A stretch of 64,000 bases of DNA from a candidate division FCPU426 bacterium (GTDB lineage: Bacteria; Oederibacteriota; Muellerivitia; Muellerivitales; Muellerivitaceae). Each line of letters opens with the position of its first letter. Position 1 is the stretch's first letter. The position numbers were made by a program, and so were the translations under genes. The DNA is taken from NCBI GenBank assembly GCA_963796105.1, contig CAWCKJ010000002.1, positions 320,001 through 384,000 of the forward strand, given 5' to 3'. This document shows, piece after piece, positions 1-64,000 of the stretch. The notes under the pieces were generated by a model. It saw only the letters and a list, made by a program, of their open reading frames with translations. It searched no databases and was not told the DNA's origin.

Positions 1-3000
1 TTACAAACAGCCCTACCCTGACTAGGACCCTTACATCCACTTTGACTCCGAGTAATACATCAACCCGAACGGCGACCCCTACTCCAACGATTACATCGAC
101 TAGGACCCCGACCCCTACTTACACAAACACCCTTTCGCCCACTCTAACGTCAACTGTTACTCCAACTAAGACTTCGACTCTAACGCCAACAAATACTCCT
201 ACGTCTACCCCGACTCAGACGAGCACTTCAACACCCACTCAAACGAGAACCTCGACACCAACTACTACCAATACCCCATCGCCGACCCCAACCCCAACAG
301 CCACCTCAACGGTTACGTCAACACCTACTCCAACTAGGACTTCGACTCTAACGCCAACAAATACTCCTACGTCTACCCCGACTCAGACGAGAACTTCAAC
401 ACCCACTCAAACGAGAACCTCGACACCAACCACTACCAATACCCCATCGCCGACCCCAACCCCAACAGTCATCTCGACGGCAACATCAACGCCTACCCCG
501 ACTAGGACAGTGACCTCGACACCCACCAATACACCTTCACCGACACCGACCCCAACCGCCACCTTGACGGCAACATCAACACCTTCCCCGACTAAAACAT
601 TGACCTCGACATCTACCAATACCGCTACCTCCACTCCGACCCTGACCAATACTCCGACACCCACGCCGACGAGAACCCCGACACCCACTTCCACCAATAC
701 ACCTTCACCGACCCCAACCTCCACCTTGACAGCAACATCAACGCCTACCCCGACTAGGACAATGACCTCGACACCAACTACTACCAATACCCCATCGCCG
801 ACCCCAACCCCAACAGCCACCTCAACGGTAACGTCAACACCTACTCCAACTAGGACTTCGACTCTAACGCCAACAAATACTCCTACCTCTACCCCGACTC
901 AGACGAGCACTTCAACACCCACTCAAACGAGAACCTCGACACCAACCACTACCAATACACCTTCACCGACCCCAAGCGCCACCTCAACGGCAACATCAAC
1001 ACCTACTCCAACTAGGACTTCGACTCTAACGCCAACAAATACTCCTACGTCTACCCCAACTCAGACGAGCACTTCAACACCCACTCAAACGAGAACCTCG
1101 ACACCTACATCCACCAATACACCTTCACCGACACCAACCGCCACTCCAACTGCTACTTCCACACCTTCCCCGACTAAAACATTGACCTCGACACCCACCA
1201 ATACCGCTACCTCCACTCCGACCCTGACCAATACTCCAACACCCACAGCGACGAGAACCCCGACACCAACTACTACCAATACCCCATCGGTTACACCCAC
1301 CCCTACGACAACACCTACTCCAACAAGTACTCCCACATCCACCAATTCACCAACAGGGACTCAATCGCCCACCAGTACACCCACTAACACCCCAACCAAG
1401 ACTCAGACTCCGACTTCCACGAATACGTCAACGAATACCTCGACACCCAGTATGACTAATACTCTTACGAGGACACCGACTCCTACCTCTACCCTAACTC
1501 CGACGACGACATACACGCTGACACCCACGATTACTAAAACTTTAACCCCGACACCTACATCGACTTGGACTACAACCTCAACGGTAACTAATACGACTAC
1601 GCCCACATATACAACAACGCTTACCTTAACCAATACTCCTACCAGGACTTCAACTTCTACCTTCACATCGACTACGACATTCACGCCCACTCTCACGAAC
1701 TCATCTACATCCTCCCTGACACCCACCAATACGCCTACTGCTACCCCAACTCCAACTTTAACCGCCACTCTTACGGCGACATCAACATATACCCCAACCT
1801 GGACACTGACCTCAACACTCACCCATACGCCTTCGTCTACTCCTTCTCCGACCCCAACGCTAACTGTGACCTGGACTTCGACCTTTACGTCCACTAATAC
1901 GCTTACCGCCACTCCGACTCCAACATTCACCTCAACAAAGACTCCAACTCTAACCAATACTTCCACACTCACAAATTCACCAACAGGAACTCAATCGCCC
2001 ACTAACACACCTACTATCACCCTGACCAAGACAATGACGCCCACTCCAAGCTTCACGCCAACTACAACGCCGACTTTCACACCCACAGATACCCCCACGA
2101 GGTCCTTCACCCCCACCCCGACACAGACTCCTACGAATACTTCAACAAATACACCGACCAATACCACCACGTCGACACCCACGAACACGTCCGCTTTCAC
2201 CCCTCCTGAGACATTGACGCCTTCTCCAACTCCCACGCCCACCCAAACTTCCACTTGGACAACAACCCCAACGCCTTCTCCGACACATACTTTTACTCTG
2301 ACTTTCACTGAAACGCCGACCCTGTCTCCCACGTCCACAAATTCACCCACAAGAACACCTACTTCCACGTCAACGCCTACAACCACCTCGACGATCACAT
2401 CCACTTCCACCAATACGCCAACTGGGACACAGCCACCCACCAACACGCCAACTATCACTCCAACCTTAACAATAACTCCTACTCCAACCTTCACACCAAC
2501 ATTAACGCCGACCATCACTCCTACGGATACCCCCACGAGAGCATTCACGCCTACGCCCACTATGACGAACACCACAACGTCAACACCCACAAATACGCCG
2601 ACTATAACCATGACATCCACAACCACGAACACACACTCGGGAACACCTACATTCACACCGACGCCAACTCCTACCGCTACCTCGTCATCAACGCCCATCT
2701 ACACCTTTACTGGTACAAATTCATTTACCTTAACCTCAACCATCACCTTGACCTTGGTCGGGAACGGAGTAGCAATTGGGATGCCCTATCCCAATCCCAG
2801 TGGCCCGGGCCCAGTGACCATCCAGCTAAAAGCACCTATTGGAACCACGGTTGAATGGAGTGTCTTCACAACTGCATTCAGAAAGATTTTGGAAGAGAAA
2901 CAATCCATCACAGGCATTAGAGCCGCTCTTGTTTGGAATCTGAAAGACGCTTGGGGAAAACCTGCGGCGGATGGCCTTTATTACCTTAGAATCCTTGTGG

Positions 3001-3050
3001 CAGGTCCTGTTAAAACCACCAAAATTCTGAAAATACTGGTTAACCGTTAG
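1..3050 (+). CDS. 3' part of a Thr/Pro-rich (mucin-like) surface protein with a C-terminal T9SS-CTD/FlgD-Ig-like domain; begins upstream of the window
   Basis: About 900 aa of TPT/TST repeats, then IGMPYPNP...[20 protein letters not shown]...KILVNR. No signal peptide is visible, so the gene is 5'-truncated by the window edge. Confidence 0.85.
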
Positions 3051-3156
3051 GGGAAATTTCGGCGCCTGCTACAATGCGAATGAATTGATGATCTCAATGA
3101 ATACCCAGAACCCTCATATGGAAAAATAAGTTTTAATGTTTTTAAAAGGAGAACAA

Positions 3157-4095
3157 ATGCCGAAAACCAATAAGAAATTTCTGGGATTGTTGATCCTGCC
3201 GCTTTTCCTGTTCCTATCAACAGAAGCTTTCTCCGACAGCGCCTCAAGCCGGATTCTCTCGGACGCGCAAAAGGCTTACGCGGCCAAGGATTACGGGAAG
3301 GCGGCGCGGCTTTACCAGGAGGTGGTCCAAGGCGATCCGGCGAACGCAGTGGCGTTCGAAGCCCTGGGAAACTGCGAATACGCATTGGGACATAAAGCCG
3401 AAGCCCTCACAGCCTATAACAACTCGCTCGTGATCAATCCTTACAACGCGCAACTCGCATCCTTCGCCGAGAAACTCAGAATGCAAATCAAAGATTCCCA
3501 ACCCGCCGCCGAGTCCCCGACTCCGGCTCTCACTCCCATAGCTCCCGTCGAACACATCTGGAAAAAGGGAAGCGGATACGATTACATAGGACCCGAGTAT
3601 GACTTGAGCGCCGGTCCCGTATTCGGCCTGGGCGGAACGGGTATAGGACTCGATCAAACCTATTATTTCACCAATGGGGGCATGTTTGCCCTGGGGGGCG
3701 CGGCGAATGTTTACATTTTCGGCCTTAACTCACCCAACCTCACCTATTTCGGGGAAGGTCTTCTTCAGCTCCGGGTGACCTTTGGGGACGGGGTGGCCAG
3801 GCCCTTCCTCCTCGTGGGGGGCGGCCTTAACGCCATCGACAGCGCGAACGCCTTCTCCAGCGCGGGTTCTTACGATTCTTTTTCCTTTGTGGTTGATCCC
3901 ATGTTGGTCGCGGGAGCGGGAGTGCTTTTCTCGGTCAGCGAGTACTTCCGGCTTTTCCTACAGGCGAAAGCATCCATCACGTTCTTAAGCGGCGTCAACA
4001 CGACCCTTTCCTCGGTTGGTTATACCCAAACTCCTTCCAGCGGCGGGACATTGACTTACTATCCGGTTCTTTTCGGTTTCGCGGTTTATTTTTAA
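3157..4095 (+). CDS. Secreted TPR protein with a probable C-terminal outer-membrane beta-barrel
   Basis: AAGGAG RBS, signal peptide, TPR motifs (AFEALGNCEYALG..EALTAY), amphipathic beta strands and a terminal ...FAVYF. Confidence 0.75.
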   Translation: MPKTNKKFLGLLILPLFLFLSTEAFSDSASSRILSDAQKAYAAKDYGKAARLYQEVVQGDPANAVAFEALGNCEYALGHKAEALTAYNNSLVINPYNAQLASFAEKLRMQIKDSQPAAESPTPALTPIAPVEHIWKKGSGYDYIGPEYDLSAGPVFGLGGTGIGLDQTYYFTNGGMFALGGAANVYIFGLNSPNLTYFGEGLLQLRVTFGDGVARPFLLVGGGLNAIDSANAFSSAGSYDSFSFVVDPMLVAGAGVLFSVSEYFRLFLQAKASITFLSGVNTTLSSVGYTQTPSSGGTLTYYPVLFGFAVYF

Positions 4096-4193
4096 CCGCC
4101 AGATCCTGAATCTGAGGGCTCTCCTAAGCGGCAAATAAAAAAGCACAACCCCTATCAGAGCTGGGTTTTTATTTAGGAAATTGCCTGCGAGCC

Positions 4194-4985
4194 TTAATAA
4201 ACAGCCTGGCGTTCGTTCATGAACAAGGTGAAGGATGACGCGCCGCATCCGGGGAATGAACCTTGGTTCAGCTGGATGATTTGCAGGAAAATCGCGTCCA
4301 GGCCATCGCCTGGCGTCTCATTGCTGAAAGCGGCGCCTGGTACGATATAAGGGTCGTCTGGGATCGGCGACCCGACATTCCACAAGACATTATCTTTTCC
4401 TTTTTCCCCGACGATAATCAGGCTCGCGTTCCCGAAGTTTTTGTTCCAAGAACAGGTCACTCCCAAGGACCCGGTTGTGATTACCGGGTCCGCGGTGATG
4501 GCTGTGACCGTCGAGGCGTAGGAAGCCCCGCCAAAGTTCACGTTGAAGGTGTAGCTCTTTCCAAACGCGATATCCATACTGTTTTGGTAGATCCCGCCGG
4601 TGATCTGCGTGACTCCGTATAAGCTGGCGGCACCGTTCATGCAAGGCTCAACTCCCTTGCAGGTTAAGGGCGATGAATTACTGTTGCCGGAAAGTGTGAC
4701 GGAGGCGTCGGTCACCGGGCCGCCTTGGCTATCGGCGATATACAAGGTGCTGACTCCGAGTATCCCTTGAGGCAAGTCCACCGCCATTAGGACCGCCTGG
4801 ATGACCGGGCCGTTGCTTTGGTTGACCGGTGTAACCGATGGAACCGCTGTTGTTGGAGTCGTCATGGCTGTAACGGCAGGTGTGGAATCAGAAGGGGATG
4901 AGGCCGCGCTTTTGAAAGTGAACTGTAGGGTCATGAACAAAAAAATCAGAATTGTCGAAACCAGTATGATTGGTTTTTTTTTCAT
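4194..4985 (-). CDS. Hypothetical secreted protein, beta-rich with a Thr/Pro linker
   Basis: N-terminal MKKK plus hydrophobic stretch; 263-aa ORF; weak resemblance to the 30337..31128 protein. Confidence 0.65.
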   Translation of the reverse strand: MKKKPIILVSTILIFLFMTLQFTFKSAASSPSDSTPAVTAMTTPTTAVPSVTPVNQSNGPVIQAVLMAVDLPQGILGVSTLYIADSQGGPVTDASVTLSGNSNSSPLTCKGVEPCMNGAASLYGVTQITGGIYQNSMDIAFGKSYTFNVNFGGASYASTVTAITADPVITTGSLGVTCSWNKNFGNASLIIVGEKGKDNVLWNVGSPIPDDPYIVPGAAFSNETPGDGLDAIFLQIIQLNQGSFPGCGASSFTLFMNERQAVY

Positions 4986-5075
4986 AATAACCCCGGTAAA
5001 AATTGGACTTTCCCAAATTCTGTGCGAACCTATTAAATCACATTATTACCGCTCCATCCACATGAAGGAGGCCTT

Positions 5076-5675
5076 ATGCGCGTATCCATTATCCTGGGTC
5101 ATCCCAATCCTGACAGCTTCAACCACGCTTTGGCGGTGGAAGTCCGGGAACAATTGTTGAAACTAGGACATCAAGTTCATTTCCATGATTTGTCAGAAGA
5201 GGGTTTCGACCCCATTCTGCCCACCGGGGAGTTGGGCCGGGACGCCGTTTTGCCGCCGCTGGTAAAGATGCATTGCGAGGAGATCGCCGCCGCGGACGGC
5301 ATTGTTATCGTCCATCCCAATTGGTGGGGACAACCACCGGCCATCCTGAAGGGCTGGGTGGACCGGGTCTTGAGGCAGGGGATCGCCTATGAGTTCGTGG
5401 CGGGAGATGGGGGAGAGGGAGTGCCCAAGGGGCTTCTCAAAGCCAAGGCCGCGATCGTGCTGAACACAAGCAACACCCCAACCCAGAGGGAGATAGAGTT
5501 TTTCGGCGATCCGCTGGACAACCTTTGGAAAAAGTGTGTTTTCGATTTCTGCGGGGTCAAGAAAGTTCACCGCATTCATTTCAACGTGGTCATTACGAGT
5601 ACGCTTGCGGAACGCCGAAAATGGCTGGCGGAAGCAGCTGCCCTGGCGTCAAAAGTATTCCCGGAAGAAGGTTAG
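5076..5675 (+). CDS. NAD(P)H-dependent oxidoreductase, flavodoxin-like (Flavodoxin_2 family)
   Basis: GHPNPDSFNHAL, PNWWGQPPAILKGWVDRV motifs; AAGGAGG RBS. Confidence 0.9.
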   Translation: MRVSIILGHPNPDSFNHALAVEVREQLLKLGHQVHFHDLSEEGFDPILPTGELGRDAVLPPLVKMHCEEIAAADGIVIVHPNWWGQPPAILKGWVDRVLRQGIAYEFVAGDGGEGVPKGLLKAKAAIVLNTSNTPTQREIEFFGDPLDNLWKKCVFDFCGVKKVHRIHFNVVITSTLAERRKWLAEAAALASKVFPEEG

Positions 5676-5705
5676 GTTTCTAACCGCTTGAGGGTTCGAG
5701 GGGTC

Positions 5706-6164
5706 CTATTTTTCCGAAACGGTCTTGCGAGACTGGCTGATCCACTCTAGCAATTTCTTGCGGTCCTCTTCCTTGAGAGGGGCGCCCAAGCCCAGTTCCT
5801 TTTGGGATTCGGGGGGCATCAGGCTGCGTCGAAGTTTTTTTTCTATTTTACCCAATTGCAATTTCGGGGTCCTATCGTCCGGAAAAGGGAATTGAGTTCC
5901 CATTTCAAACGCTCCTTCGGCCTGCATGATTTCCAAGGCTCTTTTCCGATCCAGCGGCGTGCCGGCATTTACCATGAGCGGATCTGATGCTTTCGGGGCA
6001 TGGCAGGAAAAGCAGCTATTTAGGAAAATCGGCAATATGGTTTTCTCAAAATCAATTTTGGGCGTGGGGTTATCCGCGCATTTGCTTTGGCTCAAGGCGG
6101 ATTGGGTCCAAAGCGCCAGGCCTAAAATGAAGGTAGTCCCCGCGGTTTTCTTGTTTAATCTCAT
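5706..6164 (-). CDS. Periplasmic monoheme c-type cytochrome
   Basis: Signal peptide, IDFEKTILPIFLNSCFSCH (CxxCH), distal MPP. Confidence 0.75.
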   Translation of the reverse strand: MRLNKKTAGTTFILGLALWTQSALSQSKCADNPTPKIDFEKTILPIFLNSCFSCHAPKASDPLMVNAGTPLDRKRALEIMQAEGAFEMGTQFPFPDDRTPKLQLGKIEKKLRRSLMPPESQKELGLGAPLKEEDRKKLLEWISQSRKTVSEK

Positions 6165-6205
6165 ATCAGATCCAATAAATCCCATTAAGGAATAAACCGA
6201 TAAAC

Positions 6206-6982
6206 TTACAAGCTAAAGGATGTGGCCACCCGAACCTGGTTGCGCTGGCTGTCGGTGAAATCCAGGGAACTGTTTCCGATATTGGCGACTTGTGGCAGAT
6301 AAGTCAAGGCCACCCACCAGTCCTTGCCTGAATACTCCACGATAGGTCCCAGCGAGAAAACCGATCGAAGGGGCTGGTTATCGTAGAAATTCTCGTCCAT
6401 CGACTCGAAACCCAGGAATAAGCGATCGTTGGCGAACACTCCCATGCCGAGGGAGGGTCTGAGCAGGAAACTGCTGTTTGTATCCGTGTAGTCGAATTCC
6501 GATTCACCCAGAAGGTTAAAAGTCCATAAGAAGGAGCCCATTTTTTTATCCACTATGATTTTTGTTTCAAGCTCGAAATCGTCCGGTTTGAATTCCGGCT
6601 CGAAATAGAGGCCTAACCCCACAACGTCGGAAGAGCTGTCGGTTAGTTTGATTTTCCATTCGTTGGAAACGCCGTCCAGGACAGGCCCTCCGCCCAATTG
6701 GGCCCCGGAACCCTGGTTTGCGAATTCTTGGGTGAAATTTAGGTATAGGGAAGTTTGAACCCCGTCGCCTAAGCCTACTTCGAACTCCAAGTTCTGGTCC
6801 ATAGCTGAATAGAAATAGTCTCGACCGAACCTGTAGGTGGTGTAGGTTTCGATCTCTCTTTCGCCTGCCTCCAAAACGGAGCTCTCATAGTTATAGATAA
6901 AGTGCCTGTCGCCAGCCAAAGCCAGTACCGGAAGGAACGATAAACTCAAAACAGCCAGGATTCTTTTACCCGCCTTTAACAT
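6206..6982 (-). CDS. Outer-membrane beta-barrel protein (DUF6662-like)
   Basis: Signal peptide, alternating hydrophobic beta strands, EFEVGL motif, terminal SFSL. Confidence 0.65.
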   Translation of the reverse strand: MLKAGKRILAVLSLSFLPVLALAGDRHFIYNYESSVLEAGEREIETYTTYRFGRDYFYSAMDQNLEFEVGLGDGVQTSLYLNFTQEFANQGSGAQLGGGPVLDGVSNEWKIKLTDSSSDVVGLGLYFEPEFKPDDFELETKIIVDKKMGSFLWTFNLLGESEFDYTDTNSSFLLRPSLGMGVFANDRLFLGFESMDENFYDNQPLRSVFSLGPIVEYSGKDWWVALTYLPQVANIGNSSLDFTDSQRNQVRVATSFSL

Positions 6983-7054
6983 AGTAATTCCTTTTGAGTG
7001 AATTGATTCTGCAGATAACCCGGCCATGGTGGTGACGAATGGTCAAGCCATATA

Positions 7055-7073
7055 ATTGATAATGATTATCAAT
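7055..7073. promoter_or_regulatory. Fur-family operator (Fur box)
   Basis: Perfect 9-1-9 palindrome ATTGATAAT-G-ATTATCAAT containing the 7-1-7 TGATAATnATTATCA Fur consensus, about 70 bp upstream of the barrel gene. Confidence 0.8.
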
Positions 7074-7456
7074 CAGATGGCAGTTGTCAAGCCCTCTTTT
7101 CAGTTATATTGCACAGTCCTGTTCGGAAGAAATACTCACAGTCAAGGTTGGGGAAGGAATCGATAAATGAAGATTCCGTGAATCATGAAGGCGCGGCCGG
7201 AAGGGTTGACAAGGATGCGGGAAGGATCAGGAGGGAACATCGCGTCCTGGAATTTCTACAAGCCCAGACTGGTGGAAAAAGTGTAATGGGATAAACTTCC
7301 GGAAAAAGCGCTTCTTCTTTCTTGTTGCCGAAATCCACCAGCATCCATTTAAGTATTTACCATTGAACCCTATGAAGAAGGATGTTGCCGGGGATACAAT
7401 GACTGGAGATTAAAAGCGAATAACCCACATAAGCCCGATGTGAGCGAGGAGAATGT

Positions 7457-8338
7457 ATGAAATTTCAGAACACGAAAATGAGGACGTTTATCATGGGGAC
7501 GCTTGGCGCGCTGCTCATGGCTTGCGTGATCTCTCCTTCGGCCTGCTCCAGGAACGATTCACCCTCTGGCGTCACGAGCGCCTACACGCCCACCAACACT
7601 GTCACGACCACCCCGACCCCCACGGTGACCGCCACCTGGGTACCCGCGGACACGGTCAACACCTGCAATGGCTACGAATCCTTAAACGTGGGAAATTATG
7701 TTATTGAGGCGGATTATTGGAATCCAAGTACCTGTCCTGGAACCCAATGCATGAACATCAATTCCGCCACCGGAGCCTTTTCTGTGACAGAGGCTCCCAT
7801 TTGCGATAATACCGTGGCGACCTATCCCAATGTGCTTTATGGCAATTCCTTCGGGACCGTCAGTCCTGGAACGGTGCTTCCCTTGCAAGTAAGCTCGCTC
7901 AACCACGTGACCAGCAGTTGGAGTTTCAGCGTGGGGGGTGTTTCCACCGACCAATATGACGTGGCATACGACATTTGGTTTTGCCCCACTAACACCTGTA
8001 ATTCCGGATTTCCCTGTAGTGGGACCGAATTGATGATTTGGCTCAACTATAAGAACGTCAACGGCTGGCAAACTTATCAGGGTGCCGTGACTCTCGGAGG
8101 GTACACCTGGGCGGTTTGGTACTCGGGAAGCGGAAGTTGGACCTACCTGGCCTATATGCTTCAGGGGCCTGCAGTCAATAACGTTACTAACCTGGACTTG
8201 AAGGCCTTTTTCACGGATGCCGTGAACCAGGGTTTCATCCAGAACTCCTGGTACATTTACGCGATCCAGGCGGGCGACGAGATCCGTACCGGAGGACTGC
8301 CTTACAACAACAACAGCTTCTCGGTCTCGTTTTATTAA
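7457..8338 (+). CDS. Glycoside hydrolase family 12 lipoprotein
   Basis: Lipobox-like PSAC, Thr linker, GH12 motifs YDVAYDIW, TELMIWL, IQAGDE. Confidence 0.85.
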   Translation: MKFQNTKMRTFIMGTLGALLMACVISPSACSRNDSPSGVTSAYTPTNTVTTTPTPTVTATWVPADTVNTCNGYESLNVGNYVIEADYWNPSTCPGTQCMNINSATGAFSVTEAPICDNTVATYPNVLYGNSFGTVSPGTVLPLQVSSLNHVTSSWSFSVGGVSTDQYDVAYDIWFCPTNTCNSGFPCSGTELMIWLNYKNVNGWQTYQGAVTLGGYTWAVWYSGSGSWTYLAYMLQGPAVNNVTNLDLKAFFTDAVNQGFIQNSWYIYAIQAGDEIRTGGLPYNNNSFSVSFY

Positions 8339-8347
8339 GGCAAATGA

Positions 8348-8866
8348 ATGGCAAGTCCGCAAAGTGTAAACCAAATCGAAACCTTGGTATTCAATATTTC
8401 CAAAACCTCCAAAAGGCAGGTCCGGTTTGCCCCCATACTTTTCTTCTCTGTCTCCTTCTTTCAATTCTTTTGGATATGGAGGGTTTACCAAAGAACAGGT
8501 TTCACCCTGAAAGTTGGAATCTCTCTTTTTCTCTGTGTTCTTCTTTTCGCTTTTTTCGTTTACAGTATTTATCACGCGGTCAAGATCCGGCAAGTGCGTT
8601 TCGAGACGGATTCCAAGGGGATTTCCAGGATGGAGGGAAATGGCAAGACCCAAAGGGCCCTTTGGGGTGAAGTGGGAATGATCCTGGAAACCTCAAAAGG
8701 CGGTTCCATTACCCTTTACGACAAGGCTGGCGTAAGGATATTCGTCGTTCCGGTGGTCCTGGATGGGTTCGACAGGCTCAAAAAATTGATTTACGCGAGA
8801 GCCGATTTGAGGAAAGAGCAGTCCAAGCCTCGAGCGGAGATGCCGTCCATGTCCTCCAAACCTTGA
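8348..8866 (+). CDS. Hypothetical membrane protein with 2 TM segments
   Basis: Two hydrophobic segments followed by a soluble PH-like tail; fills the gap between co-oriented genes. Confidence 0.6.
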   Translation: MASPQSVNQIETLVFNISKTSKRQVRFAPILFFSVSFFQFFWIWRVYQRTGFTLKVGISLFLCVLLFAFFVYSIYHAVKIRQVRFETDSKGISRMEGNGKTQRALWGEVGMILETSKGGSITLYDKAGVRIFVVPVVLDGFDRLKKLIYARADLRKEQSKPRAEMPSMSSKP

Positions 8867-8867
8867 G

Positions 8868-10652
8868 ATGAATGAAAATCTGAAGGAAACCGCTTTCCGG
8901 AATGGCAAACGCTTATTTTGGGCCGCCCTGTTAATTCCCCCTTTTCTAACGTTTCTGGCTTATCTTTCCTCGCTAAGAAACGGTTTCGTGGACTGGGATG
9001 ACCCTCTTCTGGTCCAAGATAACTCCTTTATTCGTTCCTGGAGTCCGGCCTCGATCCGATGGATGTTCACACCGTTCCTGGCCGATAATTGGATTCCCCT
9101 GACATGGATATCATATTCGGTGGATTATTTTTTCGGACGGTTGAATCCCTGGGTCTACCACATTCATAACCTGCTTCTGCATTGTTTGAACACAGTCCTT
9201 GTGTTTCTCCTGAGCTTAAGGATATTCGGCATGGTTGGAAAGGGAAGTCCAGAAGAGGGAAATGAGGCCCGATCTGGTTGGCCCATGCCTGCGGCATTCC
9301 TAACGGCATTGTTTTTCGGTCTTCACCCCCTTCACGTGGAATCCGTGGCATGGGTCTCGGAACGCAAGGACCTTCTCTGCGGGTTTTTCTTCCTCCTAAG
9401 CCTTCTAAGCTATCTGGAATATTCCGCCGGCGTTTCCGCCAAGAGGGCTTGGCTATACGGAGCTTGCGTGGTGTTTTTCGTCCTGGCTTTGATGGCCAAA
9501 CCCATGGCGGTTTCCCTTCCTTTTATTCTGCTGATTCTGGATGCTTGGCCTTTAAGGCGCATCACGGGTGATATTCCAAAAAGGTTTTTGGAAAAAGTAC
9601 CCTTTTTAGCCATTTCCATTTTGTCAGGTTTGCTAACGATCATGGTCCAGTCAAGGTCGGGGGCCATGACGGCCATTGAAAAATTATCCCTATCCTTTAG
9701 GGTTATGAATGCCTTTCATTCCCTCGCGTTTTATTTATGCAAGATGCTCGTGCCGATGGACTTAACTGCCTTATATCCGGCCTTGTCAAAAGAGAATCCC
9801 TTCAAAGTGGAAAACATGGCCTCGGTATTGTTGGTACTCCTGGCGCTCCTGGCTTGTTTCCTTAACCGAAAAAAGTTTCCTTTTCTTATGGCCGCGTATC
9901 TTTATTACGGGATTACCCTCGCCCCTGTCCTGGGCGTTTTGCAATTCGGCTACCAAGCCTCGGCGGACCGTTATACCTATCTGCCCAGTCTAGCTCCTTT
10001 CATGTTAACGGCGGCTTTGGCCGCGATCGTTCTATCCAATCGAGTTAAATTATTGGGAATCCTGGCCGCAATTCTGGCCCTTGGCTTAGGGGTGGGGACC
10101 TACCGGCAATCCGGGTTTTGGAAAGATTCCGTGTCGCTTTGGGAGAATGTACTGAGGGTCAATCCTGATAACCTGGAAAACGCCTATACGGACCTGGCAG
10201 GCGCTTATGAACGGGCAGGCCGGGTGGATGACTCCTTGAAAACGTATGACCGCGTCCTTGAGAAGAATCCTTCCAATGTTCTTGGCCATAATGGAAGGGG
10301 GATCATCCTTGGGAAAACAGGACATCTTCAGGAGGCTGAGAAGGAATTCAAGATCGCTGCGGACTTGAACCCGCGATTCGACATCCCCCATCTCAATCTC
10401 TGGTACATCGACTACAAGTCGGGAAGGCTCAAGGAATCACTCCAAGAGGCTTTGACGGCGGCCAGGATCAACCCCAATCTCACGAAAACCTATGACATGG
10501 CTGGGTTAAGTTACGAGGCCTTGAAGAGTTATCCGGAAGCAGTCCAAGCCTTCCAAAAAGCATTGTCCCTGGAGCCCAATAACGAGTTGGTTGCCCGGCA
10601 CTTAAGCGCGGCTTATCAGAAAGAGAGCACTTCCAAACCGACGCAGAGGTAA
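8868..10652 (+). CDS. TMTC-like GT-C glycosyltransferase (putative protein O-mannosyltransferase) with C-terminal TPRs
   Basis: FVDWDD, HPLHVESVAWVSERKD and ADRYTYLP motifs, many TM helices, TPR repeats. Confidence 0.85.
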   Translation: MNENLKETAFRNGKRLFWAALLIPPFLTFLAYLSSLRNGFVDWDDPLLVQDNSFIRSWSPASIRWMFTPFLADNWIPLTWISYSVDYFFGRLNPWVYHIHNLLLHCLNTVLVFLLSLRIFGMVGKGSPEEGNEARSGWPMPAAFLTALFFGLHPLHVESVAWVSERKDLLCGFFFLLSLLSYLEYSAGVSAKRAWLYGACVVFFVLALMAKPMAVSLPFILLILDAWPLRRITGDIPKRFLEKVPFLAISILSGLLTIMVQSRSGAMTAIEKLSLSFRVMNAFHSLAFYLCKMLVPMDLTALYPALSKENPFKVENMASVLLVLLALLACFLNRKKFPFLMAAYLYYGITLAPVLGVLQFGYQASADRYTYLPSLAPFMLTAALAAIVLSNRVKLLGILAAILALGLGVGTYRQSGFWKDSVSLWENVLRVNPDNLENAYTDLAGAYERAGRVDDSLKTYDRVLEKNPSNVLGHNGRGIILGKTGHLQEAEKEFKIAADLNPRFDIPHLNLWYIDYKSGRLKESLQEALTAARINPNLTKTYDMAGLSYEALKSYPEAVQAFQKALSLEPNNELVARHLSAAYQKESTSKPTQR

Positions 10653-10789
10653 AAACTCCCCCATTTCGCCTATATGCGTTCATTTTCCAATATCCATATT
10701 TCATTATTTTTAGGCACCCCCTTTTTCCTATTTTCTTTTCCCTTTAAGCTATTTGGGATGAAAATCCATCCAATCCATAGGTCGAAAAG

Positions 10790-12481
10790 ATGAATCCCCG
10801 GCGCATGGGCGTCAATCGTTCCACACTGGAGGCCATCAAAGCCTACCACGAACGAACGAAACACCATTACGTCCGTTACGCTGCGTCGTTAGGTTACCTG
10901 GATTGGGAGACCCAGCCGGACCCCTTCCGGCGGTACGAGGGCGCGCCGCTGGTTTCCATGCCCATCCCGGAAGAGGGTCAGGAGCTTCCTTTTTGGAGGC
11001 TTTATGTGCCGGGAGGAATTGTCCCTGTACCCCTCACCCTGGTAAGCCTCTCGCTCTTTTTCCGTTACGCCTTGTCCCTGACCGCCTGGAAACAGGCGGG
11101 TGAATCCAGCTGGTTCCTGCGCGCCAATCCCTCCAGCGGAAACCTGCATCCCACGGAAGGATACGCTGTCCTGCCGGCCCTCGACATGATTCGGGACCAT
11201 CCCGGGATTTACCACTACGCCCCCAAAGAGCACGCGCTGGAACTCCGAGCCAAGGCCGACCAGCCAGCCTGGGAACTTCTAGCGGCCGTTTTCCCCCCGG
11301 AGTCTTTCCTCGTGGGACTTACTTCCATCCATTGGCGGGAAGCCTGGAAGTACGGGGAGAGGGCTTTCCGTTATTGCCAGCACGACGTGGGGCATGCCCT
11401 GGGATCACTGCGGTACGCCGCCGCTGCTCTGGGGTGGAGGGTTCACCTCCTTACTGGAGTAGGCGATGAAACGGTCGAGCGGGTTCTCGGCCTCAAACGG
11501 TTAGGGGATTTTTCGAAACCGGAGCAGGAACAACCTGAACTGCTGGCCCTGGTCGCGCCTGGAACTTGGCGTTCACCCAAGGGGCCCTGGTTTCCGGTTC
11601 TGGTCCTTGATGAATTACCGGTGGAGCCCTGGGCAGGAAAGGCCAATAAGCTCAGCCCCTACCATGAAACCGATTGGCCTGTGATCGGGGAAGCGGCCAA
11701 GGCTTGCGAGAGCAAGGGCATGTTATTCGACGAGGACTTTTCTGATTTCCCCACAAAGGAAGAGTTGTTTTTATCGCCTGTCCTTTCTGGTTTTTTGACA
11801 GCGGAAAAAGTGATCCTGGGGCGAAGGAGCGCCGTCAGCATGGATGGTATTACCTCAATCCCGGCCAAGGTTTTCTACCGGATGCTCGCGCGTTTGATCC
11901 CAACCAGGGACGGGGTGTTTGTCCCCTGGGACACTTTGCCCTGGCGGCCCCGGATTCATTTGGGAATTTTCATTCACCGGGTTGTTGGTTTGGTGCCGGG
12001 TCTCTACGCGCTGAATCGCGATCCCGGCAAGTTGAATTCGCTTCAATCGGCGATGGACTCGAAATTTACCTGGAAGAAGCCGGATCTCTGCCCTCCGGGC
12101 CTGGGACTTTACCTTCTCCAGGAAGGGGATGTCAGGCGCTTGGCGGCGGGAGTTTCCTGCGGGCAGGATATCGCGGGGGATGGGGCCTTCAGCCTGGGCA
12201 TGATCGCTGAATTCCGGGAAAGCCTGGCTTACTACGGCGCGGCTTTCTACCGGAACCTTTTTTGGGAGGCTGGGCTGATTGGCCAGGTCCTTTACCTGGA
12301 AGCGGAGGAGGCGGGTGTCCGCGCCACGGGAATCGGTTGCTTCTTCGACGACCCCGTGCATGAGGTTTTCGGGCTTGATTTATCAGGAAGCTGGCGGAGC
12401 CTCTACCACTTCACCGTGGGCGGGCCAGTCGAGGATAGCCGGTTGGTTACCAAGTCACCTTATGGAGTACAAACTAAGTAA
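10790..12481 (+). CDS. SagB/ThcOx-family nitroreductase-like dehydrogenase with two domains
   Basis: YHERTKH, LRANPSSGNLHPTEGY, WKYGERAFRYCQHDVGH, TGIGCFFDD. Confidence 0.9.
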   Translation: MNPRRMGVNRSTLEAIKAYHERTKHHYVRYAASLGYLDWETQPDPFRRYEGAPLVSMPIPEEGQELPFWRLYVPGGIVPVPLTLVSLSLFFRYALSLTAWKQAGESSWFLRANPSSGNLHPTEGYAVLPALDMIRDHPGIYHYAPKEHALELRAKADQPAWELLAAVFPPESFLVGLTSIHWREAWKYGERAFRYCQHDVGHALGSLRYAAAALGWRVHLLTGVGDETVERVLGLKRLGDFSKPEQEQPELLALVAPGTWRSPKGPWFPVLVLDELPVEPWAGKANKLSPYHETDWPVIGEAAKACESKGMLFDEDFSDFPTKEELFLSPVLSGFLTAEKVILGRRSAVSMDGITSIPAKVFYRMLARLIPTRDGVFVPWDTLPWRPRIHLGIFIHRVVGLVPGLYALNRDPGKLNSLQSAMDSKFTWKKPDLCPPGLGLYLLQEGDVRRLAAGVSCGQDIAGDGAFSLGMIAEFRESLAYYGAAFYRNLFWEAGLIGQVLYLEAEEAGVRATGIGCFFDDPVHEVFGLDLSGSWRSLYHFTVGGPVEDSRLVTKSPYGVQTK

Positions 12482-12621
12482 TTTTGAATTTTATGTGTTG
12501 TATTATTGCTGAATTCCGGGGTTCTGAAATCTAAACAAAATACAAAATTGTCTTTCCTCCCTTGCTTCTTGATCCCTTGCAGGATGACAATCATCCAATT
12601 AGAAAAATAAGGAGAATAGCC

Positions 12622-13137
12622 ATGCAAGAGCGCAAGGGCGTAATTACCTTCAAGGGCGGTCCGATGACTTTAATCGGTCCTGAAATCAAAGTGGGGGATA
12701 AGGCCCCAAACTTTAAAGTCCTGACCAACGGCCTCCAAGAAGCCACCTTGGATCAATACAAAGGGAAGACCTTGATCCTTTCAGTGGTTCCCTCGCTGGA
12801 TACGGGCGTTTGCTCCATGCAAACCCACAGGTTCAACGATGAAATAACCAAACTTCCCGCATCCGTGGAAGTTCTGACGATCTCCGCGGATTTGCCTTTC
12901 GCCCAAAAACGCTTTTGCGGCGCGGAGAACATCAAGATCAGCACCCTTTCGGACCACCGGGATATGTCCTTCGGAGAGGCTTACGGCACCCATATCAAGG
13001 AATTACGCTTGGAGACACGGGCGCTCTTCGTGGCGGGCAAGGATGGAAAAATCAAGCACGCCGAGTACGTGAAGGAAGTAACCAACCACCCGGATTACGA
13101 AAAGGCGTTAGCGGCGGCCAAGGCCGACTCTTTATAA
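12622..13137 (+). CDS. tpx: Thiol peroxidase
   Basis: VPSLDTGVC, ISADLPFAQKRFC; AAGGAG RBS. Confidence 0.95.
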   Translation: MQERKGVITFKGGPMTLIGPEIKVGDKAPNFKVLTNGLQEATLDQYKGKTLILSVVPSLDTGVCSMQTHRFNDEITKLPASVEVLTISADLPFAQKRFCGAENIKISTLSDHRDMSFGEAYGTHIKELRLETRALFVAGKDGKIKHAEYVKEVTNHPDYEKALAAAKADSL

Positions 13138-13164
13138 ATCGATCAGCCCCATAGGAGGACTGTC

Positions 13165-13479
13165 ATGCCATTTGTCATTACCGAGAAATGCCTAGGGGAG
13201 GTTTACGCCCAATGCGTGGATGTTTGTCCGGTGGATTGCATCCATCCGGGACAATACAAGGGCCAGCCTTTCATGGTGATAGACCCGCAAGAATGCACCG
13301 AGTGCACCAGCTGTTTCACCGCCTGCCCCATAGGGGCCATCGTGGAAAGCGTGGAGGCTGACCCGGAATACGGAAAGATCAACGCGGAACTGGCCCCGTC
13401 TTTCAAGAACAACCCCAAGGTTCCCACTCGTCCCTCGAACGACCCGCCCAAACGTCCGGGAAATGGATTAGTTAATTAA
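13165..13479 (+). CDS. Ferredoxin (7Fe/8Fe FdxA type)
   Basis: CVDVCPVDCI and CTECTSCFTACP motifs. Confidence 0.9.
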   Translation: MPFVITEKCLGEVYAQCVDVCPVDCIHPGQYKGQPFMVIDPQECTECTSCFTACPIGAIVESVEADPEYGKINAELAPSFKNNPKVPTRPSNDPPKRPGNGLVN

Positions 13480-13556
13480 TTTATTCCGCGACGATGTCTT
13501 TGTTTAAATGGGTTGACCTATAACCGCCCTAAAATGGCTTAGGTGTCTTCCTTTCA

Positions 13557-14657
13557 TCATTTGGGCATCAATAAATCCAACTTTTCAGGCGATTCAGGCC
13601 TTACTCTGGCGGTACCAAGATTTTCCAGCACGTGGCTCTTCCTTTTCATGCCGACCAAGGCAGCGGTCACTCCGGGGGTGGACCGGACGAATTGGATGGC
13701 CCTTTGGGCGTCGGTTTGGAGACCGGGAAAGGTGTCCGCCACGGCGGGGGAGAGGTGATGGGAGAGCCGGGATTGAAGGATGGAGGCGCTGGTAAATACC
13801 GAGATTTCATTGGCTAGGGCCGCTTGGAGGAATGGGACCGTCTGGGAGCCCAAAACCTGGTTGGGAAAATCCCACGCTTCAGTCATGTTGAGATTGAAGG
13901 GAAGTTGGGCGGCCTTGAAATGGTGCCGGCCCCGGACCACCCTTTCCGCGGTACGCAACAGGTCATGAAGCGCGAGGTGCCCATTGCCGGCGCTGGGGGA
14001 GCGGAATCCATCCCAGGTGGCGGCGCCGAAGGAACGGATTTTTCCGGCTTGGACCAGCAGTTCCAGCCCCGCGAAGGTGTGGTCGAGTCGGAAGAGGAAC
14101 TCATCCCTGGGGATCTCCTCCAACTGCGTCTCGGGATTATGCAGGTAGTAGAGGTCCAGGCAATCCAATCCGAGGTTTTGGAGGGACCGTTCCAGCTGGT
14201 TCCTGATATAGTCCGGCGCGATACAGTGACAGCCGGCCGCCAGCTCCCCTGGATTGATAATCCCGGTTGAAAGGTAGTTTTCCTGGATATAAAGGGACGG
14301 GTCGGCGGGAGGCTTTCCGTCGAAGGGGATGAATCCGCCCTTGGTGCATACGACCACTTCCTCGCGGGTGATTTTCCCCGCGCAGATCAAGTTCCGCAGG
14401 GCCTTTCCGATGTTGCGCTCGCTGCGCATACAACGGTAATTGACGGCCGTGTCGATCAGGTTGATGCCCGAAAGCAGGGCGGTCTCAACGGCTTCGATGT
14501 ATAACCTGTCGTCGGTCTCATCGGCGTTCCCGAGGTAAGTTCCCAAGCCGATAGAAGAGACCATCAGCCCCATGTAATTCCGGAAATGACCCTGATTGGA
14601 TAATTCCGGGAACCTAACGGCGTATTTCAACGTGCCTTCCGGCGTCGCGTAGTTCAT
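13557..14657 (-). CDS. Aldo/keto reductase
   Basis: SSIGLGTY, IDTAVNY, DLYYLHNPE motifs. Confidence 0.9.
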   Translation of the reverse strand: MNYATPEGTLKYAVRFPELSNQGHFRNYMGLMVSSIGLGTYLGNADETDDRLYIEAVETALLSGINLIDTAVNYRCMRSERNIGKALRNLICAGKITREEVVVCTKGGFIPFDGKPPADPSLYIQENYLSTGIINPGELAAGCHCIAPDYIRNQLERSLQNLGLDCLDLYYLHNPETQLEEIPRDEFLFRLDHTFAGLELLVQAGKIRSFGAATWDGFRSPSAGNGHLALHDLLRTAERVVRGRHHFKAAQLPFNLNMTEAWDFPNQVLGSQTVPFLQAALANEISVFTSASILQSRLSHHLSPAVADTFPGLQTDAQRAIQFVRSTPGVTAALVGMKRKSHVLENLGTARVRPESPEKLDLLMPK

Positions 14658-14692
14658 CTTGATCCCCCTATCCATTCGTTCCCGGCGTCCGA

Positions 14693-15397
14693 TCAAAGGG
14701 CCTTAATCCGAGTCAAAAGGTCGTCGAGGTTCCTGATGACCAATTCACCCCGTTTTCCCCGATCTGTAAAGATCAATCCCTCCGATTCCAGGCGCGAGAA
14801 TGCGCGAATGCAGGTCTCCACCGTCGTCCCGGCCATCGAGGCGATCTCCTGCCGGGTCAGGGGAATGGTGTTCCCATATTGCGAGGCCATGGTCACCAGG
14901 GCGCGCAGGAGGCGTTTTTCGGCGCTTCCATGGGCGTTGGTCTGCATATCTTTGGCATGACGCAAGAGTTTGGAAACATGTGTGATGACGGCCGAAGCCA
15001 AACCGGGATATCTTTCCATCCAGGCCCGGAAAGACTGAATGGGGAAGGAGATGACCGTGGAATCGGTCTCGGCCACGGCATGGACACCGTATTTCCCGCC
15101 GTCGAGTGCGGAAACCCCGAAAAGCCAGCCGGGCCCCGCGACGCTTAAAATGATGCTGCGCCCGCCAGCCGAATAGTTGACTTCCTTGACGTGGCCCTTG
15201 AGGACCAACCAAACGGTCTCCGCGGGGTCATCCTCCATGAAGATGGTTTCACGCTTCTCGAAATGTTTTTCCGACAAGCCATCACCGATTACCTGAATTC
15301 CATCCGGTGAAACGGATTTAAAAAGCTCCAAATCCTGAAGGAGGTTGTTTTTCTGCCCATGGTAACTGGGTTGTTTCGTTTTCGATTTTGTGAGCAT
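14693..15397 (-). CDS. Crp/Fnr-family transcriptional regulator
   Basis: cNMP-binding fold and HTH LTRQEIASMAGTTVETCIR; start placed at MLTKSK. Confidence 0.9.
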   Translation of the reverse strand: MLTKSKTKQPSYHGQKNNLLQDLELFKSVSPDGIQVIGDGLSEKHFEKRETIFMEDDPAETVWLVLKGHVKEVNYSAGGRSIILSVAGPGWLFGVSALDGGKYGVHAVAETDSTVISFPIQSFRAWMERYPGLASAVITHVSKLLRHAKDMQTNAHGSAEKRLLRALVTMASQYGNTIPLTRQEIASMAGTTVETCIRAFSRLESEGLIFTDRGKRGELVIRNLDDLLTRIKAL

Positions 15398-15999
15398 GGC
15401 GGTTTCCTTAATTGTTTGTTTTTCAAATAAGGACAAGAACGGGATGGTATCGGGGAAATAACGAACAAGAAATTTCACGGGGCTAATTAGGTTAAGCAAA
15501 GCAGGACACCACCATGCTCTACTCAAGTTGATGGAATAGCAATAGGGACATGTCATTTTCAACGTAACATTTAATTGGAAATTTGGATCATTAACAGGAA
15601 AGTTACGAATAAAAAAGATTGAACCAATTTTGAATAAAGGCTCAGGCGAGTAAAACGAGAAATTTTTGCACCTAAAACAAAAAGCCCCGCTGCAGGCAGG
15701 GCTTTTTAAAAAAATCTTAAGCTCATAAAAAACCACCCCGGGGCTTTGCTTTCCCAAGATGATTAACACTCAAGATTCTTTCAAAAAAAGATTACAAAAA
15801 CCGGGACGGTCTGTCAAAGAAAACCCGAAAAATACCATTTGTTTTTCCGTTTACCTTGTCGCCTTCGATTTTTTATTTTTCCTTTGGCGCTAGACTGGAT
15901 GATCCTGTTGACGACCAATGTGCGGCCTTTAAACCGAAGCGAACGATTTTAGTTTTTAGTACGAAGATTATTTTTCCTAATTCGGGTTTCCGGTTTGGG

Positions 16000-17115
16000 T
16001 CAATAAAAGAAAAAGGTATCCGCCAGGAAGGCGTAGGCGACCGGCCCATTGGCCGGGTCCATCCGGACCAGGTCGGTCTGGACCTTAAAATCTCTCGCGG
16101 GATAAAGACGGACCGAAAGCACCCTGCGGTACTCATCCGAGGCCGAGGCTGGGGAATGGGTCAGGTATTCCTGCGCCAGTCTCAAGTAAACGTTGTTTCC
16201 CAGATCCTCCTCCAGGCTGAGGTGGTAGGCCGAAAGGTCCGTCCGGTTGGAAGAAGTCAGTTGGTCATAGCCGGAGTCGTATTCACCCAGGATCACCAGG
16301 CTCTCGAACCTGCCCCACCCAAAGGCGCCATACCTTTCCTGCGGAAAGAGCTGGGGACTGTAGGCGGAGGCCGTCTGGTCGTAAAAGGAACCGCCCAGGG
16401 TCACATCCTCGAAGTGGAATCCGCCCTTTAGGGAATAGGTTTTTTGCGCGTCGGTCGCCAGAGTCGTGGTCGTATCGTTGAAGACCGCGGCGTTGAGGAA
16501 GAAGGGATCTGGATATGCCCCTGCCTCCAGGCCGTTTTGAGAGCGCTGGAAGCTGAAACCCAGGGGCGCCCGGACCAGGCTGTTGTCATCGGCCAGGGTC
16601 AGGCCGTAGGGCAGGCCGAACGTGCCGGCCTTGAGGTAGCCGTCGGCCGGAAGGTTGGAGATCAAGGCGTATATCTCCTGGGCGCTGTTGGGGGAATAGC
16701 TCACGACCCCCTCCACCGAGTCGCTCACGTGCGCCCGAGCGTAGAAGGCCTGGCGCCCGGCCTGGATATTGGAGGCTCCGATGGAGGAGTTGATGGAGTA
16801 GTCCAGGTGCATATCCGCCCCGAAGGAGAACCACTGGGGGCTGTCGTGTTTTTGCTTGGGCGCATCCTGCAGTATTCCCTGCCAGTCGAAGGTTTGTAAA
16901 GAAGACCCGTAGATGTGCCCGAAATCATTTCGCATATCACCGCCGGTCTGGTTTACGTGGCAGGCGTTGCAGTTCAACCCCTTGATGGCCGCCAGGTAGG
17001 GTTCCGCCAATGCCCCGGAGTATTGGCCGAGCAATAAGAGGGCGATCATTGGAAAGAAAAGTCCAGACCGGGAAAGACTATGCTTCGTTTTCGGAACAGC
17101 AAAGATTAATTCCAT
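16000..17115 (-). CDS. Monoheme cytochrome c fused to a porin-like beta-barrel (Cyc2-like architecture)
   Basis: Signal peptide, AEPYLAAIKGLNCNACH near the N-terminus, beta-strand pattern, aromatic C-terminus FFY. Confidence 0.7.
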   Translation of the reverse strand: MELIFAVPKTKHSLSRSGLFFPMIALLLLGQYSGALAEPYLAAIKGLNCNACHVNQTGGDMRNDFGHIYGSSLQTFDWQGILQDAPKQKHDSPQWFSFGADMHLDYSINSSIGASNIQAGRQAFYARAHVSDSVEGVVSYSPNSAQEIYALISNLPADGYLKAGTFGLPYGLTLADDNSLVRAPLGFSFQRSQNGLEAGAYPDPFFLNAAVFNDTTTTLATDAQKTYSLKGGFHFEDVTLGGSFYDQTASAYSPQLFPQERYGAFGWGRFESLVILGEYDSGYDQLTSSNRTDLSAYHLSLEEDLGNNVYLRLAQEYLTHSPASASDEYRRVLSVRLYPARDFKVQTDLVRMDPANGPVAYAFLADTFFFY

Positions 17116-17177
17116 TTAATAACCCTCCCTCAAAAACATATTTTAAAACCCATCGAATATCCCGCGGCTTTAGGCAA

Positions 17178-17990
17178 TTATTGGACTAGGACTTGGCCAA
17201 CCATAATCCCGGTGCACCCGCTGCATTGGGAAGCGTCGCAGGAGGAATGCCCTGGAAGGGAGCAGTGGAAATGGAAGGTTCCTTGGCTCGGGAAGGTGAC
17301 GGTCGTGCTGCCCGTGAAACTGCCCGACGGCGCACAGACCCCGTTGGAATCATCAAAGGTGGCCGTATGGTTGTTAATAGTGAACAAGACGGACTGTCCC
17401 GCCGTAATCGTGACAGAGCTGGGGCTGTAGGCGTTCGCCCCTCCGGAAGCCGCTGAGACTGTCACCGCGATGGAGGAGGCGCTGGCGTTGGAAAAGGGAG
17501 GTACGGCTGTCGGAGTGGGGGTGAAAGTAACAGTCGGGGTCGGGGTGATCGTGGGCGTGCGAGTCAAGGTGGGTGTGCCCGTGATGGTGAAAGTCGGAGT
17601 CGCTGAAGGGGTATCGGAGGGGGTGGGGGTGAGGGTCGCTGTGAAAGTTTTGGTTGGAGTGCTGGTCAAGGTGGGAGTATCCGTGATGGTGAAAGTCGGG
17701 GTGGCCGAAGGAGTATCGGTCATGGTGGGGCTGAGCGTGGGTGTGAGGGTAGGAGTCGCGGTAAAAGTTTGGGTTGGTGTTCTAGTGAGGGTGGGAGTGA
17801 GAGTATGGGTGAAGGTGGAGGTGATCGTTGGCGAGGAAGTGATGGTCGGGGTGGAGGTAATGGTGGGAGTGGGAGTAATGGTCGCGGTGGGTACGTTGCC
17901 CATGGGGGGCGTGGCGCTATTGTTGCTGCAAGAGATGGAAATAAACGATCCGAATGAAATGAGGCAAACAAGGATGAATATATTTCTCAT
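17178..17990 (-). CDS. Lipoprotein with a Thr/Pro stalk and a C-terminal cupredoxin-like domain
   Basis: Lipobox [35 protein letters not shown]...M copper-ligand pattern. Confidence 0.75.
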
Positions 17991-18397
17991 ACTTCACCTC
18001 AATTAAATTGAATTTACTCTTTCATATTGAATTAAACGGATATTGAGAATGGAAATCAAGAATGAGGGGAAGCGATTCGTGGAATCCGATTACCAAAGTG
18101 ACCAGGAATAGTCATTAAATGGTTTTTAAATTAGTTACCATGCGGTAACAATTCAAAGCATTAAATGGATTTAGGATTTTTAACATGAAAGTTACAAACT
18201 AAAAAACATCAAAAGGTTTAAAAACATATTCCTGGATTCTTCTTAGAAATTATTTTCGTTATAACCACTACGTTTTTTAAGTCCAGGCATTCCCTGGGTT
18301 TGGATTTGGCTTTTCGAGGCCGGGGGGTCTTGAAAAAAACAGGTCAAACCAATTAGTTTTGGTTATTCATCCATCACAATCATCCGGGGAGGCTGCC

Positions 18398-18808
18398 ATG
18401 ACCGCGAATGGAACTTTTAAACCAGCCCAATGGGAGGAAAAGCAGTACGAGCAAATTTCCCCCCTCATGAAGATGACTAGGGTTTCGGCCACTTACCTAT
18501 TCAATGGCCGGTTGGAAGGGGAGGCGACGGTGGAATACCTCATGTTCTACAAGTTCTTTGACGATAAGGACCCCCACCGTTCCGAGGCCGCTTACGTGGG
18601 TTTGTCCCGGTTTACAGGAAAAGTCGACGGCAAGGCCGGTAATTTCGTCATGGAAGACCGGGGGACCTTCCAAGGCCGCGAGGCCCGTTCCCGCCTTACC
18701 ATCCTTCCCAGTTCCGGCACAGGAGATCTCCTGGGAATCACCGGTTCGGGATCATTTACCGCCACGCCCAAGGGCTCCGACTACCGCCTGGAATACGAGA
18801 TTCATTAA
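18398..18808 (+). CDS. DUF3224-like protein
   Basis: YVGLSRFTGKVDGKAGNFV, SGTGDLLGITGSG. Confidence 0.8.
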   Translation: MTANGTFKPAQWEEKQYEQISPLMKMTRVSATYLFNGRLEGEATVEYLMFYKFFDDKDPHRSEAAYVGLSRFTGKVDGKAGNFVMEDRGTFQGREARSRLTILPSSGTGDLLGITGSGSFTATPKGSDYRLEYEIH

Positions 18809-18828
18809 CCAAGGATGGAAGGGGATCT

Positions 18829-19185
18829 ATGGACAACAAGAAACCAACGAATGTGGATTTGGCCGGGAAAAGGTGTAAACCCTGCGAAGGAGGCGCCCAA
18901 CCCATGGGGGTATCCGAGGCGCGTGATTACCTCGAAAATCTTCCGGGTTGGGAACACAATCCGGAACGGGGAGGGGAAATAGGAAAAATTTTTTCCTTCA
19001 AGAACTATGGCGAGACCATGGCCTTCGTTAACGCGGTTGCTTGGATCGCCAACCGGGAGGACCACCACCCAGAAATGGAGGTGGGCTTCAAGACCTGCAA
19101 GGTGCGCTATAGCACCCACGCCATCGGCGGCCTTTCCGAAAACGACTTCATTTGCGCCGCGAAAATAGAAGGGCTATTGAAATAA
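18829..19185 (+). CDS. phhB: Pterin-4a-carbinolamine dehydratase
   Basis: CKPCEGG, EDHHPE, YSTHAIGGLSENDFICAAKI. Confidence 0.92.
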   Translation: MDNKKPTNVDLAGKRCKPCEGGAQPMGVSEARDYLENLPGWEHNPERGGEIGKIFSFKNYGETMAFVNAVAWIANREDHHPEMEVGFKTCKVRYSTHAIGGLSENDFICAAKIEGLLK

Positions 19186-19308
19186 GTATTTAAAACATGG
19201 ATGCTTTACTTGGTTTTGCGTTCGGAATAATCTCGTAACTTTTTCACTCGACGTTTCTTCTTACGGCTGTTAATTACAGCCATATAAAAAATGAGGGAGG
19301 TAGCTTTC

Positions 19309-19701
19309 ATGAAACGAACTATCGCGGTTTTGGCTGGTTTGTTGTTCTTGGCTGGGACAGGGCTGGTTTGGGCTGACGCTTATGCGAATGACGGAGGAAT
19401 CACAGCCGCTCACAAGAAGCCGTTAAAACACCATAAAGGCACCAAGAAGGGCGGGAAAGGCGCGACCTCGCACTTAAAAAACAAAAAAAATTCGAAATAT
19501 GGCGAGGATAGGGTGACTCGCTATAGGCCCGGAAACAATAAAATTGAAAAACCCGAGTTGAATCCCCAGCCTCTTCCTCCTGGCGTCAAATCCCCTGGAA
19601 ACGGCGGCAATTCACAGACTGATAAAGAGATGCTTAATCCCCAACCGCTCCCGCCGGGAATGAAACCCCCGCCGGGCCAAGGGGGAAACAACCTCAAGTA
19701 A
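19309..19701 (+). CDS. Small secreted Lys/Gly-rich protein with two LNPQPLPPG repeats
   Basis: GGAGG RBS, signal peptide, low-complexity mature part, downstream hairpin. Confidence 0.75.
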   Translation: MKRTIAVLAGLLFLAGTGLVWADAYANDGGITAAHKKPLKHHKGTKKGGKGATSHLKNKKNSKYGEDRVTRYRPGNNKIEKPELNPQPLPPGVKSPGNGGNSQTDKEMLNPQPLPPGMKPPPGQGGNNLK

Positions 19702-19898
19702 CTCCCGGAACAATAAACCGTCAAATTTTTAAAGGTGGCTCTCTTTTGAAGGCACCTTTTATATTTAAGCCGGGTTAAACGTCGTTTAAACCCCCGGCCC
19801 GGAAAAAATTTAACCCTGTATTTACAGGGACCCCTTGTTTCCGGTGAGGGAGAGAAAGGAGAATGACGGCATTCACTTTTTCTATGGGGAGGATTTAC

Positions 19899-20426
19899 AT
19901 GAAGACTTATTCAATTTTGATTGCGGCGGTTTTGGCTTGTGCCAGCGGAAATCTTTGGGCGGATGATTGGAACGCCCCAGTGAATAAACAACCGGGGGAG
20001 CAAAACGCCCCGGGTGGTAGCGGCGCAGGGATGAGTTCGGGCGGTGACCGGCCCACCCTCAAGAACGCAACTATCGGAAGTGCGACGGGCGGCGCGGGAT
20101 CAGGGAAAGCGGCGCTCTCAAAGACGTCAAATTCAGGAAAACACAATCGAAAAGCCGGTGGGACACAAATGCGAAAGGCAGGCGGGACACAAATGCGTAA
20201 GGCCGGAGGCGATCCGATGACCCTCCACGACAAGAATCAGATTGCCAGGAAGTTGAAAGGGAAATCCGCGAAGCCCGACCTTTACATCAAGTACTCAAAG
20301 GCCAACGGAAACCAAAAAATATCGCCCGACACCTGGACCAAGGGCGGAATCACAAGCCAGAACGGATTCCAGAAAACGGACAACGGGCTTGGGAACGACA
20401 AGGGAGTACCCTCGGCACATCAATAG
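19899..20426 (+). CDS. Small secreted Lys/Gly-rich protein with three RKAGG repeats
   Basis: GGAGG RBS, signal peptide, terminator after the stop; C-terminus shared with the next gene. Confidence 0.75.
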   Translation: MKTYSILIAAVLACASGNLWADDWNAPVNKQPGEQNAPGGSGAGMSSGGDRPTLKNATIGSATGGAGSGKAALSKTSNSGKHNRKAGGTQMRKAGGTQMRKAGGDPMTLHDKNQIARKLKGKSAKPDLYIKYSKANGNQKISPDTWTKGGITSQNGFQKTDNGLGNDKGVPSAHQ

Positions 20427-20443
20427 TAATCGGACAACAACAT

Positions 20444-20475
20444 AAAAGCCTTCCGTTAGACGGTGGGCTTTTTTT
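20444..20475 (+). terminator. Rho-independent terminator
   Basis: AAAAGCC-TTCCGTTAGACGGTG-GGCTTTTTTT hairpin followed by a T run. Confidence 0.65.
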
Positions 20476-20626
20476 GTTTGAAATCCGCCGTTTTCAAGGG
20501 TGAATTTTCGTACAAAAGCTTTAATGGGTAATGTATCCTCTGTGAATCAGGAACCTTTTCATCGGGGCCTTCGCCTGAATGGCGGCGGGAGGAACCGATG
20601 AAAACAATCAAGAGGAGGCAATATCC

Positions 20627-21052
20627 ATGAAACGTATCATCGCGGTACTAGCAGGTTTGTTGTTTTTAGCCGGGACTGGGCTGGTTTTGTCCAACGCCTA
20701 TGCGAATGACGGAGGAATCACCGCCGACCAAAAGACGCCGCCAAAACATCGTAAAAGCACCAAGCATTTTTCAGCCCACGACAAAAGCCAAGTGTCGGGG
20801 AAACTGAAAAGAAAATCCACGAAGCCCAGCGCCTTCCTGAAAAACTCCAAGGGGGACTACATAAAGGGCAACTCTTTCGGGAAGTTCTCAAAAACCAACG
20901 ACAAAAACGCGTTTATCAAGGGTGAAAATCCCAATACCAACGACAATAACTCGTATATCAAGGGTGAAACCCGCTTCGATAAATCCAACGGCTTTATAAA
21001 ATCGGAGGCCGGGCCAGGAAACGACAAAGGGGTACCCTCAGCCCATCCTTGA
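20627..21052 (+). CDS. Small secreted Lys-rich protein with (F/Y)IK(G/S)E repeats
   Basis: GGAGG RBS; N-terminus nearly identical to the 19309 protein, C-terminus like the 19899 protein. Confidence 0.75.
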   Translation: MKRIIAVLAGLLFLAGTGLVLSNAYANDGGITADQKTPPKHRKSTKHFSAHDKSQVSGKLKRKSTKPSAFLKNSKGDYIKGNSFGKFSKTNDKNAFIKGENPNTNDNNSYIKGETRFDKSNGFIKSEAGPGNDKGVPSAHP

Positions 21053-21107
21053 AAAGAATTTTAAACCGGACGATTTTGGCTTAGCGTTTCCAATAAAATT
21101 GTAACCT

Positions 21108-21140
21108 CTGAAAAAGTCGGCTTATCGCCGACTTTTTCAG
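21108..21140. terminator. Bidirectional terminator
   Basis: Perfect inverted repeat CTGAAAAAGTCGGC-TTATC-GCCGACTTTTTCAG between convergent genes. Confidence 0.8.
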
Positions 21141-21333
21141 CAATCATTCAAGGTAATCCCATGATTTCCTGCGGAAATCTTTGGGGTCGAAACCTCTGTT
21201 GGCCGCTTTTTTTAGTTTTTCAGAGGTTTCAAATTCTTCGTTTCACCACAGACTCAGAGACACAGCTAATACTAAAGATTTTTTTTAATGCATTACCTTG
21301 GCTGGGCCTCTGGGTCCGTTGTGAATTTGTTTT

Positions 21334-23889
21334 TTATAATCCCACGGCTTCCTTCTTTAGATCCGCCGCGAAATCGCTCCCCCAGTAATCCTTGAGGTCG
21401 TTGGACATTCGATAGAGGAGCCTTTTCAACGCCTGTTTGTTCCCCCCCTCCACGTAATCGGCCGGGTCCGGCTGGTAGTTCCGGATATTCATCATGTTGG
21501 AAGCGTAGCAATCGCCGTCGTAAAGATGCAGGGGCGCCGAGAATTCGACGAGGCCGTTATCGTCGGTGTTCAAGGGCGCTCCGGCGCAGAAATCCCTCGT
21601 TTCAGCCGGCCCCATCCGGAGCAACGCCGCCAAATCCCCCGCCTCCGCCAACCTGACGCGCCCTAAGGCCGCCTTCAATTTTCCTTCCCGCAGGGTCCTT
21701 TCCATATAGGGGATGTCCGGCTTGAGCTCGCCCATCGAGCCCAGCAAGAACAAGTCCGGGACGGGGATTTCCTCCCCGGGGCGGGGAGGTACCCCGAAGA
21801 CATAGACGTAAGGGAAGACCGACGAGAAGGTCCGGCAGACTGATTCCACGTCGCTGGTCCTCATGGCGTAAACCTGGAGCCATTGGCAATAGACCCCTTC
21901 CGGGGCCAGGGCCTTCCTTCCGATCTCAAAGCATTCCCGGGTGAAAAGGTTGGAGACGCCCGAAAGCCAGGGGTTGCTGGGCTCGGAAATAATGACGTCG
22001 TATTTTTTAGGGGTGACCCGGAAATAATGACGGGCGTCGTCGGGAATGAAATGGAATTTGGGGTCGGTGAGGACGTTGAAGTTGAAATCATTGAAGAGGG
22101 AGGCGGCACGGGGCATGAAGGGCTCCAACTCCACCACGTCCAGGGAACCCAGGTGGTGCTGGAGTGCGGTCCCGGGCGTGATGCCGCTGGCCAGCCCGAT
22201 GACTGCCACCTGGTCCGCCGGTTTCTTGAGGGAGCATTCCCGCCAGAGGAGGGGCAGGTGGGCCGCCAATTGCTCGGTGGGAAGGTCCCCCACCGAGGAG
22301 GCCTCGACCTTGCCGTTGTTGGATAGGACCAGGACGCCAATTTTGACGGCCTTTTCCACGGTGACAGTGGTGACCAGCCCTTCCCGGTAATAAAGCAGTT
22401 TTGAGTCGGCCAGCCTTTGGCGGTATCCGGGAATATAGTCATTCCAGGCGGTGATGGCCTGGAAAAAAGGCCCGACCGCCAGGTTGTGGGTGTTCCAGGC
22501 GGGCAGGAGCGCCCAGAGGGCCGGGGGCAATGCCAGGGCCAACATGGCCATGACGGGCCAAAGCATCCTTGGAAAATAAAGGGTCCGTTGGGAATAAAGA
22601 AGAAGGCCCGCCGCGAGGAAGTTCAGGCAGGCCGCCGCTTCCAGGGTCTCCCGCACCCCCACTAGGGGTATCAAGAGGAAGGCCGCGAGAAGGGAACCCA
22701 TGATGGCTCCAAGTGTATTGGCGGCGTAAACCAAACCCACCTTTTCGCCCGGGTCGCGGGAGAACCAGGGGTGGGATTTCAGCGCCAGGGGGAAGAGGGA
22801 GCCCGCCAGGAAAGCCGTCGGGAACAGGACCCCGAAGGCCAAAACAAACTGGATGGCCTTCTGCCACTGGTTCAGGTCCAGCCCGAAACGTTCGGTGAGC
22901 TGGGCGAGCCCCATGAAAACAATCCAGAGGCGGTCAAAGCAGTAGGCTGTGCCGATGACGACGGCTCCCAAAAGCGCCTGGAGAAAGGCCATCCTTCGCG
23001 CGGCCGGGGAACCCGAAAGGGGGGAGCGGGAGAAGACGAAGGCGCCGGCGCTCAAACCCGCGAGGAAGGAAGCCAGCATGGCGCTGAAGGAGTAAACCGA
23101 GCCGCCCAGGATCATCGAAAGGATCCGGTTATAGCCCACCTCGTCCATCATGGCCGCGATCCCCGACAGGCAGGCCGCGGCCAGCACCGCGGTGACAACC
23201 GCTTCCCGGGGCAAGGGGGATTCCTGTTTTTTTTCCGCGGGTTCCGGGAGGCCTTTACCGGAAAAATGTTTCCCCAGGAACCAGGCCGACAGCCCCAAGG
23301 CGGTGTTGACCAATACCGCCAGGAGGGTGGTGGATTGCTGGCCGAAAGCGGGAAGAAGCCAGTAACCCGCCGCCACGGCGCCCGCCACCGCCCCGGCGGT
23401 GTTCACGGCGTAGAGGCCCCCCGCGAAGGACTTGCCGCTTGGCTCCAATCCCTCCGAGAGTCTCGAGAGGCAAGGCAGGGTGGCCCCCATGAGTATGGTG
23501 GGTAGGATCAAAAGCGCCAGCGAACCCAAAAGCCGGGGAAGGATAAAGAGGGAATGGGAAAGGGGCCAATGGGTTTCCAGGAGCAGGAAGCCCGAGTCCG
23601 CGAGGGGAAAACCCAAGGAAAGAAAAAGCGCGTAGAGGCCGATGCCCAGTTCCAGCGCCCCGTAAACCTGGAGGGGATGGCGGAGGCGGGACCAGCGGCC
23701 GCCCCACCGGCTTCCCAAAAACAAGCCCGACATGTAGGCGGCTAAAACCACCCCGGCGGAATAGGTGGTCGCCCCCAGGATCAACTGGAATTGGCGGGTC
23801 CAGAGGACCTCATACAAAAGGCTGGTGGCGCCCGAGAAGAGAAAAAGGACGGCGGCTGCCGCGCGGGCCCGGTGGGAAGTAGGGTTCAC
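21334..23889 (-). CDS. Fused MFS-like membrane domain / spermidine synthase-like methyltransferase
   Basis: FLFSGATSLLYEVLWTR, LYAVNTAGA, IGLASGIT, YDVIISEPSNPW. Confidence 0.9.
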   Translation of the reverse strand: MNPTSHRARAAAAVLFLFSGATSLLYEVLWTRQFQLILGATTYSAGVVLAAYMSGLFLGSRWGGRWSRLRHPLQVYGALELGIGLYALFLSLGFPLADSGFLLLETHWPLSHSLFILPRLLGSLALLILPTILMGATLPCLSRLSEGLEPSGKSFAGGLYAVNTAGAVAGAVAAGYWLLPAFGQQSTTLLAVLVNTALGLSAWFLGKHFSGKGLPEPAEKKQESPLPREAVVTAVLAAACLSGIAAMMDEVGYNRILSMILGGSVYSFSAMLASFLAGLSAGAFVFSRSPLSGSPAARRMAFLQALLGAVVIGTAYCFDRLWIVFMGLAQLTERFGLDLNQWQKAIQFVLAFGVLFPTAFLAGSLFPLALKSHPWFSRDPGEKVGLVYAANTLGAIMGSLLAAFLLIPLVGVRETLEAAACLNFLAAGLLLYSQRTLYFPRMLWPVMAMLALALPPALWALLPAWNTHNLAVGPFFQAITAWNDYIPGYRQRLADSKLLYYREGLVTTVTVEKAVKIGVLVLSNNGKVEASSVGDLPTEQLAAHLPLLWRECSLKKPADQVAVIGLASGITPGTALQHHLGSLDVVELEPFMPRAASLFNDFNFNVLTDPKFHFIPDDARHYFRVTPKKYDVIISEPSNPWLSGVSNLFTRECFEIGRKALAPEGVYCQWLQVYAMRTSDVESVCRTFSSVFPYVYVFGVPPRPGEEIPVPDLFLLGSMGELKPDIPYMERTLREGKLKAALGRVRLAEAGDLAALLRMGPAETRDFCAGAPLNTDDNGLVEFSAPLHLYDGDCYASNMMNIRNYQPDPADYVEGGNKQALKRLLYRMSNDLKDYWGSDFAADLKKEAVGL

Positions 23890-23898
23890 GAAGACCGG

Positions 23899-25065
23899 TT
23901 AAATCTTGAACTCATAAAGCGCGTTGAGGGTCCAAAAACGGTAGCGCAGGTCCACCGGAATATCGAGGGCAGGGTCGTAAGCGGCGTTGTGCGCGATGAC
24001 ATAATCGAACCCCCCGGAAAAATTCAAGGCCGAGCCCTTGTCCAAGGGGACGAAATAGCTTGGGTTCAACCCGAACATCCATCCGCCGCCGTCATAAAGC
24101 CCGGAAGAGTCCCAGAGGGGATAGCCGTTGGCCCAGACATACTTGACCTGGCCGCCAATGGAAAAGTTCCCGAAGGTATAGGAAGGAGAGGCGTTCAATT
24201 GCTCTCCGGATGAGCCGTAAGGCTCAAAACCATAGACGACCGAACTGCCTGAGAGGTAATAGCGCTGGGCCAGGGTGTAAACCATTCCGCCGATTTCCCA
24301 GGAAAACCCGGCCGGGTTGTAAAAGGAATAGGAAGCGGTGAAATTGGGCCCCAATTGGAAATCGGTCAAGCCGTTTTCCAGCGTGGGTTCGTAGGCCATG
24401 GCCGAAAAGCGGAAAGTGCTGGATTGGTGGTTCGGGAAGGACTCAATCCGGTTGAGGGCCAGGAAAAAACAGTCCCCGATCTTGAAGGGGGAGTCCTGTG
24501 GAAAGCCGGAGTCGGGATTGTAGGGGCCCGAATAGTTGTAGCCGAGCGATACCCCGAATTTGACATCCTTCCCGGAGGGAAAGGAAAGGGCGTAAAGGCC
24601 GCCGATGCCCCAGCCCTCGTCCTGGTAGCGGCTGTTGATGAAGATCATGGGAACGCTGGACGGAATTTCCTTCGTTTCCCAGGCGGGATCGCCCGTGGGA
24701 ATGGTCAGGTCCAACTCGGCCATGGAGGAGACCCCGAAGGTCTTGAAACAAAGCTGGCTTCCCAGGGAAGTCGCCGTCAGGTTGGACAAATCCAGGGTTT
24801 CGGTCCCGGCCAGCGAGTCGGTGTATTTGCCCGCGGCGAAGGCAGTTTGCCCGTAAAGGTTCCAATTGGGGTTGGGAGCGTAGCAAACGTTCAAAGGCGC
24901 GAGCAGGTCAAAACCGCTGTAGGGCCCGATGGAATTGAGCGCATTCCACCCGCTGTAATCCGGGCCGAACGTGATCATCCCTTGGTAATCAGCCTGGGCC
25001 GTTCCAAAACCGGTTAAAAACAAAATGGAGAATAACAGTTTAGGAATGAAGGATTGTTTTTTCAT
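23899..25065 (-). CDS. Probable outer-membrane beta-barrel protein
   Basis: Signal peptide, aromatic-rich beta strands, terminal LYEFKI; coupled to the FecR gene. Confidence 0.6.
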   Translation of the reverse strand: MKKQSFIPKLLFSILFLTGFGTAQADYQGMITFGPDYSGWNALNSIGPYSGFDLLAPLNVCYAPNPNWNLYGQTAFAAGKYTDSLAGTETLDLSNLTATSLGSQLCFKTFGVSSMAELDLTIPTGDPAWETKEIPSSVPMIFINSRYQDEGWGIGGLYALSFPSGKDVKFGVSLGYNYSGPYNPDSGFPQDSPFKIGDCFFLALNRIESFPNHQSSTFRFSAMAYEPTLENGLTDFQLGPNFTASYSFYNPAGFSWEIGGMVYTLAQRYYLSGSSVVYGFEPYGSSGEQLNASPSYTFGNFSIGGQVKYVWANGYPLWDSSGLYDGGGWMFGLNPSYFVPLDKGSALNFSGGFDYVIAHNAAYDPALDIPVDLRYRFWTLNALYEFKI

Positions 25066-25883
25066 GGCGTCGCGTAAATGATGCCGCGGTTTGGGCCCGC
25101 CGCCGGGGGGGGATTCAACCGGTATTGGAGGCCTCCTGCCTGCGGGTCGTCGAAGGCATGGGCGTTGTAAGTTTGAACCCCGCCCATGAACTGCTTGTGA
25201 AGGTCCACGAAGACAGGGTCGGAGAATCCTAATGGTTTTTGGGTTCCGGTTTTAGAACCGTCGGCGGACCCAACGGATTTCGTGACTTCGCCTGGTTTGC
25301 CCTTGATGAATTGGAGTTCCTCACCCGCGTTCAATACCCTGTTGGTTCCGCCAGCCTTGGCATAGACGCTTCCCTCGGACACCCTCAAGTCCAGTTTCCC
25401 GGAGGCGGGTTCGTAATCCATGGTAAATTCCGTGCCGCGCACGCCACAGACCACGCCGCCAGCCTCAATCTCGAAAGCGGACTTGCTTGAACCCAGCTTG
25501 GCGGCCTGGGCTAAAAGTTTTCCCAAGGCCATTTTGAAGCGCATGATTTTGCCGAGATTAGGGAGCTTCCGGAGGCGGGTGATGGAAAAATCGGTGTCCG
25601 GGCCGAGGGCGATCCGGGAGCCGTCGAAAAATTTCAGGACGGCCGAGGCATTTTTGGATGTGAAAACCCGTTCCCCTTCAGCCAGAACGGTTCCTTCCTG
25701 AGCGGAACGGGTTGGCTGGCTTCCGGGGCCCGCCACCGTTACCGGGCCTGTCACTGAGGCCAAGAGGCACTGGGCGGGGTTAGAAGCCGCTAAAAGAGGA
25801 AGGATGGAATGGGGTGAACATAATAAAAGCGCCAGAATGAAAAACCGCTTTAATAACTTATTTTGATAGGCCCGGGTTGGCAT
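25062..25883 (-). CDS. FecR-domain protein
   Basis: LKFFDGSRIALGPDT, FEIEAGGVVCGVRGTEF, VSEGSV. Confidence 0.85.
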   Translation of the reverse strand: MPTRAYQNKLLKRFFILALLLCSPHSILPLLAASNPAQCLLASVTGPVTVAGPGSQPTRSAQEGTVLAEGERVFTSKNASAVLKFFDGSRIALGPDTDFSITRLRKLPNLGKIMRFKMALGKLLAQAAKLGSSKSAFEIEAGGVVCGVRGTEFTMDYEPASGKLDLRVSEGSVYAKAGGTNRVLNAGEELQFIKGKPGEVTKSVGSADGSKTGTQKPLGFSDPVFVDLHKQFMGGVQTYNAHAFDDPQAGGLQYRLNPPPAAGPNRGIIYATP

Positions 25884-25974
25884 AAGATTCCCCATCGAAT
25901 GAATTGTCCTAAAGGCTAACAGATAGGAAAAACAAAAATCAATACTGGGGTCTTGAGATATGTGGGGTTTTCTT

Positions 25975-26002
25975 TGTTCCCTCAGGGTCCCCGTCGTGGA
26001 CA
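25975..26002. repeat. 28-bp quasi-palindromic cassette boundary site 1
   Basis: TGTTCCCTCAG-GGTCCC-CGTCGTGGACA. Confidence 0.8.
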
Positions 26003-26034
26003 ACCTTTTCAACCCACTTTAGCTTTTTTCGGAC

Positions 26035-26898
26035 TTAGAGCTCATGGGCTTTAAGAAGGTCAAACCAAATCCAATTTTCGATTGGATGCAAATATATCCA
26101 AAAAAACAATACCAATATAGCCAGTAAAAAATCAGGCCAATTTCTTCGTCCCAAACTAAACGAAATCCAGACCACATTTGCCAAAAGCATTAATACAAGG
26201 ATCGGCAAGGCGGTAAATCCCCACCCAATTGCCATATTGCCAGTCACAATGTATCCCTCATTTGTTAGTTCCGGCCAACTTAACTTTGAAACCAACAAAT
26301 ACAAAATCAAACTCAAAAGATTTACAAACATCCAAATTTTATTTCGTTTCGCGGAGTCCCATAAAGCTATTCCGGATTTTTTCTCGTTTCCGGATTTAAC
26401 ACTCGTGTCTGAACCTTCGTGTTTTCGATTGTGTTTTTTTATCGAATAATAAAATCCTAATAATAAGGCAGCCAATGGAGGCAAAATATAAAACCATATT
26501 GAAAAAAACGCATAATTTACCGCTTCCCAAAACCAACGATTGAATCTCCAAAGCCAATTTTTCGAATCCTCCTTGATCTTTGAATACGTTGCCAATTCCG
26601 TCTGAGCTTGATGGTCGTCGGGATCTACAGCTAATGCTTTTCGAATTTCGGCGATAGCGCTGTCATAATCGCCTTTATGAAAAAAGACATCGGAACTCAC
26701 TATGTAAGACCTGACTAATTTTTGTTTCTCAGTCGGGAATGGATAAACGGGGGTAGGGATAACACCGACATCGCTTGCATGGGGTGTGATCTGCGTGACT
26801 GGAGCACCCTGAGAGAAGAGGATAGGCCCTATCGAAAAAAGAATTAGGAGGGAAAGCAAGGGGATCAATCGTTTGATGGGTTTAATTTCAGACATCAA
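26035..26898 (-). CDS. TPR-containing membrane protein (cassette 1)
   Basis: Signal-like N-terminus, one TPR (KGDYDSAIAEIRKALAVDP), about 4 TM segments; AT-rich. Confidence 0.7.
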   Translation of the reverse strand: MMSEIKPIKRLIPLLSLLILFSIGPILFSQGAPVTQITPHASDVGVIPTPVYPFPTEKQKLVRSYIVSSDVFFHKGDYDSAIAEIRKALAVDPDDHQAQTELATYSKIKEDSKNWLWRFNRWFWEAVNYAFFSIWFYILPPLAALLLGFYYSIKKHNRKHEGSDTSVKSGNEKKSGIALWDSAKRNKIWMFVNLLSLILYLLVSKLSWPELTNEGYIVTGNMAIGWGFTALPILVLMLLANVVWISFSLGRRNWPDFLLAILVLFFWIYLHPIENWIWFDLLKAHEL

Positions 26899-26913
26899 TT
26901 ACCCCTTTCCTGT

Positions 26914-26941
26914 TGTCCACGATGGCTCCCCAGAATGGACA
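26914..26941. repeat. 28-bp boundary site 2
   Basis: TGTCCACGATG-GCTCCC-CAGAATGGACA. Confidence 0.8.
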
Positions 26942-26963
26942 ATCTTTCTTGATCGGCGATCCC

Positions 26964-28436
26964 TCACGAGAAGGCTTTGATAACGGTGTCCTTGAAGAAT
27001 TCCAGTTCTTGCTCAGACCCCAACGCTTGATAATTTCCCGCGGTGATAACGCAAACCAGGTCCATTTCGGGTACGACAATAATATGCTGCCCGCCCTTTC
27101 CATGGGAGTAATAGGCAAAGACATCCCCCCGGGGCGTCGGGATCTTTTGCGACCACCAAAGATAACCATAACCGGTAAAGGTCGGCCACGGTTTGCCATC
27201 CGGTGGGATCGGTTGGGGATGGGTGGATTCTTCAACCCATTTAGAAGAAACAACCTGCTTTCCATTCCAATTACCTTTGTCCAAACACAATAAACCCAAT
27301 TTGGCCATATCCCTGGGTCTTAGCCAATGGCTCGCGCCCACTTCCGTGATGCCATTCGGACCGGTTAACCACTGAACACTATGAATCCCCAGCGGGTCAT
27401 AAAGGTATTTTTGGGCGAAATCGCCCACGGACATCCCGCTTTGTTTCGACAACACCGCGCCTAAAAGAGTTAAACAAGAGGTGCAATAACCGTAATGTTG
27501 TCCGGGCCGATGGGCCATGGGCTGGGTCAAACAAAAATCAAGCCAATCAGGGGAGTTGAGCATATCCACTTCACAACCCGCCCCCCCTGCTTTCCGATAT
27601 TGACCATCATCGCAAGCAAAACCCGAGGTCATTGTTAGGAGGGCGCCTAAGGTAATCTCGTTCTTGCGGACATCCCAGTTTGGTTTAGATCGATATTCAG
27701 GAAAATAATTCATGAGTTTATCGGTCGTCTTAAGTAGGTGTTGATCCTCGGCGATCCCCATAAGGATCGACAGGACCGATTTTGAGGTCGACTGGAGTTG
27801 ATGAATTTCTTCGGGGTGATAACCGTAAAAATACTCGTCTAATAAAAGCTTTCCATGGCGAACCAACAGCAAACTATGGATGTTGGGTACATCCTGCATA
27901 AGAACGGCCCTCACGGCATCTTCGATCTTATTTCGATCCCCGCCCGCCTCCTGGATGTCTCCCGGTTCCCACCCGTCGTCCGTTCTCGCGGGTTTTCGGT
28001 AGGTATAATCGATGACGGCTTTGTTCTGATAGTTCACCCTTGGGACCGAATAAACCAAGCCCCTTTTCATTTCCATGGGGTAGGTTTTTCCCGCGACCAG
28101 AGAAAAGGAATCGCTGGTCATTTTCATGGTCCCCTTCAAGGTATCGGGACCTTCCAATGTCAGGTCTACGGCGCCGTCCGTACCGATTTCACCGTGAAAA
28201 GTCTTTCCGGTGACCACTAGGTTTTTAAAGGGTATGCCGATTGCACCCATTTCAATATTGTCGAGATGAGCAATATAGGGAACCTTGTCAGAGCCCTCGA
28301 TCACTAAAGCTTGATGACCTTTACCCAGGCAATCCACGGTCCCATACCAATAGCCCGCCAGCCCCTTAGGGGTGCAAGAGCTTGTCAAAAGAAAGATTGA
28401 ACAAAAACAGAAATAATAGAAAAGACGTTTGGACAC
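26964..28436 (-). CDS. Serine hydrolase of the beta-lactamase/AmpC-like family, probable lipoprotein (cassette 2)
   Basis: SxxK (STSK), LLTMTSG, YCT, LRPRDMAKLG, YGYLWW, HGKGGQ; lipobox-like TSSC; GTG start after AAGAGG. Confidence 0.88.
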   Translation of the reverse strand: MSKRLFYYFCFCSIFLLTSSCTPKGLAGYWYGTVDCLGKGHQALVIEGSDKVPYIAHLDNIEMGAIGIPFKNLVVTGKTFHGEIGTDGAVDLTLEGPDTLKGTMKMTSDSFSLVAGKTYPMEMKRGLVYSVPRVNYQNKAVIDYTYRKPARTDDGWEPGDIQEAGGDRNKIEDAVRAVLMQDVPNIHSLLLVRHGKLLLDEYFYGYHPEEIHQLQSTSKSVLSILMGIAEDQHLLKTTDKLMNYFPEYRSKPNWDVRKNEITLGALLTMTSGFACDDGQYRKAGGAGCEVDMLNSPDWLDFCLTQPMAHRPGQHYGYCTSCLTLLGAVLSKQSGMSVGDFAQKYLYDPLGIHSVQWLTGPNGITEVGASHWLRPRDMAKLGLLCLDKGNWNGKQVVSSKWVEESTHPQPIPPDGKPWPTFTGYGYLWWSQKIPTPRGDVFAYYSHGKGGQHIIVVPEMDLVCVITAGNYQALGSEQELEFFKDTVIKAFS

Positions 28437-28477
28437 ATTAACCTCTTTCTTCGACCCTATAATCATTGAAATATTAT

Positions 28478-28505
28478 CGTCCAATACACCTCCCCGTCGC
28501 GGACA
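28478..28505. repeat. 28-bp boundary site 3
   Basis: CGTCCAATACA-CCTCCC-CGTCGCGGACA. Confidence 0.8.
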
Positions 28506-28519
28506 ACCCCCAAACCCAT

Positions 28520-29155
28520 TTAGGCTCTAAGGAGTTTCCGAGCTTTGAGAAGAACCAAATCTCCAAAGACCGGCCCCTTTTGAATGTTCTCGAATCCCCC
28601 ATCCCTCAAAGCGGTCATGTGTTCCGCCGGGTGAAGAAGATGCTTCAGGGGCTTGGATTTAATCTGGGATCGATCCGCCAGAAGTAGGATACCCCTCGGT
28701 TTCAAGGCCGAGAACATATTCCCATAAAGTCGCGGAATCTTGCGGGCATCCCGCAATTCATGGATTGCTTGGATAGTCACAATAGCGTCGAATTTACTCC
28801 GAAAGCCCCTCCACTTGGGTTGGTCCTCGAAGGAAACGGTCACTCTGCGGGTAACGTTCCTGAATTTCATCAATCTTTTCCCGGCGATTTCTTGCATTGG
28901 CTTCGAGGAATCCCAAAGTAGATATTGATCGACCGAAACGTTCGATAAAAGATACTCCGCGAGATAACCGGGGCCCGACCCTATTTCAAGGATTTTTAAG
29001 GGCCTTCCAACGAGCTTTAAATACGTCACCATCCAACGAAAGACCTTTCGCCGGAAAGGCCGTTTTCGGTTCACCTCTTCAGCCCATTTTTTGACGTAAG
29101 CGGGGTCGTCATAGTGGTGGGGACTGGTTTTTTTCAAAACAACTTCCTTTTGCAT
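28520..29155 (-). CDS. Class I SAM-dependent methyltransferase (cassette 3)
   Basis: ILEIGSGPG, FDAIVTIQAIHEL, LKPRGILLLAD. Confidence 0.88.
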   Translation of the reverse strand: MQKEVVLKKTSPHHYDDPAYVKKWAEEVNRKRPFRRKVFRWMVTYLKLVGRPLKILEIGSGPGYLAEYLLSNVSVDQYLLWDSSKPMQEIAGKRLMKFRNVTRRVTVSFEDQPKWRGFRSKFDAIVTIQAIHELRDARKIPRLYGNMFSALKPRGILLLADRSQIKSKPLKHLLHPAEHMTALRDGGFENIQKGPVFGDLVLLKARKLLRA

Positions 29156-29164
29156 ATTTTTACC

Positions 29165-29192
29165 TGTCCACGATGGGTCCCCATCGTGGACA
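29165..29192. repeat. 28-bp boundary site 4 (perfect palindromic arms)
   Basis: TGTCCACGATG-GGTCCC-CATCGTGGACA, readable as 11-6-11 or 13-2-13. Confidence 0.85.
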
Positions 29193-29240
29193 AGAGAAGT
29201 TGAATCAAATCTTGCATTCGATTAGTCAGTAACGAACAGT

Positions 29241-29837
29241 TTAGCGGTTCGGGAATTTTCCTTTGATGGTTTTGATCGCTAGAAATAGCGTTTGGGGTTT
29301 GTTTGCCAAAGGATGGAAACCGTATTTTTGATAAAACCGGACTGCTTGATCATCTTTGGCGTCCACTACAACTCCGTAAATTCCAACTTCGTTTGATAAA
29401 CGTTCGGCTCTCTGCAAAGCATCCACCAAGAGGGCGATACCGATTCCCCGGCCTTGGTACCGTTTATCCACAGCCAATCTCCCGACCCGAATGGCAGGAG
29501 CGGGATAACGGGGGAGGCCTTTTGAAAGAGGTGGCGGCAACATTTGAGAGTCGATTTCTGAAGACACGGCCGTGTAAAAGCCTAGAACCCTCCCTCCCAC
29601 CTGCGCCGAGGTCCCAAACCGAGGCACCCGCTTTGGTTGTGCCGGTTCCATAGGGGAACCGGCATCACTCCTCAACTGCGCAACAAATGTTTTGCCGATG
29701 TTTCGTTCATGGTTTTGCCGGGCGTATTTTTGAAGATATTCATTGAGCGCTAATACCCCGCAATCAAATGAATCCAAATCTAAATGACGATTTATGGTAT
29801 GGATCTCGAACGCTAAAGAATTCCCTGCGGGGTTCAA
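29241..29837 (-). CDS. GNAT acetyltransferase toxin, TacT/AtaT-like (cassette 4)
   Basis: FDCGVLALNEYL, PAIRVGRLAVDKRYQGRGIG, VVVDAKDDQAVRFYQKYGF. Confidence 0.9.
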   Translation of the reverse strand: MNPAGNSLAFEIHTINRHLDLDSFDCGVLALNEYLQKYARQNHERNIGKTFVAQLRSDAGSPMEPAQPKRVPRFGTSAQVGGRVLGFYTAVSSEIDSQMLPPPLSKGLPRYPAPAIRVGRLAVDKRYQGRGIGIALLVDALQRAERLSNEVGIYGVVVDAKDDQAVRFYQKYGFHPLANKPQTLFLAIKTIKGKFPNR

Positions 29838-30109
29838 GGATGGCTATATTTCTTGATAGCCGCCGTTAAAGCCTTGTTGGGGTGGGGCGGATTTTCCAGG
29901 ATTTTCATGAAAGAGTTCCACTCGCTTTCGGAAAGGGTGATGCGTTTTTGGGACGAAAGCCCTTCCTGGGCGGCCTTCAAGGAATTAGAAAGCATGAAAG
30001 CGCTGAGGCTAAGCCCATAAATCGAAGCGGCCTTCTCCAGCTTGTCCTTGTCTTTCGGGCGGATGCGAATTTCTATCCGTTGTTCCCTTGATTGTATACT
30101 CGTTGCCAT
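29834..30109 (-). CDS. DUF1778 ribbon-helix-helix antitoxin, TacA/AtaR-like (cassette 4)
   Basis: RIEIR...LEKAA..GLSLSAFM...ITLSESEWNSFMKILENPPHPNKAL; 4-bp overlap with the toxin. Confidence 0.9.
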   Translation of the reverse strand: MATSIQSREQRIEIRIRPKDKDKLEKAASIYGLSLSAFMLSNSLKAAQEGLSSQKRITLSESEWNSFMKILENPPHPNKALTAAIKKYSHP

Positions 30110-30184
30110 AAAGGCCTCCTAACTTCTTTAAAAGAATCATACATCAACGTACGGATGATGTCCACACATATTCAGAAAATGGAT

Positions 30185-30212
30185 CGTCCAATACACCCCC
30201 CCGTCGTGGACA
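30185..30212. repeat. 28-bp boundary site 5
   Basis: CGTCCAATACA-CCCCCC-CGTCGTGGACA. Confidence 0.8.
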
Positions 30213-30336
30213 ATCAACTATCCTAAATTTACATGATTTTACTACTTTTGAAGTATTCAGGGGGTAGCGTGTGCTAAATCGAAGCATGTCAGTGAGATGG
30301 CGTATATAAAACCTATGAGAACTAACTTAAATATTT

Positions 30337-31128
30337 TTATCTAACGACGTAAGTGTTTTGTACTGCTCCAACCCTTAATAAACCTGATCCATTGATGATG
30401 TTGGTTGTCGAATTGGAAAAACAAAAACTAATTACATAAGTTCCAGGACCATAAGCATAATCCTGTGATGGAACGCTGATGGGTGGAACCGGATGATTAC
30501 AGGTGAACGGTTGGTTATATGCACCGTTCCCTCCTGGCCAGCGAATATAGATTGGTTCGAATTCCGCACCAACACCCCATCCAACTGTAGATCCGTCTGG
30601 AGCGACCGTGAAATTTCCTGGCGCTTCCAAAGCAGCGGAAGCAGTCCCTATGGTTGTTGTTGTAGATAAAGTGAATGTACAGCCTGCGGTGAATACAAAA
30701 GGGACAGTATTATCGTATTCCGCATAAACATAACCCACTCCGATGGTCACCAAATAATTAAAAGATAATGACACTGTTGTCCCATTGGAACCGGTCAAGG
30801 TTACGCCAGCGGTGGTTTCAGGAGCACCATTAACCGAAAGCAAGAGATCTGCGCTGGGATTCGCACACTGGCAACCATCAATATCTGCGGACTCCCAATA
30901 GATCCCATTGGGTGGCGCTCCTATGTAGGGTTGAGGCGTGGGGACACAAGTTAAAGTAGTTGTGGGGGTTGGAGTAGCGGATGGAGATGTGAGAGGTGCA
31001 TTTGGTGTGGAAAAGGGTTTCTCACAGGCCAGCGGTGAAAGAACCAAAAGAATTAAACCCATTAATATCCAAAGATGTCTCATATTTGTTTTCGTCTTTG
31101 ACCTGAATTTAAAGGCACTTCTTTTCAT
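30337..31128 (-). CDS. Hypothetical lipoprotein (cassette 5); start may be 31083
   Basis: Lipobox SPLAC, Thr/Pro linker, beta-rich domain. Confidence 0.7.
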   Translation of the reverse strand: MKRSAFKFRSKTKTNMRHLWILMGLILLVLSPLACEKPFSTPNAPLTSPSATPTPTTTLTCVPTPQPYIGAPPNGIYWESADIDGCQCANPSADLLLSVNGAPETTAGVTLTGSNGTTVSLSFNYLVTIGVGYVYAEYDNTVPFVFTAGCTFTLSTTTTIGTASAALEAPGNFTVAPDGSTVGWGVGAEFEPIYIRWPGGNGAYNQPFTCNHPVPPISVPSQDYAYGPGTYVISFCFSNSTTNIINGSGLLRVGAVQNTYVVR

Positions 31129-31262
31129 ATATTATAGATGGGTGAAAGATTGATTTATTCCAATAAAATATTAGGTTAATAGAACAAATAAGAGTTTCTG
31201 GAGGAACAAAATATGAGAAATGAGTATTAAGGTAGACATGCGAAAAAAACCTTAAAAAGGGT

Positions 31263-31290
31263 CGTCCACTCAGGGTCCCCGTCGTGGACA
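31263..31290. repeat. 28-bp boundary site 6
   Basis: CGTCCACTCAG-GGTCCC-CGTCGTGGACA; shares 23 identical bp with site 1. Confidence 0.85.
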
Positions 31291-31643
31291 AACAAATAAT
31301 GATTAATGGTCAACTGCAACCCGCTGAGGTGCGGGGTGCCAGACCCCATTTTCATAAGTCCCCAAAAAGATGGCCTGCTATTAAAGAGGGGCCGAAAGTC
31401 TTCCAACCCCTTGAAATTTGGGACGAAAGGGCCGGATTATATACGGAAGCAGAAGGTAGTAGTTCCATTCGGGACCGGACAAACCGGACCCCATCATCCA
31501 CCCAGACCGGTATGCCAGTCAGCTGGAAAACCCGGAAGAGACCCCCATAGAAATTTAGAGGGGGCGAGAAACTCCGCGGGGACCGCCTAAACCGAAGCCC
31601 CCGCCCATTACGAGCGAACGCTCGGGAAAGCTACAGGTGTAAC

Positions 31644-32579
31644 ATGGCAATAATTTACGAGGATATTACCAAAACAATTGGCCACACCCCCCTGGTGAGA
31701 CTGAACCGGATCGCCGAAGGAGCCGGGGCGACCGTACTGGCCAAGCTGGAATCCTTCAATCCCATGTCCAGCGTGAAGGACCGCATCGGTCTGGCCATGA
31801 TCGAGGACGCCGAGAAACGGGGTGTTCTCAAGAAAGATTCCGTCATCATCGAGGCCACCAGCGGCAACACGGGGATTGGCCTGGCATTTGTAGCGGCCGC
31901 CAAGGGTTATAGGCTCATCCTCACCATGCCGGAAACAATGAGTTTGGAGAGGCGCCAGCTTCTGAAAATTTTAGGAGCTGAGTTGGTTTTGACCGAGGGG
32001 CCGAAGGGAATGAAAGGCGCCATCGCGAAAGCCGAGGAACTGGCCAAGGCGACTCCCAACAGTTTCGTTCCACAACAATTCAACAATCCCGCGAATCCCG
32101 AAATCCACCGCAAAACAACGGCTGAGGAAATCTGGGCGGACACCGACGGCAAGGTGGATATCCTCGTATCAGGTGTGGGCACTGGAGGAACTATCACTGG
32201 AGTGGCGGAAGTTATCAAGAAGCGCAAGCCATCCTTCAAGGCCATCGCCGTGGAGCCGGACGCTTCCCCTGTTTTGTCGGGGGGGACGGCGGCTCCGCAT
32301 AAAATCCAAGGCCTGGGGGCTGGTTTCGTGCCGGTGATCCTGAACACGAAAATCATCGACGAGGTCATCCGTGTGACGCATGAGGATTCGGGAGAGATCG
32401 CGCGCCAACTCGCTAAAAAAGAGGGAATCCTGGCAGGCATATCCTGCGGCGCCGCTGTTTGGGCGGCTATCCAAGTGGCCAAGAGGCCGGAGAATAAGGG
32501 AAAGACCATCGTGGTCATCATTCCGGACACGGGAGAGAGGTACCTTTCCACATGGCTTTTTGAGGATTCAAAGGGATGA
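31644..32579 (+). CDS. cysK: Cysteine synthase A
   Basis: [53 protein letters not shown]. Confidence 0.97.
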
Positions 32580-32595
32580 GAATGGGATAGTGGAG

Positions 32596-33024
32596 ATGAA
32601 AAGAACAGGGAAGAAAATAATAAAAGGAAAAGCTGGGAAGGCATCTCCGGGCAATGCTGGTAACAAGGAAGCGGCGCTGAAGTTTTTATTCCTGGTGGTG
32701 TCGGGAAAAGTGAGCGAGGCCTTCGATAATTTTGTTTCCCCTGACTTCCGGCATCACAACCCCTATTTCCGGGGCGACCGGGTGTCGCTCCTGAAGGCGA
32801 TGGAGGAAAACTGGGTAAAGAACCCCCGGATCACACTCGAACCCAAGATCGCGATGGAGGAAGGAAATTTAGTCTCAATCCATTCCCATGTAAAAACAAC
32901 TCCGGAGGACCTTGGTCTCGCTACGGTCCACCTCATGAAATTCCGGGATGGAAAAATCGAGGAGCTATGGGATTTGGTCCAACCTATCCCGAAGGATTCT
33001 CCGAATGAGAACGGCTTCTTCTGA
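32596..33024 (+). CDS. SnoaL-like / NTF2-fold protein
   Basis: FRHHNP, EEGNLVSIHSH, FRDGKIEELWD. Confidence 0.8.
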   Translation: MKRTGKKIIKGKAGKASPGNAGNKEAALKFLFLVVSGKVSEAFDNFVSPDFRHHNPYFRGDRVSLLKAMEENWVKNPRITLEPKIAMEEGNLVSIHSHVKTTPEDLGLATVHLMKFRDGKIEELWDLVQPIPKDSPNENGFF

Positions 33025-33167
33025 ACTTCGGTTCTCAAATTTATCCTTTCTTTATTTTTATGACCCCACGCCGGTATTTCCTTGCAGGCCGTCTTGATTT
33101 CCTTGGGAGGGCCGGCGTAGAGTTTCTGTAAGCCGTGATATCAGCGGACCAAAAAGGGGAGTGGAAA

Positions 33168-33782
33168 ATGGCAACTATTACGAAGCGAAGCACCATGCAG
33201 GAAGTCTTGGAGTCCTATCCCAGCGCCCAACGAGCCCTTTTCCGCAAATACCACATCGGGGGGTGCCACAGCTGTGGTTACGAGCCCCAGGATGTCCTGG
33301 AGGAAGTCGCGAAAAAGCACGGCCTGCTTGACTTTGACGAGATCATCCAGTTCATCGAGGAATCGGAAAAGAACGAGGGACGTATCCAGGAAAGCCCCGT
33401 AAACGTCGCGGCGGCCTTGAAGGGCGCCGCCCCACCGCGTTTGATCGATGTCAGGACCCCGGTGGAGTGGCAAACAGCCAAGATCGGGGGCGCGGCTCTC
33501 CTCACCGAGGAACTGGCGAGGGAAATCCCCGAGTGGCCCAAGGAAACACCCATCGTTTTTTACTGCCACCATGGGGAAAGAAGCCTGGACGCCGCCGCTT
33601 ATTTCGCGGGCCACGGTTTCACCAACGTCAAGTCCATGACCGGGGGAATTGATGCCTGGTCCATCGCGGTGGACCCTTCCGTGCCACGCTACGAGGTAGC
33701 GGCGGAGTTTCCGGGCGGCAGACCTGTCATACGGCCCTTGAGTATGGCGGTCTCGAAACTCGACCAACCGCTTCATTCCTAG
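33168..33782 (+). CDS. Rhodanese-domain protein with an N-terminal DUF1858-like domain
   Basis: HIGGCHSCG, LIDVRTP.EW, VFYCHHGERS, MTGGIDAWS..VDPSVPRY. Confidence 0.85.
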   Translation: MATITKRSTMQEVLESYPSAQRALFRKYHIGGCHSCGYEPQDVLEEVAKKHGLLDFDEIIQFIEESEKNEGRIQESPVNVAAALKGAAPPRLIDVRTPVEWQTAKIGGAALLTEELAREIPEWPKETPIVFYCHHGERSLDAAAYFAGHGFTNVKSMTGGIDAWSIAVDPSVPRYEVAAEFPGGRPVIRPLSMAVSKLDQPLHS

Positions 33783-33974
33783 TTAAGCCCTTAATCCGGC
33801 CCATCCAAATTTTGGAAATCCTCAACATTCAAAATTTAAAATTGATGTTTTGACAAGGCACTGGGATTAAACGGGGAACAGGTGGGGATTCTCCGGAAAA
33901 TGTACGCGGCGAGGATGGAAAAACTGAAGGCTGAGTATAAGGATGTTCCGGGGGCCAATAGACCTGAATTTCAT

Positions 33975-34160
33975 GGAGCCCCACGGGCAAGCTCGTAGTA
34001 CCTATATCGACTCACCTCCGCCATCCGCTTACGCGAGGCTTCAGAGGACAGGCGGCTTCGGCGAGTATCCGCCGACATGACGTATGCGGAATCCACCGTA
34101 GCCCTTCTTTCAGCCATTCATCCCCGGCTAAAGCCGGGGTGTTCTGGCGAAGGCGGATAA
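33975..34160. repeat. Cluster of REP-like / IS200-IS605-end-like palindromes
   Basis: Hairpins such as CCCCGGCT-AA-AGCCGGGG in the context GCCATTCATCCCC...TTCTGGC; no ORF. Confidence 0.45.
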
Positions 34161-34502
34161 ATAATCCACATCTAAAAATCGCACAAATCCTGGGGTCCCA
34201 ATCCTCCCGTAAATTTAATGTTTCTTGAATTTCATTGTATTGCCGTCAATTCTTAACACCAAACTCCTAATCTCAAATTGCTTTTATTGATGCACCTAAC
34301 TCCGCATACCTATTGAAAAGTCTTTTACTGTCGCTTTTATAGGAGTATGGTGAAGCATCCTCTGAGTATGGCGGTTTATATGAGTTTTTATTCCTATTGG
34401 GGCAAATTGGATACCGCGAATCACGTTTCTTTTTCAAATCACACCTTTATTTTCCACAGAACCATTCCAACCAATACCCAATAATATTCGGAGAACGCCC
34501 TT

Positions 34503-34745
34503 ATGCCATATTTTGCCCATACCAAGGAAAATGATTCAGGTGAAGTTCTCCCGGAATCGTCTTGGCATTTGTTGAAAACCCACCTAAATGAAGTTGCGAG
34601 GCTTTCCGGGGAATTCGCAAAGCCTTTTTCAATGTCGGGAGATGCTAGCTTGGCAGGGTTGCTTCATGATTTCGGGAAGTACGGGGATAACTTCCAGAAA
34701 CGCCTTCGAAATCAAATACGGGGCGTCAATCATTGGGCGCATTGA
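34503..34745 (+). pseudogene. cas3: Truncated Cas3 HD nuclease N-terminus
   Basis: YFAHT...LKTHL..VA...LAGLLHDFGK, stopping after 80 aa. Confidence 0.8.
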
Positions 34746-34816
34746 GGGAATTATTTTGAATGTCTTTCTGATTGCACGTACCATTTGAATGTTTGGAAAA
34801 GGGGGTAAAGGAAGCC

Positions 34817-35431
34817 ATGGACAAGAGTTATCCCGTTGAACTTGAGATTTCTGGGCCCACGGCCATGTGGACCCGTCCGGATACGGGGGACGCACCCGTG
34901 AGTTATCTGGGGCCAACATACGCCGCCGTCAAAGGAATATTCGAAACTATTCATTATTTACAATTTGTTGAAGTGATACCAAAACGAGTCGAAATATGTC
35001 GTCCGATCATTTTTCATACATACAACACCAATTATGGGGGCCCCCTGCGTAAATCAAGAGTCATGCAAATAGGAAGCGGTTATCAATTGTTGGCTACCGT
35101 CCTAATCAACGTTTGCTACAAGTTATATGCGGTTGCGAGGGAATATCCGGCAGCCCAAGGCAAAGCGACCCGAAAATCCGAGGAATGGAGAAATAGGACG
35201 ACCTCGCCAGCCCACGCATACCAGGAAATGTTTTCCCGCAGATTGAAAAAAGGCCAATGGCACGACATGCCGTTCCTTGGATGGAAGGAATTCGTTCCCG
35301 ACTATTTAGGACCTCTTCGCTCTGAGACAAGCAAATGCGGCGACATTCGAGCTGACATTCCAAGCATGCTGTACCAAACTTTTTCCAAAAGGAATGGCCA
35401 GTACCTATTCCCCCGAATACAGAAAAATTGA
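34817..35431 (+). CDS. cas5: Cas5, type I-C-like; possible frameshift near the 3' end
   Basis: LEISGPTAMWTRPD...VSY..PT.AAVKGIFETI, PFLGWKEF. Removing one A in the run near 35387 would extend the frame to overlap the cas8 start. Confidence 0.85.
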   Translation: MDKSYPVELEISGPTAMWTRPDTGDAPVSYLGPTYAAVKGIFETIHYLQFVEVIPKRVEICRPIIFHTYNTNYGGPLRKSRVMQIGSGYQLLATVLINVCYKLYAVAREYPAAQGKATRKSEEWRNRTTSPAHAYQEMFSRRLKKGQWHDMPFLGWKEFVPDYLGPLRSETSKCGDIRADIPSMLYQTFSKRNGQYLFPRIQKN

Positions 35432-35470
35432 AATTGTTAATGGGGCCTATGATCCCAAAGGAGCCCCTTT

Positions 35471-37519
35471 ATGTTGAACGAACTGTATGAACTGGCCAAC
35501 GCTTTGAAGAAAGCCAACATTGCAACAAGGGATTGGCATAAAAATTTCAAGCTACTTCCAAAAGGTGGAGGTTTTATCTTCAAAGTCTTTATTGATAAAA
35601 AAGCCCGTGTGACAGACCTGATAGTTGAACAGAGTTCACCATCGCTTCGTAAATGGGAAAAGGCAAACGGATTTTCTTTTCCATCTTTCAATGTGAGTCC
35701 ACTTATTCAAGTTAAGGCAAAAACTAAAGAACTATTAGATTTGTTGAAGGATCATAAGCGGTCAAAAGTTTTAGAGCTTGCGAAAAACGGAAAATTTGAT
35801 TGGCGAAAAGAAAGTTCGCGTATAAATGAATGCCTACAGAAAGTGTCCGAGGAACTCGCGACAAAAATAGGACTGAATATGCCTAATGAAATGTCAGGGT
35901 TAAAAGAGTTGATCCAAAGGGCCGACCTTATTTCCAAAACTTCTAAAAAAGGGAAAGCGGGCCATGAAGAATGTGTTTTCCTGGAACAATTGAGGGATGT
36001 CTTGATAGAAAAGGTTACCGACGCCACAATAAATCCAGAAAAATTATCTGAATTATTATTTGTCTCAAAAGAAAAAGAAAAATCCACGCCGAAATTAAAC
36101 ATATTGCTCGAATTGTCGGATAGCTCAAGATTTCCCTATCCAGCTAACCACCCCAAGATACAGGAATGGGTTAATGAACGACTCCTTGCCGATACAACAC
36201 GATCTGATGAGAGTGACTTAAAACAAAAAGATGCTTTTGGAAATGCTGGCATCGGTGAGGACAAAATGCCGCCCACTAAGATTGCTGTGCTGGGCAAGGT
36301 AACGCTCCGTTCCATGAGTTCGGAATCACCTTGCCAGCAAAGGTATGGAAGAGCCGATGCAGCTTCTTATCCTATCGGTGAGCAAACAAGGAAATCCTTA
36401 AAAGCGGCTTTGGAGACAATTACAAGAAATGAATGGAAGGAAAAAACTTGGACAAGCTTTGGTGGCAAGGAAATGTTGATTGTCTATCCATTTTCTCTTC
36501 CGGCCCTACCGCCACCTTTCGTTGGGATGTTTGGCGGAACACAAAAGGAAAATCAACCACAAGAAGGTCGTTTCAGTTCGGCGGCACAAGAGGTGGCGCA
36601 AGCTTATAAAACCGGTACACCAGCGGAAATTGACAATGTTGCGGTTTTTTTATTGAAAAAACCTGATGGATATAGAACCAAAGTCGCCAATGGTGGTATC
36701 TATAAAGCACGTTATATTTTGGATCGGGCTGTCGCTTGGGAGGTAGCCTCTCAAAATATACCTTTTATACGCATCAAAAGTTGGGATTCGGACAAGAAAC
36801 CCGTATGGCGTACATCCAAAACGCCGTTTCCTTTGGAAGTCATCACTTGTCTTAACACTCAATGGCTGAAATTTGGTCATGGAGCCACTGAATTAGTACG
36901 GTATGAGGCTTACGACGGGATCGAGTTGTTTTTGAGCGATGGTGAGAGGAAGCGCCAGATTGCCTCGAAGATGCTTATGGAAGGCTTGCGGAAATGGGCG
37001 CCTTTATTATTGGGGTTAGGTCAAGCTTGTCATCAAGGGGAGATACTGAAAGGCCCGTCTGCTTGGCAATGGAGGCTCATTCCCCCGGCTTTGGGGATAT
37101 TTTTGAAAAAACTCGGTTTAAGAAAGGAGACTTACATGCTTGAAGCAGCCTATTTGGTTGGTCAGACGTTAGGCTTAGCTGATTCCTTGCACCATCAGTA
37201 TTGCTTGAAGGTTCGAAAACAAAGCGTACCGCCGCAACTTATGGGGAACGGATTGATGGCAACGGCGCTCGAAAATCCAAGAAAAGCCCTGGCCCTTTTG
37301 GCCCGAAGGATACTTCCATACCAAGCTTGGGCAAGAACCTACAACGGGCAGGATGCCGGATTAAGCAAATGGTTTTTAAGGAAGTTTTCAGAAACCTCGA
37401 CCTCTTTGGCCCAGGTTTCATGGCCGGAAAGAATGGGCGATGCGGATAAGGCCCAAATGCTGCTGGGATATTTGGCGGGTTTTCAAAAAGAAGATGAGGC
37501 GCAGGAAAAGACAATATAA
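35471..37519 (+). CDS. cas8c: Large subunit, divergent Cas8c-like
   Basis: Position between cas5 and cas7, MLNELYEL start, C-terminal AYLVGQ.L and QMLLGY helical domain. Confidence 0.75.
   Translation: MLNELYELANALKKANIATRDWHKNFKLLPKGGGFIFKVFIDKKARVTDLIVEQSSPSLRKWEKANGFSFPSFNVSPLIQVKAKTKELLDLLKDHKRSKVLELAKNGKFDWRKESSRINECLQKVSEELATKIGLNMPNEMSGLKELIQRADLISKTSKKGKAGHEECVFLEQLRDVLIEKVTDATINPEKLSELLFVSKEKEKSTPKLNILLELSDSSRFPYPANHPKIQEWVNERLLADTTRSDESDLKQKDAFGNAGIGEDKMPPTKIAVLGKVTLRSMSSESPCQQRYGRADAASYPIGEQTRKSLKAALETITRNEWKEKTWTSFGGKEMLIVYPFSLPALPPPFVGMFGGTQKENQPQEGRFSSAAQEVAQAYKTGTPAEIDNVAVFLLKKPDGYRTKVANGGIYKARYILDRAVAWEVASQNIPFIRIKSWDSDKKPVWRTSKTPFPLEVITCLNTQWLKFGHGATELVRYEAYDGIELFLSDGERKRQIASKMLMEGLRKWAPLLLGLGQACHQGEILKGPSAWQWRLIPPALGIFLKKLGLRKETYMLEAAYLVGQTLGLADSLHHQYCLKVRKQSVPPQLMGNGLMATALENPRKALALLARRILPYQAWARTYNGQDAGLSKWFLRKFSETSTSLAQVSWPERMGDADKAQMLLGYLAGFQKEDEAQEKTI
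37136..37519 (+). CDS. cas11: Probable internally translated small subunit Cas11 (127 aa)
   Basis: In-frame ATG at 37136 preceded by AAGGAG at 37124-37129. Confidence 0.7.
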   Translation: MLEAAYLVGQTLGLADSLHHQYCLKVRKQSVPPQLMGNGLMATALENPRKALALLARRILPYQAWARTYNGQDAGLSKWFLRKFSETSTSLAQVSWPERMGDADKAQMLLGYLAGFQKEDEAQEKTI

Positions 37520-37537
37520 AAATTAAGGAGGCGGTTT

Positions 37538-38417
37538 ATGGCTAAAAACGTAATAGCCGTGGGGATTCGACGAGCAGTTGGATTACTGGTGATCGAAGTT
37601 CGGAATTCGAATCCAAATGGCGATCCCGACAGAGAAAGCGACCCCCGCCAAAGACCGGATGGGAAAGGTGAGATTTCACCGGTGTCTTTTAAAAGGAAAC
37701 TTCGTGACCTTGTTCTCGAAAAAGAAGGTGATGTTTGGAAGGTTTTATCCAAAGAAATGGAATTAAATCCAAACCATTTTCAAATTCTTGAGGCACGGGG
37801 TAGGGTTCGTGAGCAAATTAAAAAGGAGCTGGATGACGACGATATGAAAAAATTCAAAGAGAAATATTGGGATGGTCGGATATTTGGAAACACTTTCCTG
37901 GAAGAAGGTGGTTCAGACACCATTCGCACCGGCATTGTTCAATTCGGGTTGGGTGTGTCCGTCGCTCCGATTGAAATTGAAAGGCAGACAAATACGAGTA
38001 AATCGGGTGTTGAGGAAGGAAAGGATCGTGGGATGGCTCCAATGGGCTACCGTGTTGTCCAGCATGGCGTCTATTGCATGCCATTTTTCGTCAATCCAAA
38101 CCTCGCACATCGCAGTGGATGCGCAGCGGAGGACATCGAACTTTTGAAAAGGCTGATACCCTATGCATACTCCCATACCAGATACCCATATCAGAAATAG
38201 CGTTGATTTGATTCACGGTTGGTATGTCGAGCATAAAAATAACCTTGGCTCATTCTCTGATTTTTCGGTCCTGGACGCCCTTGCGCCCAAGAAGAAAACC
38301 GACCCCGATAAGCCGTCTGGAAGCCGTGCAGAGTACGATATTCCCGAGATCAAGGACTTGCCGGATAGCCTGAAAAGTAAAATTGGCTCAATCAAGGACC
38401 TTTTGGAAATCGAATGA
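37538..38417 (+). pseudogene. cas7: Cas7 (Csd2-like), split by a frameshift near 38184
   Basis: NSNPNGDPD.ESDPR, KRKLRD, DGRIFG. The C-terminus (HIRNSVDLIHGWYVEHK) is in another frame; deleting 1 nt restores ...HTRSHIRNS.... Confidence 0.85.
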
Positions 38418-40460
38418 GCTATTTTGCCCACAGTGGTCGGCAGGATTGCGGAATACCGCCCCAGCTTTACGCAGACCATGCCATTCGTGTCCGTGATGGC
38501 GCATTTGATCGCGCCACCATTGTGGGTCGGTATATGAAGAATAAGTCGAACCTTTTGGGTGTTGCATGCGCTAGGGCGGGTGATTTCCACGACTTGGGAA
38601 AGTTACACCCGGAAAACCAAATAGTTCTTGGTGGAGTTACCCGAAGTGCAAATCGCCTTCCATTCCCACACGCGGATGCCGGTTGTGCGATATTGTTAAG
38701 AAGTTGCTTGCCTGAAGACCTTATTGCGGCACTGCTTTGTTATTCCCATCATATAGGGTTGCCGTCATTTCCAGAAGAGACGTGTGGAAGAAAAGTTTAT
38801 TTGAGGGATATTCGGTGTCTAAGCGAAACCGATGAAAATTTAGCTGCGTGGGTCGAACAACACAAGCGTTTGGTGCTGAAACGTGAAGGCCTTCCTGATG
38901 GGCAATGCGGTGTTTTGGACGAAAAGGACAGAATGTTTTTTCGTTTCGCGCTTTCCTGCTTAGCGGACGCCGACCACAGTGATACTGCACGGCACTATCG
39001 AAAAGAAGCTATTGTTCCAGAACTTTCACTTCGACCCGCCGAACGGTTGATGGCTTTGAAATCGTATGTTGCCGGATTGGGAAAGGATCGGAAAGATAGT
39101 CGTTCCCAAATGCGAACTCGAATTTTCGAAATTTGTTCGACATCCCAAGTGAAACAAAGGTTAGTAGCCTGTGATAGCCCGGTTGGTACCGGTAAAACGA
39201 CAGCTGTTATGGCGCATCTTCTTGATGTCGCCATTAAAAGGGGATTAAAAAGAATCTTTGTTATTCTTCCTTTCACCAACATCATCGACCAAGCCGTTGA
39301 GAAATATAGGGAAGCCATAGTCTTAAACGATGAATATCCGGAGGAAGCGGTTCAAGCCCATCATCACCGCATGGAATATGAAAATTACAACGTCCGGCAT
39401 TTGGCCGAGCGTTGGAAGAGCCCAGTGGTGATCACCACGGCCGTCAGGTTTTTTGAAACGCTTTCTTCTTCTTCGCCCGCTGTATTGAGGAACCTGCACC
39501 AACTTGCGGGATCGGCCATCTTTATCGATGAGGCACACGCCGCTTTGCCGGCAGGGTTATGGCCGCAGGCATGGCCTTGGCTTAAGGAATTGGCTGAATC
39601 CTGGGGATGTCATATTGTCCTTGGTTCTGGTTCATTGGCGCGGTTTTGGGACCTGCCGGAGTTTGATATACAGCCGCCTATGGTGCCGGATCTTTTACCA
39701 AGGGATGTTTACGCTGACACCTTAAAATCCGAAAAAGATAGGGTCATATATCGACGGGAAAAGAAAATTTTAAGTTTGAGCGATCTTGCGCGTTTTGTCG
39801 GTGATCAATCTGGGCCACGCTTGCTCATCATGAATACGGTTCAATCCGCAGCGGTAGTCGCCAGATTTATGATGAAGTCGTATGGGAAAAATAGTGTTCA
39901 ACATCTTTCGACGGCATTAACACCTTTTGATCGGGGGAAATCCCTTGAGATCGTTAAAAAGCGCCTTTCGGCGGGAAAAAATGACAAGGACTGGACCCTG
40001 GTGGCGACTTCCTGCGTCGAGGCTGGAATGGATTTTTCCTTTCGTACCGGTTTCCGCGAAATATGCAGTCTTACCAGTCTTTTGCAGATGGCCGGAAGAA
40101 TTAACCGGGAATTTGAATACAACGCATGCGATGTTTGGAGCTTTGAAACACGTAAAGTGGATGGACTCAACTGGCACCCTCAATTCGAAACATCTTCGAG
40201 GATACTTAAAGAAATATTCAACGAAGGAAAAGTTGGTCCTGATATGGTTTCAGAGGCATTAAGGCGAGAAATCCGGCAAAAGCCAATTGGCAGCAAGTCG
40301 GATGAGATAATGAATGCTGAAAAGGAAGGGGATTTTCCGAAGGTTGATGAATTATTCCGGGTTATTGATTCTTCCACTGTGACGGTTTTGGTCAACCAAG
40401 AACTTATCGGGAAAATCGAGAATGGGGAGGAAGTCCCCATTAAAGAGATTCAAAAATATT

Positions 40461-41448
40461 CATGCCTATCCGAACAACGCTTGCGCAGTAATGGGTTTTG
40501 CCAAAGCGCAAGCGGTTAAGGCCCGGTGAAATAAGGAATCTGGGTCATGGCGACGATTGAACCGATAAGTATATTCGCTCAAGTATCCAGGCAGATATTT
40601 CACGTTGACTCCATGATGGGTTCCTAGGATCCAAGCCTTGGCGTTGGAAATGAATCGGTGGACCCAAGGTAACCAGTGATTTAACACCACTGGGTCATTG
40701 GCTGTTACCTGGTACTCCACATCCACGTTTTCCAAGTTTCTCAAGCTGGGACTGGCATCCGTGTTTATCATGGCGCCTTTCTGGATTGCTTGATCGACGA
40801 ATGCTTGGGCTTCCCACTTGGTTTCTGCGGTCACCTTTATCTTTGCAAAACCCGCTTTCTCTTTTTTGCGCCCTTTCTCATCTATCCATTCTTTGCTTTC
40901 AACCGCCACCAGCACTTCAGCCTGGTTTTCCTTTTCTCTCTTGCCGAATACAGCCCCATCCAACTCAATGATTTCCTTGAGTTGGTAATTTTCATCCCTT
41001 TGTCGAAGACTTTCCCGAATCTTATGCAACATCCTCCAAACGGTATCGTAGGAGGGCATTCCCAATTGCCGCTGAAGTTCCAGGGCTGAAATGCCCCTTT
41101 TCCCTTGCATCACCAATCCAATCATCCTCAACCAGGTTAAGATTGGAATCTTGGATTTCCGGAAGATCGTTCCGGCTCGAAGCCGTATTTGCTTTCGACA
41201 ATAGTCACATTCCCGCACTTCGGGGCGGTTTTTGTGTTGCCAGAAACTTTCTCCTTCACATTGTGGGCAAACAAAGTCTTTTCCGGCAAAACGGCTCTTC
41301 CACACCCATTGACGTGCCTTTTCTTCTGTATCGATTTCCTTGAAAATCTCAATCCCCTTCATCCGTTGGTAGTTCATAATTTGCCCCTCCAACAATGAGT
41401 ATACTCCTGTATTCCTTTATTTCAACAGGTACCGTTTGGAGAGGCATT
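40461..41448 (-). mobile_element. IS1595-family insertion sequence (988 bp)
   Basis: Imperfect TIRs (CATGCCTATCCGAAC and reverse-complement AATGCCTCTCCAAAC); 8-bp target duplication AAAATATT at 40453-40460 and 41449-41456. Confidence 0.9.
40466..41395 (-). CDS. IS1595-family (ISXO2-like) DDE transposase
   Basis: Zn ribbon CPQC...CDYC, AGTIF, IELDG, NTD, YLSEYTYRFNRR. Confidence 0.93.
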   Translation of the reverse strand: MLEGQIMNYQRMKGIEIFKEIDTEEKARQWVWKSRFAGKDFVCPQCEGESFWQHKNRPEVRECDYCRKQIRLRAGTIFRKSKIPILTWLRMIGLVMQGKRGISALELQRQLGMPSYDTVWRMLHKIRESLRQRDENYQLKEIIELDGAVFGKREKENQAEVLVAVESKEWIDEKGRKKEKAGFAKIKVTAETKWEAQAFVDQAIQKGAMINTDASPSLRNLENVDVEYQVTANDPVVLNHWLPWVHRFISNAKAWILGTHHGVNVKYLPGYLSEYTYRFNRRHDPDSLFHRALTACALAKPITAQALFG

Positions 41449-41640
41449 AAAATATTCAATTCAAATTTGGTCAAATCGGATAAACGATTTGTGCTTGCGA
41501 AAGCTTGAGATGTTACCCGGCTTTTGGGCATGGACACTAGCTTATGACGATTTCTTAGGCTACATGAAAGGTGTTTTGGAGACACTAGAAGTTAAAGCTG
41601 GTCAACCTTTGGTTATTTAAATCGTACGAAAGGGTTAGGA

Positions 41641-42270
41641 GTGGACATGCCTTTTTCCGAGGAAGAAATCGTACTTATTTCAGCCCTCAACCAGTATGTA
41701 TTCTGCCCCCGACGGTGCGCTTTGATCCATGTGGAGGGGGCATTCGTACAGAATTACCATACGCTCCAGGGAACCTTGGAACATGGGGATGCGGATGTGC
41801 CGGGTTACGAGATCCGCAACGGAGCGCGGGTGGTACGGGCGCTTCCGTTAAGCTCCATGAAGTACGGCCTTAGCGGCAAGGCGGATTGGGTGGAATTCCG
41901 TGATAGCGTTCCATACCCGGTTGAAATGAAACATGGGGCCAGGCGGGCCTGGGAAAACGACGATGTCCAATTGTGCGCCCAGGCCCTGTGCCTGGAGGAG
42001 TCATTGGGCGTTGCCTGCCCGATGGGGGCCATTTATCACGTAGCATCCCGCAGGCGCAGGGAAGTGGACTTCGACGAAAATCTACGGGATATGACCGTGG
42101 AAACAGTTGGGAAGGTAAGGCAAATGCTTGCGTCCCTTGCCGTGCCGCCCGCCCAATTATTACCGCACTGCGACGGATGTTCCCTTCATGGTGCCTGTCT
42201 GCCGGAGTTGTCCGGGAACAGGCTGGAGATAGCCGCGAAAAAACTTTTCAAGCCCCTGCCATGGACATAA
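41641..42270 (+). CDS. cas4: Cas4
   Basis: ISALNQYVFCPRR, GKADWVE, PVEMKHG, QLCAQALCLEE, CDGCSL..AC. Confidence 0.95.
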   Translation: MDMPFSEEEIVLISALNQYVFCPRRCALIHVEGAFVQNYHTLQGTLEHGDADVPGYEIRNGARVVRALPLSSMKYGLSGKADWVEFRDSVPYPVEMKHGARRAWENDDVQLCAQALCLEESLGVACPMGAIYHVASRRRREVDFDENLRDMTVETVGKVRQMLASLAVPPAQLLPHCDGCSLHGACLPELSGNRLEIAAKKLFKPLPWT

Positions 42271-43292
42271 TCCTGAACACGCTTTATCTCATGACGGAGG
42301 GCGCATACCTCCACCGGGACGGCTTGGCCTTGAAAGTGGAGGTGGAAAAAGAGGAGAGATTAAGGGTACCGGTGCATCACCTGGAATCCGTGGTGGCCAT
42401 GGAGCAGGTCATGGTGAGCCCCTCGGCCATGGGGTTGCTGGCGGAGAACGGTGTTTCACTGACTTTCCTCAGCTACTCGGGCCGGCTGTTGGCGCGGGTG
42501 GACGCTCCCGTCTCGGGGAACGTGGTCCTGCGGCGCAAGCAATTCCGGGCGGCAGATGACTCCGCCAAGTGCCTGGCCTTGGCCAAATCATTCACGGCGG
42601 GGAAACTGCAAAACGCCCGGAACACCCTTTTGCGGGCGGCCCGGGACATTGAGAAGGGGCCGGATTCGGAGGCGTTGGATCAGGCGGCCCGGGATTTAGC
42701 GGACAGTCTGCGGGCTTTGGAACGGGTGGAAAGCCTGGAGGAAGTCAGGGGCCATGAGGGCTCCGCGGCCAGGGCCTATTTCGGTGTTTTCGACCGCCTG
42801 TTCAGCCAACAGAAGCTGGATTTCGTTATGGACGGAAGGAACAGAAGACCGCCTAAGGACCCGGTGAACGCCCTGCTTTCATTCCTTTACGCCCTCCTGC
42901 TTCATGACTGCGTGGCGGCTTTAAGTGCCACGGGATTGGACCCCAATGTGGGTTTCCTTCACGGGGATAGGCCGGGGAAACCGAGCCTAGCACTGGACAT
43001 GATGGAGGAATTTCGGACCCTTTTGGCGGACCGGCTGGTGCTGGCCATGGTCAACCGCAAGCAAGTGGCCGCCAAGGGGTTCGAGAAAAGGGAAGGGGGC
43101 GGGGTGGAGATGGACAACGGAACGCGAAAAGCCGTGGTGGCCGCGTGGCAGGAGCGGAAAAAGGAAGAAGTTACGCATCCCCTGCTGGACCAAAAGTGCC
43201 GGATCGGACAGTTGCCTTACCTCCAAGCCAAATTATTGGCCAGGGTTATCCGTGGCGACGATCCCGTTTACATACCCTGCGTTTTGAGGTGA
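42261..43292 (+). CDS. cas1: Cas1, type I-C
   Basis: LNTLYL, SGNVVLRRKQF, RGHEGSAARAYF, RNRRPPKDPVNALLSFLY, LDMMEEFR. Confidence 0.96.
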   Translation: MDIILNTLYLMTEGAYLHRDGLALKVEVEKEERLRVPVHHLESVVAMEQVMVSPSAMGLLAENGVSLTFLSYSGRLLARVDAPVSGNVVLRRKQFRAADDSAKCLALAKSFTAGKLQNARNTLLRAARDIEKGPDSEALDQAARDLADSLRALERVESLEEVRGHEGSAARAYFGVFDRLFSQQKLDFVMDGRNRRPPKDPVNALLSFLYALLLHDCVAALSATGLDPNVGFLHGDRPGKPSLALDMMEEFRTLLADRLVLAMVNRKQVAAKGFEKREGGGVEMDNGTRKAVVAAWQERKKEEVTHPLLDQKCRIGQLPYLQAKLLARVIRGDDPVYIPCVLR

Positions 43293-43298
43293 GGACCG

Positions 43299-43589
43299 AT
43301 GCTGGTGATCGTCGCATATGATGTGAACACTCTGGATAAACCGGGGAGGAAGCGGTTGCGGAAGATAGCCCAAGCTTGCAAGAACTACGGTCAGCGGGTT
43401 CAGAGGTCGGTGTGGGAATGTGTGGTGACCAAGGACCAATGGGTCATGCTGAGGGCGGCGTTGATGAGGATCATCAACAAGGACGAGGACAGCTTGCGGA
43501 TTTATTTTTTGGATGAAGAGGCCAAGGCCAAGACAGAGCATCATGGGATAGCGAAACCGCCCGATTTGGAGGAGCCGTTGCTGGTTTAG
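43299..43589 (+). CDS. cas2: Cas2
   Basis: VAYDV, GQRVQRSVWEC, DSLRIY. Confidence 0.96.
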   Translation: MLVIVAYDVNTLDKPGRKRLRKIAQACKNYGQRVQRSVWECVVTKDQWVMLRAALMRIINKDEDSLRIYFLDEEAKAKTEHHGIAKPPDLEEPLLV

Positions 43590-43775
43590 CGCCCAAGCGC
43601 CGACCCCAAGTGGGGACGGAACCGGGGTGGGTGTGCGATTTGAAATTTTGGCCTGAATTTTAAGGGTTTAGAGGAGGTGTTATGAGCGGAAAGGGTGGTA
43701 TCTACCCGCCGCATTTTCTGGGTATGCGCCGTAAGGCCCTAAAAGCCTTAATTGCCCAGGAGATTATGAGGCACA
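43590..43775 (+). promoter_or_regulatory. CRISPR leader
   Basis: Non-coding interval between cas2 and the first repeat. Confidence 0.7.
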
Positions 43776-46700
43776 GTTCCCCCGGCTGAGGAAGCCGGGG
43801 GCGGATTGAAACTATTTGGTATGCGTTCAATTCACCTATTAAATTGTTCCCCCGGCTGAGGAAGCCGGGGGCGGATTGAAACGTTCTTGGAGAAGCGGTT
43901 CGCGCTGATGTTGCTGGGTTCCCCCGGCTGAGGAAGCCGGGGGCGGATTGAAACCAAATGCAGTGCGGTTCCTATCAGCCCCAGGAGTTCCCCCGGCTGA
44001 GGAAGCCGGGGGCGGATTGAAACTAAAATCAAAAGGTAGGTGGATACGCCTTAAACCTCAAGTTCCCCCGGCTGAGGAAGCCGGGGGCGGATTGAAACCA
44101 TAATCCTGTCCTTGATTGTCGCTACGGGGGGCAGTTCCCCCGGCTGAGGAAGCCGGGGGCGGATTGAAACCAGTATTTGTAGAAGTTGCGTTGATTGGCT
44201 GAAGTTCCCCCGGCTGAGGAAGCCGGGGGCGGATTGAAACACGGTGAGAACATCGTTGGGGACATTGGAATAAAGTTCCCCCGGCTGAGGAAGCCGGGGG
44301 CGGATTGAAACCTTTAACAAATCAGGGTTAGGCATTTCATCCCTTAGTTCCCCCGGCTGAGGAAGCCGGGGGCGGATTGAAACTCTGGTGCTGTGGATTA
44401 TCACACTGCTTTGAAGTTCCCCCGGCTGAGGAAGCCGGGGGCGGATTGAAACTAAAACAGGGCATTACAGCCTCACACCACCCCGCAGTTCCCCCGGCTG
44501 AGGAAGCCGGGGGCGGATTGAAACATACAAAACGTTCCCGGCCGTGACCGGGTTGTATGTTCCCCCGGCTGAGGAAGCCGGGGGCGGATTGAAACTGACT
44601 ATGGCCATGTTGAACACAATCCAGGTTCAGGTTCCCCCGGCTGAGGAAGCCGGGGGCGGATTGAAACTCATCTGTCCCGAACAAAATCCCGAAATCTCCA
44701 AGTTCCCCCGGCTGAGGAAGCCGGGGGCGGATTGAAACATGGTCACGACATCATTTCCAACCGAAGAAGAAAGTTCCCCCGGCTGAGGAAGCCGGGGGCG
44801 GATTGAAACTCACCCTACGCTTCTTGATAAATTCAAGTTTGCGGGTTCCCCCGGCTGAGGAAGCCGGGGGCGGATTGAAACGTCTGCTCTGAAGAACCTT
44901 TAAATTTAGGTTTAGGTTCCCCCGGCTGAGGAAGCCGGGGGCGGATTGAAACTAGTTGTTCTTTTCGTCCAGGGTAGTCTCTCTCCGTTCCCCCGGCTGA
45001 GGAAGCCGGGGGCGGATTGAAACACGCAGACCCCCACTAATATTGCCGTCGACCAAGGGTTCCCCCGGCTGAGGAAGCCGGGGGCGGATTGAAACCGTAT
45101 AATCCTCCCATATGTAAAGGCTTACTTATGGTTCCCCCGGCTGAGGAAGCCGGGGGCGGATTGAAACCATACAATTGGAACCGTCCATCAATGGAGGAAA
45201 TGTTCCCCCGGCTGAGGAAGCCGGGGGCGGATTGAAACGCGAAATACGTTTCTTCATATATTACGAAAAAGTTCCCCCGGCTGAGGAAGCCGGGGGCGGA
45301 TTGAAACAGCCATTTGACGTTGTTTTTGAGGATAGCTAACTGTTCCCCCGGCTGAGGAAGCCGGGGGCGGATTGAAACATCGAAGGACCTGAATATCAAT
45401 TAAGAAGAAAGTGTTCCCCCGGCTGAGGAAGCCGGGGGCGGATTGAAACACTGCGGGAGTTTCGTTTTTCGGGTTCGCTCCCGTTCCCCCGGCTGAGGAA
45501 GCCGGGGGCGGATTGAAACATGCTGGTGGCGCAGCTATGAGTGGGGCTTTGCAAAGTTCCCCCGGCTGAGGAAGCCGGGGGCGGATTGAAACGTTTCGGA
45601 ACGGTTATTTGCGTCCGAACTCGTATGTTCCCCCGGCTGAGGAAGCCGGGGGCGGATTGAAACTCATTGGCGCAAGCGGGTGTAAGCAAAATATTACATG
45701 TTCCCCCGGCTGAGGAAGCCGGGGGCGGATTGAAACTTGGCTCATGGAATGATGTAAATGGTGTTGTCTGCGTTCCCCCGGCTGAGGAAGCCGGGGGCGG
45801 ATTGAAACATTAGATACCCCGGATGAATTGGTATTTACAACAGTTCCCCCGGCTGAGGAAGCCGGGGGCGGATTGAAACCTCAGCTGGCCGGTTCATTGA
45901 TTCAACAAATGAGGTTCCCCCGGCTGAGGAAGCCGGGGGCGGATTGAAACTGGTCACATGCATTCGAAAAATACATTATCAGGGTGTTCCCCCGGCTGAG
46001 GAAGCCGGGGGCGGATTGAAACAATGGTCCCGGCGGTCACGGTATGATCATTACATGTTCCCCCGGCTGAGGAAGCCGGGGGCGGATTGAAACACGTTGG
46101 AGGAGTCGGAAACGTACTTTTTGAACGTTCCCCCGGCTGAGGAAGCCGGGGGCGGATTGAAACGCGTAAGAAATTTCCTCAAGCGAAGCAAAATGCCAAA
46201 GTTCCCCCGGCTGAGGAAGCCGGGGGCGGATTGAAACGTATTATTTGATCTGGTTTGCGGTACTCGGTACTGTTCCCCCGGCTGAGGAAGCCGGGGGCGG
46301 ATTGAAACGTGATAGCAATCATCAAGTTCGTTGCGAGCAAATAGTTCCCCCGGCTGAGGAAGCCGGGGGCGGATTGAAACATTTTTTTCGGTGTGGAATT
46401 TAATTTCCTGCCACCAAGTTCCCCCGGCTGAGGAAGCCGGGGGCGGATTGAAACTTCGTTTTGAACGATAGCAACAATCAAGGCTGAAAGGTTCCCCCGG
46501 CTGAGGAAGCCGGGGGCGGATTGAAACCGTATGCGGCGGCGGTCCCTACCATCATTCCCCAAAGTTCCCCCGGCTGAGGAAGCCGGGGGCGGATTGAAAC
46601 ACGTTGGGAATGTTTGTTTACACCGGCGACTCAGGAGTTCCCCCGGCTGAGGAAGCCGGGGGCGGATTGAAACTCCATACCCCCTAAGATACGCATAATC

Positions 46701-47105
46701 TATTCCAGTTCCCCCGGCTGAGGAAGCCGGGGGCGGATTGAAACTTCTATGAATGCTGCTGCCAAAGTTGGTAGTGCTAGTTCCCCCGGCTGAGGAAGCC
46801 GGGGGCGGATTGAAACATTTTCGCATACTGCTGGTTCAGGACATATGCACGTTCCCCCGGCTGAGGAAGCCGGGGGCGGATTGAAACTAGCGTGAAGGAA
46901 GTAAAGGAAGTAAATAAAATAAAAGTTCCCCCGGCTGAGGAAGCCGGGGGCGGATTGAAACACGGTGTTCTTGTTTTTTTTCATGGCTCGCATTTGTTCC
47001 CCCGGCTGAGGAAGCCGGGGGCGGATTGAAACGCGAAACTAGCCCGGTTTGAATTGATCCTTTACCTCGTTCCCCCGGCTGAGGAAGCCGGGGGCGGATT
47101 GAAAC
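43776..47105 (+). CRISPR. CRISPR array: 47 repeats of 37 bp and 46 spacers of about 32-38 bp (hand count)
   Basis: Repeat GTTCCCCCGGCTGAGGAAGCCGGGGGCGGATTGAAAC with hairpin CCCCCGGCT/AGCCGGGGG and an ATTGAAAC end. Confidence 0.99.
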
Positions 47106-47159
47106 TATTGGAACAGGAGTAAAAACAATGGGGTCTGGCCACACGCTCCGCAGCGTGTG

Positions 47160-47458
47160 GCAGTGATCATTCGTCACTTTAGGCTATTGAGCCATTTTCC
47201 AATCAACGCCCACATTTGAACTTTCCGCATACCAATTGCATTCCAATTGGTCGGGTAATTCGCCCGACACCACAAATGGTTTATGGAAAGCTATTCGAGG
47301 AAATCAGGGGTCAGGCACCAAGCCCCTAGCTTGGTGCAGTGACCATTCATCACTTTAGGTACTTGAGAAATATCCCTGCTTTATCCCGCGATACCAATTG
47401 TTTTAAATTGGTCGGGTAATTCGCCCGACACCACAAATGGTTTATGGAAAGCTATTCG
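47160..47458. repeat. Imperfect tandem duplication with an identical 53-bp core
   Basis: AATTGGTCGGGTAATTCGCCCGACACC...GCTATTCG at 47245-47297 and 47406-47458. Confidence 0.85.
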
Positions 47459-47718
47459 TAAGGCCATTTGCAAGCCATTACCAACCGTCACCAATCAACT
47501 TGTACCAACTGCTTATGGCAGTTGGTACAACCAAATCTTGCCGTTCGCCGTGTGTGCTCACGGCAGGTGTGGTTGATTGGTGGGTAAATCCCCTCTGAAG
47601 TTCAGCCAGATATAGTAAAGCCGACCAAAAGAACCACTCGGCTTGACTGATCAAATCCCGTTTTTATTTTCCCCAGGACGACCCAAGAACAGCAATTTTG
47701 AATGCTAAATTTTGAATT

Positions 47719-48019
47719 ATGTGCAAATTCACATTTATATTCCCGGCCCATGGGCGGTTAATTGAATGAAATTTGTACTATACCAGCCTCTCAATTAGCT
47801 TTATGGAAGGCTGGCATGAATTGTGGTGGGCTCTACATTCGCGGTCTCATTCGAACCACTGGGGTTATTGGCAACTACCGAAACAACTAACAATGGCGCA
47901 TCGGTATTATGAATGATGTGCAAATTCACATTTATATTCCCGGCCCATGGCCGGTTAATTGAATGAAATTTGTACTATACCAGCCTCCCCATTAGATTTA
48001 TGGAAGGCTGGCATGAATT
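47719..48019. repeat. Two near-identical 104-bp direct repeats
   Basis: 47719-47822 and 47916-48019, about 4 mismatches. Confidence 0.85.
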
Positions 48020-48290
48020 ATTCGGTCTTTGATTTATCGGGTGGTAATAGCAGGCGTGGCGGCGGGTTAAGAAAGCTTTTTATGAGTATCTGCAGGTCAC
48101 ATTCCAGGGCCTGGGCAATCCGGTAAAGAGTGGTGATTTGATAATCCATCGCCCCCTTTTCCCATTTCTGCAACATGCGGAAGGTTACATTCAGGTCCCC
48201 ACTAAGTTGTTCCTGGGTCAGTCCCTTTTTCAGCCTTAATTCCCGGATTGTTTGCCCGATTTCTTTAAGCGCCGCTTTCTTATTCAACAT
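48018..48290 (-). CDS. XRE-family HTH regulator
   Basis: IGQTIRELRLKKGLTQEQLS...QKWEKG...LYRIAQALEC. Confidence 0.88.
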   Translation of the reverse strand: MLNKKAALKEIGQTIRELRLKKGLTQEQLSGDLNVTFRMLQKWEKGAMDYQITTLYRIAQALECDLQILIKSFLNPPPRLLLPPDKSKTE

Positions 48291-48416
48291 TCCGCAATTT
48301 TGCTTTAAATGCGCGACCCAGACCACGACCTATGGGTCGTGTCAAAATCGCCCGGTTTATTGTGTAATTCCCCTTGGGTATTCCTGGAGCCCCTCGTATC
48401 TCAGAGAGTGGTAGGG

Positions 48417-49035
48417 GGCCTGGAACCACGACACGCAGGAATCCTGGAACTCCTGGAACCGGCCTGGAACCACGACACCCGGGAAACCTTGAACTCCTGG
48501 AACCGGCCTGGAACCACGACACCCGGGAATCCTGGAACTCTGGAACTCCTGGAACCGGCCTGGAACCACGACACCCGGGAAACCTGGAACTCTGGAACTC
48601 CTGGAACTGGCCTGGAACCACGACACCCGGGAAACCTGGAACTCTGGAACTCCTGGAACCGGCCTGGAACCATGACACCCGGGAAACCTGGAACTCTGGA
48701 ACTCCTGGAACCGGCCTGGAACCACGACACCCGGGAAACCTGGAACTCTGGAACTCCTGGAACTGGCCTGGAACCACGACACCCGGGAAACCTGGAACTC
48801 TGGAACTCCTGGAACCGGCCTGGAACCATGACACCCGGGAAACCTGGAACTCTGGAACTCCTGGAACCGGCCTGGAACCACGACACCCGGGAAACCTGGA
48901 ACTCTGGAACTCCTGGAACCGGCCTGGAACCATGACACCCGGGAAACCTGGAACTCTGGAACTCCTGGAACCGGCCTGGAACCACGACACCCGGGAATCC
49001 TGGAACTCTGGAACTCCTGGAACTGGCCTGGAACC
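48417..49035. repeat. Tandem array: two 44-bp units, ten 52-bp units and a partial unit
   Basis: Unit GGCCTGGAACCACGACACCCGGGAAACCTGGAACTCTGGAACTCCTGGAACC, with four TGGAAC per typical unit. Confidence 0.95.
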
Positions 49036-49086
49036 GTAGAAAACAGGGGATATTGGCTGACTCAAGAACAAATGAAGGGGTTTTAT

Positions 49087-51105
49087 ATGGCTCAAGGATT
49101 ATCTGAAGTTTTGGAATGGTTGGGTCAAGTTGAGGTTATTAAAAACCAATTACAAAAGGATCCCCAATCCCCCAGGGCAATCCTGATGCAAACCCTCAAT
49201 GTTAAAAAAGGCCGTTTAAGTTATCTTTATAAGATAAACGCTTGTTTCGACCAACAGGCCTTAAATCGGGTCCGCCAAGCGGCCCAATCCACCCCTCCCG
49301 CCTTCGTCCCTTTCGGAAACGCCCGGGCCTTGGCTGTCTTGGGCGACAAGATCCCCAAACCTTATGAACCGGTCCATGAGGCGTTGGAAGTTGTTATTTC
49401 AAATCAACTCACTCTCCCGCAAATTGAAGCCCTGGTGGATCATATCGCCAGCGGCAAGCCAGCCAAGGATTTCGTTCCCAACCAGGCCAAAACGGATTCG
49501 ACTCCAGTTGGTCGCTCACCGCTAACGGATTCAACAACCCAACCTCAAGTGGTTTCGACAGAGCCTGTAGAAGATACGAATCCAGGAAATGACGCTGAGG
49601 ATTTCTTCGGTTTGAGCGGGCCTAATGTCCCGCCGAGGATCAACGAAATCAGGTCCAAGGTGAAGGCGGGCCAAAGGGTCGGCGTCAAGGATGGAATGCA
49701 TCTGGTCTCCCACATGCTCGCCAGCGGAATCATTAAATTCCTGGGTGGTTTTACGGGGATCAGCCATAAGGATTTGGAATCCCAAAACCTGGGTAAGAAA
49801 ACCCGCAAGGGCCTTTTCTGGCTGATCAAGCGCGCCTGGTGGCTTTTGAGATGGCTTTTCAAGCATGTCTGGCATTTACTCATGGCCGTCATTAAGGAAC
49901 CCTTCAAATTGATTTGGGTCCTCATCGGGGGGTACGTTAAAAGCGGGTTGGGCTTAGCCCTGCTCCTCGTCCTCATTTACGGGATTTACCTTTACCGCCA
50001 TGACCGCAAGGAATTCTGGTCCGATGTCGATGTCATAAAAAACTGGTCCCTCCAAACAGCGGAAAAGCAAATTAAAAATGAAAAATGGACAATGAAGAAT
50101 GAAAAATCAAAAACACCCACCATCACTGCCACAGTTCAAAACAGCAATGAAAAATTAACAACTCCCACTATCACTTCAGCAGTTCAGATTCAGAATCCCG
50201 CCAAACCCGAATCGGATCAAGAAATTGTACATTCTCCATTATCCATTATTCATTCCGCCGCCCCCGGCGAACTAGCAAAACCCAAATCGCATCCAGGCAT
50301 TGTTCATTCTCCATTGTCCATTATCCATTCCGCCGCCGGCGGGTTTGCGAAGCCATGGAAAGCCGAGGATGAGGATTATGATTTTTTATCCGAGGAAATT
50401 TATCCCATCCCGGAATCTTGCGTGATCAAGAGCCTCAAACCCGCGCTTGCCGGGGATATAAGCGGGAAAAAGGCTGAAAGTTATTTGGCCGATCTCCAGG
50501 ACGCCGGCAAGTATTCCATGTGGCTGGGGAAAGAGAAGATGTCGGTCCTGAAAGTGGAACTTGTCCCTAACGGCGTCATCCTGCATACGCAGGACCCACA
50601 GGAATCAGGATTGAAGGTGAGTTTTGATTGGGTGGAATTGACGGCCATCCATTGCGATAAGCTCCAGGTTTTTCCCCCAGGGGACATTCCGGGCCAAACG
50701 ATCTATCAATGCGGCTTGGTTATTCCTCCTTTCAAGAAAGCCATCACCATCGAATGCTCATCTGTGGAGAATTTAAGGCGCCTTTTATCAGCCCTGGAAT
50801 ATTGGATCAAGTCCGCGAAGGGCGGTGAGAAGGCCCCAATAACGGGATTGCCTTATCTTCACCAAGGCGTGCTGTTTACCGAAAAAAGCGGGGCGGCTGT
50901 GCTGTGGGTAGGAAGCCCGGTGGAAAAAGCGGGTTTGAGGCTGGGGGACGTGGTTTGGAGCCTGGATAAAGCCAATAGCTCCAAGATGAAAAGTTTCGAT
51001 TTGGAGAAAGCGTTGAACAAGCTTACGGCGGGAAAACACGATCTTGATGTCCTGCCGGGCGGGAAGGAGGGACCAAGGAAAAAAATTGAAATGTTAGTTC
51101 AGTGA
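49087..51105 (+). CDS. Membrane protein with an N-terminal ParB/Spo0J-like HTH region and a C-terminal PDZ domain
   Basis: PFGNARALAVL...VISNQLTLPQIEALV resembles Spo0J GHARALL...LSVRE.E.LV; central Trp-rich and hydrophobic helices; GSPVEKAGLRLGDVV is a PDZ signature. Confidence 0.6.
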   Translation: MAQGLSEVLEWLGQVEVIKNQLQKDPQSPRAILMQTLNVKKGRLSYLYKINACFDQQALNRVRQAAQSTPPAFVPFGNARALAVLGDKIPKPYEPVHEALEVVISNQLTLPQIEALVDHIASGKPAKDFVPNQAKTDSTPVGRSPLTDSTTQPQVVSTEPVEDTNPGNDAEDFFGLSGPNVPPRINEIRSKVKAGQRVGVKDGMHLVSHMLASGIIKFLGGFTGISHKDLESQNLGKKTRKGLFWLIKRAWWLLRWLFKHVWHLLMAVIKEPFKLIWVLIGGYVKSGLGLALLLVLIYGIYLYRHDRKEFWSDVDVIKNWSLQTAEKQIKNEKWTMKNEKSKTPTITATVQNSNEKLTTPTITSAVQIQNPAKPESDQEIVHSPLSIIHSAAPGELAKPKSHPGIVHSPLSIIHSAAGGFAKPWKAEDEDYDFLSEEIYPIPESCVIKSLKPALAGDISGKKAESYLADLQDAGKYSMWLGKEKMSVLKVELVPNGVILHTQDPQESGLKVSFDWVELTAIHCDKLQVFPPGDIPGQTIYQCGLVIPPFKKAITIECSSVENLRRLLSALEYWIKSAKGGEKAPITGLPYLHQGVLFTEKSGAAVLWVGSPVEKAGLRLGDVVWSLDKANSSKMKSFDLEKALNKLTAGKHDLDVLPGGKEGPRKKIEMLVQ

Positions 51106-51191
51106 AAAGCTGGTTAGCTGGGATTCAGGAAAAAATACTATTCACCACAGTTGTGCTTCGCACAGCACATGCCGACCTTCCTATTGAGAAA

Positions 51192-51468
51192 TTAAAGGGG
51201 TCGGTATCGTACCAATCTCAATTTAACTTTTATGGAAGATTGGCACAGAGACTCAGTTAAAGCTTTGATCGTGACAAGAGCTTTGCTCTTGCGCCCTGCG
51301 GGCTTTATGGCGCATCCAAAGGCCTCGGAAAAATAGATTTTCCCGGAGGCCGTCGGCTGTGCCATAGAACACGATCTGAAAAAATTCACCCTTTGCTATG
51401 TAGTAGCTGGGTCTCTGAGTCTCTGGGGTAAATCGGTTTATCCCATGTATCCCATGCATCCGTGGCAA
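51192..51468 (-). repeat. Dispersed structured non-coding element, copy A (core 51267-51376)
   Basis: Inverted homologue of 59276-59562 with multiple hairpins. Confidence 0.75.
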
Positions 51469-51526
51469 AAGCCGTAGCTGGTTCTTTTCTTTAGCGGTTA
51501 AAAATTATGCTTCAGGAGGATGTGTT

Positions 51527-52192
51527 ATGAAAAAGATATTTATCCTAATAGTTTTGCTTTCATGTGCCGGACCCCTTATGGCCTATGACACGGCAACGGA
51601 AAAGCCCCATTGGTTTTTCCAGGTACAAGGCGGGGAATATAGTTTATTGAGCAGTAACATCAACGCCATGTCGCAAAACCCCGTTACTTTCAACAGCCCC
51701 GGCTGGGGTTTCAACTGTTCCTTGGGTTATGCCTTTTCGAATGATTTCTCGCTTTCAGCATTGATTGGTTACCAAGTCGCAACAGTTTCTAATTCCTCAG
51801 CCCCCGCCACTTATGGCATCAGTATGGCCTATATTCCCATTCAATTGGCCGCCCAAGCCAATTTACTTGGGACGGGACCCGAGATTTATGGGTTATTGGG
51901 TGTGGGATTGGCGCTTAATAATTACAACGGATCAATCCCGAATTCGCCTGTGGATGGGGTTACTTCCTACAACGGGATATCCGAGACTGATCTTCTCTTG
52001 AGCCCGGGCTTGGGATTTTCCCTTAACCTCGGGGATAACGTGGATTTATTCCTTCAAGCCAAATTGGATTTCGATTTCTTCTCCCAAAAATTCGCGTCTT
52101 GGTTTAGTAACTTAGGCGGTTCCACTAAAAATTTCGACACTCCCCAGATTTACCTGCCCATCCAATTAGGCCTGAATTTTTCCCTGAAATAG
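51527..52192 (+). CDS. Outer-membrane beta-barrel protein (OmpA/OmpW-like, small)
   Basis: Signal peptide, SLGYAFSNDFSL, YGLLGVGL, terminal LGLNFSLK. Confidence 0.75.
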   Translation: MKKIFILIVLLSCAGPLMAYDTATEKPHWFFQVQGGEYSLLSSNINAMSQNPVTFNSPGWGFNCSLGYAFSNDFSLSALIGYQVATVSNSSAPATYGISMAYIPIQLAAQANLLGTGPEIYGLLGVGLALNNYNGSIPNSPVDGVTSYNGISETDLLLSPGLGFSLNLGDNVDLFLQAKLDFDFFSQKFASWFSNLGGSTKNFDTPQIYLPIQLGLNFSLK

Positions 52193-52239
52193 ATTGGATT
52201 ATTTTTAGTATTTATAAATAAATTTCAGGGATTAAAAAT

Positions 52240-52995
52240 ATGCACCCAACAAATATAATGACGGTTTATGACCGGGAAAAACTTGGCACCGGTTTGAAAA
52301 CATTGGAAGTTCTATGGTCCAGGGGCGTCACGCCTAGCCAGATCAAACCCCATTGGCTTTTTTCCTGGTACACCCTTCTCAATTGCAATTTCAGGCAAAT
52401 GGCAAAAGTGACCGGGTTTTCCCCGTACACCTTGATGTATTACCACAATAAGAAATTAGGTTTGTATAAATTATTGCCGTTGAGAAAACTCTGGCTGGGT
52501 ATTGTTAATAACGAAATTTACAAACATTTGAAACACTCGAAAATTACAATCGGGAATAAATTCAGTTTCAAACTCGATTTAAACGAGCACAAGGTTTTCA
52601 TCAACGCCCTCCAGAAATACTGGATAAAAAATTTTTTTATCGAGCGGCATCACGGCTTATTTCATGAGTTTTGGAAAAAAACCAATTTCGAACCCCGTTT
52701 AAACCAAAGGGAGAATAAGGATCTAATCGGCCTTTGGCGGACGGGTTTTCCGAATAAGATGTTAGCGCCAAGTTTCATTCTTTGGGCTTTGCGGAACAAT
52801 AAAGATAGCGCTTATATTCTCGATAAAATCGGATACAAATATAAAAATTACCTGCATCATCATTTCCGGAAATGGCGGCTTAAGCAATCCATGACCCATT
52901 ATTGGCTTGGTCCCTTGGTACCGAAACCGGAGGATTGGCGTTTAAAAGGGAAAAAAGGACAGGGAAAAAGAAACAAGTTAGGCCGGTTTTGTTAA
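52240..52995 (+). CDS. Hypothetical basic protein, AT-rich
   Basis: 251-aa ORF with no recognised motif. Confidence 0.5.
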   Translation: MHPTNIMTVYDREKLGTGLKTLEVLWSRGVTPSQIKPHWLFSWYTLLNCNFRQMAKVTGFSPYTLMYYHNKKLGLYKLLPLRKLWLGIVNNEIYKHLKHSKITIGNKFSFKLDLNEHKVFINALQKYWIKNFFIERHHGLFHEFWKKTNFEPRLNQRENKDLIGLWRTGFPNKMLAPSFILWALRNNKDSAYILDKIGYKYKNYLHHHFRKWRLKQSMTHYWLGPLVPKPEDWRLKGKKGQGKRNKLGRFC

Positions 52996-53216
52996 TTGGT
53001 TGAATAAATTATTATGAATTTATTTATCATTTGGTTTTATATTTTGTTACAGCCATTTTGCGGCTAATAGGCAGTAGAGGTTGCCGCTAAGGGGGCCTAC
53101 CGAGATTTGGGCTTTTATATATATAAACGTCTAAGATGCTTTAAAATCCCTTGATTCGTCTTAAGTTTAAGAGCAGAATTAAGAATACAAGTTCTCACTT
53201 TTTCAAGGAGTTAAAC

Positions 53217-53651
53217 ATGAAGGGTTCAAAGGTCGTTTTGGCTATTTCCTTGGGGGCTGTATTCGCCCTTTCTTATGGTTGCGGCACCAACAAGCGCATT
53301 GAAAGCACCGAAGTGCCTAAAACCCAGGCTACAACAGAGAAGCCGGTTGAGGCGGCGGCAGTGCCAACGCCGGTACCCTCGGGCAGTTACATGGTATCTC
53401 CCCATGACACCCTTTGGGACATCGCTGGCAAGTCCGGAGTTTACAGCGACAACTTCCAATGGCCTTTAATCTTCAAGGCAAACCGCGACACGATCAAGGA
53501 CCCGGATTTGATTTACCCCAAGCAGGATTTCACGATTCGTAAAGGGGCAACAGCCGAGGAAGTGGCCCACGCAAGGCAATTGGCCATGAAAACCCCGAAG
53601 TATGTGCCTCACAGCAAGCCGCGTGAGACCCTGCCGTTGGATTATTTCTGA
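53217..53651 (+). CDS. LysM-domain lipoprotein
   Basis: Lipobox SYGC; YMVSPHDTLWDIA...WPLIFKANRDTIKDPDLIYPKQ. Confidence 0.9.
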   Translation: MKGSKVVLAISLGAVFALSYGCGTNKRIESTEVPKTQATTEKPVEAAAVPTPVPSGSYMVSPHDTLWDIAGKSGVYSDNFQWPLIFKANRDTIKDPDLIYPKQDFTIRKGATAEEVAHARQLAMKTPKYVPHSKPRETLPLDYF

Positions 53652-53665
53652 CCTTAGGATTTCCT

Positions 53666-53700
53666 AAAGCCCGTTTCCTTCCCGGAAACGGGCTTTTTTT
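53666..53700 (+). terminator. Rho-independent terminator
   Basis: AAAGCCCGTTTCC-TTCCC-GGAAACGGGCTTTTTTT. Confidence 0.85.
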
Positions 53701-53740
53701 GTTTTAGGACTCCTTAAAAGGGTATAAGTGGGTATGATTT

Positions 53741-56700
53741 ATGTCGAATCAGAAGGCGATTATTTATAGGGACGAACGCATGATATCTAAAATCCTCCAT
53801 TCCTGTTTTTACCGCATGACGGCCGTGGCCATGGCCGCGATCCCGCTTTTGTTATCGCTTGCGGTTCCGGCCCAAGCTTCCATGGATTCCCACCTGAAAA
53901 AGGAATGGGCTTCCTTGTCTATTCAAGGGTCCTTGCCTTCCTCTCAACGGATCAGGTTGGCGCTGGGGCTTCCGCTGAGAAACAACACCGTCCTTCAACA
54001 GTTATTGAAAGACCTTTACGATCCCCGGAGCCCCGAATACCGCCATTTCCTATCCCCTCATGAATTCGCGGAAAGGTTCGGACCGTTCGATAAGGATTAC
54101 CAGGCCGTCCAAGACTTCGCCCAGTCCAACAATTTGCGCGTGGTGAAGACTTACCCTTCACGGATGATCGTGGACGTTGAAGGCACCGCGGGGGACATCG
54201 GAAAGGCGTTTGGCGTCAACCTTGTCACCCATTCACGGCCTGATGGGACCCTTTTCTACGCGCCGGACCGGGAGCCGAGGGTTGCTGATGGAATCCCGAT
54301 CCTTCACGCCTCGGGCCTGGACAGCTTCGACCGTCCCCGGCACAACCTCGTCATTTACCCAAAGGACACAGCCATGAAAAGGTCCGCCGGGGCGGTGAAG
54401 AACCTGGGCACGGGACCCTTGGGCAATTACCAGGGTTTTGATTTCCGCAATGCCTATTGTCCTGATGTGCCTGCCACCCTTAACGGGGCGGGGCAGACAG
54501 TCGGGCTGTTCGAGATCAACGGCTTCACCCTTTCCGATATCCTTCAATACGAAAGCACCTCCGTTCCCCCCCTCACGGCGCCAGCCCCCATCACCCACCT
54601 CCTGCACGGGTTCAACGGGGTCCCCACCGATACGGGCGACGAGAACGAGGTGACGCTGGATATCGACATGGTCATTTCCATGGCGCCTGGGGCCCAGGTC
54701 CTGGTTTACGAGGCGCCCGACACGAATGGGACTTTCGACGCCTACTCCAACGACATCCTGACCGCGATGGCCGCCCCTCCGCTTTGCCCCGAGATTAGTT
54801 GTTCCTGGGCCGGGTTCGGGGATACCACCACCGTGAACCTGCTGGCGGAATTCGCGGCCCAGGGGCAGGCTTTTTTCCTGGCATCCGGGGATTACGGCGC
54901 GTTCGGGACGGGGGATGTGCTTCCTTCCATGATATCGCCCGGTTCCCTGAGCCCCTATATCACGCTGGTGGGCGGAACCCAGTTGTGGACGGCCTCCGTG
55001 ACGGGGACCCCTCCCTCGGTTTCCTACGATACGGAATCGTCCTGGAATTCGGCTTTCGGCTCGAGCACCGGTGGAATTTGCCAGCAACAGCTCGCGATCC
55101 CCAGTTACCAGATGGCAATTCCCACTGGCTCTAACGGCAGTTCCGCCATGTGGCGGAATATCCCGGACGTTTCCATGGTCGCGGACAACATCTTTATCTA
55201 TAACGCCGGACAGCCCTCCTTCACGGGCGGGACGAGCGCCGCGGCCCCCTTATGGGCCGGGTTCATGGCCCTCGTCAACCAGCAGGCCCTGGCGGCCTCA
55301 GGCGTGAGCGTGGGTTTCGCCAACCCCTCCCTTTACTCCGCGGCCCTGGGTCCGAATTACCACTCCGACTTCCACGACATCGCGGACGGGAGCAACAACT
55401 GCTGGGACGGCCGGGACCCGGTGTTTTATAAGGCCGGGACGGGCTACGACCTCGCCACGGGCTGGGGAAGCCCAACCGGGCAGAACCTGATCAACGACCT
55501 GGCGGACCTCAAGGCCGCCCTTCCCACGCCGGTGGCCCCCACCCCCACCGCGACGCCGTACACGGCGCCTCTTTGCGCCCCCGTGGTTTCCTGGAGCCAA
55601 AATTCGCCCCTGGACGCGGCGCTGGATGGGTCGGGGAACTTATACGTCACCGACGCCAACGACAACCTGGTTTATGTTTACAACTTCCAGGGACAGGCCG
55701 TCACCCATTGGGGGGGCTCGGGAAAAGGCCATGGAACATTCAACACGCCCACCGGAATCGCGGTGGATGGAAACGGGAAAGTTTACGTCGCGGACTCGGG
55801 CAACAACCTCCTGCAGGTCTTGAGCACGAACGGCGTTTTCATCACCCAATGGTCAAGTTACGGGGGCGAGAGCTTCAACTTTCCCCAGGGAGTGGCGGTG
55901 AACTCGGCGGGGACCAGCGTTTACGTCACGGATTGCTACAACGGCCGGGTCGCGGTATTCGATCCCTCGGGGAACCCCTTGACCGGCTGGGGGACACCGG
56001 GCTACGGGGGAGGAACGAACTTTGAGGAACCCATGGGCGTTGCTTTGGACACGTCCCAGAACGTTTATGTCGCGGATTTTTACACGGGATTGATCCAGGA
56101 GTTCACCCCGGGCGGCTCTCCCATCACCCAATGGGACGCCACGGAGGGAACGTGCCTTTGGGCACCCAATTACCTGGAACTGGATTCCGCCGGTAATCTA
56201 TACGTATCCGACGCTTATGGCGACATCGGGGTGCTCAACACGCAGACGGGTTCCTGGTACTCCACCAAAATGCTCGATTCCACCGACACGGAGGGCATCG
56301 CGATTGGCCCCGGATACTGGTACATGTGCGTGCCGAGCGACAGTGAGTTGCTGAAATTCTGCCCCTGCCCGGGAAACCCCTGCCCCAGCTATACCCCTAC
56401 CCCCACGATTACCCCAACGCCTACCATTACCTACACCCCCACTCGGACGCCAACGCTCACCCAGACGCCCACTTACACCCTCACGCCCACGGCGACCATG
56501 ACGCCCACTCCGACCCCGACCATTACCCCCACCGCCACGATCAGTCCCACCCCGACACCTTCCCCGACCGGAACGATCACTCCGGTTGCCACCAACACAA
56601 TGACGGTTTCGATGACGCCTACTTTCACCCCTTCCGCAACCATAACGGTAACCCCCACGAGCCTCCCGGGCGTATGGATTGGATTACCCTATCCCAATCC

Positions 56701-56953
56701 AGTAAGGTCCGGCTCCGGGGTTTCCTTCCGTGTCCAGGTTTCCGGGCTTTCCACAGTGCGGTGGGAGGTGTTTACCACTTTGTACCGGAAGATCCGTGAT
56801 GAGACTGGATATGTATCGGGTAACAACCAATTTTCATGGGACTTGAGGGACAAGGAAGGGAATGAGGCGGCCAACGGCCTCTATTTCCTCCGCGTCCAAA
56901 TAAATGGTCTTGTTTCAACGTCTAAGATTTTCAAGGTGCTCCTTCTTAGGTAG
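53741..56953 (+). CDS. S53 (sedolisin/kumamolisin) protease with prodomain, NHL repeats, Thr/Pro stalk and T9SS-CTD-like C-terminus
   Basis: EVTLD, ASGDYG, GGTSAAAPLWAG, GYDLATGWGSP; NHL repeats FNTPTGIAVD; PYPNP...WDLRDKEG..AANGLYF. Confidence 0.92.
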   Translation: MSNQKAIIYRDERMISKILHSCFYRMTAVAMAAIPLLLSLAVPAQASMDSHLKKEWASLSIQGSLPSSQRIRLALGLPLRNNTVLQQLLKDLYDPRSPEYRHFLSPHEFAERFGPFDKDYQAVQDFAQSNNLRVVKTYPSRMIVDVEGTAGDIGKAFGVNLVTHSRPDGTLFYAPDREPRVADGIPILHASGLDSFDRPRHNLVIYPKDTAMKRSAGAVKNLGTGPLGNYQGFDFRNAYCPDVPATLNGAGQTVGLFEINGFTLSDILQYESTSVPPLTAPAPITHLLHGFNGVPTDTGDENEVTLDIDMVISMAPGAQVLVYEAPDTNGTFDAYSNDILTAMAAPPLCPEISCSWAGFGDTTTVNLLAEFAAQGQAFFLASGDYGAFGTGDVLPSMISPGSLSPYITLVGGTQLWTASVTGTPPSVSYDTESSWNSAFGSSTGGICQQQLAIPSYQMAIPTGSNGSSAMWRNIPDVSMVADNIFIYNAGQPSFTGGTSAAAPLWAGFMALVNQQALAASGVSVGFANPSLYSAALGPNYHSDFHDIADGSNNCWDGRDPVFYKAGTGYDLATGWGSPTGQNLINDLADLKAALPTPVAPTPTATPYTAPLCAPVVSWSQNSPLDAALDGSGNLYVTDANDNLVYVYNFQGQAVTHWGGSGKGHGTFNTPTGIAVDGNGKVYVADSGNNLLQVLSTNGVFITQWSSYGGESFNFPQGVAVNSAGTSVYVTDCYNGRVAVFDPSGNPLTGWGTPGYGGGTNFEEPMGVALDTSQNVYVADFYTGLIQEFTPGGSPITQWDATEGTCLWAPNYLELDSAGNLYVSDAYGDIGVLNTQTGSWYSTKMLDSTDTEGIAIGPGYWYMCVPSDSELLKFCPCPGNPCPSYTPTPTITPTPTITYTPTRTPTLTQTPTYTLTPTATMTPTPTPTITPTATISPTPTPSPTGTITPVATNTMTVSMTPTFTPSATITVTPTSLPGVWIGLPYPNPVRSGSGVSFRVQVSGLSTVRWEVFTTLYRKIRDETGYVSGNNQFSWDLRDKEGNEAANGLYFLRVQINGLVSTSKIFKVLLLR

Positions 56954-56998
56954 TCATTTCAAAGCCGTGAATCGAAACAACTCCTGAAAACTTCTATC

Positions 56999-57139
56999 GG
57001 GCACCTCTAAATATTCATTCAGACCCTCGCCCCTTGCGGGAGAGGGTAGGGTGAGGGGTAATAAATCAAAGCTTTTTCACCCTCATCCCAGCCTTCTCCC
57101 CTCAAGGGAGAAGGTGAACAGCAATTTTTAGAGGTGCCC
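56999..57139. mobile_element. MITE-like element with 13-bp TIRs and internal REP-like palindromes
   Basis: GGGCACCTCTAAA ... TTTAGAGGTGCCC; internal CCCTC/GAGGG and CCTTCTCCC/GGGAGAAGG hairpins. Confidence 0.7.
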
Positions 57140-57182
57140 TATATAATGCCACTGTTCATTTCCCTTCAATCAAGGAGCCCTT

Positions 57183-58199
57183 ATGGCGAAAAAGCCCGTT
57201 ATCCTTATTACTGGCGGTGCCGGTTATATCGGCAGTCACGCCATGCTGGCGGCCCCCTCGCGCGGATTCACACCCTTCGCCTATGACAATCTTTCAGAGG
57301 GGCACAGCTGGGCGGTTCAGAAGGGACAATTAATCAAGGGGGAACTGGCAGATACGGCCCTCCTCAGGCGGACATTCAAGAAATTAAAACCGGCCGCCGT
57401 GATGCACTTCGCCTCCCATTGTTACGTGGGGGAATCGGTCACGGACCCTGCCAAGTATTACCGGGATAACCTGACCAACGCCATGAACCTTTGGGGCGTC
57501 ATGAGGGAATACAAGGTCAACTATTTCATCCTCTCCTCGACCTGCGCCACCTACGGCGACCCGGTGAAAGTGCCCATGGCCGAGGACCACCCGCAGAACC
57601 CCGTGAACCCCTACGGCGATTCCAAGCTGATGCTGGAAAAGATTTTGGCCTGGTACGACAGGGCTTATGGGCTCAAATCGACATTCCTTCGTTATTTCAA
57701 CGCGGCGGGAGCTGACGCCCTGGGCCGGGTGGGGGAAGTCCACGATCCCGAAAGCCATTTAATCCCCCTGGTGCTGGACGCGGCGATGGGACGGCGGCCC
57801 AAGATCACGGTCTTCGGCGAGGACTATCCCACTCCCGACGGCACCTGCGTGCGGGACTACATCCACGTCACGGATCTGGCCGAGGCCCATTTCCTCGCCT
57901 TGAAAAGAATGATGGAACTCAACCAGAGCGATTTCTTCAACCTGGGAACAGGCAAGGGCTATTCGGTGATGGAAGTCATCAGGGAAGCCGAAAAGGCGAC
58001 AGGACTGAAGGTGCTAGTCGAGAAGGGGACCCGCAGGGCGGGCGACCCTCCCCAATTGGTGGCGGACAACCGGAAAGCCGCGGAAGTCCTTCATTGGACG
58101 CCGGGCCATTCGGACCTGCCGAACATCCTCAAGACCGCCTGGACCTGGCACCAAAAGTGGTTTGGGAAAAAGGACCAAGCCCGTAGGAAAGGGAAATAA
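57183..58199 (+). CDS. galE: UDP-glucose 4-epimerase family
   Basis: TGGAGYIGSH, SSTCATYG, YGDSK, LRYFNAAG, DGTCVRDYIHV. Confidence 0.92.
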   Translation: MAKKPVILITGGAGYIGSHAMLAAPSRGFTPFAYDNLSEGHSWAVQKGQLIKGELADTALLRRTFKKLKPAAVMHFASHCYVGESVTDPAKYYRDNLTNAMNLWGVMREYKVNYFILSSTCATYGDPVKVPMAEDHPQNPVNPYGDSKLMLEKILAWYDRAYGLKSTFLRYFNAAGADALGRVGEVHDPESHLIPLVLDAAMGRRPKITVFGEDYPTPDGTCVRDYIHVTDLAEAHFLALKRMMELNQSDFFNLGTGKGYSVMEVIREAEKATGLKVLVEKGTRRAGDPPQLVADNRKAAEVLHWTPGHSDLPNILKTAWTWHQKWFGKKDQARRKGK

Positions 58200-58202
58200 A
58201 CC

Positions 58203-59252
58203 TTGGCCCCATCGTCTTTTGAGGGAAAGTGGGAACAGCGCTGGCACCCCTTACGGCGGGAATGGATTGTTTATTCCGCCCATCGCAACTCCCGTCCCTG
58301 GGACGGCAAAAGGGAATCGGCCGCCGAGCCTTCGCCTTCCTACGATCCCAAGTGCTACCTTTGCCCCGGCAACAGCCGCATCCACGGCCATTCCAATCCC
58401 CAATACAAGGATGTTTTCATTTTCGATAATGACCATCCAGTGGTGGGTCCTGATTCACCCGAGGTGTCTGGGGAGAGAATTCCGGAGCCTTACCGCCGAG
58501 CCAGGGCTGACGGATTGGCCCGGGTTATTTGCTACGATCCCCGCCATAACGTGACCCTCACCGACATCCCGCCCGCCAAGGCCGTGAAGGTTTTCCAGGC
58601 CTGGCGGAGCCAGACCCAGGAACTATCCCAGAACCCCCTGATCCATTCCCTGCTTTTTTTCGAGAACAAGGGGAGCATCGTGGGGACTTCCAATCCCCAT
58701 CCTCATTGCCAGCTTTACGCCACCACTTTTCCCTTCAAACACGTCGAGCAGGAAATGGAGTCAGCGGCGCAATACCGGAAGGAAAAGGGCCGGGATTTGT
58801 TTGAGACGATCCTGGAAGCCGAAAAGTCAGATGGAAGCCGCCTCGTGGCAGAGAATGCCGCGGCCCTGGCCTTCATCCCGTTTTTCGCCCGTTGGCCCTA
58901 TGAGGTTTGGATCTTCCCGAAAAAACGCCACGCGACCCTGGACACGCTTACCGATCCCGAACTGGAGGGCCTTTGTTCCATATTTCAGCAAGTGACCCGC
59001 AGGTACGACCTGCTTTACGGCATGGTATTTCCCTACGTGATGAGCCTTTACCAGGCGCCCTTGAAAGGGGGCCCTTATCCCGGTTATCACCTGCATTTCG
59101 TCCTTCTTCCCCCCTTGAGACAGCCGGGCATCCAGAAATTCCCAGCTGGCCCCGAGATCGGAGGAGGGAACTTCATGGTGGATTCCATGCCGGAGGAGAA
59201 AGCCGCCGAACTGAGGGCATTGGATCTGTCCCTTTTTAAGGAAATATCTTAA
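58203..59252 (+). CDS. galT: Galactose-1-phosphate uridylyltransferase family
   Basis: HRNSRPW, CYLCPGNSR, FENKG..VGTSNPHPHCQ (HPH). Confidence 0.93.
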   Translation: MAPSSFEGKWEQRWHPLRREWIVYSAHRNSRPWDGKRESAAEPSPSYDPKCYLCPGNSRIHGHSNPQYKDVFIFDNDHPVVGPDSPEVSGERIPEPYRRARADGLARVICYDPRHNVTLTDIPPAKAVKVFQAWRSQTQELSQNPLIHSLLFFENKGSIVGTSNPHPHCQLYATTFPFKHVEQEMESAAQYRKEKGRDLFETILEAEKSDGSRLVAENAAALAFIPFFARWPYEVWIFPKKRHATLDTLTDPELEGLCSIFQQVTRRYDLLYGMVFPYVMSLYQAPLKGGPYPGYHLHFVLLPPLRQPGIQKFPAGPEIGGGNFMVDSMPEEKAAELRALDLSLFKEIS

Positions 59253-59275
59253 ATCACACCGTCCAGAATAGATTC

Positions 59276-59562
59276 TAGCCACAGATGCATGGGATACATG
59301 GGATTAAAAGCGCATTTCGATCATGTTCCGTGGTCCAGCTGACGGCCGTTGAAAAAATTAATTTTTCTACGGTCCGCAAGCTTGACCATAACGCCCATCG
59401 AGCGCAAGGGCATTGCTCTTGTCATGATCGGAGACCTTGTTGAATTGTTCGTTGTAAATTTTCAATTTTGTTTATTTGTTATCATCCCCTGCATCCCCTG
59501 TATCCGTGCCGATCATCTATAAAGACATATTGAGATCGGTACTGTGCCAGTCTCCTTTAACT
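59276..59562 (+). repeat. Dispersed structured non-coding element, copy B (core 59319-59429)
   Basis: Inverted homologue of 51192-51468. Confidence 0.75.
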
Positions 59563-59717
59563 GCCTTGTGTTAAGCTGACACGTGGCAAAGGACTTGGTT
59601 TTGTTTAACGCCTTTTAGAATTGAAAATATCTGATTTTGTTTATCGTTGTTACCTGGAATTTATTTTGGCCGGTTATGGGACTATATGTTTTTTTACAAT
59701 CTGCAAAGGAGTTTTAC

Positions 59718-61079
59718 TTGAAGTTTCACACAAGAGCAGAATTTTTCGGAAAGCGCCGTAAGGTGGTTTCCGCGTCGGCGCCAGGGCGCCTGGATGTGAT
59801 GGGAGGTATCGCGGATTACTCCGGTTCCCTCGTGCTGGAAATGCCCATCCGGGAAAGGACGGTCGTTTGGGCCGCAAACCGGGAAGACTCGAAATGGCGG
59901 GTTTTCAGCCGGGAGGCGGCCGAGGCTGGTCTCGCGCCCCTGGTGGAAGCCAGTACAGCCGACCTGGAAGAGCCGGGTAAAGCCCGAAAATTTTTTCATA
60001 AAAACCCCAAGAATTCCTGGGCGGCTTACGCGCTGGGTTGTGTCCCCCTGCTAATAGCTGAAAAGAAATTGAGGGCCTCCGGCGCGGATCTTTTTTTGAC
60101 ATCGGAAGTTCCTTTTTCAAAAGGCCTTTCCTCTTCCGCCTCGGTGGAAGTGGCGGCAATGGCCGCCATGGGAAAACTCTTCAGGCTTTCTTTCGGCAAA
60201 ACAGAGCTCCCGCTCCTTTGCCAAAAAGTGGAAAACCTGGTGGCGGGCGCGCCCTGCGGGCTGATGGACCAGCTGACTTGCTACCTGGGGAAGAAGGACA
60301 TGCTATTGCCTATCCTGTGTCAACCGGACAAGTTACAGGAGCCTGTGGCCATCCCAAAGGGAATCAGTTTCGTGGGATTGGATTCGGGGGTCCGCCATAG
60401 GGTGGGCGGCACCCAATATTCGGAGGTCCGGGCCGCGGCCTTCATGGGCTATAGCCTCATCGCCCTCCAAGCGGGAGCCAAACCCAAAGACCTCCGGAAT
60501 GCGAAAAAAACGGGAAATATTTCTCATCTCCCATATGGGGGCTTTCTGGCTCGCATTACTCCTGATGATTTTCAAGCTCGGTTTCTCAGGACCTTGCCGG
60601 AAATAATGAAGGGGAAAGATTTACTCAAGATCGCCTGCTCCATCGATCTGGTCACAGAAGTCAAGCCAGGGGTGGTTTACAGGGTTCTTGCAGCAACCCG
60701 CCACCCGGTTTTTGAAAACGCCAGGGTGAATAGTTTTAAAAATCTTTTAGTGACCTTGGATCGGACGAAAGAAACAGGGAAGAAACGGGAGATTTTAGGA
60801 AACATGGGGGATCTCATGTTCCAGTCCCACGCCAGTTATGGCGCCTGCGGTTTGGGGGAGCCGGTGACTGACGCCCTGGTGGAAGAAGCCTGGAGTGCCG
60901 GTTCCGAAAAGGGAATTCATGGGGCGAAAATCACAGGCGGCGGGTCAGGCGGGACTGTTTGTTTCCTGGTAGAAGGACGAAAAGGGTTGGACGCGGTCCG
61001 GCGCATCGCGGCCAAAATCCTGAAAACACATAGACCGTTCATGACAACCGGTAGTTCCGACGGCGGGAGATGGTTATAA
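59718..61079 (+). CDS. GHMP sugar kinase (galactokinase / L-arabinokinase-like)
   Basis: APGRLDVMGGIADYSGSLVL, GLSSSASVEVA, GAPCGLMDQ, GAKITGGGSGG; TTG start after AAGGAG. Confidence 0.88.
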   Translation: MKFHTRAEFFGKRRKVVSASAPGRLDVMGGIADYSGSLVLEMPIRERTVVWAANREDSKWRVFSREAAEAGLAPLVEASTADLEEPGKARKFFHKNPKNSWAAYALGCVPLLIAEKKLRASGADLFLTSEVPFSKGLSSSASVEVAAMAAMGKLFRLSFGKTELPLLCQKVENLVAGAPCGLMDQLTCYLGKKDMLLPILCQPDKLQEPVAIPKGISFVGLDSGVRHRVGGTQYSEVRAAAFMGYSLIALQAGAKPKDLRNAKKTGNISHLPYGGFLARITPDDFQARFLRTLPEIMKGKDLLKIACSIDLVTEVKPGVVYRVLAATRHPVFENARVNSFKNLLVTLDRTKETGKKREILGNMGDLMFQSHASYGACGLGEPVTDALVEEAWSAGSEKGIHGAKITGGGSGGTVCFLVEGRKGLDAVRRIAAKILKTHRPFMTTGSSDGGRWL

Positions 61080-61322
61080 AGGCTGAGAACCAAACAGTAG
61101 TTTAAAAAACCGGAAAAGCTTCAGCCATATAGTTGTTAACATAAAGATAATGTCATTTTGTGGCTAAAGGTGGCCCTCAGTGGATAATATGTGGATATAT
61201 GTAATAACAAATAACAAAATATAGGACAATTTTATCCCAAGTAAGACATTTATGTCTCTTAGTCTCATCTGTGGACATTCTTTAAAAATGTGATATTTTA
61301 GAGCCTCTTTAGGGGGTTCTAA

Positions 61323-62012
61323 ATGCAATTGACCGTCAAAGACGTCACGAAGATCCTGAATGTCTCTGAGAAAACCATCTACCGCTGGGTCAAGGGCGGG
61401 CAAATCCCCACTTACCGTGTGGGGGAGCAATACCGCTTCAACCGCCTGGAAATCCTCGAATGGGCCACGGCGCGCCGCATTGATGTCGCCCAGGACATCG
61501 TCCTAAATGACGAGGCCAGGGAGATCAAGCTTCCTACCCTGGTGGAGGCCCTTAAAACCGGCGGCATCTTTTACCGCGTGGGTGGCCATGACCGTTCCAG
61601 CGCCCTCAAGTCCGTTGTCGAGACCCTCCGGCTTCCGGATGGAACCGACCTGAACAACCTTCTTCGCATCTTCATCGCCAGGGAAGAGCTGGCCACGACC
61701 GCTACAGGCGACGGCATCGCGATCCCGCACGTGAGAACCCCGGTCATCCTCCATATAGAGACGCCCCAACTCGCCCTATGTTTTCTTGAGAAGCCGGTGG
61801 ACTTCGCGGCGCTGGACGGAATACCTGTTTACGCCCTCTTCACCCTGATCTGCCCGACGATCAAGTCGCACCTTCACCTGCTATCCCGGCTCGCCTTCGC
61901 CTTGCGCGACCCCGCCTTCAAGGAGGCGGTCATGAAGAGGTCGCTGAAGGAGGAAATCCTGGCCCAAGCCGCCAGGGTTGAGGAGAATTTAACCCCGAAA
62001 GCAAAACCATGA
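61323..62012 (+). CDS. Excisionase-type HTH fused to a PTS EIIA(Ntr)-like domain
   Basis: LTVKDVTKILNVSEKTIYRW; RE.LATTATGDGIAIPH. Confidence 0.9.
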   Translation: MQLTVKDVTKILNVSEKTIYRWVKGGQIPTYRVGEQYRFNRLEILEWATARRIDVAQDIVLNDEAREIKLPTLVEALKTGGIFYRVGGHDRSSALKSVVETLRLPDGTDLNNLLRIFIAREELATTATGDGIAIPHVRTPVILHIETPQLALCFLEKPVDFAALDGIPVYALFTLICPTIKSHLHLLSRLAFALRDPAFKEAVMKRSLKEEILAQAARVEENLTPKAKP

Positions 62013-63979
62013 CGCTGTTCCTCTCGGGAATAGCATTGCTGGCGGTAAGCGCCCTGGCCGCACTACTTTCGGGACGTTCCGCTAAGGTTTCCACTCTTCT
62101 TGGCGCGGGCGGGGCGGCGGCAGGCTGCGCTTTGGCTTTGATCCCGGCGGTCATGGGTCTTCTTGGCGCGCCCGATTCCATTCGGTTTCCCTGGGGACTT
62201 CCCGGCGGTTCCTTTTACGCGGAGATCGACCCCCTTTCAGCCTTCTTTCTTGTTCCCATCCTCGGACTCTCGCTGGTCTCGGCAATCTATGGAAGCCAAT
62301 ACATGATGGCTTTTGCCGGAAAGAAATCCCTCGGCGCAAGCTGGTTCTTCTACAACTTCCTGGTCGCGGGAATGGCCATGGCGGTCGTGGCCCGTAACGC
62401 GGTACTTTTTCTGGTGGCTTGGGAAGTGATGGCCCTGGCGTCCTTTTTCCTCGTCACCTTCGAGAATGAGAAACCGGAGGCGCGCGAGGCGGGATGGATC
62501 TACCTGGTGGCCACCCATATCGGGACAGCGTTCCTCTTGGTTTTCTTCCTGCTGGGCGGAGGGGAATCGCTTGACTTCGATAAATTCTCCGCCGGAAACC
62601 AGCCTGGCCTTCTCTTCATCCTGGCCGTCGTGGGTTTCGGTACCAAGGCAGGTTTCATGCCCCTTCATGTCTGGCTTCCCGAGGCGCACCCGGCCGCCCC
62701 CAGCCACGTGTCGGCGGTCATGTCAGGCGTCATGATCAAGACGGGAATCTACGGCATCCTGCGGGCCTTGACCCTCCTGGGACAGCCGCCAGCCTGGTGG
62801 GGCTGGGTGCTGGTGGCGATTGGCTTCTCCTCGGGAATTTTGGGGGTCCTATTCGCCCTGGCCCAGCATGACCTGAAGCGCCTATTGGCCTACCACAGCG
62901 TGGAAAATATCGGCATCATCACCCTCGGCCTCGGGGCCGGGATGCTCGGGGTCAGCTACCACTCGCCGGTTCTCGCGGTCCTGGGTTTCGGGGGAGGGCT
63001 TCTGCACGTCGTGAACCACGCCCTGTTCAAGGGACTCTTGTTCCTGGGGGCGGGGGCTGTCGCCCATGGGACGGGAACCAGGGAAATAGACCGGCTGGGG
63101 GGCCTGCTGAAACGCATGCCCTGGACCGGAACCACCTTCCTCGCGGGAGCGGCCGCCATCTCGGGACTGCCCCCCTTCAACGGATTCATCAGCGAGTTCC
63201 TTATCTATATGGGAGGCTTTGGGGCCATCCAGGGAATGCCGGTGGAATGCGTCTTGGGAATCATCGTCATCGGGTCACTGGCCTTGATCGGGGGACTGGC
63301 AGCGGCTTGTTTCGCCAAGGCCTTCGGCATTGTCTTCCTGGGGGAGCCCCGGGCGCCTGAGGCATCGAGCGCCCATGAGGCTGGATGGTGGATGAGACTG
63401 CCCATGCTATTGCTCGCCCTCGCCTGCCTCGGCATAGGGCTTTCGGGCGGATATGTCCTGAGGATTTTGGGACCTACCATCACCCAAGTATCGGGTTATC
63501 CCGCCGCAATGACCGCCGGGCACCTTTCCTCCACTTCTTCACTACTGACCCTCCTTTCGGCAGGGGCAGGATGCCTCCTCGGGCTAATCCTCATCCTGGC
63601 CTGGCTGAGAAAAGCCCTCCTTCACGGCGGCGAAATCGGGAGCGCCGTGACCTGGGACTGCGGTTACGCGAGGCCCTCGGCCACGATGCAATATACCGCA
63701 TCCTCTTTCGCCCAACCCCTCGTCACCCTCTTTGGTTTCCTGCTCCGAGTGAAAAGGAAAGCCGCGCCGGTGGAGGGATTGTTTCCCCAAAAAACCGCCT
63801 TCTCGACGCACTCCGAGGACCCGGCCCACCAGGAAATGTACCGGCCCCTCTTTCTTTGGCTGGAGCGTACAGCTAACCGCTTGAAAGTGATCCAGCACGG
63901 AAGGCTCAACCTCTATCTTCTCAACGTGGTCCTGACCCTCTTGGCCCTTCTTCTTTGGGAGTTCCTATGGCCCTCCTAA
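62009..63979 (+). CDS. hyfB: Hydrogenase-4 component B-like proton-translocating membrane subunit
   Basis: KAGFMPLHVWLPEAHPAAPSHVSAVMSG, KRLLAYHSVENIGII, TWDCGY...MQYTASSFAQP. Confidence 0.88.
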   Translation: MTLFLSGIALLAVSALAALLSGRSAKVSTLLGAGGAAAGCALALIPAVMGLLGAPDSIRFPWGLPGGSFYAEIDPLSAFFLVPILGLSLVSAIYGSQYMMAFAGKKSLGASWFFYNFLVAGMAMAVVARNAVLFLVAWEVMALASFFLVTFENEKPEAREAGWIYLVATHIGTAFLLVFFLLGGGESLDFDKFSAGNQPGLLFILAVVGFGTKAGFMPLHVWLPEAHPAAPSHVSAVMSGVMIKTGIYGILRALTLLGQPPAWWGWVLVAIGFSSGILGVLFALAQHDLKRLLAYHSVENIGIITLGLGAGMLGVSYHSPVLAVLGFGGGLLHVVNHALFKGLLFLGAGAVAHGTGTREIDRLGGLLKRMPWTGTTFLAGAAAISGLPPFNGFISEFLIYMGGFGAIQGMPVECVLGIIVIGSLALIGGLAAACFAKAFGIVFLGEPRAPEASSAHEAGWWMRLPMLLLALACLGIGLSGGYVLRILGPTITQVSGYPAAMTAGHLSSTSSLLTLLSAGAGCLLGLILILAWLRKALLHGGEIGSAVTWDCGYARPSATMQYTASSFAQPLVTLFGFLLRVKRKAAPVEGLFPQKTAFSTHSEDPAHQEMYRPLFLWLERTANRLKVIQHGRLNLYLLNVVLTLLALLLWEFLWPS

Positions 63980-64000
63980 GCGCCCTCATCCTGTCCCCGT

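Follow-up and report, generated by a model that had tools for sequence, protein, structure and literature searches.

A predicted membrane-spanning ParB derivative and the phased direct-repeat array before its gene: a possible autoregulated DNA-membrane tether

The window, a 64,000-nucleotide stretch of the genome of a candidate division FCPU426 bacterium, contains a gene for a predicted ParB-derived, 672-aa membrane protein that is immediately preceded by a direct-repeat array, and the protein belongs to a lineage-restricted family of paralogs in which this pairing is the rule. The sequence data argue, somewhat better than evenly, that gene and array form an autoregulated DNA-membrane tether in which CTP-driven sliding would give way to a large number of fixed sites. 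To our knowledge, the known ParB-family proteins rely on a CTP clamp and on palindromic sites of one or two types; in the branch described here the clamp appears to have been dropped, a membrane helix gained, and each paralog paired with its own phased array. No description of such a gene-array family was found in the literature searched.

Results

The gene occupies 49087..51105 on the forward strand. Its open reading frame opens at 49072, and the likely start is the second ATG, at 49087, because the starts of homologs point there. Residues 1-138 (49087..49500, forward strand), modelled with pLDDT 90, are predicted to form a DNA-binding domain of the ParB/Noc/KorB type, an identity provided by fold searches alone, since Pfam and PDB sequence searches gave none. 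Foldseek retrieved ParB, Spo0J, Noc and KorB DNA-binding domains with probabilities of 0.85-0.99 but E-values of 0.3-1.6; the top three VIA matches were 6s6h (Z 8.0, rmsd 3.3 over 100), 1vz0 (Z 7.0) and KorB 8qa8 (Z 6.8), with KorB 1r71 at Z 6.2. Small helix-turn-helix and winged-helix proteins aligned to the first 55-60 residues only (Z 5-6). The CTP-binding domain ParB_N (PF02195) gave no Pfam hit in the 672-aa protein, and a lineage-specific ParB_N profile matched neither 36 short-type proteins nor their upstream 600 nt. The sequence-only reading, which stood or fell with the ParB-like character of this N-terminus and had described it as lacking the CTP-binding domain, is borne out on both points by a predicted ParB-type fold, at modest scores. 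The predicted recognition helix is aa 40-49 (49204..49233, forward strand), and its K41 aligns with the R173-equivalent of the genome's own ParB (a weak alignment, E 0.12).

A Trp/Lys-rich amphipathic stretch and then one predicted transmembrane helix follow at aa 241-303 (49807..49995, forward strand); hydropathy indicates a single clear membrane helix at about aa 279-303. Beyond it, and predicted to be periplasmic, lie on the same strand a PH-like domain, aa 455-588 (50449..50850; Z 8.2 to PH/FERM folds), and a bacterial-type PDZ domain, aa 590-672 (50854..51102; fold match to 1y8t with Z 10.9, rmsd 2.0, 78 aligned). The PDZ domain had been proposed from the letters and stands, whereas the several membrane helices proposed with it reduce to one and a PH-like domain comes before it. 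Homodimer prediction for the PH-PDZ part yielded no verdict (score 0.00), and no RNA run is listed as containing the gene.

The array extends from 48417 to 49035 on the forward strand, stops 52 nt short of the likely start codon, and is a predicted binding platform composed of two 44-bp units, ten 52-bp units and a partial unit (by TRF, period 52, 10.5 copies, 97% identity). The hexamer TGGAAC occurs in it 46 times on the forward strand and 0 times on the reverse strand, against an expectation of 0.29 per 620 bases from its genome-wide frequency, which confirms the earlier description of a 620-bp array of 44/52-bp units with more than 40 same-strand copies. Each 52-bp unit, equivalent to five helical turns, carries five GGAA sites at offsets 5, 21, 29, 37 and 46, of which three share one helical face. 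The proposed likeness to an iteron platform therefore holds as regards helically phased direct repeats, but no Rep family was present among the scanned neighbours, and the locus sits in a 486-kb contig. The array is not a parS, because it contains neither TGGAACA nor an inverted half-site (both 0 by sequence count, as is TGAAACA), and it was rejected as one for want of a palindromic site. What survives of the suggested parS relationship is half-site likeness: across the family the cores score a mean of 4.78 of 9 compared with 4.29 +/- 0.19 for shuffles (p 0.017), and the window array is the most parS-like of 47. Protein-coding function was also rejected for the array (six overlapping repeat ORFs, period 52 non-triplet), as was a CRISPR leader or a CRISPR or TIGR guide array, since whole units are 97% identical and there are no unique spacers; the true CRISPR array of the window stops at 47105.

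The pairing of gene and array was evaluated throughout the family by one rule, the presence of a phased array within 600 nt upstream of the gene. By this rule 66 of 68 loci without ParB_N have an array, compared with none of the 22 ParB_N-bearing loci and with a background of 78 among 3978 genes of the window's genome. At one of the two exceptional loci an IS110 element has inserted (L054), and at the other the gene is frameshifted and its array degenerate (L096). The homologs thus do have adjacent arrays, as the sequence-only reading needed them to; they are, however, not GGAAC arrays, since the core differs from gene to gene, and four motif patterns matched solely genomes carrying the gene with that array. 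Family arrays hold 10-46 sites, and among the gaps between sites 289 tallied are 21 or 22 bp, with 42-43 bp next, a regularity from which the window array departs (8/9/11/24). Sigma-70-like promoters lie within the last 320 nt at 14 of 47 loci (3.3 expected) and, by eye, touch the last repeat or stand just before the array (L105 and L125 are examples of the promoter-abutting type); none was found adjoining the window array. The family profile also matches relatives that bear ParB_N (37 of 40 scanned). The ParB_N-less genes form one clade, so that array gain with CTPase loss is a single event; the near-complete relatives G002, G004 and G013 lack this clade.

The membrane helix is present in 40 of 42 long family members and the PH-PDZ part in 21 of 42, which counts against PDZ signalling as the core function; the PDZ domain is optional, three of the five intact paralogs in the window's genome (the window gene and those at C12:9469-11142, C4:1196536, C2:127625 and C4:724398) stop soon after the helix, with no periplasmic domain, and some relatives carry a VirB8-like domain in place of PDZ. 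A scan of the genome_contigs set yielded no confirmed match. In viral contigs there was no real match, two matches having covered 31 residues and failed the profile. Five genomes whose matches were weak and of ParB_N type, or that had none, did not yield the window array in a search run without a positive control.

The relation between protein and core was assessed on 47 non-redundant loci. Motif similarity follows aa 23-30, 38-48, 72-80 and 104-116 rather than the core helices (family-wise p 0.0005), and helix 40-47 gives r 0.12 (p 0.0015). Nine contact columns, fixed from the ParB-parS contacts of PMC7383237 and compared with entropy-matched column sets, give r 0.19 (p 0.02), r 0.16 for pairs under 50% identity, and r 0.09 (p 0.19) for pairs with a new locus. 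At 13 new loci the helix offers no advantage over the remainder of the domain in predicting the motif (0.63 vs 0.74), and rules set beforehand were close to uninformative, matching one of the 13, a locus 66% identical to a training locus. In residue-by-k-mer Fisher tests the helix supplied 1 and 0 of the top 10 features and was not favoured; independent pairs on supported branches numbered 3 at most, too few for a test, and unsupervised motif anchoring put several cores in the wrong register. The core sequence thus appears to track the ParB-equivalent DNA-contact residues modestly in this set and not out of sample, and the co-variation is partly shared ancestry.

Arrays also occur away from genes. 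About 50 gene-less arrays are scattered over the window's genome, and about 15 further clusters of the window motif, on six of the 16 contigs, are candidate binding sites. About a third of the array clusters belong to motif families for which no intact gene was found in that genome, and another genome (G001) has GGAAC-like arrays but no close ortholog, so arrays persist with no binder present. The gene-less arrays do not favour positions upstream of genes (36 tandem, 14 divergent, 7 convergent; background 425, 179, 103), and the window motif has no strand bias (7 leading, 12 lagging); one other motif family divides 12 vs 3 by strand, a count that is uncorrected and based on noisy skew. Complete IS21 copies lie inside arrays in 13 of 16 cases, compared with 2 of 56 for IS1595. 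PMC11208146 reports that IstB prefers bendable targets, and PMC5027513 that repressor-bound arrays block forks and attract IS608.

The neighbours of the gene in the window are an outer-membrane barrel and a divergent XRE-family gene at 48018..48326 on the reverse strand, whose earlier identification is upheld (HTH_3, E 4.7e-12). A 7-bp inverted repeat with a 4-bp spacer at the start of the XRE gene (48324..48341, no strand assigned) is the likely operator at which the XRE protein controls its own gene. As a mere neighbour, the XRE gene falls outside the conserved module: 75 of the 122 neighbour ORFs listed for homolog loci were scanned and included no HTH_3 and no ParA family, and the second copy of the cassette, at C12, has no adjoining XRE ORF, which together argue against the suggestion that the XRE protein binds the array. 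No neighbour common to the homolog loci was found.

Discussion

In the proposed mechanism, a single-pass inner-membrane protein would bind half-site-like direct repeats before its own gene through its ParB-type helix-turn-helix domain, and this binding would both repress the gene and keep the DNA tied to the membrane. The protein has lost the CTP clamp with which ParB and Noc, once loaded at a single site, spread, and it would draw its numbers instead from a multitude of fixed sites that share one helical face, able to point at the membrane. The contact residues and cores of the paralogs would have diverged together to give orthogonal protein-array pairs, with the gene-less copies bound in trans as further anchor points. 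Bound arrays may be bent or fork-stalling, which we propose would explain why IS21 inserts into arrays and why arrays are stacked as patchworks. The periplasmic part, whether PH-PDZ, VirB8-like or absent, would be an exchangeable accessory, probably serving in clustering or in contact with the envelope. Against the proposal stand the single origin of the array-bearing clade, the modest and partly ancestral co-variation, the irregular spacing of the window array and its lack of an adjoining promoter-like site, and the persistence of arrays with no binder present; tethering may also be a side effect of a membrane regulator. A bolder form of the proposal is tentative and, on present evidence, doubtful: each paralog would read its own half-site code, bind phased arrays at dozens of chromosomal places independently of CTP and gather them at the inner membrane, where co-localised arrays would recombine into patchworks and draw in IS21.

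A one-component regulator of the ToxR/CadC kind, in which the periplasmic PH-PDZ part senses an envelope signal, the array is merely an operator, tethering plays no role and the gene-less arrays are a regulon or debris, is unlikely. It would suit the predicted N-in/C-out layout, a PDZ domain like those of the HtrA/RseP sensors, arrays that abut promoters, and periplasmic domains that differ between paralogs, but three of the five intact paralogs in the window's genome have no periplasmic domain, there is no conserved co-regulated neighbour, gene-less arrays do not favour upstream positions, and family arrays contain more sites than operators usually need.

Also rather unlikely is a conjugative-element relic or selfish passenger, that is, a KorB-like regulator joined to a membrane/VirB8 component from a type IV secretion system (T4SS), with an iteron-like array and scattered arrays that are neutral recombination products. 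A likeness to VirB8/DotI/TraE is seen in the alternative C-terminal domain (atlas 0.86-0.89, no more than a lead), which matches five ORFs in the window's genome (hhalign E 2e-4 over 120 columns), two of them directly after a VirB4-like gene in ICE-like clusters; it has no match among PDB sequences, and PF03135 matched none of five genomes, though TraG-type VirB4 is present. The patchy distribution, broken copies (C12, C6) and lack of synteny point the same way, and orphan ParBs are often linked to mobile elements, according to PMC12704722. Against this, the 75 scanned neighbour ORFs include no integrase, relaxase, Rep or T4SS gene, the nearest array is at least 15 kb from any of nine coupling-protein genes, contigs C1, C5, C13, C15 and C16 have no array, viral contigs offer no real match, and open frames, phasing and cores are kept across deep divergence.

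That the array is a partition centromere, or is bound by the neighbouring XRE protein, is highly improbable: the cores do resemble a parS half-site, and CACGAC occurs both in the spacer of the window array and in the XRE palindrome, but this spacer is missing from most other copies of the window array, XRE is not found beside homologs, there is neither a palindromic site nor ParB_N, and the genome has a canonical parAB (C4:1578836-1580450) and true parS palindromes (C4:875565 and 878345, 15-18 kb from dnaA) elsewhere. That the array is an artefact of assembly, or an ordinary minisatellite with no relation to the gene, can hardly be right, for although the units are 97% identical and the copy number comes from the assembly, the array-gene junction recurs at C12 and C6 in the same genome, homologs in 8 other genomes and in metagenome contigs assembled independently also have arrays in front of them, and four public DNA runs contain error-free, if short, pieces of the gene.

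The tether family offers a direct way to ask if fixed sites, being multivalent, are able to substitute for spreading. At least 47 non-redundant protein-motif pairs can be read from sequence, a large natural data set on ParB specificity change, whose prior study concerned mainly ParB vs Noc, and the pairs are candidate orthogonal tools to pin loci at the membrane. The strong IS21 site preference is of interest in itself, since the IS21 family is described as lacking strong target sequence specificity. If the orthogonal-anchor reading is true, the family would represent a new mode of chromosome organisation in bacteria and a natural collection of ParB variants that differ in specificity.

Several known systems share features with the proposed tether. 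In ToxR and CadC a single membrane helix connects a DNA-binding head in the cytoplasm with a domain in the periplasm, which is the layout predicted here, but the best fold matches of the tether head are ParB-type rather than OmpR winged helices, its periplasmic domain is optional, and it has no conserved target operon. Theta-plasmid iterons and the parC/tubC centromeres consist of direct repeats spaced by about two turns of the helix, with the binder encoded alongside and autoregulated; the tether arrays are likewise phased direct repeats that adjoin the gene of the putative binder, but the latter is a ParB-type membrane protein rather than a Rep or a ribbon-helix-helix adaptor, and the family loci lie on large chromosomal contigs amid unrelated genes. 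KorB-type regulators act at single palindromic operators. KorB of RK2 and the orphan ParB regulators VirB and BisD resemble the tether in fold (8qa8, 1r71), in being ParB derivatives in gene regulation and in a tie to mobile elements; they differ in having no membrane helix and, according to PMC12704722, in being CTP-dependent sliding clamps.

ParB/Spo0J with parS (PDB 6s6h, 1vz0, 4umk) provides the best fold match of the head, counterparts of the helices that contact parS in PMC7383237 are among the segments co-varying with the motif, and the array cores resemble the parS half-site. The tether differs in having neither ParB_N nor a palindrome nor any ParA neighbour found, in a membrane helix that replaces the C-terminal dimer domain, and in coexisting with a separate canonical parABS. 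Noc (PDB 7nfu, 6y93, 7ol9) shares with the 672-aa protein the ParB-type DNA-binding fold, predicted in the latter, and couples specific DNA sites, dispersed over the chromosome, to the membrane; according to PMC8429893 it is a CTPase with CTP-switched membrane binding that nucleates on 16-bp NBS sites. The 672-aa protein has no CTPase domain, and its membrane segment is an internal predicted integral helix followed by a periplasmic domain; the family to which it belongs comprises several paralogs, each paired with a direct-repeat array of a different core.

Pairing of genes and arrays

The array at window positions 48417-49035 is built of two units of 44 bp, ten of 52 bp and a partial one, and its earlier description as rich in TGGAAC was correct: the hexamer occurs 46 times on the + strand and not at all on the other, against an expectation of 0.29. 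It is flanked on one side by a minus-strand XRE gene (HTH_3, E 4.7e-12) and on the other by an open reading frame at 49072-51105, for which homolog alignment gives a likely start at 49087 and 672 amino acids.

When a single rule is applied throughout, with near-identical copies counted among the loci, a phased array (direct repeats with helically spaced cores) is found no more than 600 nt upstream of 66 of the 68 family members that lack ParB_N, the N-terminal ParB CTPase domain (PF02195), compared with 78 of 3978 genes of the source genome (G000) and with none of the 22 loci that have ParB_N. Three loci short of upstream DNA and two viral hits were left out; of the two exceptions, one has an IS110 upstream and the other a degenerate array. 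The commonest gaps between cores are 21 bp (167 counts) and 22 bp (122), then 42-43 bp, with a mean of 21.3 bp in the 20-23 class. Homologs thus have adjacent upstream arrays, the point that the sequence-only reading proposed to check, but not GGAAC arrays: the 9-10 bp core differs from gene to gene. The window unit is atypical for the family, being 52 bp long with GGAA at offsets 5, 21, 29, 37 and 46, three of which share one face at 10.4 bp per turn. In many family arrays, including those upstream of L044, L050, L057, L058, L061, L101, L112 and L125, a site is left out three or four sites ahead of the array end, which leaves a 41-43 bp gap without a change of phase.

The window also holds a type I CRISPR-Cas locus at 34772-47105 (cas5, cas8, cas7 and cas3 read by eye, cas4 and cas1 by Pfam, cas2 also present) with an IS1595-type transposase inside it at 40466-41395; its 47 exact repeats, ending at 47105, are unrelated in sequence to the TGGAAC array. 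A REP-like palindrome and two dispersed non-coding units follow at 47118-47600, with 5-11 near-full copies in G000, several of them adjacent to phased arrays and to genes for HUH transposases. A 114-bp direct duplication (95%; 47709-47822 and 47906-48019) lies downstream of the XRE gene, and parts of it match a dispersed hairpin family. Two more dispersed non-coding elements are found at 51141-51380 and have 19 and 26 near-full copies. Positions 53741-56953 encode a protein of 1070 aa in which a kumamolisin-type S53/S8 protease is joined to NHL repeats, a Thr-Pro stalk and a FlgD-Ig tail.

Predicted domain structure

Pfam returned only a sub-threshold PDZ match for the window protein. Alignments of its N-domain (A1, 32 sequences) and C-domain (A2, 23 sequences) were made and both domains were folded, giving predicted models with pLDDT 90.0 and 92.5. 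Foldseek gave no match to the N-domain model at E 0.001, and eight of its ten top rows were Spo0J, ParB or Noc (probability 0.93-0.99); the VIA ranking placed ParB 6s6h first (Z 8.0, rmsd 3.3, 100 aligned), then Spo0J 1vz0 (Z 7.0) and KorB 8qa8 (Z 6.8). For a helical domain such scores are modest, but sequence evidence favours the ParB-type assignment too: the A1 profile reaches relatives with an extra 90-200 residues at the N-terminus (ParB_N matched in 37 of 40 scanned), and hhalign places residues 22-48, weakly (E 0.12), over the HTH of the ParB that G000 itself encodes. The ParB-like HTH originally proposed for the N-terminus is thus supported by the fold ranking (ParB, Spo0J, Noc, KorB) and the A1 profile.

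The C-domain model comprises a PH-like fold (aa 455-588, Z 8.2) and then a bacterial PDZ domain (aa 590-672, Z 10.9), so that the PDZ domain proposed earlier stands, while the several membrane helices proposed with it reduce to one clear helix by hydropathy, near aa 279-303. The topology would be N-in/C-out. That such a protein acts as a membrane sensor-regulator is a minor possibility.

Among long ParB_N-less representatives (n=42), 40 have the membrane helix and 21 the PH-PDZ region; three G000 paralogs stop shortly after the helix, and twelve representatives carry an alternative C-domain that falls closest to the VirB8, DotI, TraE and TraK clusters of the atlas (0.86-0.89, a lead only). The conserved core of the family is thus the head plus the membrane helix, and the outer domain is swappable. 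The VirB8-like C-domain raises the improbable alternative that the family is a relic of conjugative elements: its profile matches five G000 ORFs of 186-199 aa (hhalign E 2e-4), two of them preceded immediately by a VirB4-like gene and located in clusters that also contain VirB6-like, excisionase and integrase genes; integrase was not seen among the scanned neighbours of the family genes themselves (see below). Two ICE-like clusters, L143 (G000:C1:39-50 kb) and L144 (C16:25-37 kb), hold VirB6-, VirB4- and VirB8-like genes with a bacterial PH-domain gene, a TPR-GGDEF gene, SpoVG, excisionase and integrase, and about nine coupling-protein genes lie elsewhere in G000, with a conserved gene of 270-300 aa after several of them.

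The N-domain was matched in 8 of 41 genomes and, as a profile, in 19 of 99 of the phylum, with strong profile matches only in nine genomes, all of one family. In G000 the ParB_N-less paralogs comprise five intact genes, to which three fragments are added, and 82 of 150 listed representatives begin at the HTH domain. A branch with support 99 separates the ParB_N-less genes from the other rows (24 versus 22), so that clamp loss and array gain are counted as a single event. Two ParB_N-bearing loci without an array are L070 (G000:C3:513315-516044), whose PH-PDZ region is 57% identical to that of the window protein (domain shuffling), and L145 (C3:264432-265748), with an in-frame repeat expansion within the DNA-binding domain.

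The probable array-binding protein

Clustering of flanking ORFs at 46 loci yielded only repeat-rich or mobile classes and no conserved neighbours, and no HTH_3, ParA, Rep or integrase was present in the 75 scanned of 122 listed neighbour ORFs. The absence of HTH_3 from these scanned neighbours speaks against the XRE protein as array binder, and a centromere role is opposed by the canonical parAB that G000 has elsewhere (C4:1578836-1580450) and by two parS palindromes 15-18 kb from dnaA; a centromere or XRE site, both suggested by the sequence-only reading, is accordingly very improbable. That the array is an artefact is hardly credible. The window is C2:320001-384000 of G000, which comprises 4.98 Mb in 16 contigs.

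Covariation between protein and core bears on whether the family protein itself reads the array. With 35 loci, helix and motif showed a partial correlation of 0.10 (p 0.008), and a window scan found the 3' half of the core significant (family-wise p 0.017); residue-by-k-mer tests did not favour the helix, and independent-pair tests had too few pairs. After 13 new loci below 70% identity were added (47 in total), the strongest signal came from aa 72-80 and 23-30 (r 0.23, family-wise p 0.0005); helix 40-47 gave r 0.12 (p 0.0015), and aa 50-68 and 89-98 gave about zero. In leave-one-out prediction the helix window was the best 8-residue predictor (0.77 versus a median of 0.59); across the 13 new loci, however, it did not outperform the remainder of the domain (0.63 versus 0.74). 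Contacts with parS are described for the recognition helix, for helices 6 and 8, and for Q162, G170-R173, N178, T179, G201 and R204 (PMC7383237). Nine equivalent columns, mapped by hhalign with columns 77 and 80 by eye, gave r 0.19 (p 0.02 versus entropy-matched sets), r 0.16 in pairs below 50% identity, and r 0.09 (p 0.19) in pairs including a new locus. In a post hoc inspection by eye, cores ending AC[AC] accompany an Arg at position 41, and those ending [GT]CA[TG] an Asp or Asn.

Four motif patterns, each searched in five genomes, matched only where the corresponding gene-array pair is present. The parS likeness noted earlier survives in part: cores are closer to the G000 parS half-site than shuffles (p 0.017), the window core most of all, while the window array has no full half-site and no palindrome. 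Cognate binding of the array by the protein is likely on this evidence. Sigma-70-like promoters occur in the last 320 nt at 14 of 47 loci, versus 3.3 in shuffles, and none was found next to the window array; inspection by eye puts the -35 directly against the last repeat at some loci and the promoter ahead of the entire array at others, and both layouts suit autorepression.

Gene-less arrays

G000 contains 65 phased regions, 60 after merging and 55 after removal of three IS ends and two coding repeats; these 55 loci total 22.9 kb, with an intact family gene at five. The window motif forms 20 clusters of four or more, one coding and two being another family read backwards; most clusters in G000 match motifs of its own paralogs, and about a third match other motifs. 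Two or more motif families were scored at 32 of the 55 loci, a count somewhat inflated by overlapping patterns, and some loci contain copied pieces of the window gene, IS ends or REP-like units. Gene-less copies are also present in three other genomes (G001, G016, G023), none being seen for two tested motifs of a fourth (G022). The gene context of gene-less arrays is that of background gaps. Broken, patchwork-built cassette copies at G000 C12:331175-333300 and C6:82811-86834 combine another array, an inverted gene-start piece, an IS21 end, a GGAAC array, the first 159 codons, REP and a HUH transposase; a 32-bp window-gene piece lies within an array at C12:298560.

Of 11 complete IS21 copies of one type, with target duplications of 5-6 bp, 8 lie in or at the edge of an array, as do all 5 of another type (flanks by eye), versus 1 of 56 copies of the IS1595 control within 700 bp and another at 722 bp; with the latter included, Fisher p is 7.5e-10, same-IS copies being not fully independent. 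The control argues against mere retention of IS21 in arrays. The preference could come from array shape alone; IstB is described as picking bendable targets, and IS21 as without strong sequence specificity (PMC11208146). Operator arrays with bound repressor are reported to stall forks (PMC1636447) and to draw IS608 (PMC5027513).

Proposed mechanism and comparison with known systems

The most likely account, held with moderate confidence, is that the ParB-type head would bind its own array, many molecules along one face; that the array-bound protein would repress its own gene; and that the membrane-inserted protein would keep the array and gene-less copies at the inner membrane, with whatever benefit this might bring, CTP-driven spreading being replaced by fixed multivalency. 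It builds on the observed pairing, phasing and dispersal and on the predicted folds. No description of this family was found in literature drawn largely from outside subscription journals. In the main text of a survey of ParB-CTPase fusions (PMC12704722), 'transmembrane', 'PDZ' and 'VirB8' are absent; that survey would miss the ParB_N-less clade because it starts from PF02195, and its supplements may list ParB_N-bearing relatives. Although the window protein falls outside ParB and Noc on the CTPase domain and the palindromic site, its working would be partly like that of Noc.
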